Of a stretch of DNA of 64,000 bases, positions 1 to 64,000 are shown piece after piece. Made by a program: the position numbers and the translations under genes. The notes under the pieces were generated by a model, which saw only the letters and a list, made by a program, of their open reading frames with translations, was not told the DNA's origin and made no database searches. The stretch is from Octopus vulgaris (Eukaryota), in contig OX597837.1 in NCBI GenBank assembly GCA_951406725.2, positions 11,532,001 to 11,596,000 on the forward strand. Direction: 5' to 3'. Within the stretch, counting starts at the first letter, position 1. Every line of letters starts with the position of its first letter.

Positions 1-994
1 ATTGTTATGATGTTGCGTTAAAAGACAGAAGCTTCAAAGACTGGATTTCTCATATACAGAATAGCGCTAATGATTAGAAAAATGTGATAAATAGGAAAGG
101 AAATATATTGTGTTCCTTCATAATGCTTAAGTCTTGCTTATGATATCACCAGGATTTTTCTGAAACTTATAAATGAGCATTTCAGCGTAGACTATAGATA
201 TCATAAAGTCTTTAATAGAAATAACATTAAGATAAGGCATAACTGCACCGAAAACTCCATTGCTTCTATGGCCTGTATAAGCAGATGTAACGTTTCTGGT
301 ATGAACAGGCAAAGCACTTCTCGTCTAACTGCAGCCTTTCTGCTATCTTTTTTTCTACGGTTGGTGTCTTCTCTAAGGCATTTGTACATCGAGCAGATGT
401 ACCTGTGGCAAATGAAGGTGAAACAAAACGTTATAAAATTACTTCGAAAACATTGATAGGTTTTCGCAACGTAAGTATACATCCAGAGACACACAAATGC
501 CTTGTTGCTTCCCTATTCTAATACATCTTGAATTTACAACTTGAAAATGTTAGCAATTATAGATTTGATTAGTCTATTGCAAAACACATACGATTCTCTA
601 CATTAGTGGCTCCAGGAGGTGTAAAAGTTGTTTTACAGAGAAGCGTAACACCTTATTACAGCCCATTAGAATTAGTCAGGAAATATCGGAATTAGCGAAT
701 TTTGACAGTCCTGTATCGATATTAATGAGTTTCCCAATCTCAACAACCTAAAATCATTTTTCCCACATTTCATCATATTATGAAAAATGACCTTTCGGCA
801 TGAGGCGTTGAATCGTTTGCAATGAAGAACAACAATTTGGATATGGGGAATAATATCCGTTATCCAATGTCTTTCTGGGAGACAAAGCAGAAGCAATTAA
901 CAATCAATATGGCACCGAATTCTCTTTTCTTGTTTTTTGTTGTTTTTTATATATTTCTTACTGCGGGGAAACTTGCAACTATTCATGATATATT

Positions 995-1397
995 TACTCT
1001 TTTACTTGTTACAGTCATTTGACTGTGGCCATGCTGGAGCACTGCCTTTAGTCGAGCAAATCGACCCCAGGACTTATTCTTTGTGAGCCTAGTACTTATT
1101 CTATCGGTCTGTTTTGCCGAACCGCTAAGTTACTGGAACGTAAACACACCACCATCGGTTGTCATGCGATGTTGGGGGCACAAACACAGACATACAAGCA
1201 TATACACACGCATACATATATACATACATATATACGACGGGCTTCTTTCAGTTTCCGTCTACCAAATCCACTCGCAAGGCTTTGGTCAGCCCAAGGCTAT
1301 AGTAGAAGACACTTGCCCAAAGTGCCACGCAGTGGGACTGAACCGGGAACCACGTGGTTCGTAAGCAAGCTACTTACCACACAGTCATTCCTACGCC
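995..1397 (-). mobile_element. tRNA-derived SINE, family A (near full length)
   Basis: Reverse complement of the 8550-8973 and 54052-54471 copies: tRNA-like head with A/B boxes, internal CA/TA microsatellite, (GAGTAAAA)-type tail. Confidence 0.85.
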
Positions 1398-1492
1398 TGG
1401 TAGAGAGAATGAATTATATAACACACAAATATGTATTTGAGTACGGGCAATATATTTATATATGTATAAATACACACACACACACACACACA

Positions 1493-1546
<54 letters not shown>

Positions 1547-2148
1547 AAGGTAGAAGCTAATTGCACATATGCACATACATATATGTCTATATAATATATA
1601 TGTATACGCACACACACACATATATGCATGTATGTATGGACATATGTATTATGCATATATACATGTATGTAATTATATAAACTACGTTATTAAACCACCC
1701 GTATTGAGAATTCTATAATTCTGTGTGTCTTTCCGTTCATATATTGTAATTCTCTCCTTATCTTGAATCTTACACAAATTATATATAGAAGACAAAACGA
1801 AGCACGACAGATTGCTTCTAAGCCATTGAGAAACACAATCTGGAGAATGTTTCATTAACACATATTAAGTGTTAGATACATACTGCAAATTATATTATGT
1901 CAATTACAACCGAAATGACTTAACGTCAAGTCCTCAGAGCCGTGTAACTTATATATACGTAATATTATTAGATTAGAGGTCATGACTGCGACGATGATTC
2001 CTGTCTTCTTTTCAATATAATGGTGTTACAAATAAAAGTTGCACGTCTCATATAATTTGACATGATGTAATTTGCATCATGTAACTAATGATTATGTTAT
2101 GTTAATGAAATGTACGTAAAGCTAAATATCTCTCTTACTTCGTTTTGT

Positions 2149-2191
<43 letters not shown>

Positions 2192-2484
2192 TGTGTCTGT
2201 GTGTGTGTGTGTGTGTGTGTGTAGCGTTTCGATCAAAAACGAAGCTGAGATTTTATCTCTATCGACCAGAGTTTCATGTCTATACGATCATCAGACGAAA
2301 CTGTTTAGCTTTTTGATCTCACTGGCTTGAAAGTCAAGTAGCGAGACAAACTATCAGTTTCAGTTTCAGCAAACCAAACTGTATCCTCTACAACATGTAC
2401 TGAACACACCTTTCCCATTCGTTCGACATCAACAACGATTAATAACGTACATATACATATACGCATAAATATATATATATATAT

Positions 2485-2541
<57 letters not shown>

Positions 2542-2627
2542 GATTACATACAGGCACACACGCATTCACACACACACGCACTCACAGACATGTATGTGTA
2601 TGCATATATATATATATATATATATGT

Positions 2628-2836
2628 TTCAAAATGTGACCTCGTGTGTACCGTTGGCGATTTTTTTTCCTCTGTCTTCCCTTCTCTGGATCTTTCCTTC
2701 TCCTATGTTTCCGACGAAGAGCTCCGCTCGAAACGTTAAATCCTCCTTCTTTCCTTCTTTCCTGAGCGTCCAATACTACTATATTTGTTCCACGTTCTCG
2801 CGTTGTTGTGTTTTTTGCGCTTTCTTGTTTGGATTA

Positions 2837-2840
<4 letters not shown>
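2628..2840 (+). mobile_element. ~215-bp non-autonomous hammerhead-bearing element (solo pLTR / retrozyme-like) flanked by (TA)n
   Basis: Homologous to 10118-10327, 10426-10639 and 62241-62330 (minus-strand fragment); ends TTGGATTAACT followed by (TA)n. Confidence 0.7.
2708..2740 (+). ncRNA. Minimal type I hammerhead ribozyme motif (CCGACGA core variant)
   Basis: TTT-CCGACGA-A-GAGC(TCC)GCTC-GAAAC-GTT-AAA; stem III reduced to the palindrome ACGT. Confidence 0.6.
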
Positions 2841-2894
<54 letters not shown>

Positions 2895-2963
2895 GTAGTA
2901 AACACATAAATGTGAAACAAGGTGGAAAAAAGAGTACTCAAATACCAGGGGTAGAGTAATATG

Positions 2964-3120
2964 CTTTATTTAAAGCAGCAGAAAATTCAACAAAACCTGT
3001 TACTCTGAGTTTCACGTTCCCGTTCGTCGGACAGTTTTTGGTAGCAAAAACTGTCCGATGAACGGCAACGGGAAACTCAGAGTAACAGGTTTTGTTGAAT
3101 TTTCTGCTGCTTTAAATAAA

Positions 3121-3121
<1 letters not shown>
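2964..3121. repeat. 158-bp near-perfect palindrome holding two opposed hammerhead motifs
   Basis: Arms 2964-3040 and 3045-3121, loop GTAG; each arm reads CTGT-CCGAYGA-ACG(GNRA)CGK-GAAAC-TCAGA-GTA-ACAG. Confidence 0.85.
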
Positions 3122-3195
<74 letters not shown>

Positions 3196-3850
3196 TGCAT
3201 GTATGTATATGCGTGTATATGTTTCATCCGTGAAGGATAAAATGTATTAAAACACATTTTAGTGTCAAAGTAGTTTTAAATTATAGTTATTGTTTCCTTA
3301 CAACCTGGCCGAGTTATTTTAACTTTTTTATACTCAGAAAAATTTAATCATTCATATAAAAGAATAAGTTTTTGAATTTTACGAAATATGTTTTATATCA
3401 ATCAGAATGATAATTCGTTGCGAAGAACAGTCAGAGGTCAGAAAAAACATAAGAATGTGTTGTAAATTAGATATAATAGAAAAAGAAGAGGGGAGAAATG
3501 TAAGATGGAAAAAGAAGAAGAATGGCAGGCGGAAGTTGGAGAGCAAGGTGTAAGACAGAGGAGTGAGAAGCATTGTTAAAGGAGATGAAAAAATATAACT
3601 GATCCGGAGTCTTGAAAATTGTCAAAAAGAAATCATTAAATATGAAAGGGTTAGGAAGAATTGTGAGATGGGGAAAGAAGAAAATAACAGACGCAGTAAG
3701 AGAAGAAAAACAAAAGACAGGGAAGAGAGGAGCATTGTTTGAGATGAAAAAAAATAAAACTTATCCGGAGATTTGAAAAATGTCAGAAAGAAATGTTTAA
3801 AAATGAAACGAGTATGATGGATTGTAGGTGTCTAGGGAAGAAGAAAGAAT

Positions 3851-3925
<75 letters not shown>

Positions 3926-3953
3926 TATAATAATAATAATAATGATAATAATA

Positions 3954-4624
<671 letters not shown>

Positions 4625-5099
4625 GTAATGAGCAAAATAATCATAGAACGCAAAAAAATATGAAATATATAAAAACAGGTGCTGGAATTGCTATGTGGTT
4701 AAGAAACCCGCTTGCCAAGTATTTAGTTTCTGGTTCAATCTCACAGCTTGGTCCTACCAAAGCCTTCTGAATGACTTTGGTAGATGGAAACTGTGAAAGC
4801 CCCTCGTATGTGTGTGTTTACGAATCGTTGTCTTCTCATCGCCGTTTGACAACCAGTGCAGATTTGTTTACGCACCGTAACTTAGCGGTACAGCAAAAGA
4901 GATCGAAGATATGAGTATCAGACTTTAAAGAAACATAAATACAGAAATCGATTTGTTCGAATAAACCCTTCGAAGCGGTGCCCCAGCACGGCCGCAGTCC
5001 AACAAGTAAAAACAAAGGCAAATATATGATTTCAAAAAGAACCAAGGAATTTGGTTTTATAAACAAAATTTTAGTATAGACGGTTATAAACTGAATTAG

Positions 5100-5330
5100 G
5101 ATGTTTTCGAAATGATGCCAAGATCTCTGAATCTATGATAAAGGATTCCATGTTCAATATTGTCACAGGCTTTAACAAGAACAAAGTATATTTAGTTAGT
5201 GCCCATACACCTTAGAAGATTGTTAAGGATAGTGTTATGATGCAGGAAAAGATGTCTCAGGCAACCTTACCTTGTTTTAAAAATCTAAGAGGTTATTTTC
5301 CTAAGAGCAGTTGATTATTTTCTTTCGAAC
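5100..5330 (-). pseudogene. Decayed CR1/L2-like LINE reverse transcriptase fragment
   Basis: Minus strand reads IYFVLVKACDNIEHGILYHRFRDLGIISK, a decayed IYLDFAKAFDKVDHGIL..KL..LGI.GK motif; stop codons nearby. Confidence 0.55.
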
Positions 5331-5467
5331 AATGTTTTCTACAAAATTTATGGCGGCGTAAACACAGCCACATCTAGTTGTCAGGCGAAGGTGAGGTGGG
5401 TGCAAACACAGACACAGAGACACACCCACACCCATATGTGTATCATATGAATATGACACTCACAATC

Positions 5468-5542
<75 letters not shown>

Positions 5543-5617
5543 CACACATACATACATGTTCGACTACCTGCAGTCAAATGACTGAAACAAGTAAAAGATA
5601 AAAGATAAAAGATTGTG

Positions 5618-5666
<49 letters not shown>

Positions 5667-5699
5667 ATATATATGCATATATATATATACATTATATAT

Positions 5700-5940
5700 A
5701 CCACATGATCATGTGACCGACCAGACTATCAGATGTTGTTACCATCGCTGGTCACAATGCACTTTGCATCGTTTTAGCCATCGAATGACGCAACACCGCT
5801 GATTAGGCGAGCAAACCCACATTCCGTCTTGTTCGTAATGAAGTGTTTTCCTCAAGAACACAACGCGGTGCCCGGTCTGGGAATCGAACCTACGACCTTG
5901 TATGCGTAGGGGCAAAAACCTAACCACAATGTCACGTGCA
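5700..5940 (-). mobile_element. Degenerate tRNA-derived SINE
   Basis: B box GGTTCGATTCCC on minus strand near 5880-5890; 3' part shared with 59000-59105. Confidence 0.55.
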
Positions 5941-6025
5941 TGCGTGCGTGCGTATGAATGAGAACCAGATTTAATGCACGACATTTAAACGAGACGCAAG
6001 GAAATGAAACTTCATCTCATACGTA

Positions 6026-6423
6026 TTCTCTTTTTCTCTTTTACTTGTTTCAGTCATTTGACTGCGGCCATGCTGGAGCACCGCCTTTAGTCGAGCAAAT
6101 CGACCCCGGGACTTATTCTTTTGTAAGCCCAGTACTTATTCTATCGGTCTCTTTTGCCGAACCGCTATGTGACGGGGACGTAAACACACCAGCATCGTTT
6201 GTCAAGCAATGCTAGGGGGACAAACACACTCACACACACTTATATATATATACATATATACGACAGGCTTCTTTCAGTTTCCGTCTACCAAATCCACTCA
6301 CAAGGCATTGGTCGGCCCGGGGCTATAGCAGAAGACACTTGCCCAAGATGCCACGCAGTGGGACTGGACCCGGAACCATGTGGTTGGTTAGCAAGCTACT
6401 TACCACACAGCCACTCCTGCGCC
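6026..6423 (-). mobile_element. tRNA-derived SINE, family A (full length)
   Basis: Nearly identical to 46003-46386 and to the reverse complement of 8550-8973. Confidence 0.9.
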
Positions 6424-6783
6424 TATAAATATATATGAGGTTTCATTTCCTTTAACTAAAGTGTTAGACCATAATTCGTTCTAACATTCAGCTCGTAGCT
6501 AGAGGTTGCCTTTCTAGTGTAGGCCTTGTTTACCACACAGGGTTATACGATGCAAAGCAAATTAATAATGGATTATCGCCACAAGGCATTGTACTGACTA
6601 TCATGCAACCTATGCTGTTTCTCTACTGGTGGTCCGAAGAGACATTAGTGTCTGTATTTAATATCAATTGTCAGGATTTTAAATTGGATTTCATGGTAAA
6701 GAAATAATTACGCTATTGTCGCAAAAGCTGGAAATTGTTAATAGTGTTAAGAGTAATCCGTGGTAAGAGCTTTGCATTCCAAT

Positions 6784-7092
6784 CCAATAACAAGGATGGA
6801 CTATTTATATACAAATAAATATATATATATTTATGTATATATATGTATATATATATATATGTGTATACAAATAAATATATATATATTTGTATATATATAT
6901 ATACAAATAAATATATATATATTTGTATATATACAAATAAATATATATATATTTGTATATATATATATATACAAATAAATATATATATATTTGTATATAT
7001 ATATATATATATACAAATAAATATATATATATATTTGTATATATATATATATATATACAAATAAATATAAATATATTTGTATATATATATAT
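6784..7092. repeat. Higher-order AT minisatellite with self-complementary units
   Basis: About 7 repeats of TACAAATAAATATA..TATTTGTA separated by (TA)n. Confidence 0.75.
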
Positions 7093-7327
7093 ACTCTCTT
7101 TTTACTCTTTTATTTGTTTCAGTCATTTGACTGCGGCCATGCTGGAGCACTGCCTTTAGTCAAGCAAATCGACCCCGGGACCTATTCTTTGTAAGCCCAG
7201 TACTTATTCTATCGGGCTCTTTTGCCAAACCGCTAAGTGACGGGGACGTAAACACATTTGTTAGAAACGCCCGGTCTGGGAATCGAAACCGCGAGTCCGC
7301 TGCCCTAACCACTGGGCCATTGCGCCT

Positions 7328-7330
<3 letters not shown>
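7093..7330 (-). mobile_element. Family A SINE 3' half followed by an internally deleted family C SINE head
   Basis: 7093-7256 matches the family A tail; 7267-7330 is the reverse complement of the GGAGGCGCAATGGCCCAGTGG head seen at 36649. Confidence 0.75.
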
Positions 7331-7387
<57 letters not shown>

Positions 7388-8071
7388 GACAGGCTTCTTT
7401 CAGTTTCCGTCGTATGTATGTATGTGAGTGTTTTTTTTGTGTGTGTGTGCTATACAGGTTTGTATGTATGTATGTTCGCTTCTGCTTTTGTATCAATTCT
7501 TTGTCTGAGGAAGGAGCTGGTTTCTAACAAATGTACAAAGCTTCGTCGCTGGAATGTAGATTACAAGATCGATGTCACATCTTGAACTTGAGCGAAGTCT
7601 TGTATATTTTTACCGTTCTACTTTACAGAATGGATTTGCAATGTGCGATTTCAGCTTATTGGTTTCTTTATCTAAATGCCTTGGCTTATCCAGATGGCTA
7701 CTTAGTCATTTACTCACAAAGCCACACGCTTGTAAGTATGTAAACGGGAAGAGAGAGAGGGGGAGAAGGAGAGGAGGAGAGGGAAAGAGAAAGAGGAAGA
7801 GAGAATGAGAGAACTAATATGTAAGTATTTGACATCTAAATCACACCTGATTAACAGGGAAAATGCATTAATTCAAAATCGGATTATAGAGAATTACTAC
7901 GAAACCTGCAAATTCTTCACCTAGATTAGATGTTTGCAACTGTTAACAATTTAATCTGATAACAAATTAGTTAATGAATAAATGGTGAAATTGAGAGGTT
8001 TCGATCATTAAGCGAAGAGCGACATAAGCGAGCGCGAAAAACGATTTTCTAGAATTGCATGCGTGTATATA

Positions 8072-8139
<68 letters not shown>

Positions 8140-8162
8140 GTGTGTGTGTGTGTTTTTGTGTG

Positions 8163-8256
<94 letters not shown>

Positions 8257-8549
8257 GATGTTTATAGAAACTAATGTTTCAGCTAACAGATTAATCAACC
8301 AACTGGAAGATTTTTGCTAATGAAAAAAAAAACCGTATTAGCGAATTTGGAGTCGGTTATATGAAGATGGATCAAACCCACATTTGAACGGAGATTTTCT
8401 GAAATTTACGATTTCTGTTGGATTCAATTATGATTATAGAATTAACAATTAAAATAAATATTGATTGAGAATAAGAAGAAAGAGAGAAACAGAAACAAAA
8501 TATGAATAAATTTGTAGAAAATATAGTTAAAAATTATTATAATATACAG

Positions 8550-8731
8550 GGCGCAGGAGTGGCTGTGTGGTAAGTAGCTTGCTAACCAACCACATGGTTC
8601 CGGGTTCAGTCCCACTGCGTGGCATCTTGGGCAAGTGTCTGCTACTATAGCCCCGGACCGACCAATGCCTTGTGAGTGGATTTGGTAGACGGAAACTGAA
8701 AGAAGCCCGTCGTATATATGTATATATATAT

Positions 8732-8770
<39 letters not shown>

Positions 8771-8973
8771 TCCCCCTAGCATTGCTTGACAACCGATGCT
8801 GGTGTGTTTACGTCCCCGTCACTTAGTGGTTCGGCAAAAGACACCAATAGAATAAGTACTGGGCTTACAAAGAATAAGTCCCGGGGTCGATTTGCCCGAC
8901 TAAATGCGGTGCTCCAGCATGGCCACAGTCAAAATGACTGAAACAAGTAAAAAAGTAGAGAGTAAAGAGAGTA
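8550..8973 (+). mobile_element. tRNA-derived SINE, family A (full length)
   Basis: Head GGCGCAGGAGTGGCTGTGTGGTAAG (A box), GGTTCAGTCCC (B box); internal (TG)n; tail ACAAGTAAAAAAGTAGAGAGTA. Confidence 0.9.
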
Positions 8974-8999
8974 TCAATGAATAAAGTTAATATTGGTTT

Positions 9000-9350
9000 A
9001 TAAAGTTTGGCACAAGGCCATCAGTTTTGGGGTAGGATGCGGGTGGATCACATCGACTCCAGTACTTAACTGGTACTTATTTTTTCAACCCTGATAAAAG
9101 ACAAAAGGCAAAGTTGACCTCAGTGGAATTTGAACTCCGAATAGATTGGTACAAAGCTAGCAATTTCGGGGGAATGGTTAAGTCCATCACATCGACCCCC
9201 ACAGGTCAACTGATGTTTCTTTTTATCTGCTCCGAAAGTATGAACGGCGAAGTCGACCGCGGAAAAATTTGAACTCAGAAACTAAATACGGACTAAATAC
9301 CGCTATGCATTTTGTCCGGCGTGCAAACAATTCTGTTATCTCGCCGCCCC
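9000..9350 (-). mobile_element. Degenerate family B SINE fragments
   Basis: Reverse complement of TTCTGAGTTCAAATTCCGCCGAGGTCGACTTTGCCTTTCATCC occurs twice. Confidence 0.65.
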
Positions 9351-9455
9351 CTGAATAGAGTAAGTATTGACATGTTCTTTCTAAAACCGACAACGTAAAA
9401 CTTCAACTCAACCTGCATTGAAATATCGCAGACTTGGTTCACTTATAGTAGTTTT

Positions 9456-9542
<87 letters not shown>

Positions 9543-10078
9543 AACAGTAATACCAGGATGGAATTTACCAATATTTAATACCTTGCTACGTACGTTTCCA
9601 CATATCTGATGAAGCATGCTGGAGCACCGCTTTTAGTCGAACAAATCAAGCTCGTACTTATTCTATCAGCATCTTTTGCCGAAACGATATTTTACAGGGA
9701 CGTAAACACACTAACATCGGTCGTCAAGCGCTGCGGGGGACAAAACAAACACAGACACACAAATATATATATGTGTGTATATATATATATATATAAGAGG
9801 GATGACTACGTAAGATGTTGTTATCTGTTTGGTGGGATATGAAAGGTTTAGTTGACTTTGAACTTTCAAACCGAAACCAAACGATAACAAAGGAGACCTC
9901 CTTTTAAGAGCAGCTTCTGCGGCTTAAGTCAGCGCTTGAAGAAAAACGACTATGTTTGGTTCCAAGACGAAACGTGTTCTTCCATCAGGATAATACTTTT
10001 CCAACAGAATAATACTCTTACCACAAAGCCTCATAAATGTAAAAGAATAAAAGAATAAGTGTCTGTGTATACATAAAT

Positions 10079-10112
<34 letters not shown>

Positions 10113-10117
10113 ATAAT

Positions 10118-10639
10118 ATGTGACCGCGTGTGTATTGTTGGCGATTTTCTTTCTCCTTCTTCCCTTCCTTGGACCTTTCCTTTTTCTGTTTCTGACGAAG
10201 AGTTCCGCTCGAAATGTTAAATCCTCCTTCTTTCTTTTCTTTCCTGAGCGTCCAATAACTCTATACTTGTTCCACGTCCTCGCGTTGTTGTGCTTTTCTC
10301 TTTGTGTTTTCATGTTTGGATTAACTATATATATAATATGATATAATATAATATAACATAATATAATATAATATTATATATATATATATACGTAAATAAA
10401 GAGTTGTGTATATATATATATATATTCAAAATGTGACCGCGTGTGTACCGTTGGCGATTTTTTTCCTCTGTCTTCCCTTCTCTGGATCTTTCCTTCTCCT
10501 ATGTTTCCGAAAAAGAGCTCCGCTCGAAACGTTAACCCCTCCTTCTTTCCTTCTTTCCTGAGCGTCCAATAATACTATATTTGTTCCACGTCCTCGCGTT
10601 GTTGTGTTTTCTCTTTGTGTTTACATGTTTGGATTAACT
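10118..10639 (+). mobile_element. Tandem pair of ~215-bp hammerhead-bearing elements
   Basis: Copies at 10118-10327 (CTGACGA core at 10192) and 10426-10639 (core decayed to CCGAAAA at 10507), separated by TA-rich spacer; same family as 2628. Confidence 0.75.
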
Positions 10640-10908
10640 ATATATATATATAGACCAGGACCCACAGCTTAGCTGATATAAATCCAACAATCACAAAATT
10701 TACCAAAATTACGCCAGCAGACGCCGACCAAGAATCATTACTGTATGTCACAATTATGAACTGTTCCATTATACTCTTTAAGCATATAGCATGGACTCTC
10801 TTTATTATATATAAAAAAAATTTTTTGATAAGGTTCGTTATTTCAAGAACCGAAACATGTAAAATTAAAATTTAACTAATATAGCGGCATTTTCAAACTT
10901 CATTTTTT

Positions 10909-10968
<60 letters not shown>

Positions 10969-11020
10969 TTCATATATGTATATATATATATATTCATATA
11001 TATATATAATATATATATAT

Positions 11021-11298
11021 ATTGGTAAAAACGGTAACATAACAAAAGAAAGAAAGAGACCTCAATATTATGTAAATAGAGGAAATTATATATACTTCAA
11101 TATAATATATTATAATTTAAAAACATTAGTAAGAGAATTTCTAGCCTCTCCTCCGATAAGGACATCTTTAATAGCGTTGCCCCAGTTTATGATAAGGCTT
11201 TAAAAGATAGTGGTTTTAGCGAAAAAATAAAATATACACCTGTTACTAGCCCAACAGTAAAGAAGAGGAAAAATAGAAATAGGAAGATCATCTGGTTT
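11021..11298 (+). mobile_element. Short Penelope-like fragment: inverted pLTR end fused to a stop-free RT/linker segment
   Basis: 11122-11298 encodes NISKRISSLSSDKDIFNSVAPVYDKALKDSGFSEKIKYTP...RNRKIIWF, matching ORF 21960-22652; 11021-11090 is the reverse complement of 23185-23253. Confidence 0.85.
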
Positions 11299-11725
11299 AT
11301 ATGTACGTACATAAAGAGTTATGTGTATGTGTGTATGGATGTGTGTGTGTCCAGAAGTGGCCATTAAATTTTCATACTTTTAGTTCGAGAGTATTGTTCT
11401 AAAACAAAACTAAAGTTTGAAGTAATTACGTATCTAAGTACCTGATGTTCGGTGACAGAGTAGATGTGATGTTCGCAAAGAAATGCAATCAGTTTAAAAG
11501 TTGCCTGGAGTCCGTTGATGACATATTGTTTAATTATATATTGTTCTTTCTGTCTGAAGCTCGAAAATCCATTTAACTTATAAAATGTAAATAGATATTC
11601 TCGTTTGTACTGTGTTGTTGTTTTTTAGTGTTTGTGTTATGTTGTTATTATGTGTAAATTATAGATTACAGGAAGACATAAAAATTGACTCACACACACC
11701 TGCTTTTTATCTATCTATCTATCTA

Positions 11726-11808
<83 letters not shown>

Positions 11809-12139
11809 AAGGGTAAAATTAATTATATAATTATATAATTAATAATTAATAATTTTACCATGTAGTTCGGTGTGTTAAAAGAACCATTATCGGTAAACTT
11901 AAACAAATTTTTATTTTTATTATTATGAGTATAATTATAATTAGGGTTCAGCAAAAACCTTTGCTTCACCACATACCGAAATTTAGAAATAGCAGTAATT
12001 ACCTCCGTTAGGAACATACTAGAGAATAAAATAGAGCTCGGTCACCCCTAGAATTAGCAAATAACCGAGAGTAATCGAAGTTTAGGCTTAGGCAATTATC
12101 AGATGTAAAAAATATAAATTGAATAAATAGAGTCCATTT

Positions 12140-12193
<54 letters not shown>

Positions 12194-12209
12194 GATATGT
12201 GTGTGTGTG

Positions 12210-12259
<50 letters not shown>

Positions 12260-12760
12260 TATTAATATTCATATTCATATTTCGCTAAGGCCTAGCCATA
12301 CGGATAACGGTATCAGGACTCAATACACGTATATCTTCAGAACAGAAGCATTAGTCGACGATAGGACTTTATAAGAAATCAAATCAATGACAAGAAGGCT
12401 AGAAACTAGGTAATGGACTTCATTCGCCTGCAGCTGTTTTTTGCTAAAATATATATATATTTTATATATTTTATATATATGTGTGTATACATATGTATCA
12501 ATGTGTCTATGTATGTATTTATATATGGCTGTGATCATGTGATGCCTGAGTGTACGCTAAAGTCTTAAATATATTATGTACACAACTTTACGTTAACCAC
12601 TGCTGTTTCGTGTGCCAAAAGGAAAATTTGTTTTCTGAGACACTTACCGTTACACGGTAAATATTTACGGACACAGCTATCTTTTAAAAATAAATGCGAT
12701 ACGCGCTCTTAAACAGTGTACTAACACATACATACATACATACATACATACATACATACA

Positions 12761-12856
<96 letters not shown>

Positions 12857-12857
<1 letters not shown>

Positions 12858-13030
12858 TGGTAAAAACGGTAAGATAAAAGAAAGAAAGAGCTTTCAATAT
12901 TATGTAAATAGAGGAAATTTATCAATAAATATAATATGTGACAATTATTCGGTAGCCAAGATAAAATTCTGAATTTCAGATGCCGAGGTGGAAAACCATA
13001 TCCCATCTCTTACAGGTTATCTGGTTATTT
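12857..13030 (-). mobile_element. Solo pLTR end of the Penelope family, with hammerhead motif at 12959-13022
   Basis: Homologous to 23083-23253; minus strand AGATAA-CCTGTAAG-AGATG...CATCT-GAAATTCAGAATT-TTATCT. Confidence 0.75.
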
Positions 13031-13068
13031 GGTCAGAGTATTCAAACTGAATTTATTGTGGTACCTAA

Positions 13069-13165
<97 letters not shown>

Positions 13166-13224
13166 CTTTTAGTTTCTCTCTACCAAATTTACTCTATTAC
13201 CACACAGCCACGCCTACGCCTATA

Positions 13225-13267
<43 letters not shown>

Positions 13268-13407
13268 TCTATTCAAATAAACCAATTAAATAAACATGCA
13301 CAGCGAATGTATTCTTTTGGCGCGCAGTAAAAAGACTGAGTTTTTGATGTTTCGTGCATAGCTCTCTGTCGGAAAGAAAGGGAAAAGTCACATACACACT
13401 ATATATA

Positions 13408-13697
13408 GGCGCTGGCGTAGTTTTGTGGTAAGTAGCTTGCTTACCAACCACATACTTCTAGGTTCAGTCCCACTGCGTGGCATCTTGGGCAAGTGTCTTC
13501 TAATATAACCTCGGGCTGACCAAATCCTTGTGAGTGGATTTGGTAGACGGAAACGGAAAGAAGCTTGTCCTATACATACATATATATATATGTGTGTGTG
13601 TATCTGTGTTTGTCCCCCACCGTCGCTTGACAACCGATGTTAGTGTGTTTACGTCACCCGTAACTTAACGGCTCAGCTGAACCAAATCGAAGAATAA
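13408..13697 (+). mobile_element. tRNA-derived SINE, family A (3' degenerate)
   Basis: Family A head and body. Confidence 0.8.
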
Positions 13698-14044
13698 AAG
13701 AATACACGATTGCGCTTGCATATACGAATGTATGTGATGGAAGTTTTCCATGGTCCGACAAAAACGATTCTGTAATTCCTTGTTGAACATCTTGCACAGA
13801 TTATTCGGTTGCAGGGATCGAACCTGTCTGCTGTGTCTTCTCACCACCACCCCTCCATCAAATCATATCAACGTCGCCCGAAGACTCCTACGCTGGGCCA
13901 CGTCGGGTGTCGAGGTGATCGCGGAGCAACGTAACTTAAAGCGTCTTGCTCTCGAACACAATGCCTAACCCGGACCATGAACTGAAACCGCGATGTCGGG
14001 AATGTGAGTGCAACGCTCTACCCTCTAGGCCATGCGTTTATATA

Positions 14045-14374
14045 GGAGCACTCCGTCGGTTTCGACGATGAGGGTCCCAGCTAATACGATCAACGGAACA
14101 GCTTGCTCGTGATATTAACGTGCAAGTGGCTGAGCACACCACAGACACGTGTACCCTTAACGTAGTTCTCGGGGATATTCAGCGTGACACAGAGTGTGAC
14201 AAGGCTGGCCCTTTGAAATACATGTACAAGGGAAACAGGAAGTAAGAGTGAGAGAAAGTTGTAAAGAGTACAGCAGGGATCACCAGCATCCCCTGCCGGA
14301 GCCTCGTGGAGCTTTAAGGTGTTTTCGCTCAATAAACACTCACAACGCCCGGTCTGGGAATCGAAACCTCCACA
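14045..14374 (-). mobile_element. tRNA-derived SINE, family C, with 13-bp target-site duplication
   Basis: Reverse complement of 36649-37033 with a deletion in the head; ATGCGTTTATATA at 14032-14044 and 14375-14387. Confidence 0.85.
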
Positions 14375-14760
14375 ATGCGTTTATATAATGAATGCCTAAA
14401 TAATGAATATTTAAATAATTGCGAATTTCATTTATTTCTTTCGTTAGCTTGTTTAATTTACTTTAGACATGTTTTTGAATTAATAATTAAACAGTTTTCG
14501 ATTGTATAATTGCAGAAGAGAATTCAGCAACGAAATTACATGTAGTTTAACATAAAACAGTTTGAGATGACGTATAGTGAACGTTGATCTCATGTAGACA
14601 GCCTCAGTATACACAAAACCAACACACACATATAGACATGTATATGCGTAGATCTCAATATATATATATATATATATATATGTACGTGTGTAAATAAACA
14701 GACACACAAACACATACGCACACACACACATATTTGTATATATATATGTACGTATGTCAG

Positions 14761-14813
<53 letters not shown>

Positions 14814-14866
14814 CATATATATATATATATACATATGTATGTATATATATATATATATATATGTAT

Positions 14867-14931
<65 letters not shown>

Positions 14932-14936
14932 ATATG

Positions 14937-14972
<36 letters not shown>

Positions 14973-15482
14973 ATATATATGATATATATATAGGCGCAGG
15001 AGTGGCTGTGTAGTAAGTAGCTTGCTTACGAACCACGTGGGTTTGAGGCTAATTCTGTCTCATATGACTGTCGTACCCTTCCCGGGCATCGCCGGGTACC
15101 TCTACTGATGCACGTCCACGAACACATTCATACGCAGCTTTAAGTCGAATGAATGAGAAAAAAAATGCTCAATGCATTTTGTAGAGTTCCTTTATTATTG
15201 AAACTGAAATTAAAAGTATGTCTCGTGACTACGCACACGCACACAAACACACACACACACACAACACACACACACATACACATACATATATTTTTACTCA
15301 GTAAATTGCGGCCAAGCTGGAGCGTTTCCGCTTTCATGATATGTTAAGCCATGTTATTTATATAATATAATATTCACGTCTCATTTTCCAATTTCTTCTC
15401 TCTCTGCCTCTCACACTCTCTCTCTCTCTCTCTCTGTCTATCATTCTCTCTTTCTTTCTCTGTCTCTCTCTCTGTCTATCTA

Positions 15483-15520
<38 letters not shown>

Positions 15521-16312
15521 CATTTTGTTTGTTTTGGTTTTATTTTAATTTTCTTTACTCTTCATTACATAAACAAGTAAGTCTAACTATAATAATTAGA
15601 AAATAAAAAATAAAAAAAAGGTTTAATTAATTAATTTTTATCTTATTTCGAAATATTCTTATTTTTTGGCTCTGAATTTCGTATTTAAATTTAGTTATTT
15701 GATTTTGTAATGTTTAATTCTGAGAAAGAGAGAGAGAGAGAAAGAGAGGGGCACAGAGAGACAGAGCGAGAGAGACGTAAAGATTGTGAGACAGAGGGAG
15801 TGATGTCGTGAGAGAGATAGACAGTGAGACTGAGAGAGAGAGAGAGAGGGGGAGAGATGATGTGTAACAATCATAGCGCCAACAACAATAAGAACAATAT
15901 CAATGACACCAAGCAATGACACAAATAACTACGAGAACAACAAGAACAACAACAACGACAACGACGACGACGACGATGATGAAGTCGACAACAATGGATT
16001 TCTGGTCTTAAGAATAACCAGGAATTGCGATTGTCAAAATCTTTTTGTTCCTTGCTTGTCTCCTTTCTATTCAATCTGTAAATGTAATTTTACGCCGACA
16101 CTAACTCTCTTTTTCTCTCTACTACCCTCAATTTTGCTCTCGTTTACTCTCCCTTCTCTCTGTCTCTCCTTACTTTCTTTACACCCGTTTCAAACATTTT
16201 ACTCCCTGTCACCCCAGTCTAACCCTCTACTTTACTCTATTTTGCTCTCATATACTCTCTGTTACTCTCTCTCTTTCCCTATCTCACTCTCTTTTACTTA
16301 GTCTCTTTCTCT

Positions 16313-16346
<34 letters not shown>

Positions 16347-16513
16347 CATCTCTTGCCTCGCTCTTTTCTCCCTATTCAACAGTTAACTCTCTTTGTCTTT
16401 TGAAGAATACTAAAATGTCTCGTATACACACACATACGCACACACATACATAGAAAATGCATATACACACACATACGTATACGCGCGCACACATACACAG
16501 ACGCACACGGCAA

Positions 16514-16548
<35 letters not shown>

Positions 16549-16607
16549 ATAAAATGTCAGTGGGGGTGATAGATGAATATATTTATTTAACCACTTGTCA
16601 TCCTTAG

Positions 16608-16840
16608 TGGAGGCGCGTGGTGCAGCGCTTAAGGGTGTTGGACTCATGATTGCAAGGTTATGGTTTCGATTCTTGGGCTGGATGATACGTTGCGTTCTTG
16701 AGCAAAACACTTCATTTCACATTGCTCAAGTTCACTCAGCTGGCGAAATTAAGTAATCTTGCGATATATTGGCGTCCCGTCCATGAGTGTGGAATACATG
16801 CGTCACAGAAACCGGGAAACCTGCCCTATGGCACGGGAAG
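16608..16840 (+). mobile_element. Degenerate tRNA-derived SINE with CORE-like central domain
   Basis: GGAGGCGCGTGG head, GGTTTCGATTC B box, TTCTTGAGCAAAACACTTCATTTCAC...CACTCAGCTGG body shared with 58134-58470. Confidence 0.6.
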
Positions 16841-16997
16841 GAGTTTTACATTCTAATGAGACTTAAAGTATCGTCAACTTTTCCCAAACATGAAGAATTT
16901 TACTGCAAAAATAGAAATGATAGTAATTACAAGTGTCAGATAATTTATGAGTTTGCAACAGCAGAGAGAACAGTTAGCCATAATTTATGAGGCAAAA

Positions 16998-17205
16998 AGG
17001 CGATGAGCTGGCAGAATTATTAGCCGGACAAAATGCTTAGCGGCGTTTCTTCCGACTTTACATTCTAAGTTCAAATTGCCACCGAGATCGAATTTTCCTT
17101 TGCCTTTCGAGGTTCATAAAATAAGTACCAGTAAAATACTGGGTTCGATTAATCGATCAGACGCCTCCCTACAAAATTCCAGGTAGTTTGCCTATAGCGG
17201 AAAAG
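16998..17205 (+). mobile_element. Family B SINE, degenerate monomer
   Basis: GGCGATGAGCTGGCAGAA head and AAATAAGTACCAG core. Confidence 0.65.
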
Positions 17206-18224
17206 TATAACAAAATAGTCCGCCATATTGTCGATAATTTTAGTAAGCTGTCACACTAAAATCGATAAAATGAATTCCTGTCGCACACCGTATCGATTTA
17301 ATCAACATCCCCTTCTCTTTTCCACCTCACATCCGCCACCGATAAATAGTCGCATGTCGTCTGGCCTAGAATATATCATTTAAAAAAAAAAATCAATATA
17401 CATTTCCATTTTGTATTTTTTTTTTCTTATTTTACGTTTTTAAGTTATTTTCTGTCACTTCAATGTCCAAGTGAAAGCAATTTTTTTTCCCTCTCTTTTT
17501 AAAATATTTCTTAAACCAAACTTAATCAATTCTGATTCCATTTATTGGAACGGCTCCTGTTTTATATCATTCTTCGAATATTGAAGCTAATTTATCTAAT
17601 TAAACGCTCAAAATGTCTCAAAATCATAAATTTCCTCAAAGATATGTGTCACTAAAACTCCCCAGCGTTAAAGAAAAAAAAAACTTATAATTTTCTTTTC
17701 TTTCTCTCTGATATCCTTGTTTTAATGCATTTTATTTCTGTCTTCATTTTATCTTTTTTTCTGTTTTTCTCGTCGTCTTCGTCGTTGTTGATGCCTGAAT
17801 TCAATTATACTCCAGTCACTGGTGTTGTGTGCTCTTTCGTGAAAACTGTTTGTTTCTCTCCACACCAAGTAACAATTGATTCGTGTTTGCATTATAAATC
17901 AGGCATCAGAGCTATTTCCGTAAGTGTGATTTACATTTTATGCTATGTTAAGCTATATAACGCAAAGGGTCGAGTGCCGTAAGGTGAAGCGTCAAATACA
18001 CTTGTGTCTTCAAAACAGCATTCAGCTTACGATTTTAAATGCCTGATCGTTACGTAGAAAAGTAGTTATTCTGCAGAGTCGGTCGAGTGGAGATACTCGG
18101 CCTAAAAAAGTGATACGGCTTATCTATATGTGACTATGAATATGCTTCAACACACGAATTCATATAAAGAATCTTGCAAACCAAATCCAAAAACGAAATA
18201 GGACTATATTACTTTCTATGTATA

Positions 18225-18620
18225 TCTTTATATATAAAAGAGAAGTTGTGTGTCTGTCTACTTCGATTTAGATTCCTAACTACTCCCACATTTTGCGGTG
18301 CAGTTTAACCAAAACCGGGTATCTTATAGTCGTGATTCATATCGAGCCCTTCTGGGTATTAGCGCGCGTCTACGATGAGTCTACGATTAAAAAAAAAATT
18401 ACCATCATTTTTTTCCATTTTAATGCATTTTTCGCTATTATATAAGGGAAGTAACTCTCTAAAAATATCTACGATGAGTCAACGATTTTTAAAAAAATTT
18501 ACCATCATTGTTTTTCCATTTTTAATGCATTTTTTTGCTATTTTTTGGCTATAACTCTCTAAAAATGCTTATATAGTTATTTCCGTTACAAACCCGAGCA
18601 ACGCCGGGCGATACTGCTAG
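18225..18620 (+). mobile_element. Non-autonomous Helitron
   Basis: A|TC 5' end, subterminal hairpin CCCGAGC-AAC-GCCGGG (18593-18608), CTAG|T 3' end; two more copies in the window. Confidence 0.85.
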
Positions 18621-19398
18621 TTCATTATATAATAAAACTGTCGTACATAATTCAGAGTAGATTCTGCTGCTATTTCTAACATGTTGAACGGCCACATAGG
18701 CGTTGCCTTTATTCATGCATATTAGCCAGAAGTTGCTGGTGGTGGTTTTGTTGTTTATCCTCGAGTTGGCCCTCACTAAGCAAGTTTATGATCGAAGGCG
18801 TTCCATCCACGGCAACTTGTCTTTTTATTAAGAGATCAACGATTACAGTATAGCTGCATCTTTGTGCCAGTTCTTTACCGTTTTGGGAGTGAGGTTGGGT
18901 GGCATTTTTTTCTTTCTTAAATCGAAGGTCAATGAGCTGCAGTTCGAAGGAACTTTGACTGTTATTTCTCGCAGGCCTGGCGGTAACATCTCTCAGCGTT
19001 TCCCTCCTCCAAATCGATCGCAAACTTAATTGCATCGCAGACACAACTGGGATGCAAAACCAAATCGTATCACGTTGTAATTGGGAAATGGATTACGAAA
19101 ACATAACCGTCAACTTTTAAATAGGATAAAATATATGGTTTTCAAGAAAATAAACTTTAAATCAAATTATTTGAAATTGAATTAGACATCATATAAGTAA
19201 TAATCCTATAATGCGCACTATATTTACTGAAATTTCTGTCTACCTCATGATTTTCTTACCTTCTATCATTCGCGTAGATAAAAATTAAAATTTGCTATTA
19301 ATTCAAAGATCATGATAGAGATATCATTCCGTTTTTCCCTCTTTAACGTTTCATATGCTATATATTATCGTGTTCCATTCGATAGAATAAACGTATAC

Positions 19399-19460
<62 letters not shown>

Positions 19461-19716
19461 TTCGAAACGTTGAGTAGATGAAACCTTAGCGACTGAAGAA
19501 AGGTTTTTTTCTTTGTGTTAATTGTCCTGTACTCCATTTTTTTTTTTTTTTTTTTCAAAAAAATGTCCAGTTCCTTTGGTTTGTGTCTATGTTTTCGTTT
19601 CTCTTTGTGTTCGACGTCCCTTTGGTGTCCTGTACTCATATATGCGTGTATATGTACATGTAGAGGTAGGTACGTACATATATGTTTATATATATGCATA
19701 TGTTTTATTTCATTTA

Positions 19717-19770
<54 letters not shown>

Positions 19771-19812
19771 TACAGTGTACATTCAAACACATAAGTGATG
19801 ACCAATGATAGG

Positions 19813-19997
19813 ACATCTGACTCACTAGAAAGAGCAGTTAGAACTCCAAGCCACTAATAGTTGCAATTCTGAAAGGGAATGAAAAATAAAAACATTTACC
19901 CTGTTTTTATTTTTCATTTTTCATTTTTCATTCCCTTTCAGAATTGCAACTATTAGTGGCTTGGAGTTTTAACTGCTCTTTCTAGTGAGTCAGATGT
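19813..19997. repeat. Long inverted repeat (foldback of a pLTR-like end)
   Basis: ACATCTGACTCACTAGAAAGAGCAG... versus ...CTGCTCTTTCTAGTGAGTCAGATGT; ~70-80 bp arms; similar to 57725-57796. Confidence 0.85.
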
Positions 19998-20310
19998 GAG
20001 GAAGGAAGGGTTGGTCAAATGTATTTAGATTATAAAATAAAAGGGGCATGAGGTTGAAAACAAAGAGGCCAAAAAACCTTAAGGGTAGTAGTTAAGATCT
20101 GAGGGTAACGAAACATAACTCAACTATGAAATTACGTTAGAAATTTAGAAAGAGATTTTAGAACCATGTAAAGGAAAAAGGATACATAAATACACTTAAA
20201 CCTTAAAAATAGGGTCCTATGATATATATGAGAAAGTTCATAAGGATTTTCCTTAGTATAATACTAAAGCAGTCATGCTAAAACCATTCAACATTGAATT
20301 TATAATTAAA

Positions 20311-20704
20311 CTAGCAGTATCGCCCGGCGTTGCTCGAGTTTGTAAGGGAAATAACTATAAAGCATTTTTAGTGAGTTATAGCCAAAAAATAGCAAAAAAA
20401 TGCATTAAAAATGGAAAAAATATGATGGTAATTTTTTTTTTAAATCGTTGACTCATCGTAGACATTTTTAGAGAGTTACTTCCCTTATATAATAGCGAAA
20501 AATGCATTAAAATGGAAGAAAATGATGGTAAATTATTTTTAAAATCGTAGACTCATCGTAGACGCGCGCTAATACCCAGAAGGGCTCGATATAAATCCCG
20601 ACTATAAGATACCCGGTTTTGGTTAAACTGCACCGCAAAATATGGGAGTAGTTAGGAATCTAAATCGGAGTAGACAGACACAACCTTACTTTTATATATA
20701 AAGA
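20311..20704 (-). mobile_element. Non-autonomous Helitron
   Basis: Reverse complement of 18225-18620 with intact TC...hairpin-CTAG termini. Confidence 0.85.
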
Positions 20705-21022
20705 TTATAATTAAATGTTATCTGAGTAGGAGTACGTAGTTTATATCAAACCACAACCAGAGATTAGAGTCTAAACGATAAGTTAGTTAATCCCATACCG
20801 GAATATGAGATGTGTCTGTGTGTGACGAAGTGGATGCGACCTGCGCCCACGAAAGTTTAGCTATGCAGAGCAAGGTCAAACCGCCATTTAATACAAGTAA
20901 CTACAACCAAATATGCCATTTACTTTCATTTGCTCTCTCGCTTGTGTATATGCATATGTGCACATGTGTATGTAAGCATGTATATAAATATTAGTGTAAT
21001 ATATATGCGAATAGATATATGA

Positions 21023-21069
<47 letters not shown>

Positions 21070-21091
21070 ATGTTACATTACTCGGTAGTCA

Positions 21092-21154
21092 AGATAAAAC
21101 TCTGAGTTTCAGATGCCGAAGTGGAAATCCACAACACCATCTCTTCGGTTATCT
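21092..21154 (-). ncRNA. Type I hammerhead motif in the Penelope 3' pLTR
   Basis: AGATAA-CCGAAGA-GATG..GTGG(ATTT)CCAC..CATC-T-GAAAC-TCAGA-GTT-TTATCT; 6-bp stem I. Confidence 0.65.
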
Positions 21155-21342
21155 GGCTATTTGAAAACGTTATGAAAAAATACCGTTAAAAATGAAGGGA
21201 AATTACTCTGTTATAACTCTGCTTTGCCTGCGTACTTATACATCGCTCGCACTTTTCGTCATAAAAATTATATACATAAAAATACATAAAAATATATAAA
21301 AATATATAAAATCTTCTTGGGACATAACACAGAAAGCATGTT

Positions 21343-21975
21343 CTATCCGTTTTCTTTAGGGGACCAAAAACGTAACAGAAATTTAGTCACATGTGGGCAT
21401 GATCCGAAAAGCTCTGTCCTTGTATTTAGACATGTGGTAGGGTCTAAGCTGCTTTTCCAGATAAGCCATCTCTCCATGTCGCATAAACCGCACCTTCCGC
21501 TGCCGTTAGTATAGGGCTTACATCTGGCCAAAATCTTCCATTGTATGTTATAATCGACACCTTTATCTCTTAAAGACCAAATATGATTGGATAATTGTGT
21601 CGCTTTTCTTTTGTTCCAGTGCCTAAAGCTCAAAGTGTGGTTATTGAACCTGGCCTTGAAATTACCCTCTGTCAGGCCCACGTATTTCTTCGTCGAAACG
21701 GTGTCTTTAGTGGTTATAGAGTTTACGGTAGCTTCATATATGATGGTCTTGGACATGCAAGCTCCATTTAGCGGGCACAATTCTTTATTCCTGCATGAAC
21801 AGCTGTTTTCTTCTTGTGTTTTTTGTATGTTATGATTGATTATGTTTTTAAAATTGGTAGTTGAACTAAAACTAATTTTTAAATTGTGTATATTGAAGAG
21901 TTTCCTATAAGCATGGTTAACTGGAAAATGTCTATCTATCAGTGCTAGGAAATATTTACCTATATTGAAGGCCAT
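21343..21975 (-). pseudogene. Penelope linker and GIY-YIG endonuclease domain (C-terminal part of a frameshifted single ORF)
   Basis: CSCRNKELCP linker, TIIYEATV...KKYVGLTEGNFKARFNNH (GIY-YIG motif and catalytic R), CGLCDMER, CLNTRTEL..CPH. Confidence 0.9.
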
Positions 21976-22628
21976 CTCGGGTGAGTAAGGGGCGTAAACC
22001 AGATGACCTTCCTATTTCTATTATTCCTTTTCCTTACTGTTGGGCTGGTGATAGGTGTATATTTTATTTTTTCGCTAAAACCACTATCTTTTAAAGCTTT
22101 ATTATAAACTGGGGCAACGCTATTGAAGATGTCCTCATTAGATGAGAGGCTAGAAATCCTCTTACTAATATTTGTAACTAAATTTTTGAATACTATAGGG
22201 GGATGGCATGAACCTACATTAATATAACTTAGTCTATCATTGGGCTTCCTATAAGGCTTATAAATATTATTATTAAGATCTAAGGAAACGTCTAAGAAAT
22301 TGACAACCGTCAGGTTAGTGTCTATAGTTATACTAAGTCCGAAGTGTTTCATTAACTGGATAATATCCTTCCTAAAACGATCTTGTGCTGGTCCATTTGT
22401 ATTAGCTGTTAAGGCGAGGGCATCATCTTTGTAGATGGCGAAATGTACGTTAGGGAATGTCTTACCGAAGGTATCTAGGAGAAAGAGTCCAATTAGATCA
22501 CAGATGCCTGCCCCATCATATGAACCCATGCTCACATCGAAAGCGCCCTCCGTGTCGGTGTTTTTTACCCACTTTGCATTCTCACTGAAAAGTAATGTCT
22601 TTCTAGCATGGAAGATTATATCCTTATC
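21960..22628 (-). pseudogene. Penelope reverse transcriptase, 5'-truncated
   Basis: FDVSMGSYDGA, IYKDDAL (catalytic DD), NFLDVSLDL, PYRKPN, SCHPP motifs; the predicted N-terminal MDNCVAFL comes from the inverted arm, not the RT. Confidence 0.9.
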
Positions 22629-23090
22629 AAGAAAAGCGACACAATTATCCAATCATATTTGGTCTTTAAGAGATAAAGGTGTCGATTATAACATACAATG
22701 GAAGATTTTGGCCAGATGTAAGCCCTATACTAACGGCAGCGGAAGGTGCGGTTTATGCGACATGGAGAGATGGCTTATCTGGAAAAGCAGCTTAGACCCT
22801 ACCACATGTCTAAATACAAGGACAGAGCTTTTCGGATCATGCCCACATGTGACTAAATTTCTGTTACGTTTTTGGTCCCCTAAAGAAAACGGATAGAACA
22901 TGCTTTCTGTGTTATGTCCCAAGAAGATTTTATATATTTTTATATATTTTTATATATTTTTATGTATTTTTATATAATTTTTATGACGAAAAGTGCGAGC
23001 GATGTATAAGTACGCAGGCAAAGCAGAGTTATAACAGAGTAATTTCCCTTCATTTTTAACGGTATTTTTTCATAACGTTTTCAAATAGCC

Positions 23091-23153
23091 AGATAACCGA
23101 AGAGATGGTGTTGTGGATTTCCACTTCGGCATCTGAAACTCAGAGTTTTATCT
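23091..23153 (+). ncRNA. Type I hammerhead motif in the inverted pLTR copy
   Basis: Exact reverse complement of 21092-21154. Confidence 0.65.
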
Positions 23154-23249
23154 TGACTACCGAGTAATGTAACATATTGTATAGATAAATTTCCTCTATT
23201 TACATAATATTGAGGTCTCTTTCTTTCTTTTGTTATCTTACCGTTTTAT

Positions 23250-23302
<53 letters not shown>

Positions 23303-23343
23303 CATACATACATACATGCACACATGCATACACAAATATATGG

Positions 23344-23382
<39 letters not shown>

Positions 23383-23521
23383 CACACATGGACACACACA
23401 CACAAACATACACAAATATATGAATATACATACACACACACATATATATATATACATACGCAAACACATATATGTATGCACACATGCATACACAAATATA
23501 TGGATGCATACACAAATATAT

Positions 23522-23578
<57 letters not shown>

Positions 23579-23613
23579 CACATGCACACACAAATATATG
23601 GATATACATATAC

Positions 23614-23658
<45 letters not shown>

Positions 23659-24930
23659 CATACACGCAAACACACACACACATATATATATATATTATAT
23701 ATAAATACAGGAATATATTTATATGTATATATTTAAATCATCGTTATATAAGATATAGGAAAGCGTTTCTTCTCGCGCGCACGTGCGTGTGTGTGTGTGT
23801 GTTTATGTGTGTGAATAGCATCAATGACATAACCTTACTTTCAGATTCATTAAGCGTTACATCACGACATCAGCATCTTTGCATCGATGCCAAATAGCCT
23901 GCAACCTGAACATTTCCTCAACATCAATACACCATGTTTTCAATAATTCTCAAGTTTCGCGGAAACCAATAATGCGGCTAAAATGTTTACACACGTTCAC
24001 ATTCATTTTGCGACAGATTTAGAAGGTAGCTGTGATTTAATCGACCGTAGTACTTGATCGCAATTTAATGCATCGATTTAGGATTTTGGAATGTAAAATC
24101 CGATCAGGCCCACAATCACCGAGTGATTTAAACCAAAGTCTGTGTTAGAATCACTTTAGTTTAGAAATCGGAGAAGAATCTTAAAAGTTTTTGTATCTGG
24201 TTTGCAAGATTCTTTATGTCAATTCGTGTGTTGAAATAAATTTTGCTGTGTCTTGGGAAAGTCATTATGCCAATATTAATGCATCAATTTAGGATTTTGG
24301 AATGTAAAAGCGATCTGGTCCAGACACACAAAGTGATTTAAACCAAATTCTGAAGAGAAAAATCACTGAAAACGTTGCAAATGGCGACGAAACAACTTTG
24401 ACAAAACAAACGCCTGTTTAACCATTTTAGGCAAACAAGCGATTAGTTATTGTTGGATATTTAACCAATTGACTAATATTAAAGGAATGGAATTGAACCA
24501 GTGTGTGTGTGTGTTAATAATATTGGTGTAATGACTCTCCGTAAACACAGCAAAATCCTAAAAATATTTCATTTTAAAATATGATGTTAATGCATAAATC
24601 AGATTGGGTCGAGATTTTGCCAAAACCTTTAGGAAGGGTGGATATGTTGTCGGTGTTTGATACAGAGCTGGTCCGGTTGTTTGGACAATAGCATAGGCAA
24701 AATCTCTGCAATATGGGGGAGGGAGATAGTCGATTGTATTGCCACTAGTGCTCAACTGGTGTTTATTTTACTGACTTCAAAAGGATAAGGCAAAGTTCAC
24801 TTCCAGGTGCTGCTCAATGAGTTCGAACCTTGAAATTTGTGATTGAAAAAAATCTCAACCTATTGAGCAAGCAACGATTCAGTAAGAACATAATGTGAGA
24901 TAAATATCTCCCAATATTAAGTTCCATAAA

Positions 24931-25520
24931 GGTAGCGATCTGGTGAAATACTTAGAGGCATTTCGTCCGTCTTTACGTTCTGAGTTCAAATTCCGCCGAG
25001 GTCGACTTTGCCTTTCATCCTTTCAGGATCGATAAATTAAGTGCCAGTAACGTACTGGGTCGATCTAATCGACTGGCCCCCTCCCCCAAAATTTCGGGCC
25101 TTGTGCCTAGAGTAGAAAAGAATATTTAGTTCCATAAAGGTGGAGTGATGGTGAAATACTGAGTGGTATTTCGTCTGCCGCTACGTTCTGAGTTCAAATT
25201 CCACCGAGGTCGAGTTTGTCTTTCATCCCTCGGGGTCGATTGAATAAGTACCAGTTACACACTGGGGTCGAAATAATCGACTTAATCCGTCTGTCTGTCC
25301 TTGTTTGTCCTCTCTGTGTTTAGTCCCTTGTGGGTAGTAAAGAAATAGAAATAGGCATTTCGTCTGTCATTATATTCTGAGTTCAAATTCCGTTAAGGTC
25401 GACTTTGCCTTTCATCCTTTCGGGGTCGATAAAATTAGTACCAGATCAAGTCCTGGGATCGATGTAATCGACTTGCCCCGCCCCTCAAAACTGCTGGCCT
25501 TCTGCTGAAACTCGAAACCA
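24931..25520 (+). mobile_element. Family B SINE cluster (monomer plus dimer)
   Basis: Three TTCTGAGTTCAAATTCC...TTTCATCC...GGGTCGAT units; AATATT(A/T)AGTTCCATAAAGGT precedes both heads. Confidence 0.85.
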
Positions 25521-25930
25521 AGATTTCGTTTCATTGTTTCATCCGGTCTTTTTTCTTTTTCAATTTCCTCTTCTTTTGCGTCCCTTCTCGTTCTTCTCAT
25601 TTTAATCTCGTTATTCTACATTCAGTCTCATTATTCCTACTTTTAATCTCGTCTGTCTATGTTTTAATATCACGATTCTATCTTTTATCTTTCATGTGTC
25701 GCACGTACAAAAGATAATTTACAACGAAGACGCATTTCGCGATTATATTTCTCTCGTGTTGCGAAGGCTGATTCTGTTGATAAGTTATATCGAAGTCATT
25801 AGCTGGGTTTCTCTTTTTCTTTTTCTCCTTCTTTTCTTATTTTTCTTCTCTTTTTCTCCAATGACGAAACATAACTTTCAATAATGATCATTTCTTTCTG
25901 GATAACGGTTATTATTATCGTTATTGTTAA

Positions 25931-26305
25931 GGTGGGAAGCTGGCAGAAACTTTAGCACGCCGGGCGAAATGCGTAGCCGTATTTCGTCTGCCGCTACGTT
26001 CTGAGTTCAAATTCCGCCGAGGTCGACTTTGCCTTTCATCCTTTCGGGGTCGATTAAATAAGTACCAGTTACGTACTGGGGTCGATACAATCGACTTAAT
26101 CCATTTATCTGTCCTTATTTGTCCTCTCTGTGTTTAGCCACTTGTGGGTAGTAAAGAAATAGGCATTTCGTCTGTCGCTACGTTCTGAGTTCAAATTCCG
26201 CCGACGTCGACGTTGCCTTTCATCCTTTCAGGATCGATTAAATAAGTACCAGTCAAGTGCTGGGGGTCGATGTAATCGACCAGTCCCCTTTCAGGCCGTG
26301 TGCCA
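25931..26305 (+). mobile_element. Family B SINE dimer
   Basis: tRNA-like head GGTGGGAAGCTGGCAGAAAC plus two core units. Confidence 0.85.
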
Positions 26306-27361
26306 TGTTCCAAGAGGTAAATTATCCAAACTCCAAAGATTTCTTCTCAACACACTGCTATGATGCTCCCCCACTACTTCTGCACGTGATCAGGGATGCA
26401 CATATCGTCAGCCACTAAGGGACATGCTCAACTGGTTACGGTCAAGTAACTGACAAGCAAATCTGTGGTATTGAGCAGAATATTTGCTGTAATCCATCTT
26501 TTACATCAGGACAAAACATGTACAAAATAACACTTCCAAGTATTCAGCAGAATATTTGTTGTAACCCATCATATTATTATTATTATTATTATTATCATTA
26601 TTATTATTATTATCATCATTATTATTATTATTATTATCATCATTAATATTATTATTATTATTATTATTATCAATTTCTGCAGAAGACAGCGACAAAAATG
26701 TCCCCTACTGGAATTTCACTCGTAATATCGAAAATTTTGCTCCATTTCGTAAACTGCTTCTTGCAATCAACGTTATTTTTTTTTTCTCTTTTTTTTTTTA
26801 TTCTTTATTCTTTATTAATTTCTGCAGAAGACAGCAGCAAGAATTGTCACTATTGAAATTTCAGATTTGCTATCAGTGGATGCAATTCCCGTTCCTCCTC
26901 TCGTTACCGAAGTCAAACTAACTACTAAATGACATACACAAATACAGACATTTCCCCTACTCTCGTTCGCTCTCTCTCTCTCTCTCTCTCTCTCTCACTT
27001 TCTATCTCTCTGGTACTACTACTGCTACTACAACTACTACTACCACTACTCCTAGGGGCCCTGTTCCTGGGATCTAGTTGGTCTTGTGGTACCTTCCCCA
27101 GGGGCTTCTTGCTCGCTTCTCATTTCTCATCCCCTACAATAACACACACAAAACTAAATTATTTACATCAAAAAGGTGCTTTTTATCTTTGAAAATCCCT
27201 ATTTTTTTACGATTTTTTTACTGGTGTGTTGCCATTTTTCGGTTTATTTCAACCAGAAAAATATTCACATTAAGAGAATAACAAGCTACATAATGCAAAA
27301 TTTTTACTTTTCAAAAATTCCAATGCTAAAGGGTCGAAACAAACCCGAGCAACTACTACTA

Positions 27362-27443
<82 letters not shown>

Positions 27444-27785
27444 TAATATATATATGTATATATATATATATATGTATGTATGTATGTACTATGTATATAT
27501 ATGTGTGTGTGCGTGTGTTTATGCCTGTCTCTGTATACATGTGTGTGTGAGTGAGAGTATGTATCTGTGTGTAGGGGGTGTTGTGAGGATATGTGCAGGT
27601 GCTGTATGGCAGAGTGGTTATGTAAGGTTTTTTTTCCCCAGCCGGTAACGTCCTGTGCAAAGGTCAATTTCTATATTCGCGGATCAAGCCATAAATTTTT
27701 AATGAAATTGGGTAACCGGAAATTGTATTATAGATTGATTATAACGCACGCAAACACACGCGCACAAATATATATGCATGCAGAG

Positions 27786-27817
<32 letters not shown>

Positions 27818-27936
27818 GTAAGCAATAATAAATCTCTGAACGAGGTATAAACAGAAACTGCAGGACAATGTGAAGTATACTTGCCATCTCAATATGGCTA
27901 ACGACTAAGGATGGGTGTTACTGTAGCTTACCTCAC

Positions 27937-28016
<80 letters not shown>

Positions 28017-28045
28017 GAATAATATATATACACATATATACATAT

Positions 28046-28310
28046 ACTCTTTACTCTTTACTCTTTTACTTGTCTCAGTCATTTGACTGCGGCCATGCTG
28101 GAGCACCGCCTTTAGTCGAGCAAATCGACCCCGGGACTTATTCCTTGTAAGCCCAGTACTTATTCTATCGGTCTCTTTTGCCGAACCGCTAAGTGACGGG
28201 GACGTAAACACACCAGCATCGGTTGTCAAGCAATGCTAGGGGGACAAACACAAGCACACACACACACATATATATATATATACATATATACGACAGGCTT
28301 CTTTCAGTTT
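28046..28310 (-). mobile_element. Family A SINE, 3' two-thirds
   Basis: Near-identical to 6026-6280. Confidence 0.85.
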
Positions 28311-28476
28311 ATATATATATATATATATAATATAAGTAATATATATATATAAAATATCGTTTTGTCTTGTATCCTACTATTTTTCCATATGGTTTGTAGA
28401 ATGGTGCATAATGGAACTATTTCTATGAGTACTACCGGAGTACTTGAATCAATAAATTGTGACTGGAATACGTGTA

Positions 28477-28518
<42 letters not shown>

Positions 28519-28802
28519 TATGATTACTCTAGGCACAAGGCCCGGAATTTTGGGGGAGGGGGTGGCCAGTCGATTAGATCGACCCCAGTAATTATGATGT
28601 ATATATTATAAAGGCCGGTGTTGTTCGTTTACGTGCCCCTTATTTAGCAGTTCGGCAAAAGAGAATGATACAATAAGTGCCACGCTTGAAAAAGTGGGGT
28701 CGGTTAGTTAGACGAAACCCTTCAAGGTGGTGCCTTAGCATGGCCACAGTCTATTTACTGAAACAATTAAAAGATAATACTTACGCCTGCGCGCATATAC
28801 GT

Positions 28803-28884
28803 ACAGACAGATAGACAGATAGATAGATGCATCTATCTATGCAAAGATAGATAGACAGACAGATAGATAGACAGATAGATAGAC

Positions 28885-28942
<58 letters not shown>

Positions 28943-29116
28943 ATAGACAGACAGACAGACAGACAGACAGATAGGCAGGCAGGCAGGCAGACAGACAGAC
29001 AGACAGACAGACGGACAGACAGACGGACGGACAGACGGACGGACGGACGGACGGACGGACGGACGGACGGATGGATGGATGGATGGATGGATGGATGGAT
29101 GGATGGATGGATGGAT
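28803..29116. repeat. Compound tetranucleotide microsatellite
   Basis: Successive blocks GATA, GACA, GGCA, GACA, GACG, GATG. Confidence 0.9.
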
Positions 29117-29230
29117 ATGTTTATTAGCCACACAGGGCTGCACACAGACAGGACAAAATTACATGGTAGAGCTTTTCTTTTGGGGGTAAAAAAGAAGGGG
29201 GTTTGGTTTTCGATCAAAAGGGATCGTAAT
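29117..29230 (-). mobile_element. Probable retroelement 3' end associated with (ATCY)n
   Basis: Second copy at 60154-60268; minus strand ends GGCTAATAAA..CAT directly into (ATCC)n or (ATCT)n. Confidence 0.5.
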
Positions 29231-29237
29231 TGGAAAG

Positions 29238-29319
<82 letters not shown>

Positions 29320-29711
29320 GTATGCAACCGCTCAGTAACGTACCTATTCAAACTTAAAGCGTTCAAATAATTCGCTATTTTATGTTTTCGGTGGAAGGAA
29401 AAGGAAAAGGAAAAGAAGAAAAGAGAAGAAGAGAGACGAAATCGAGGATTTCCTGGCAGTTCTGAGCGAGTGAATGGCAGAGAGGTTATTGAGACTTGTA
29501 TGCCTGTTGACCTCTGGAAATTAAACTGGGAATCATATTCACTCCGGCCATATGAATTTCAGCGAAATTTGGGAATGAGCATTATCAAAAGAAGTTCACC
29601 TCCACACCAACGTATTTGTGCTTACATCAGATACACTACAGAGTTTATAACTATGAAAGTTTGATGAATTAAGTACAAGATGCTGAACGTGTGTGTGTGT
29701 ATGTGTGTGTA

Positions 29712-29744
<33 letters not shown>

Positions 29745-30087
29745 GTGTGTGTGTGTGTGTGTCTTATCCTTTTGTTTAGTTGTAATGGCGCTAATAAGCA
29801 GTTGTGAGAACCCAATATGCTTATGTATTAAAGCAAAGTCTCAGGAGGGTATAAAGGTTAATGCCAGTTTATGGATCAAAAGAACATGAGATACGTAAGG
29901 CAACACGCATTCATATTACATGCATGTATATGTATAAGTTCCCATTTTATTTCATTATGCCATGTGGGCAGTGCCCGATGATTGTGCCAGGACACTAGCA
30001 CATGAAATGTGCAAAATTTAATGGTCCAACATAATTATATGACCAGAAAAGAGAGGCTGAATGTAAAGGAGATAAGAATGATCATTT

Positions 30088-30288
30088 CTATTATAGGCAC
30101 AAGGCCTGAAATTGTTAAGGGATGGGACTAGTCCATTACATTGACCCCGGAATTTCACTAGTACTTAATTTATCGACCCCGAAAGGATAAAAGGCAAAGT
30201 CGACCTCGGCGAAATTTGAGCTTAGAATGTAACGACGGGCGAAACACGCAATGGATTTCGACCAGCGTGCTAACGATTCTGACAGCTC
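30088..30288 (-). mobile_element. Family B SINE monomer
   Basis: Reverse complement of family B head, core and tail. Confidence 0.75.
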
Positions 30289-30695
30289 ATCATCATCATC
30301 ATCATTATTACCATTATGATGATGATGATCATCATCATCATCATCATCATCAAACACTGCTACTTTCACAAATCGTTCTCTTCGTGATGGTTATTAATTA
30401 AACAATGAAATAGTTTACAATCAACCAACATATGTAACACATCACGGTCGTGTGGACAGAAAATATTTTGCATTACCCAAACCGCGAGGCCCCCGGTTAC
30501 GGGTTCGATTATACTGCACATCACCATTTGGTATGTGTATTCTACCATAACCTGGGGAGTTGACTAATGCCTTGTAAGTGGAACTTGGAAGGCATAAACT
30601 CTGTCCTTCTACACACACACACACAAACACACACACACATGCACATGCACATACATAAAGACACACATATGTTTATATAATTACAATACACACAC

Positions 30696-30808
<113 letters not shown>

Positions 30809-31180
30809 ATGCATAGGAAGAAAGTACAAGAAAGTAACAGAGGTACTAGCCTTATATTTATTGTTTGGTTACGATCGTTTCAACAATACATAGTTCAGAT
30901 CAGGGGTTTTCTACAATCTTTTTATCTAAGGACCCCTTTGATTACTATTCCATTCTGTCGAACCTCCATAACTATTTTATTGCTAAAAAAAATTCTATAT
31001 TTCTATAATTAAATATTAGGAATTGTATAAGAAATTCCTAAAATATTTTGTGTATTACGGAAGTATAACCAAACACAAACTTCAACAACAAAATTATACA
31101 TAGACTCCGAAGGGCCATATGGACCCTGGATCAAAATCACTGGTTTAGGAAAATCGTTAACAATGTGTAAAACATAAATA

Positions 31181-31321
31181 TTAGGTTGTCCCAAAAGTTC
31201 GTAAACACTTGCGAAAATTGAATTTTTACTCGCCAAGTACTAACAAAAACAACAAAAATTATTCCTCAAAATAAAGACCATTATTTTCCAAGACTTTCTA
31301 CGAACTTTTGGGACAACCTTA
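31181..31321. mobile_element. Tc1/mariner-type MITE
   Basis: 21-bp perfect TIR core AGGTTGTCCCAAAAGTTCGTA / TACGAACTTTTGGGACAACCT, TA on both flanks, 141 bp. Confidence 0.85.
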
Positions 31322-31821
31322 TAGTAACTATTCTAGAATTTGTAGAAATAGTAGACAAGGAACCGTGTAAAGATGGATGCAAACCCAGTACCATATCGTT
31401 GCTGAAGAAAACTGTTACCCACGTAGCCACGCGTGTCTCATGCTTTTTATACAGCGCCACCTACATAGAATTATTACACATTTTCAAATCGCAGTTACTC
31501 ACTCACCCTCATAACCTTTAGGATCGCAGCTATTTAACCGACCTCGTGACCTTTTAACTGGAAGCTATTCAACCGACCGCATAGCTATGCGAATTACGTC
31601 ATTATTCCGTCGATATAATGGAATCGATTATGCAGCACGGGACTATTCCACCGAACTGAAAAGAAGAGAAGAAATTTCCAATGTAAAAGAAAAAGAAAAC
31701 AATTCAGCTGAAGACCGCTTTTCTCAATTTATTACTATTCAACCGATCCCAAGACACAGCCATACACACACACTCACGCACATACATAGACAGACATATA
31801 TATATATATATATAAATATAA

Positions 31822-31966
<145 letters not shown>

Positions 31967-32193
31967 TGGACAGCAATATGATAGACTGAGAGAGAGACTC
32001 TTGCAAATTTATATAAGTATGTATTATATGTGTGCATATATGTATTTATATATATGTGTGTATGTGTGTATATATATGTAAGCAAATATTTGTATGCATA
32101 TGCATGTATACGTATAGATATATGTGTGCGTATGTGTAAGTATATATATATACATATATATATAGATATATATATATGTATGTATATTTATGT

Positions 32194-32249
<56 letters not shown>

Positions 32250-32257
32250 ATGTATAC

Positions 32258-32319
<62 letters not shown>

Positions 32320-32818
32320 GGATAGATAGATAGATAGATCGATAGATACACAAATAGATAGATATTTGATCGATAAAGGAAATGTTCGATATGTCTTAAT
32401 AAATCCGAGGAGTATCTTCCACCTACAAAACAGCTGATATCGATCTGCTTCTGCATAAGTATCACGTGACACGAGTTTATGTATAATAAAGCTGACAAGG
32501 AACAGCGTATGTTAACAGTTCCACTTCAGTAGTTAGTAACTCTGTGTGTGTGTGCGTGCATACATGTGGCTGTGTGTATATATATATACATGTATATATG
32601 TGTGTGTATGTATGTATGTATGTATGTATGTATGTATGTATGCATTACGTACTGTTGATGTCATAAGAATTTATAAGTTTAAGAAAACATGAAATAATTC
32701 ATTTCGATTGTTGGATCTGGAAGCAGACAAAGTTATGAGCAAGTTAACATAAACGATGGGTAGGGAAAAATAACTTTTTCTGTTCATTAGTTCAAGGGTA
32801 TATAATATGTGTGTGTAT

Positions 32819-32906
<88 letters not shown>

Positions 32907-32970
32907 TGTATGTATGTATGTATACTTATATTTTTATATTTATGTGTATGTATATCTGTATGTATGTGTG

Positions 32971-33045
<75 letters not shown>

Positions 33046-33130
33046 CATGGACTTTGTCTTCCTACCCTCTTAGAGGATTTAGGCAAATGTGTCCGACTGA
33101 TTAAATAAATTCTAATTATTTTATTTAATT

Positions 33131-33218
33131 ATGCAGCTGAGGATAGCTCTGCATTTAAATTGACGTAATGATTATATCGTTCGATTAAATGGAGACGCTT
33201 GAAACGATCGTACTGCAT
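33131..33218 (+). ncRNA. Type I hammerhead ribozyme motif
   Basis: ATGCAG-CTGAGGA-long stem II (AGC/GCT, CATTTA/TAAATG)-GAAAC-GATC-GTA-CTGCAT; inside a ~210-bp island (33043-33250) between (TA)n tracts. Confidence 0.8.
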
Positions 33219-33245
33219 TACCTCTCAATATCCTGTTGCTTATAT

Positions 33246-33297
<52 letters not shown>

Positions 33298-33372
33298 ACA
33301 CATATGTATATATATATGTATGTATACATATATATATGTGTGTGAGTGTGTGTGTACATCCATATAGATATG

Positions 33373-33475
<103 letters not shown>

Positions 33476-34287
33476 GTAGATTAGATATGCATCTATGTAT
33501 GTCATTAATCAGTTTTCAAGATTTCTTGCCATTAGAGAAAGAGTCGGTTTTGTAACCTTCACTGAAATTTCATCAACATCAACAGGATATTTTTGTATGC
33601 ATGTATAGTTTGAATGGATGAATGGATTACGAGAAGGCGAAAGAAAGCCTTAACAATACTCAAAATATAATATGCTACATTTGTGTTTGCTAATTAAGCT
33701 CTTGTATAATAAATTTGTCGTTTATCAGATGTTTTCTCTTAAAATTGAATGTTTATGCCTTGTTCCTGTAGGCCGACTGAATTGAAACAAAAGCAAAATT
33801 CGAAAATCCGAGCCAAAATATATGTGACGGTAATGTTTACACTATCAAATGTACTTTTAATCTTAATTAAATTCTTATTATTGAGGTTCCAATTCTTTGT
33901 GTCGTAGGTGTTAATATTCAGTTAAATACAATAAAAAGATGCTAAATTCCCTGGAAGCATCTGGCTTTATAATATGTACTCCTTACAATGAAGTATTGTC
34001 TCGGAATGTTATTAGAGAAAGAGAGAAGAAAGTCTTGAAAAATAACGTATTGTGTTTCGTCATCTTGAATACGTTTTCTGCTAAAAGCATTCTTCTTCAA
34101 ATGAGTTTTTTTTGTCTTTAAAATATCTCATCTTGTACATACCTGGATATGCATATATATTGAAATATACACATGTATGTATTGATATAGGTATGTGCGT
34201 ATATATGGTCGTATACATATATGTACGCTTTATGTATAAGTATGTGTTTTCGTTTTCCATTCTTTCCCTTCCGCGTTTTTTATGCTT

Positions 34288-34318
<31 letters not shown>

Positions 34319-34319
<1 letters not shown>

Positions 34320-34676
34320 CTTTTACTTGTTTGTCATTTCACTGTGGCCACGCTGGAGCACCGCCTTTAGTCGAAAAAATAGACCTCAGGACTTATTCTT
34401 TGTAAGCCTAGTACTTACTGTATCGGTCTCCTTTGCCGAACCGCTAGGTGACTGGGACGTAAACACACCAGTATCGGTTGTGAAGCGAAGGTGGGGGGGA
34501 CAATCATAGGCACAAACACACGCACACAGACATATATATATACATATACCGAAGGGCTTCTTTCATTTCCGTCTACCAAATCCATTCACAAGGCTTTGGT
34601 CGGCCCGAGGCTATAGTAGAACCTGGAACCATGTGGTTGGTAAGCAAGCTACTTACCCCACAGCCACTCCTGCACC
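34319..34676 (-). mobile_element. Family A SINE with internal deletion
   Basis: Family A tail, body and head; part of the head region is missing near 34620. Confidence 0.8.
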
Positions 34677-34740
34677 TATACATATACATACAGATATACA
34701 TATATACATGTGTATATATGTATATGTATATGTATATATA

Positions 34741-35163
34741 TCACCTTGATCACCTTGACCGACCAGTCCGTCAGGCGTCCATTTGGTTGGCGCGGGTGGT
34801 CCTGTCCAACCTTCCCTTGAGCACATCCCTTATGCCATTGAACGCCTTCCATCCGGTCCTTACTCTCCGTGAGATCTCCTTTTTGATATCCCGGCACATA
34901 TTTACTTCCTGTCCCAAGTAGACATATTCTCTCACCTCCTCTATTTCATCACTGCCGATCACCATTCGACCTGTTGGTACATTGTCTGACCGCATGAACT
35001 TTGTTTTCATGCGGTTCATCTTGAGACCTACTGCAGAACTTTTGATGTCGAGCTCCGTCAGCATGGTCTGAAGCTGATCCATGTTTTCAGTTATGAGTAC
35101 GATGTCGTCAGCGAAACGAAGGTGAGTGAGGAGCTCGCCATTGATGTTGACACCACCTTGCTC

Positions 35164-35165
<2 letters not shown>
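34741..35165 (-). mobile_element. RTE-clade LINE fragment (RT core joined to 3' end) in (TA)n
   Basis: GVNINGELLTHLRFADDIVL...GLKMNRMKTKFM...YVYLGQ...EISRRVRTGWKAF; tail CAAGGTGATCAAGGTGA. Confidence 0.9.
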
Positions 35166-35204
<39 letters not shown>

Positions 35205-35602
35205 AAGAATACGGCTCTTTCTCTATTGGCAAGAAATCTTGAAATACAACTGAATAATGATATACATACATACATACATACATGTGTACATACATACATG
35301 CTGATGTGTTTACGTCCCCCGTAACTTAGCGGTTCGGCATAAGAGACGGATAGAATAAGTCCAGAGGTCGATTTCTTCGACTAAAACCCTTTAAGGCCGT
35401 ATTCCAGCATGGCTGCAACCAAATGAACCAGAAAGGTAAAAAAAATATAAGAATATATATATATACATATATATATAACTATGTAAATTTTGGGGGGTAA
35501 AAATTTAGAATAATTTATTACCAGTGGTTCCAAGCGTAAAATCATAAGACAAGATTTTTATTTATAAATATGTATAAATCCTTATACACTCTTATATATA
35601 TT

Positions 35603-35659
<57 letters not shown>

Positions 35660-35715
35660 GATAGATCGTTAGCCACTACACACATTTTTTTCTCTCCTTG
35701 TTTTTTTCTGTGTCC

Positions 35716-35751
35716 CTTTCTGTAGAAGAGCGTAGGCTCGAAACGTAAAAG
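35716..35751 (+). ncRNA. Minimal type I hammerhead-like motif with CUGUAGA core variant
   Basis: CTTT-CTGTAGA-A-GAGC(GTAG)GCTC-GAAAC-GTA-AAAG; host repeat 35660-35840 is related to the 2628 family. Confidence 0.55.
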
Positions 35752-35876
35752 ACATTTTCTATTCCTGAGCGTTATACTAATACATCTGTTTGCTTTGTGC
35801 ACCACCTGTCTTCGTCTTTTGTTGTTTTTTTTGTAAACTCTGTTCTGTTTTGTTCTGTCAACGGAATTCCTGTTTT

Positions 35877-35956
35877 TTCCTGATGAGAAAGCCACAATAT
35901 GGTACCCTTATTTAATCAGAATTTGGAAATTTGTGGCCTTCGAAACATGTGTAGAA
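35877..35956 (+). ncRNA. Type I hammerhead ribozyme motif
   Basis: TTC-CTGATGA-GAAAGCCACAA...TTGTGGCCTTC-GAAAC-ATGT-GTA-GAA; 10 of 11 pairs in stem II. Confidence 0.7.
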
Positions 35957-36164
35957 TGTAATAAAAGGAATTCTGTACAATCTTCGTTCAACTCCATTTC
36001 TTCCATTCAATAATAATATTAAACTTCAATTATCCGCACCAACGCACGGTTGCAACACCAAATGGTCTTATCTCCAACCGTGTATTTTCTGCTGTGATTT
36101 TTGCTACCCAGGTATCGGTTAAACTTTTGAATAATCTGTAACAAGAAAATTCATCTTTCTATTT

Positions 36165-36222
<58 letters not shown>

Positions 36223-36397
36223 CAATAGGCTGGGATTTCGTTATCTTCTTTCTCTTTGCCATATATGAGTTACAAATTCTGTTTGTTTGTGGAGACTTTT
36301 TTACTAGTAGTAGAAATAGTGACCTATTTGGCTACTATTTCTAATATTTTCGGTATGTCGTTTTGAGCAACTTGTTGCAATTAACCTTTTATTATAA

Positions 36398-36451
<54 letters not shown>

Positions 36452-36648
36452 GTAAACAGTTATGCGCATTGTGATACCATAAAGAAAAAGCTTGACTGTC
36501 ACTAAACGCGACTAAATTATACATAGGCATATGTTTATAGGTGGTTGCATGCAAATATAATGATTTTTATGTGTTGGTTTCGTCAGCCTTCGCCATTCCT
36601 CCTTTTTTATATATCTTACGTTTTATATCTTATAATATTTTCTCAAGT

Positions 36649-37033
36649 GGAGGCGCAATGGCCCAGTGGTTAGGGCAGCGGACTCGCGGTCGTAGGATCG
36701 CGGTTTCGATTCCCAGACCGGGCGTTGTGAGTGTTTATTGAGCGAAAACACCTAAAGCTCCACGAGGCTCCGGCAGGGGGTGGTGGTGATCCCTGCTGTA
36801 TTCTTTCACCACAACTTTCTCTCACTCTTACTTCCTGTTTCTGTTCTACCTGTATTTCAAAGGGCCGGCCTTGTCATTCTCTTGTGTCACGCTGAATATC
36901 CCTGAGAACTACGTTAAGGGTACACGTGTCTGTGGAGTGCTCAGCCACTTACACGTTAATTTCACGAGCAGGCTGTTCCGTTGATTCGGATCAACCGGAA
37001 CCCTCATCGTCGTAACCGACGGAGTGCTTCCAC
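36649..37033 (+). mobile_element. tRNA-derived SINE, family C (full length) with 12-bp TSD
   Basis: A box TGGCCCAGTGG, B box GGTTTCGATTCCC; AATATTTTCTCA at 36634-36645 and 37034-37045. Confidence 0.9.
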
Positions 37034-37365
37034 AATATTTTCTCATCGTTCCTCGTGCCGTTGTTGTTGTTCTTGTTGTTGTTGTTGCTGTCATGGTCGT
37101 CGTTGTCGTTGCTTTTTGTAAATCAGTCGTGTTATTTTCGTTTCACTCACCTTTTAGCTTAATAACCGAAGAAGACACCTACATTTTGCATTTTCTTTTA
37201 TTGAAGTATTACTTCCCAATCAACGAAAAGTAGCTTCACGTCGTCGAAAATAGCTATAAAAGCACGAAACGGAGGAAAAGCACTCACACACACACACACA
37301 CACCACGCAAAGTACTTAACGCTCTCTCCTCAATCACTTAAGCGCTTACTCTCTAAGTCATCCTT

Positions 37366-37396
<31 letters not shown>

Positions 37397-37685
37397 TTAT
37401 CTATTTATTTCTCGTTTTCTCTCCTTCTCTCTCTTTTTCTACCTCTCCTCTGCGTACACTCGCATGTGTATATGTGAGCGTGTGTGTGTATGATTGGGTG
37501 TATAGAGTACATACGTAAATATATACTCACACATTATACATTATATTGTATATTTTTTTATATACTTTGATGTGTCATAAATATACTTGAAAAAAAAAAT
37601 ATATATATATATATATACATATACATGTATATATATATATATATATGTATATATAAATATTTATATATATATGTATGTATATATA

Positions 37686-37772
<87 letters not shown>

Positions 37773-39524
37773 GGTAATAAGAAAATGGAGGAGATCAATA
37801 GGTGGTATTCATCAACTTTTAGACATTATATTATGTCTATTTGTTTATTTTTTGAAAACAAAGGGTCTTCAAAATGTGCGTGTTTAATAAATGTTTACAT
37901 TTAGGTGCAAGGTTAGGCATTTTTAGAGGAGGAAATAATCAATTAAATCGACCTCTGTACGTGATTGGTACTTTATTTTATAAAACCAGAAACCAGAAAG
38001 GATAAGAGGCAGAGATGACTTCGATGGGATTTGAACTTGGAACCTCCGACACTTTAATAGTTCTGCCAATCTAGTACATTCAAAATATATTTTACGAAAG
38101 ACACAACTGCCTCTGTCGCTTGATATTTTATGTTGATACTTTTAATTTTGTGTGTATGCATATTTGAGTGTCTGTTTGTGTGTGTGTATGTATGTGTGTG
38201 TACATATATACATACATATATATATATAATATAAATAATATATATGTGCATATATACATACATACAGGTACATACCTACGTATATATTTACATACACATG
38301 CATATTTGGGTACAGGACGTCAAAACAAAACGTGAACAACATGAAAAACAAAAACATGGAAAACGAACTTTTTCGAACAACGAATGAAACAAATAGAGAA
38401 ACGTGACATCCAACAGAAAGAACGCACACTTCATCAGTTGTCCACTGTTTTATCTACTCCGCGTATATATTTATATATATATATATATATTATAAACTAT
38501 GACAATATTTCAAGTTAATGAAATTTTGTTTGAATGCTTATATTTTATTATATTTATATTTTTTCTTGGTTACTTCATAAGTCTATTGTCTTGGGAATAA
38601 AACTATATTTCATAAATAATTTTATGTATAAGCGAGATGCGAAAGCTTTCGAGAGAAACATTTTAACTTCTATTTTTTTTCAATTCAGAACTGCTGCAAC
38701 TTAAGTATTTTTTATGCTTTCAAATATGAACTAATAAAGAAAATATCTAAATAAATAATCTAGAGCCATTATTGTGTCTATTCACCATATTTAAAGAAGT
38801 GACGTTTTTATTTTACACATTTTAAATTGACTATTCCTCTTTAACGTCGAGAATCAAATTGAATCAAATGATAAAATTTATTGTGTCATATATATTTTTT
38901 TTTACCATAAAAGTCTTTATATATTATCTTACGAATAAATATTAGAAACCTCAAAAGATGAATGCGATTCCTAGATAGTGCGAAGATAATTCACATGACT
39001 ACGTAAGGAAATTTATAAAGGTGAACATAGAATAATGGTAGGCAATTAATTTTGAATTCTCGTTTAAATACGATTTCAAATCTACATCGCTCATTTTAAA
39101 AGATTTACCTATCCTTAATTTATTCACTTTAAAGCATTAATATGGTCTCTCCTGTCGAAGACGAGGAATGAGTGATCAGCATTTTGCCGACTGACCGGCA
39201 CAAATGATTTGTTTCTAGTGATCAAATGTATGTGCCGCATATCAGCTCCCTCTCTCCATCAAATCGACGTTGTCTGAACAGGTGCACGGTGCCCCACACA
39301 TCAGGTATCGAAATAATCGCGGAGCAACATAATATAAATTATTTTGCTCAAGAACACAACGCACTACCCGGACTAGGAATTGAAACCACGATCTCGCCAT
39401 CGTGAATGCAACACCCTGATCATTAGACTATGCGTCCGAATGTAAGTGTTATGAATCATATTTGTAGATATGGATGTATGTTTGAGAAGTTCGCTTCGTA
39501 ACCAAGTGGTTTCGACTACAGTTT

Positions 39525-39845
39525 GGCAGAAGCTTAGTACTTAGGGCATTCCGCTCGTGGTCGCAAGGTTGTGGGTTCGCTTCCCCGGCGCCGCGTTGTG
39601 TCCTTCATCAAAACATTTTATTTTACGTTGCTCCAGTCCACTCAGCTGGCAACAATGAGTAGCAGCTGTATTTCAAAGAGCCAGACTTGCTACATTCTGT
39701 GTCACGCTGAATCTCCTTGAGAACTACGTTAAGGGTACACCTGCCTGTGGAGTGCTCAGCAACTTGCACGTTAATTTCATGAGCAGGTTGTTTCGTGCAT
39801 CGAATCAATTGGACCGCTCGTCGTCGTTACCGACGGAGTGCCACA
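39525..39845 (+). mobile_element. Family C-related SINE nested in a decayed family A SINE
   Basis: Body matches 36850-37030; family A head-like sequence before (39470-39520) and its continuation after (39850-39950). Confidence 0.6.
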
Positions 39846-40095
39846 TTTATTGTTTGGAACTTCAGGCAAGTGTATTCTACTACAGCCTCGGACTAACTCG
39901 GGCCTTGTGAGTGAATTTGTTAGAAGAAAATGTGTGGAAACATATCGTGTATATTATATTATTATATATAGCATGTGTGTGTGTCTGTGTGTGTGTGTGT
40001 GGAGAGAGAAAGAGAGTTTGAAGTGATGTAGAGATATATATTTAGAATAATAAGGTTGGCAGAATTTTGGATGATTATATATATATATATATGTA

Positions 40096-40161
<66 letters not shown>

Positions 40162-40668
40162 CATACATACATACATACATACATACATACATACATACAT
40201 ACATAGCAAGATGGCTAGATAGGTAGATGTTAATGTGTATGCATATAAGTATTTATACAACAGAATCAGCCGGGGGGGGAAACAAACGATTGGGGCCACA
40301 GGCATTAAGTTGAACAGCAATTACGGATTAAGTAGTAATAGGTTATTGATTTATTTAAATTATCTTCACTTCCGGGGAAGTTAGTACAATCACTTGCTGG
40401 CAGTGGGACACTTTTGAAAGAGGAAGAGAAAATAATCAGAAATCCAAATATTTTCCCCAAAACTGAAATTCCATTACGGAAAACACAAAGTAGTTTCTCA
40501 GGAGATAAGAAGACATTTGTGCGAACGTGTTTCTGCCTGAAAAGACATCATCGTCTGTTGTTGACAATGCGTTCCCATGGTCAGCAGCCAATTAACGACA
40601 CAAATTACTCGCTGACCTCGTGAAGAGACAGCGCGAGACTCCAGAGTAGTAAGAGGCTGACATGCATA

Positions 40669-40701
<33 letters not shown>

Positions 40702-40702
40702 C

Positions 40703-40763
<61 letters not shown>

Positions 40764-40787
40764 AGTGTGTGTGTATCTATCTATCTA

Positions 40788-40832
<45 letters not shown>

Positions 40833-40964
40833 AGTTCAGCAAAAATTTAGATTCAAATGAATATGGTACTTAATTTAGATGCACCAGAATTCTGTATGGT
40901 GTTAACCATAAAAATCCGTGGGGTGATTATAATCAAAATAAGCAACAAGAATGACTCCGGTAAT

Positions 40965-41052
40965 TTGGTACGATCGTTTCGTACTACATCATTTTATTAA
41001 ATGTTGTAAGTATTACAACAGTTTTAAAATGCTGAGCACTCATCAGCACCAA
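40965..41052 (-). ncRNA. Type I hammerhead motif with long stem II
   Basis: TTGGTG-CTGATGA-GTGCT..ATTTTA..TGTTGTAA(TAC)TTACAACA..TAAAAT..AGTAC-GAAAC-GATC-GTA-CCAA; stem I imperfect. Confidence 0.65.
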
Positions 41053-41067
41053 TCATTATTTTGATTA

Positions 41068-41129
<62 letters not shown>

Positions 41130-41212
41130 TAATCAAAATAATGATTGGTGCTGATGAGTGCTCAGCATTTTAAAACTGTTGTAATACTTACAACATTTAA
41201 TAAAATGATGTA
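40985..41212. repeat. ~228-bp palindrome centred on (TA)n
   Basis: TACATCATTTTATTAAATG...TTTTATA (TA)n TATAAAA...CATTTAATAAAATGATGTA; no mismatch seen by eye. Confidence 0.9.
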
Positions 41213-42032
41213 TATATATATTATATTAAATTAGAGATAAAACCACTATTAGGCAAATCAAACAATGAAAACTTAAGCCAATACGTAAAATTAATTAATT
41301 TATATTATTTTAAATATATCAAAATTATTAAAACACTACGATCGTTTCATGGCTGTCCAATTCGTAATTGGTTACAGAGTAGTAAGAGACTGACACGCAT
41401 AATATATATACTTACATATATATTTTATGTATATTTTATATATATATATAGTATATGTGAGGAAGTGTGTATGTGTATGTGTAAACGATGTGTTTGTACA
41501 CGCATGTGTGTGTATATATGTATGTGTGTGTGTGCGTGTTTTAAATAAAGTGTCGAACACTTAGTTTACAAATTAATATACCCAGCCTCCTGTAGCTACA
41601 GTAATCGTTGTGTCTACATACAGACTGGCTGCCTGTTCCTCTCGGATTGGCCAAATTGATGGAAACGCGTCTGATGAGAATCCAGTAAGGTTCAAAAAAC
41701 GATTAATGATGTCATCATTTGGATTTCAATCGGAAATGACCGGGTTAAATTCGACCTGTTTATATATCTACTACATAGGTTATATATACATACATACATA
41801 TATATGTACCGCCGGATAGTCTGGGCCCGCAACAGGTGGAGCGTCCCTAGCCAAACAGCGACGTGTGAATGCAGGTGTAAAGACACCAACACGTAATACT
41901 GTTTGGTGACAGACTCAAACATGATTAATTATTCCGTCTGTCGTCTGAGATTCTTAATCAAAGTTGGTTCACATAAATAACAAAAACGAATACTTCCAAC
42001 TTTATCCCACTTTACATGGTAGAATTGTGTTT

Positions 42033-42104
<72 letters not shown>

Positions 42105-42281
42105 AAATAATATATAAATATACGCATATATACATACATATATATGTATATATACATGTATATATGGGTACAGGACATAAAAAAAAACGTTGAACACAAT
42201 GAGAAACGAAAACATAAAATCAAAAACAGAAAACGAACTTTTTTTTCGATGAACGAAAAAAACAGAGAAACGAGACATACA

Positions 42282-42337
<56 letters not shown>

Positions 42338-42810
42338 GATAAAAGTATGTCTATATTCACACACACATATATACACACCTCAATTATCAAGAATACAGTG
42401 AAATACTGCAATGCGATAATTAGCCGCCAAAATAAATCAAGGTGCAGACATAGAAGGGGAGGAGTGACAAAGAGAGCCAACAGAGGGAGGGAAAAGGGGG
42501 AGAGAGAGAAAGAGAGGGAGAAGAAACCATTCTCTAGAATTCCTTATTTCAAGATTTTTGTTGTCTGGTGTGTCAAAAATGGAAGCTATTGTAAGGAAAG
42601 TGTGAACTCTCAGACAGTCACCACAACAATATCAGCAACAACAATAGCAAAAACAACAACACCAGCAACAACAATAAAACGGGTAACAGCGACAACGATA
42701 GTAATTGCGTCAAATTTTGGCACAAGGCCAGCAAGCCGATCCCATTCACCTCAGTGTCCCACTGGTACTTGGACCTAGGTGGGACTTGAACCACTACGTC
42801 ATATGCCCAC

Positions 42811-42881
42811 GGGCATACGGCGTAGTGGTTAAGAGCGCGGGCTACTAACGCCGAGATTCCGAGTTCGATTCCAGGCAGTGA

Positions 42882-42885
<4 letters not shown>
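42811..42885 (+). promoter_or_regulatory. tRNA-derived Pol III type 2 promoter head (pseudo-tRNA)
   Basis: A box-like CGGCGTAGTGG, B box GAGTTCGATTCC, CT-ACT-AA anticodon-like loop; acceptor stem does not pair as in a real tRNA. Confidence 0.7.
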
Positions 42886-42968
<83 letters not shown>

Positions 42969-42975
42969 TAATAAC

Positions 42976-43044
<69 letters not shown>

Positions 43045-43047
<3 letters not shown>

Positions 43048-43488
43048 CCGATACACACAGATAGAGAAATTAAGGCCAACAGACCAGATATCGTTGTCAG
43101 AGATCATGAAGAAAAAAAAATGCTTTCTAATTGATGTATCAATACCGGCAGATGACAACGTGTCTCTAAAAGAAATTCTCAAAATACAAAGACCTGGAAA
43201 TAGAGGTAACTAGAATGTGGAATCTGAAAACAGAAACAATTCCTATCATAGTAGGTGCATTAGGCATGATAAAAAAATATTCAGACAAATACATAACAAA
43301 AACACCAGGACTTACAAACACATATAACATACAGAAAATTGCACTACTGGGCACTGCACACATCCTACGCAGAACACTTTCCATACAATAACCATCAGAG
43401 CATCACAACAAATCACAGCACATACCCAAGGCACACAGAGCTGCGCTCGGTAGTGAAGTGAAAGCACGCTATAAAAATAAAACTACTG
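43045..43488 (+). mobile_element. 5'-truncated R4/Dong-clade non-LTR retrotransposon in (TAA)n
   Basis: PIHTDREIKANRPDIVV..(frameshift)..LIDVSIPADDN (PD..D endonuclease motif), KYKDLEIEVTRMW, IPIIVGALG, IQKIALLGTAHILRRTLSIQ*; (AAT)n on both sides. Confidence 0.88.
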
Positions 43489-43541
43489 AATAATAATAAT
43501 AATACCTTAGAAATGAGAACCCAGGTTCGAAATTTCCCCAA

Positions 43542-43587
43542 GACACCTGATGAAGGCTGGAGGGTATATCAGCCGAAACGTTGTGTT
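43542..43587 (+). ncRNA. Minimal type I hammerhead ribozyme, tandem copy 1
   Basis: GACAC-CTGATGA-A-GGCTG(GAGGGTATAT)CAGCC-GAAAC-GTT-GTGTT; predicted cut after 43582. Confidence 0.75.
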
Positions 43588-43800
43588 AACAACAAACAAG
43601 ATGAGGACAAATATCCGTCAAATGTAAATAATGTACATAATTCCTCATCTCTTAAATAGAAGAAGAAGAAGAAGAAGAAGAAGAAGAAGAAGAAGAAGAA
43701 GAAGAAGAAGAAGAAGAAGAAGAAGAAGAAGAAGAAGGAGAAGAAGAAGAAGATCGAAAAATACCTTAGAAATGAGAACCCAGGTTCGAAATTTCCCCAA

Positions 43801-43846
43801 GACACCTGATGAAGGTTGGAGGGTATATCAGCCGAAACGTTGTTTT
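43801..43846 (+). ncRNA. Minimal type I hammerhead ribozyme, tandem copy 2
   Basis: Same motif; stem II GGTTG/CAGCC kept by a G-U pair, one mismatch in stem I; predicted cut after 43841. Confidence 0.7.
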
Positions 43847-44344
43847 AACAACAAAACAAGATGAGGACAAATATTCGTCAAATGTAAATAATGTAAATAA
43901 TGTATACACTTAAGATCTCTAAGCATGCAGATGTGTGTATGCGCGTGTGTGTATATGTGTGTGAGAGTGCGCGGGTTATCGTGCGTTTGTGTGTGTGTGT
44001 GTGTGTGTGTATGTGAGTATATAGACTCACACAAAAATGTAGGCAGCAACGTTTTCTTTCATAAAGATCTCTCTACCTAATCACTGAAAGTACACTGCTC
44101 TTTACTTGTTTGCATGTTCACTTCTCTTATGCACTCTCGGTAATTAAATCTATTTTCTAGATTAGTTTACTTTGTACTCCCTAGCTTCGTATGAATAGAT
44201 TCGTACCTATAGCTCCCGGCACAAATATATATATATTTTTTTCTAAAGCATTTCAACTTTAATTTTCCAACTAGATACCTCTGAAGTTCTTTTCTTTCCC
44301 TTTTCATATCTGTCTTTTTATTGCCAAGTTATATATTTGCCATA

Positions 44345-44385
<41 letters not shown>

Positions 44386-44489
44386 CATATATATATATAT
44401 GTGTGTGAGATGTGTAGTGCATATGTATATACATATATATATGCATATATATATATAAACACGTATATTTATATATATATATGTGCATA

Positions 44490-44592
<103 letters not shown>

Positions 44593-44611
44593 ATGTATAT
44601 ATATAGAGATG

Positions 44612-44707
<96 letters not shown>

Positions 44708-45372
44708 GTATAGGATAAGAAATAACTTTTGCTCGTTTTTAGGAAACAAAAATGGTTTATAGGACTGCAAAAAAGTTCTCAAACGAAATTGCGACAAAGA
44801 CAAGAAAAAAAACATTGATTAGAGTAGAAACATCAAATTCGAGTCTACGACTTTATATAACTCCACGCTTCCAGAGATTTGATCACGTATAAATATCACC
44901 ATGGCTTTTAACATATAAAAAAAGAATGCATTTATAAAGCACAGAAGGTAAAAAAATATATATATGCACATAAAAATACAAAATATATAGAAAGGCCTGT
45001 GAAGAAAAGGTATATAGAAATAGACTAAAATAGGTAATCAAAAGGAATTACTAACCAATATCAATCGACTGAAAACTGTTTTTTACCCTTCAATTAACAA
45101 TATCTCAAAGTAGTTCGTTTTAAAAAGCAATCCCTGGTAGGTTGATGTCTAAAGAGTTTTTTTTTTAAATAGGGTCAAAAAACGCATCTATGGCGGTCCG
45201 ATTGTGAATTAGTGCGTATCATGGCAATGGCCCCCTCATCAGGATAATTAAAAATTTCACAGTCAAGTCGTTATATATATATATATAATATTTGTATATG
45301 TGTGTGTGTGCATGCGTAAACATAAATATATGTGTAAATACAAGAATGAGTATGTGTATATGTGTATATATA

Positions 45373-45410
<38 letters not shown>

Positions 45411-45690
45411 TATTGGTGAATTGAAGAAATGGAGCTGAACGCAGATTGAACAGAAATCGTTTTATTTCATTCTACACGTGTTTACTGCTGTGATTTTTGC
45501 TACTAAGGTATCGGTTAAACTTTTGATTAATCTACTACAAGATTATTCATCTTTCTATTTCACATATATATATATATATATATATGCATATAAAAAAATC
45601 AAACAAATAAATTGTGAAAGTACTTTATACATACATATCTGTATCCACTATTTGTGTACGTTATCTTACGTGTGAATGTACTTTTAGTTA

Positions 45691-45761
<71 letters not shown>

Positions 45762-46002
45762 TATTATATTATATTCTATAATATAAATTGGACATGGGCG
45801 ATCGTTGTATTCTTTCTTGTCTTGTGGTTCACAGCCAAACGGCTGGGTGGATTCGCGTGAAAAGTGGCACACATGTGGTGACGGGTGGCATAGACTGGAA
45901 TGCGGTTTGTATTCTTTTTTCCTATCCCTCATACTTACCGAGAAAATCGATTAAAACTTTTCTAATGGAATTCTCGTTTGTATATATATATATATATATA
46001 TA

Positions 46003-46386
46003 TTCTCTTTTACTCTTTTACTTGTTTCAGTCATTTGACTGCGGCCATGCTGGAGCGCCGCCTTTAGTCGAGCAAATCGATCCCGGGACTTATTCTTTTT
46101 GTAAGCCCAGTACTTATTCTATCGGTCTCTGTTGCCGAACCGCTAAGTGACGGGAACGTAAACACACCAGCATCGGTTGTCAAGCAATGCTAGGGGGACA
46201 AACACAGACACACACACATACATATATATACATATATACGACAGGCTTCTTTCAGTTTCCGTCTACCAAATCCACTCACAAGGCATTGGTCGGCCCGGGG
46301 CTATAGCAGAAGACACTTGCCCAAGATGCCACGCAGTGGGACTGAACCCGGAACCATGTGGCTGGTTAGCAAGCTACTTACCACAC
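46003..46386 (-). mobile_element. tRNA-derived SINE, family A
   Basis: Near-identical to 6026-6408. Confidence 0.9.
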
Positions 46387-46577
46387 TAATAATAGGGAGT
46401 AAATCCAAACTTACAGGGAAAAATTAGATTTAGGATTAAATCTAATTTTATAGTATAAATATATATATTAAATTAGAGATAAAACCACTATTAGGCAAAT
46501 CATTAATTAATTTTATTTCTATGTTTTGGTTTATGATTTTCACTGTTTGATTTGCCTAATAGTCGTTTTATCCCTAA

Positions 46578-46654
<77 letters not shown>

Positions 46655-46658
<4 letters not shown>

Positions 46659-46950
46659 CTTGATCACCTTGACTGACCAGTCCGTCGGGCGTCCATTTGA
46701 CACTGCTGGTCACAGCACGCTGTCCACTCCTCTCTGGATCGCGCCTTTCTCATCCACGTGATCCCAATCATTCTCCTGAAATCGTCACTCCACCGTCGTG
46801 GAGGCCTTCCGGATGGTCGTTTCCACTCGCGCAGGTACCACTCGACAACTGCGCGGGTCCACCGATTATCGGTGAGCCGGGCGACGTGTCCAGCCCATCT
46901 AAACTTGCTGCGTATTTTTACTCTGCGATGACATCCCTCACGCTCTGGTT
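46655..46950 (-). mobile_element. RTE-clade LINE 3' end
   Basis: KFRWAGHVARLTDNRWTRAVVEWYLREWKRPSGRP; same CAAGGTGATCAAGGTGA-(TA)n tail as the 34741 copy. Confidence 0.88.
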
Positions 46951-47336
46951 TGATAATAAAAATAAAATTTTAATTAAACATGGCGGGACTCAACTGTGCG
47001 CTCCACGTCTTTTCTCTTTTTTTACATGATTTCTGTGTTTGGATAACCAGCGGTTTGTTTCTGTATCGTTTAATGAAAGTTACAAAATTTAAATTAAATG
47101 TGATGGCTCATTATTTACAAAAATATTACAGTATGAATTACAAACTGTTGAACAGCTTAGACAAGATAATCATTATTCTAGATTTGTTATTACAAAATCC
47201 ATAGAATTACTGAGCGTCATTAAAGATATTTCCTTGTTTTCTTTCGTTCTTTATCTATGTTTTAAAATCATTCTACTTTCCCCTCGTGTTTAAGAGAACA
47301 AGTCATTTTCATTTTAATGATCAAAATCTCACTCAC

Positions 47337-47377
<41 letters not shown>

Positions 47378-47754
47378 CTCTTTCTCCATATATATGCGTA
47401 CGTGTGTGCATGTATGTGTGTGTGTGTGTGTAAATGTTGAACAATGAGAATAAATGCTCAATACCTCATTGGTGGACAGAATTTCTTTATTTGTGTATTA
47501 AGGCAACTATTAGTTTCATGCTAAGAAAATATCTTAAAATCTTAAATTTTCAAGACGATCGCATGCAGGAATGGTGTTCCTCTTCATTCTGGATGAAAAT
47601 AAGAAAATTCGCGAGAATTCACAATAAAGTGTCGTAAAGAGTACAAGAAATCAAAGAGTAGCTACTCTTTTGAGCGATTATTTTCCTTGAGTTTGACTTC
47701 TGGGGAAAAAAAAACTGTGTTGGATGATGAATTTGTTTACATTATATTATATTA

Positions 47755-48149
47755 CTAGCAGTATCGCCCGGCGTTGCTCGGGTTTGTAAGGGAAATAACT
47801 ATATAAGCATTCTTAGAGTTGTAAGGTATAATAGCCATCTCAATATGGCTAACCACAAAGGGGAGGTGTTACTGTAGCTTTTTACGTTCTGAGATTTAAT
47901 AATAATTTTTTAGAGAGTTACTTCCCTTATATACGTCAAAAATGCATTAAAATGGGAAAAATTGATGGTAAATATTTTTTTAAATCGTAGACTCATCGTA
48001 GACGCGCGCTAATTTCTAGAAGGGCTCGATATAAATTACGACTATAAGATACCCGGTTTTGGTTAAACTGCACCGCAAAATGTGGGAGTAGTTAGGAATC
48101 AAAATCGTAGGAGACAGGCAGCACACAACCTCACTTTTATATATAAAGA
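47755..48149 (-). mobile_element. Non-autonomous Helitron with variant internal segment
   Basis: Same termini as the 18225 and 20311 copies; 47830-47900 differs and matches 27883-27930. Confidence 0.85.
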
Positions 48150-49011
48150 TATTCTGAGTATGTTTAATGTTCGTATTACAGGAACTAACTTAGAAGCCAC
48201 AAATTACCGTTACTCATTTCTAATAACAACACCGAATTGCGTTCCTCATTTTATTACCTGTTGCTCTAGTCTACTCACCTGGCTGAAACTAGTTCTACCT
48301 GTAATACAAAGCGAGCCAGCCTCGTTACATTTTGTGTCACGATGAGAACTACGTGGGATACTCAACCATTTGCACGTTAATTTCGCGAATAGGCTATTTC
48401 GTTGATCGGATTGGGTGGAACACTCGTCGTAACCGACGGAGTCCCGTTTTGATTGCAAATAAATACACATTGCTGATTATTATAAGGGGATTGTTCTAAA
48501 CCTGAAGCATTGCATTTTTCTTGAGCTCTAGGAGGGAAAAGAAACGCCTTTGCTATAAATGCTTTTAAATTACGGCACAAGGCCAGCAAATTTAGAGGCG
48601 GGGAAACTTCTTTATATTAACGCATTACTCAACTGCTACTTATTTTAGAGACCCCTAAAAGCTTGCAAAATTGTTAGCATGCCGGACAAAATTCTTAGTG
48701 GCATTTCTTCCGGCATTACGTTCGGAGTTCAAATGCCGCCGAGATCGGTTTTACCTTTCATCCTTTCGGTGTCGCTACAATAAATACCAGTTGAACAGTG
48801 GGGTCGCTGTAATCGTCTAATATCCTCCGCCAAAAATTCTAAACTTTGTCCATATAGCAGAAAGGCTTTTAACGACTCCGAAAGTATAAACAGCAAATCT
48901 GACCCCTGCTGGGTTTGAAAGGCGGGAAGAAATGTCAGTAACCATTTTGCCCCTGGTGCTAACGATTCTATCACCTCACTACATTTGTCAGCTTAATGTT
49001 GTATCAAATTC

Positions 49012-49414
49012 ACGGCGGCGAGCTGGCAGAAACGTTGGCACGCCGGGCGAAATGCTTAGCGGTATTTCGTCTGCCGCTACGTTCTGAGTTCAAATTCCGC
49101 CGAGGTCGACTTTGTCTTTCATCCTTTCAGGGTCGATTAAATAAGTACCAGTTACGCTCTGGGGTCGATATAATCAACTTAATCTGTTTGTCTGTCCTTG
49201 TTTATCTTCTCTGTGTTTAGCCCCTTGTGGGTAGTAAAGAAATAGGTATTTCGTCTGTCTTTACGTTCTGAGTTCAAATTCCGCCGAGGTCGACTTTGCC
49301 TTTCATCCATTCGGGGTCGATAAATTAAGTACCAGTTGCGTACTGCGATCGATCTAATCAACTGCCCCCCCTCCCCCAAAATTTCGGGCCTTGTTTCTAG
49401 AGTACAAAAGTATA
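49012..49414 (+). mobile_element. Family B SINE dimer with 13-bp TSD
   Basis: TTGTATCAAATTC at 48999-49011 and 49415-49427 flanks head plus two core units. Confidence 0.9.
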
Positions 49415-50104
49415 TTGTATCAAATTCTGGCACAAGACCAGCGATTTTAGGGGAAAAGAAAAAATCGATCACATCGCCTCCAGTGCTCAATGATTGAGCC
49501 AGTTCATCGCCTTTGCTTTTGACATAATTGTAAAGTATATTGTTCCTGTATTTACTACAACCTCGTTTCTTTACGGTAGTTTTAAATTCAAGTTTTACTT
49601 CTAATTGCGTTGATTCGAGTACGTTTGCAAAATCTTTCAATGAGCGCATTATAAACTTTCACAATACAACGAACATTTTACAATTTCACATATCTCCTTC
49701 ATTTTCGATATTCTCTGAACATCACCGGTTTATATATCACAATGTATTTAAAAATAGTATTCGTATCCTATTCTCTATACAGTACAGCTAATGAACGCGC
49801 CACTTATTCATACATTTCTATAAGCATCTGACAGCTAGAAGTACGAACTTGTCTCAAGATATTATAAACCACACAATGCATTTATGTCAGTGTGATGCAA
49901 AGCTTCCTCTTTTTCCTTCCTATCTCTTCATTTCAGCTGCAATTATTTATTATTGAACTACTACTTTAATATCGATTTTTATTGTTCTTTTTATTTCATT
50001 ATCCGCGAAATAGAAAACAAGTTGTTATAATTTGTATGATAATAACGAAAGAACGCTTGAAATTTTGGGGAAGGGGCCGGACGACTTCATCAACCACACG
50101 AAAT

Positions 50105-50470
50105 CTTTGGGGAGGGGCCAGTTGATTAGATCAACCCCAGTACGCAACTGGTATTTAATTTATCGATCCCCCGAAAGAATGAAAGGCAAAGTCGACCTCG
50201 GCGGAATTTGAACTCAGAACGTAGCGGCAAACGAAACACCTATTTCTTTACTGCCCACAAGGGGCTAAACACAGAGAGGACAAACAGGGACAGACAAGCA
50301 GATTAAGTCGATTACATCGACTTCAGTGCGTGACTGGTACTTAATTTATCGACCCCGAAAGAATGAAGGCAAAGTCGACCTCGGCGGAATTTGAACTCAC
50401 AACGTAACGGCAAACGAAATACCGCTAACTATTTCGCCCGGCGTGCTAACGTTTCTGCCAGCTCGCCGCC
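50105..50470 (-). mobile_element. Family B SINE dimer
   Basis: Reverse complement of 49012-49385. Confidence 0.85.
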
Positions 50471-51131
50471 TTTGAGTATTTAAATATTATCAAGGACTAC
50501 ATTCCAACCATGACCTTACCTCCCAATTCTTAATCCAAGACTAGGTCTACAGCGTCAAGATTGGCTATAAGAGAAATCGACTTAAACTACCGACTCACAC
50601 TACACGTTATAATTTTTCTATTGAGTTTAATGATTCTTATGTACTCTTTAACTCTTTTTACTCTTCCTTTACGTAGCCCATATCTACACACTATATCATA
50701 CAAATTGTAATCTTTAGTTTAAACAAGGGATTCCCTTGTAATTACAGGAACTAACTTAGAAGCCACAAATTACCGTTACTTATTTCTAATAACCACTGGA
50801 TATCCCCCACCACGTATAACTCATTCGGCCAACACCGCCGGTCAAATAATCACTGTCCCCACTTACTGTCACACGCATCTAAAGAAGGGATCTACTACAA
50901 GTCAATAAAATGTAAGTCTTCAGACTTCAGCAAACATTTTTCATTTTCTTTTTCTTTGCTTTTCATTCTTTCTATTCATTCTGAAGCTGTTTATTAAATG
51001 CAGCGAGGTAAATGCAAATTTACTGCGATTTGATAAACAGAAACAGCTGTAAATGGTTCCAAATTCAATTAAATAATGACTTTTAAACAACAATGATCCA
51101 CTTCTCATTGTTATTTATTGCTCCATTTATT

Positions 51132-51184
<53 letters not shown>

Positions 51185-51248
51185 ATATGTGTGTGTGTGT
51201 ATTTGATTAATGAGAGAGACGAAAGATGGGAAAAGTGAGAATATTTAT

Positions 51249-51358
51249 TAATCACTACAATTGTTTCGACTCATTTCACATCGATTCTTCACGGGTGGGG
51301 CACTGAACAGCTGGTTTAGGAGTATCCGTCGGTGTAGATGTGTCTCTTCAGGTGATTA
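51249..51358 (-). ncRNA. Type I hammerhead ribozyme motif
   Basis: TAATCAC-CTGAAGA-GAC...GTC-GAAAC-AATT-GTA-GTGATTA; perfect 7-bp stem I, palindromic stem III ACAATTGT. Confidence 0.82.
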
Positions 51359-51635
51359 CCAAGATGTATCTTCGTAAAATAACGATATATACATATATAT
51401 ATAGAGAGAGGGGGAGATAGAAAGAGAGAGAGAAACATAGACACCAATACCTGCATTTATTCAGAAAGATAAACACATACATATATACATATAGCATAAT
51501 TTGTGTGTGTATGTGTTTCTGTGTCTATGTGTGTCGAGCTTAATTGTATTTATCCATATAACTACATAGAAAGATAGATAGATAGATGGATGGATAAATA
51601 GATAGATAGATAAATAGACAGACAGACAGACAGAC

Positions 51636-51696
<61 letters not shown>

Positions 51697-52372
51697 CGAC
51701 GTCCAGCTTTCGGTTCCCGTCTACCAAATCCTTTCGCAAGGTTTTAATCGGCCTGGTGTTAAAGCAGAAGACACTTGCGCAAGTGGGCGCGTTGTGGGAC
51801 TGAACCCGGAGCCGTGTGGTTGAGAAGCCAACTTCTTACCAGAAGTCCATTATTTCTAAACATTATCCATTATTTCAAAACATTTCGGAGAAATTTAGAT
51901 GCTATTTCTAGCACATCGAGAATAAGCACTTTTAATGGTTTCCATTGGTCATCATTCTAGTTGTTATTGATTTTTATGTTATCGCAAAATGCCAAAAGAA
52001 AATATTATTTCCATAAAGACATTAATTCTGTATTGATCCACCATACACATCCCATGATACCATTCTTCTCTGTAAATATTTCGTTTTCTACTTAATTTAG
52101 CATCGAAAGGAGCAATTAAAAACACATTTTTTTTTTCCAATAATAAATATTACAAAAACTAGAGTTGATATCGAATTGGAATTCCAATCAATAGAATGTG
52201 AATGAATTATAATTAAAAAGGAATCTTTTTAATATAAACAATTATAAATTTGTAAGCAGTATATTCTCGCAGGAAAAACAGAAAGACAAAGCTAATTTTT
52301 CTTTTCCAAATATGTGTATGAATATATATTTGTGTGTGTGTTTGTGAGCGTGTTTGAATCTATTTATCCATA

Positions 52373-52440
<68 letters not shown>

Positions 52441-52752
52441 CGTGGGTTTGTGGTAAGAAGCCTGCTTCCCAACCACAGGGTTCTGGCTTCAGTCCCACGG
52501 CGTGGCAACTTCGGCAAGCGTCTTCTAATATAGCCCCGGGCTGACCAAACCCTTGGGAGAGGATTTAGAAGGCGGAAACCTCCCCATAAGCTAGCGGTTC
52601 GGTAGAAGATACTAGGTTTATAAATAAAACCTGAGGTCGATTTGTTCGATTAAACAAACCCTTCAAGGCGTAAAGAATAAAGAATGTGTGTGTGCGTGTG
52701 TGAGTGTGTATATATATATTGGTTAATCGATGAACACAGACATATGCATGTG

Positions 52753-52786
<34 letters not shown>

Positions 52787-52816
52787 CATACATACATACA
52801 TACATACATACATACA

Positions 52817-52847
<31 letters not shown>

Positions 52848-52895
52848 TTCAAATTAACAACGAGAATAGCGACATAGAAGACAGAGTGAAAGTAA

Positions 52896-53485
52896 GGCGG
52901 TGAGCTGGCAGAATCGTTAGCACGCCGGGCGAAATGCTAAACGGTATTTCGACTGTCGAAATGTTCTGAGTTCAAATTCCGCCGAAGTCGACTTTGCCTT
53001 TCATCCTTTCGGGGGTCGATAAATTAAGCAACAGTTACGCACTGGGGTCGATGTAATCGACTTAATACCTATGTCTGTCTTTGTTTGTCCCCTCTATGTT
53101 TAGCCCCTTGTGGGTAATAAAGAAATAGGTATTTCGACTGTCGAAATGTTCTGAGTTCAAATTCCGCCGAAGTCGACTTTGCCTTTCATCCTTTCGGGGG
53201 TCGATAAATTAAGCAACAGTTACGCACTGGCGTCGATGTAATCGACTTAATACCTATGTCTGTCTTTGTTTGTCCCCTCTATGTTTAGCCCCTTGTGGGT
53301 AATAAAGAAATAGGTATTTCGACTGTCGAAATGTTCTGAGTTCAAATTCCGCCGAAGTCGACTTTGCCTTTCATCCTTTCGGGGTCGATAAATTAAGTAC
53401 CAGTGAAACCATGACGTGACGTCGATGTAATCGTCTAGACACCTTCCACAAATTTCAGGCCTTGTGCCTATTGTAGAAAGGATTT
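52896..53485 (+). mobile_element. Family B SINE trimer (185-bp internal tandem unit)
   Basis: GGTATTTCGACTGTCGAAATGTTCTGAG starts at 52943, 53128 and 53313. Confidence 0.9.
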
Positions 53486-54051
53486 AATTTGACGCTCAGT
53501 GAGTGATGAAAGCAGAAGTGTCATGAATATTTTGAGCGCAAGCTCTTCTTCAGACAGTTCCATAGAAGAAGAAAAAAATGAAGAAAAAGTAAAGAAAAAT
53601 ATAACCAACGGGGAATTTATAAGTTGTTGTGTATTATGTATATTGAAAATGGTGGAGGAGAATGAGCGGAGGAAACGCAGAACAAATGAGGCTCCGAAAG
53701 TACAGACGAAGTAACAAGCTATGTATATATTATGTGTTATGTAGTTTTAGTCTGTCTTTGAGAACTTAGTGAGTATGAGTGTATGGGTGTATGAACTGTT
53801 TGTGTGCGTGTGTATACGTATAGGTATTTTCAAACGTCTGAATTATGCATAAACCTTCTGTTTTCAGTATAGTCATTTTAAATTCATATGTATGTGTGTA
53901 TTTATGTATGTGCGTATGTATGTATGTATGTATGTATGTATGTATGTATGTATGTATGTATGTATGCATGTATGTATGTATGCATGTATGTATGCATGTA
54001 TTTATGTATGTATGTATGTATGTATGTATGTATGTATGTGTGTGTGTTTGA

Positions 54052-54222
54052 GGCGCAGGAGTGGCTGTGCGGTAAGTAGCTTGCTAACCAACCACATAGT
54101 TCCGGGTTCAGTCCCACTGCGTGGCATCTTGGGCATGTATCTTCTACTATAGCCTCGGGGCGACCAAAGCCTTGTGAGTGGATTTGGTAGACGGAAACTG
54201 AAAGAAGCCTGTCGTATATATG

Positions 54223-54257
<35 letters not shown>

Positions 54258-54471
54258 ATGTGTGTTTGTCCCCCTAGCATTGCTTGACAACCGATGCTGG
54301 TGTGTTTATGTCCCCGTCACTTAGCGGTTCGGGAAAACAGACCGATAGAATAAGTTCTGGGCTTACAAAGAATAAGTCCCGGTGTCGATTTGCTCGACTA
54401 AAGGCGGTGCTCCAGCATGGCCACAGTCAAATGACTGAAACAAGTAAAAGAGTAAAAGAGTAAAGAGAGTA
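54052..54471 (+). mobile_element. tRNA-derived SINE, family A (full length)
   Basis: Head, internal microsatellite and (GAGTAAAA)n tail all present. Confidence 0.9.
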
Positions 54472-54489
54472 TGTGTGTATAGTTCAAAT

Positions 54490-54665
54490 TTACCGAAAAC
54501 AAAAATAAAAGGCAAAGACAAGTGAGGAAACAACAAACAAGTGTATTAGTTTGACGCTCGGGAATAATGGAGAAGTCTTCGACGTTTCCAGTCTACGTTC
54601 TTCGACAGAAATGATTGAAAGGAAAATAAATGGAGGACGAAAACATAATAGAAAGAGAAGAAAAT
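54490..54665 (-). mobile_element. Decayed hammerhead-bearing short element related to 35660-35840
   Basis: Minus strand TTT-CTGTCGA-A-GAACGTAGACTG-GAAAC-GTC-GAAG at about 54575-54611; stem II broken. Confidence 0.5.
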
Positions 54666-54978
54666 TATATATATATGTGTGTGTAGGAGGTGCACAGCAG
54701 CAGCAGGAGTAGCAGCAGGAGGTGCAAGAGAAGCAGGAGGAGGGCAGTGGTGATGATAGTGGTGTTGGCAATGGTGGAGGTGATGATGATGGTGGTGCGG
54801 CGACGGCGGCGGCGGCGGCGGTATTGACGATGTTGATGATGGTGATGCTTGTGGTGATGGTAATGACCATGACGACCACGACGACGCTGTTGACGACGAT
54901 GACGATGAGACACCGATGATGTTGGTGTTCATGGTGAAAATGGTGATCATTATAGTGAAGATGGCGGTGATGATGATT

Positions 54979-55027
<49 letters not shown>

Positions 55028-55207
55028 GGAGGAGGAGGAGGAGGAGGAGGAGGAGGAGGAGGATGGTGATGATGATGAATATAATGGTTTTAAATTAATG
55101 ACAATGGAACTACTTAGATGTTGAGTAGGGCTTGATGGGATAAATTTATTATGGGTCTTAGTTTCATATTTGGTGAACTTACCATTTTGATGTAATTCAC
55201 TGTTTGT

Positions 55208-55259
<52 letters not shown>

Positions 55260-55443
55260 GGTCTCTTTCGATGTCACTCTTTCCCTCCATACCGAATTTC
55301 CTTTGAGTGCGTTTTCAGAAGAGCATAGAAGAGGCTGGTTATTCTTTAAATCCCAGTTAAGTAGCATCATTCTTTATCTCTTGTCGCCGATGATTTTTTT
55401 TTAATCATTATTTATTGAGTTGTCGCATTTAAAAGAATTTCAC

Positions 55444-55887
55444 TATTTGTTCAAGTCTGAAAAGAAAACCAGCAACTTCTATGGTCTCCTGGAAATGCGC
55501 AAATCAAAGGAAATTTGAGATGCAATGAAGAAACAAAACATTAAATACTTCAGGATTAATAGTCTGCTAAATTTTAAGTATTGCTACTGTAAGTTACTGA
55601 ATAGGAAAATACAATAAAACAATTCCTAATAGATTTTGTCAAGGGTTTATCAAGGGTTCGTTTTGGATTCTGCTAAGTGTATTCTAGAAAATAACACAAT
55701 CTATTCCGATGGAAAATTTTTAATCCAAATTCAAGGAAACGCCATGGTGACGAAAGTTGCACCAACTTATGAATTTATTGTTATAGATTTGTGAGGTAAA
55801 ATCTACCGCAAAAGGCCAAGGCTAAATTCAGTACTGACTTTGCCTGAGTCATCGTGGAAACGGTACCTAGAATATTGTTTTATCATA
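55444..55887 (+). pseudogene. Old decayed Penelope-like RT from a second lineage
   Basis: KTSNFYGLLEMRKSKEI (cf. FYGLPKIHK), ILENNTIYSDGKFLIQIQGNAMVTKVAPTY (cf. Q..GTAMG..AP.YA), WKRYLEYCFII (cf. RYLDDCFII); stops and frameshifts. Confidence 0.75.
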
Positions 55888-56060
55888 TCATATGTGCCAG
55901 AACAATTTTCAATGTTGGTAACACATGGGTGTAGCATTCCCATGAAAGGCAAGTATCTATGAATTAGAATATCTGAATATGCTAATAATTAGGAACGGAG
56001 CCAGAAGAAAAGCTCATCAGAATTCTCTGTACTTTATTTGTTGTATATATAATATATATA

Positions 56061-56292
56061 TATTTCTTTACTACCCACAAGGGGCTAAACATAGAGGGGA
56101 CAAACAAGGACAGACAAAGAGATTAAGTCGATTACATCGACCCCAGTGCTAAACTGATACTTTATCTATCGACCCCCGAAAGGATGAAAGGCAAAGTCGA
56201 CCTCGGCGGAATTGGAACTCAGAACGTAACGACAGACGAAATGCCGCTAAGCATTTCGCCCGGGGCGCTATCGTTTCTGCCAGCTCGCCGCC
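56061..56292 (-). mobile_element. Family B SINE (head plus one unit)
   Basis: Reverse complement of 49014-49245. Confidence 0.85.
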
Positions 56293-56738
56293 TTATATAT
56301 AATATATATATGTAAACATATAGATACATGCACACACGCACACATATACACATACAATTACATGTAATTATATACATGTATGTGTATGTGTGTGTAAGTG
56401 TGCGTGCGTACAAGAGTAGAATGAAACAAGATTTAGGTTTAATTTTTTTATTATAACTTCATAAATTACGATATAATGCTTGGCGGCATTTCGTCCGTGT
56501 GTATAGCCAAGATATTAAAAATAAGAATGAAGAACTATACAGCCTCAGAAAGTAATTTATCACACTGTTATATATACAATACAATTACTTTAAATCTCTA
56601 TCCTACACGCGTTCCTTCGCGTTATACAGCTCTCTATCTCTCTCCCTCCCTCATTCCTTCTTTCTTTCTTTCTTTCTATCTCTCTCTCTATATATATATG
56701 TGTTTGTGTCTGTGTGCATATATATATGTATGTATGTA

Positions 56739-56796
<58 letters not shown>

Positions 56797-56874
56797 ATTT
56801 TATATTTTATATTTTCTTTCTGTAACATATTTCTACTATATATATATATATATATATTAATATATATATGTATG

Positions 56875-56908
<34 letters not shown>

Positions 56909-56910
56909 TG

Positions 56911-56941
<31 letters not shown>

Positions 56942-57632
56942 GTATGTATGTATGTATGTATGTATAAACGTTATGCTCGTACATCACAACGAATATCTCT
57001 TCTAAGAGGTTAAACCGGTATATAATTACATACTTAGAAACAATTAACTATGTCCTTTTGTATTTATTTGCTCCAGAGTGTTTGATAATGTTTTGTTTTT
57101 AAATGATTTCAATGAAAAAAAATGTATTATGTCATATGCAATCTGGCAATAATCTCATTGTAATAATGTCATTTGAATATGATATGATATTTTAGAACAT
57201 GTAATATTATATTTTCGAAATAATTTGATTGCGACAATTTGTTTGTGATTAGATATTCTTAATTTTTACAATGGTTTGATTGTAATCACAGACTTTAGAA
57301 TTAGTTAACTGCAGTGTAAAAGGAATGACGTATTTCTTCTTTTCATTGTTATTTTTCCTTATAAGGCGGTGAGCTAGGATAAAAGTGACTGCGATGGACA
57401 AAATGTTTAACGGCAGTTCGTCTTTCTTTAAGTTCTGAGTTCAAATTCTTCCGAAGTTGACTTCGTCTTTTATTCTTTCAGGGTCAAGCACTGAGATCGA
57501 TAGAATTGACTTCCATCTCCCCCGAAATTTGGGAATTAGGTATTAGAGAGAACGATTGAAAGAGAGAGAGAGAGAGAGAGAGAGATGAGACACGTGTTAT
57601 TTGTCTCTAAATAATTTGTTAATTGTTATGGC

Positions 57633-57705
57633 ACGGTTACTGATGAAGATTCGCCTAGCAAATTATTTTATTTGCTGAAGAAATCTGAAACCTAGGTATA
57701 ACCGT
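57633..57705 (+). ncRNA. Type I hammerhead ribozyme motif (best-formed in the window)
   Basis: ACGGTTA-CTGATGA-AGATT..TAGCAAAT(TATTTT)ATTTGCTG..AATCT-GAAAC-CTAG-GTA-TAACCGT; predicted cut after 57698. Confidence 0.88.
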
Positions 57706-57920
57706 AAAAAATAACAAGGTAAAAGTTTTTATTTTTCATTCCCTTCGAAAATTGCTCTTAAATGTGGTTTTGGTCGTTTTGACTGCTTCTTCTAGCGTTT
57801 ATATATGTATATAATCTGAAATTACTAAGGCTACAACCGCTATCAATCAACATTACCAAAACGCACATATCTGAGTGTCATTGGTCGACCAACACGGTGG
57901 AATGTAGCTTCTTTTGGAAA

Positions 57921-58032
57921 TTATCCCCTGATGAAATATTTAATTAACCAGTTTCAATATTAAATTTTTTAATTAATCTAATCTAATTTCTCTAATTGAA
58001 TTAATTGGATATGGAAACGGCTGTAAGGATAA
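57921..58032 (+). ncRNA. Type I hammerhead ribozyme motif
   Basis: TTATCCC-CTGATGA-A-ATATTTAATTAA...TTAATTGGATAT-G-GAAAC-GGCT-GTA-AGGATAA; core-proximal pairs mismatched. Confidence 0.7.
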
Positions 58033-58133
58033 GAATTTCATATTATATTGATTTGAATATCTTTGAATAAACTGGTTCTATGCGTCGTCAATTTCTTCAT
58101 TTTCTTCTTTTTCTCATATACATATATATATAT

Positions 58134-58754
<621 letters not shown>

Positions 58755-59732
58755 GGAATATTTTCCCATGGTCAGGCATGTTTTTGGGTTTTTTTTTTTG
58801 TATGGAAGACTGGAAACCAGCAACATTACTTGTGTGATGGAGATGATTTTTTTACTGTCATGCAAATACCAAGATCAGACAGGTATACACACAAACACAA
58901 CATAAATGCATGCAGCTTTCAGTTTCCTTCTATCAAATCCCCTCAAGGCGATCCCTGCTGTAGCCTTTCGCCATAACTTTCTCTCAATCTTTTTTTTTTT
59001 TGGCCTGCTCGCTTAGCCAGCAGGGTGGCGTCATTTGAAGGCTAAAACAATGCGTTTCGCATTGTGACCAGCGATAGCCTGGTCGGTCACGGTGATCACG
59101 GTGATATATATATATATATATACTGAAGAAATTCGCTTTCATCAATCATACTTCATGATTTGCTGTTAACGAATGGAGGTACGTATTAACTACCCAAGTT
59201 GACACAGATAGTAGCTTTTATATGTGGCACCAGTAAAAAACCGGAAACTTTGAAGTTCCTTAATGCCTTCAAAAGGATCATACTTCACGCCCCTAATTTG
59301 TTCTACCTGCAGGTACCCCCTTTGAATGCCTATGGATGTTTATCATATTGCGGAGCACCGTTCCAAAACATTAGGCAGTTTGGCCATTATACTTATTTGA
59401 TGTTTGCAGCGATGCGTTCAGATATGCTTCGTTCGGTTATTTCATTAAGTTGAGATATGTGATCACATTTATGAATAAGCATGCATATGTGTGTGCGTGT
59501 GTGTGTACGTGTGTGTGCGCACGCACAACTGTGTGCATGTATATATATATATATATATATGTATATGTATATATATATATATGTGTGTATGTATATATAT
59601 ATATATGTATATATATATACACACATATATATATATATATATATACATGTATGTATATAACATTTGTGTGTATATATATGTATGCATATGTATGCACCAA
59701 TACATGTGTGTGCATATGAATGTGTGTGTGCG

Positions 59733-59807
<75 letters not shown>

Positions 59808-59923
59808 GTATGTAAGTAGATAGATAGATAAATAGATAGATAGGTAAATAAATGGATAGAGAGATAGACAGACAGATCAATCGATCGCTAGATAGATAGA
59901 CATACAGACAGATAGATAGATAA

Positions 59924-59987
<64 letters not shown>

Positions 59988-60067
59988 GTAAATAAATGGA
60001 TAGAGAGATAGACAGACAGATCAATCGATCGCTAGATAGATAGACATACAGACAGATAGATAGATAA

Positions 60068-60154
<87 letters not shown>

Positions 60155-60457
60155 TGTTTCTTTATTAGCCACACAGGGCTGCACACAGACAAGACAAATT
60201 ACAAGGTAGAGCTTTTCTTTTGGGGGTAAAAAAAGGAGGTTTGGTTTTCGATCGAAAGGGATCGTAAAAGGAAAGAAAGAGGACAAAAAAGGGGGGGATA
60301 AAATTTTTAAAAAAAAAATTTCTGCAATTTCAACCAATCGATGACGTCTATTGAGATTAAAACATTCTGTGCCGTATGAATATGTCCCTCGTTTAAGAAA
60401 CAAATTGAGTTTATTTACATTTCTGAAGAAAAAAAAAAGATACCCTTCCCCCCACCA

Positions 60458-60495
60458 CTAACCCTAACCCTAACCCTAACTAACCCTAACTCTAA
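60458..60495. repeat. Short interstitial telomere-type repeat (CCCTAA)n
   Basis: CTAACCCTAACCCTAACCCTAACTAACCCTAACTCTAA. Confidence 0.75.
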
Positions 60496-61151
60496 AACAG
60501 ATTGAAATGCAATAGATCGATACTAGGGTCGTAATTATGGGTGACAATTTTATGACACCGCTAGAAAAAACTGCCGTTCAAACCGAAAAGATCCCCGTAT
60601 AACAACAATAAGCTATGTAACAAGAGTTGGATATCCTATTACAACCGTTTGCACAATAAAATTCCAATACTCCAACGCAGAATCAATAACAAGACAAATG
60701 TTGTCACAGTTCTCTTTCTTTATTATAGTCACAATGGCTCAAAATAGAGGGGACACAAACAAGGACAAACAGGATACCACAGAGGGGACAATATGTAAAA
60801 CGAATATGAATGAGATGATTATATAATAATGAGATTCTGAATGGTTGCATGCGCCCCTCATCACATGCGGTACCATTAATCTTGTTTACAGTCCATTATT
60901 ATCGGGTATTTACATAGCAATTAATTAACATGCAACATACCATTGCAAGTCGCTAATCTGTATATTCTCCAGCGGCCCACATCGGATTACGCTCTCACAG
61001 TTCTCCCTCAACTCTCTACTGGCTGATCTATTTATAAGACGCGTCCAGTCCATTGGCAGCTACGTGCAGGGGTGTCAGTTCACTCCACAATATCAGGGAA
61101 GTAGAGCAGAGGGAAAAATCCCACGAAAGAGATACATTTCGAATCAGCAGG

Positions 61152-61209
<58 letters not shown>

Positions 61210-61335
61210 GAGGGGAGAGAGAGAAGAAGAGAAAGAATAATGATAGAGAGATAGCTATACAGAGAGAGATAATGACAGGGATAGAGGAAGGAGAATGAGA
61301 GAAAGAGAGCTAGCGAGAGGTAATGATATAGATAA

Positions 61336-61367
<32 letters not shown>

Positions 61368-61369
61368 AT

Positions 61370-61431
<62 letters not shown>

Positions 61432-61444
61432 TGATTGATTGATT

Positions 61445-61529
<85 letters not shown>

Positions 61530-62327
61530 CGAGAGAGTGGAGATAGACAGAGAAATGGAGAGATAGACAGAGGGAGATAACTTGATATAATTTTCGCATG
61601 AGTGCAATCACAATAGAATAATTATCAAACAGACCCCTAACGATAAATGGAATGTAGTTTTAATTAAACAATGGTAGATATTAAAGTAATGTATGACTGT
61701 CTGACGACTGTCTTGAAATCACTCCAGAAGCAAACCAGTATTAATGGAAATGTCAAGATCACGATTTAACGCCGAGTGGATTCGCCAAAATTGATTTTCT
61801 CACCGAAACACAACTACGCAGCCCATGCTTTATAAAGGAGATGCAATTAGAGAGCGTAACCTTCAAGCTGTTTTTATAGCTCACAATCGAAAATGGTTCA
61901 CTTGAAAAATGGTGATAAGTTGGAAATATAACTCGAGAAATATTTCACTGGAAAATCGAAAACTGTTACCAGGCAGCTAAACCTACTTTTATCTCATCAT
62001 TCTTTGGTTGTTTTTCTTATTGTTTTTTTTTTGTCTCTTCACGTGACTATTGCTTCTATTTTGTGATGCAGTGTGCTGTGTGCTTTAAAATGCTAGCATC
62101 CAAACTGAGTTATAATTTTAGGGAGAAACGCATCTCAAAATCCGTACCTATGGGATTGCGTGATATGCTTGAAAAAAGATTTTTAGGGTGTACATTTTTA
62201 TGAACTCATAAGCAACTACTGACCGGTTATATATACATATAAAGTTAATCCAAACAAGAAAGCACAAAAAAACACAACAACGCAAGGACGTGGAACAAAT
62301 ATAGTATTATTGGACGCTCAGGAAAGA

Positions 62328-62407
<80 letters not shown>

Positions 62408-62560
62408 TTTCAACAATTGAGGGTAAAATTAATTAATTATTAATCAATTTCACCAAGTATTCAGTATGTAAAGGGACCATTTAAGGCGAATTCAAAATAT
62501 TACATTATATAAAATTACATTATATAAAATATTACGTTATATAAAATATTTACTAAGCCC

Positions 62561-62633
<73 letters not shown>

Positions 62634-62655
62634 CACACACACATATATATATATA

Positions 62656-62829
62656 CCGGAGTAAACACATAAATGTGAAACAAGGTGGAAAAAGAGTACT
62701 CAAATACCAGTGGTAGAGTAATATGCTTTATTTAAAGCAGCAGAGAATTCAACAAAACCTGTTACTCAGAGTTTTACGTGAAACTCAGAGTAACAGGTTT
62801 TGTTGAATTTTCTGCTGCTTTAAATAAAG
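62656..62829. mobile_element. Second copy of the 2893-3121 foldback element with a shortened palindrome
   Basis: Same left end and same right terminus CTGCTTTAAATAAAG|(TA)n; palindrome 62726-62829 lacks the central hammerhead cores. Confidence 0.85.
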
Positions 62830-62984
62830 TATATATATATATATATTTGGTCAAGACTATTGAAAAGTTGCAAGACGCAACGAAAATTTTAGGAAAATAA
62901 AAATAAGAAATAAATGGAAATTATACCGGTGAGTGTGTTACATTATAAGGCACAAAAAGAAAATGACTCTCCCCAGACACAACA

Positions 62985-63053
<69 letters not shown>

Positions 63054-63391
63054 TATACACATACACATACATGGATATTTATATATTACATATATACATG
63101 CATGCATACATTCATACATACATGCATACATACATACATACATACATACATACATACATACATACATACATACATACATACATACATACATACATGCATA
63201 CATACATGCATACATACATACACACACATGCATACATACATACATATACATACAACGTAATTAACTGTGCCTGAAAGATTGCTTGGAGATACATGTTATC
63301 TAAATCTGTCAATTTAATGTACCTTAATGCATGGAACTATTAGTAGCTCTTTTCTAATAGTTTATATGCGTATTTGAGTTTTGAGTGTATG

Positions 63392-63451
<60 letters not shown>

Positions 63452-63452
63452 C

Positions 63453-63530
<78 letters not shown>

Positions 63531-64000
63531 GAAGGCATTTATGTGTCTACTTGTGATTAAGGTCTCACATTTTCTGTCAACTTGTATTTGCCCCGCCGCC
63601 TGTTTTTATATGTGTGTATGCATATGCATTTGTGTACATGAGTTCGTGTGTATGCGTTTGTGTCTTTGTGTGAGTGTGTGTGGGCGTAGATAAACAAGAA
63701 ATGCGTGTGTCGAGTAGATAAGCTGGCAGCCTTTCTAAATATGAAGTCTGGAATCATTACTTTTAATGCTGAGAGTATTGATTCGAGATTTAATCAACGA
63801 CCGTTAATGGCAAATGTGTGGAGGAATTTCCGTAAAATTTGTTACTAAATTTTCTCATTAAGATTTATTAGACGTTATATATTTGAATGCATATAGGCGG
63901 CTATGTGTGTATGGGTGTGGGTGTGCGTATATATATATATATATATATATATACTGTATATATTTCTATGTATATATATATATATAACTGTATATATATC

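Follow-up and report, generated by a model that had tools for sequence, protein, structure and literature searches.

The window (the whole 64-kb stretch of Octopus vulgaris DNA analyzed here; GC content, 27 to 40%) is rich in microsatellites and short interspersed repeats and carries two type I hammerhead motifs on its plus strand, HH1 (57633-57705) and HH2 (57921-58032), with predicted cuts after A57698 and A58025, respectively. HH1 has a stem I in which seven of seven positions form Watson-Crick pairs (57633-57639/57699-57705), core boxes CTGATGA (57640-57646) and GAAA (57687-57690), and a 40-nt helix II (57647-57686) made up of a 5-bp base, bulges, and an upper hairpin. Helix III of HH1 is the palindrome ACCTAGGT at 57690-57697, and the core is closed by three helices of 7, at least 5, and 2 bp. 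HH2 has a stem I (57921-57927/58026-58032) with six of seven positions paired, the core-adjacent position being a C57927·A58026 mismatch. Its core boxes CTGATGA and GAAA are found at 57928-57934 and 58014-58017, and its 79-nt helix II contains 12 pairs (57936-57947/58001-58012), including two U-G pairs, with A57935 and G58013 unpaired at the base. Helix III of HH2, ACGGCTGT at 58017-58024, is palindromic if a G-U pair is allowed. As isolated monomer hairpins, the helices III of HH1 and HH2 were calculated at +2.0 and +2.4 kcal/mol.

A relaxed type I descriptor returned four motifs on both strands of the 64 kb (cuts at +33212, −51256, +57698, and +58025), all four with an 8-nt palindromic helix III, compared to 0.02 motifs per window and none with a palindrome in 200 block-wise dinucleotide shuffles. 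With one core change allowed, nine motifs were found versus 0.18 expected (100 shuffles). Both HH1 and HH2 contain the core CUGANGA ... GAAA ... UH in type I order. The preliminary description of this DNA, which had placed two co-oriented hammerheads here with cuts at 57698 and 58025, 327 nt apart, was thus borne out by the descriptor set against shuffles; however, it omitted that stem III of a single copy amounts to only 2 bp plus a tetraloop, 8 bp requiring a second copy, and that in HH2 the stem I position next to the core is unpaired. No Rfam family reached its gathering score over the window, and no hammerhead family was among the 19 matches at E ≤ 10 in 56900-58500, so that the hammerhead call draws on the descriptor and on how the copies vary. 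The missing Rfam match would fit chance resemblance in AT-rich DNA, as would the fact that the core words by themselves occur randomly: 40 of 40 metagenome loci matching the core plus the HH1 palindrome had no stem I (at best four of six pairs) and no BLAST similarity to the region, and all were discarded as chance matches. The excess over shuffles, together with changes in other copies that preserve pairing and with a second palindrome found there, refutes this reading and leaves it a negligible probability.

These changes were seen in contigs of four of the 24 public sequencing runs listed, which carry organism labels A to D and have no recorded library type; 891 to 2156 contigs per run fit when aligned to 57590-58125 at 80% likeness. 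They were also seen in one contig of run X18 (record 12). This contig, which belongs to the repeat family around HH1 (family A), carries two pairs changed on both sides (57638/57700 and 57648/57685) and one broken pair (57704), and the helix III of other family A copies carries a different palindrome. Position 57647 is A in HH1 versus G in 84 to 94% of family A depth in the four runs. In the family around HH2 (family B), the other copies restore stem I and two C-G pairs of helix II: position 58026, A in HH2, is G in 93 to 94% of the depth in all four runs (30, 62, 67, and 57 contigs), which provides a partner for C57927, and positions 57940-57941, T in HH2, are C in most copies, resulting in C-G where HH2 has two U-G pairs. 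HH2 is a decayed copy that differs from the rest of its family in the stem I pair next to the core.

Two repeat families and their junction

HH1 lies within the family A module (57590-57798, plus strand), which contig depth and loose contig ends identified as the 5′-truncated end of a high-copy repeat. On its left, family A extends to at least 57590, where it adjoins a (GA)n tract (57561-57590). Summed depth over 57590-57805 was 292 to 17,911 in run X1 and up to 243,553 in X4, summed contig depth not being copy number. Past 57796/57798, other family A copies continue into a different sequence starting with GTAAAA (43, 87, 106, and 66 contigs per run among the rows listed), in place of which the window has a short TA-rich tract (57799-57808). 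This tract, the likely target site, ends the module, its first (TA)3 being 101 nt past the HH1 cut. Other family A copies also contain joints between opposite strands.

The TA-rich tract is followed by a probable decayed inverted arm of family B on the minus strand (57809-57856), which matches 58002-58048, i.e., the 3′ half of HH2 and sequence beyond, and has no intact core. It is the best inverted repeat in 56900-58500, with 34 of 48 columns identical to the reverse complement, and has a G at the place matching 58026, the same as family B. Its alignment score was equalled by 3 of 2000 and 9 of 1000 shuffles under two scoring schemes, a significance that is only moderate because the arm was picked after looking. 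The forward arm (∼57876-58117, plus strand) contains HH2 and a tail ending at (TA)n, as delimited by contig depth, joints, and TRF, which placed an AT tract at 58116-58134. Summed depth of family B over 57914-58075 was 96 to 707 in X1 and up to 17,639 in X4. Other family B copies showed opposite-strand joints at 57918/57973, 57924/57984, and 57986/58043, and a further joint in X20 (57923/58090) places an inverted tail before a copy; an inverted tail was also found before a family A copy in X20. One X20 contig, in which sequence starting at the predicted cut 57699 follows an inverted tail, was discounted as a single case with a boundary that may be off by a few letters. SINE-like common repeats, each with many relatives in the window, flank the hammerhead pair at 57360-57485 and 58136-58470.

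Local alignment of the modules around HH1 and HH2 gave a score of 12, which was equalled by 960 of 2000 shuffles. By this comparison, the A and B modules are unrelated beyond the hammerhead core; the same shuffles and the existence of two separate repeat families agree with the earlier characterization of the motifs as unrelated.

The junction between A and B was bridged by a single contig, from X1 (57772-58013), without differences and at a depth of 4.1, which is 40- to 4000-fold below the summed depth on either side in that run; X1 may be the source sample of the window and hence does not count as independent. Runs X2, X4, and X7 had no cover at 57824-57841 and provide no evidence either way on the junction. 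Since other A copies continue differently and the junction is held by one contig, A, spacer, and B do not form a recurring unit. Co-orientation and short distance are the only points in favor of a composite that recurs as a single element with a different hammerhead at each end. The divergence of other A copies at 57796/57798, the single bridging contig at single-locus depth in X1, and the TA tract and probable inverted B arm that separate the two modules largely refute such an element, which we regard as extremely unlikely.

A relative of the 3′ part of family A occurs at 19815-19997 (75% identical over 19825-19985) as an inverted pair beside (TA)n. The plus arm of this pair runs on for 300 nt (19815-20305) in AT-rich sequence without a Pfam match. 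A possible return of this arm to an HH1-like motif, as in a tandem unit of ∼400 nt, was rejected as not significant (300 of 1000 shuffles), and none was found within 310 nt.

Folding and compatibility of the pair

In nearest-neighbor folding, which leaves out the hammerhead core and tertiary contacts, stems I and II of HH1 had mean pair probabilities of 0.77 and 0.82 in the context 57600-58060 versus 0.24 and 0.27 in 57600-58120. For HH2, values in five longer contexts were 0.00 to 0.18 for stem I and at most 0.01 for helix II; folded alone, its six stem I pairs reached 0.63 to 0.84, and helix II 0.02. The inverted arm was considered as a blocker of HH2 and rejected, as it pairs with it (0.39 per nt) only if the RNA starts at 57800, other AU-rich stretches pairing in longer contexts.

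Dimer compatibility was judged from duplex energies and pair counts. Two like copies would form 8 bp in helix III, with homo-duplex energies of −11.4 (HH1) and −9.7 kcal/mol (HH2) versus −1.7 kcal/mol for the hetero-duplex, in which four of eight positions pair. Crossed stems I of HH1 and HH2 paired at three of seven positions (all G-U) and at one of seven. These estimates predict that HH1 and HH2 cannot form a double hammerhead together. HH1 is predicted to be the better bench candidate of the pair, as a homodimer, and could be used to test the type with long helix II and 2-bp helix III for monomer, homodimer, or trans cleavage. It had been proposed as the best candidate in the window for a wet-lab test, which is reasonable, but the motif at 51256 on the minus strand is equally clean in stem I; the assay suggested with it, a single T7 transcript of 57600-58060, tests mainly monomer activity and may give a false negative.

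The hypothetical piece from cut to cut (57699-58025, plus strand) combines the 3′ part of A with the TA tract and with family B sequence, inverted as well as forward. It has 31% GC and a minimum free energy of −56.8 kcal/mol (z = −0.58), and 33 of 100 shuffles folded as well. A circle of this piece would be without a ribozyme because the 5′ strand of HH2 and the 3′ strand of HH1 pair at one of seven positions. TRF found no tandem repeat at the pair, and none of 15 candidate frames for a host gene had a Pfam family over the cut-off. Among the 24 runs listed, no RNA-labelled run covered the stretch. Contigs of the putatively RNA runs X15, X16, X18, and X20, whose organism labels are B and E but not A, contained pieces of both families with no cover over 57806-57859; no joint of 58025 to 57699 was listed in them, which, given this coverage gap, is no evidence either way, and contigs cannot show RNA ends or strand.

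In the reading suggested by the preliminary description, cleavage of a plus-strand transcript at both motifs would free an RNA of 327 nt; its ends would be 5′-OH and 2′,3′-cyclic phosphate, which RtcB could join. In favor of this reading are two intact cores in the same orientation, spacing and GC content within those of animal retrozymes as given in PMC7229834 (150 to 450 bp, <45 to 50% GC), the ability of invertebrate type I motifs to cleave as monomers, and family-like sequence in contigs of the four putatively RNA runs, which suggests that trans partners may exist. On the other hand, a heterodimer is predicted to be impossible, HH2 combines C·A at the core-adjacent stem I position and A·G at the helix II base with near-zero helix probabilities in context, the 327-nt piece is no more structured than shuffles, and neither a host gene (15 frames) nor a transcript through the locus was identified among the runs listed. 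Excision of a 327-nt RNA is therefore poorly supported and, in our judgment, very unlikely. Highly improbable, too, is a variant in which each motif would be activated in trans by RNAs of its own family, so that read-through transcripts would be cleaved at both sites to give a chimeric RNA of 327 nt, which RtcB could circularize. If this were true, accidental pairs among densely spaced hammerheads (four to nine per 64 kb) would be a background source of ribozyme-less circles, and such circles would be raw material for new Penelope-mobilized elements.

Close spacing as such calls for little explanation. A co-oriented pair within 330 nt arose in 3%, 7.5%, and 17% of random layouts with 4, 6, and 9 motifs in 64 kb, and insertion beside older copies of Penelope-like elements (PLEs), as described in PMC6765202, would raise the frequency of pairs above that of random layouts. 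As chance pairs arise in 3 to 17% of layouts and PLEs are reported to prefer microsatellites, the hotspot postulated in the preliminary description is not needed. Its proposal of adjacent insertions at TA-rich sites found support in the presence of two families, each ending in (TA)n ∼100 nt past its cut.

Probable relation to Penelope-like elements

The window contains a Penelope-like fragment at 21060-23280, with a reverse transcriptase (RT)-like frame (21963-22652) and a GIY-YIG-like frame (21346-22011), both on the minus strand and frameshifted, and an inverted 5′-truncated plus arm (22630-23255). Both arms terminate in hammerhead-like motifs, (TA)n is present on both sides, and a 75-nt tail is found on one arm only; further pieces of the element are located at 11020-11298 and 12813-13031. 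The GIY-YIG-like frame matched Pfam at an E value of 0.0049, below the cut-off, and none of its longer homologues scored; seven homologues of the RT-like frame had no Pfam family, and a PDB search gave no match. Atlas neighbors were those with HTH_animal (26 to 28%), RVT_1 (11%), and GIY-YIG (37%). A miniature two-armed insertion of the same design lies between (TA)n at 2892-3121, with two inverted hammerhead-like arms, one of them with a 71-nt tail.

Families A and B are dispersed in many divergent copies, with (TA)n at 57799 and 58116, and the two share inverted arms, tails, and (TA)n at their ends with the PLE of the window at 21 to 23 kb. The distance from cut to TA fell into a long class (101 nt for HH1, 89 to 97 nt for HH2, and 105 and 108 nt for the tailed arms) and a short class (30 to 38 nt, three tailless motifs); motif 51256, 54 nt from CA, fits neither. 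Marks described for PLE insertions are 5′ truncation, an inverted 5′-truncated copy, a tail at one end, and a bias for microsatellites (Craig et al. 2021, PMC8557442), and PLEs are reported to favor both microsatellites and existing PLE copies (PMC8557442, PMC6765202). A short palindromic helix III with dimer cleavage has been described for PLE hammerheads (PMC4209133, PMC6765202). No coding remnant of an RT or endonuclease was found by Pfam under an E value of 0.2 in six frames of 57590-58125 and three frames of 19990-20306, and A and B did not resemble the 3′ UTR of the PLE in the window (118 of 300 and 193 of 300 shuffles scored as well), so that the assignment of both families to PLEs draws on anatomy and analogy.

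The locus juxtaposes the ends of two unrelated high-copy repeats, each with its own hammerhead ∼100 nt before (TA)n. We consider it likely that these ends are 5′-truncated relics of two PLE families or of their non-autonomous derivatives, and we predict that they do not function together. Reverse transcription would have begun at the 3′ end of each element in a TA microsatellite, and its early stop would have left the terminal repeat with the hammerhead; B probably left the forward arm and tail plus the short inverted arm at 57809-57856, and whichever module came second would have landed in the TA flank of its neighbor. Going by the literature, the hammerhead of the parent element would cut as a double hammerhead with a same-family copy in a tandem transcript. 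As neither motif has a same-family partner in cis, HH1 would be limited to weak cleavage, by the monomer or in trans with A-family RNA, and HH2 would probably not cleave. For PLE hammerheads with this architecture, slow cleavage as dimers has been described (PMC4209133, PMC6765202, PMC6155905), whereas efficient monomer cleavage is reported for canonical invertebrate type I motifs (coral, 0.8/min; mussel, 0.1/min; PMC7229834). Since HH1 and HH2 are built like these coral and mussel motifs, with helices I and II complete and a helix III of 2 bp, the requirement for a dimer is not certain.

Alternatively, with the layout unchanged, one or both modules might be a truncated monomer of a non-coding tandem retrozyme that relied on the enzymes of PLEs to move. 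This would agree with the lack of coding remnants near either module (Pfam, six frames), with the extension of other A copies past 57798 into sequence absent here, and with full helices I and II like those of retrozyme hammerheads described in PMC7229834; moreover, it has been proposed that retrozymes derive from PLEs as non-autonomous elements (Li, Clavereau and Pollet 2026, 10.64898/2026.07.22.740005). However, there is no tandem unit at the locus, no joint that goes back was present among the joints listed (15 of 26, plus 4), and the A-like arm at 20 kb does not return to HH1-like sequence within the next 310 nt. We regard a retrozyme parent as less likely than not; it would alter what A and B are called and leave the judgment on the 327-nt piece as it is.

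HH1 and HH2 resemble the hammerheads of PLE terminal repeats (pLTRs) reported by Cervera and de la Peña (2014, PMC4209133) in type I order, core, palindromic helix III, and long helix II, as well as in the occurrence of many divergent families per genome, mostly as single truncated copies, with predicted cleavage as dimers of low activity. In contrast to helices I of 4 to 5 bp described there, helix I is 7 bp here, and helix II is 40 to 79 nt; the core-adjacent pair of helix II is A-U in HH1 versus G-C in that report. The close pairs given in PMC4209133 (100 to 700 bp apart) are on opposite strands, while the pair here is co-oriented and comes from two families, and, unlike the elements described there, has no open reading frame linked to it at this locus. 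The insertion anatomy matches that described in PMC8557442 with respect to 5′ truncation, the inverted truncated arm, the one-sided tail, and microsatellite targets, but the tail is ∼70 nt here versus 30 to 40 bp. Animal non-LTR retrozymes (Cervera and de la Peña 2020, PMC7229834; Li, Clavereau and Pollet 2026) likewise have two co-oriented type I hammerheads ∼300 nt apart in non-coding sequence of low GC, and the 327-nt piece with its 31% GC lies inside their size and GC range (150 to 450 nt, GC <50%). As described in these reports, however, retrozymes repeat one sequence in tandem, so that the excised circle restores the ribozyme, whereas the motifs here are unrelated and not in tandem; and the retrozyme monomer is highly self-paired, which the 327-nt piece is not, nor can its junction form stem I. 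In newt satellite 2 and ASBVd (PMC6155905, PMC6765202), double hammerheads similarly have a helix III of 2 bp in the monomer and 8 bp between copies, but their cleavage is reported to need two compatible copies, and HH1 and HH2 are incompatible. The pair is an example of why co-oriented hammerheads at retrozyme-like spacing are not enough and compatibility of helices I and III is also required. HH1 and HH2 are further copies of a known kind of retroelement hammerhead, of little consequence as they stand. A literature search, with subscription papers and supplements outside its scope, found no paper on cephalopod hammerheads; published genome lists may include such species.

Other hammerhead-like motifs and reverse transcriptase fragments

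Four motifs at two loci (21091-21175, minus; 23070-23154, plus; 2994-3040, minus; and 3045-3091, plus) have a CCGANGA core (C for U4) and a 9-nt helix III, ACTCAGAGT, in common despite different stems. The shared CCGANGA may be a core variant that recurs within one PLE clade and not a product of decay. Further type I motifs with palindromic helix III are located at 33131-33219 (plus), 51249-51358 (minus), and ∼40900-40990 (minus); those at 33 and 41 kb are related and share ACGATCGT. A repeat family with reversed hammerhead boxes (GAAAC ... GTA before CTGANGA), starting at (TA)n, was found at 19460-19505 and ∼38430-38480 (minus). LINE-type reverse transcriptase fragments are present at 34774-35325 and 46667-46969 (minus), the first of which matched RVT_1 in Pfam with an E value of 7e-09.
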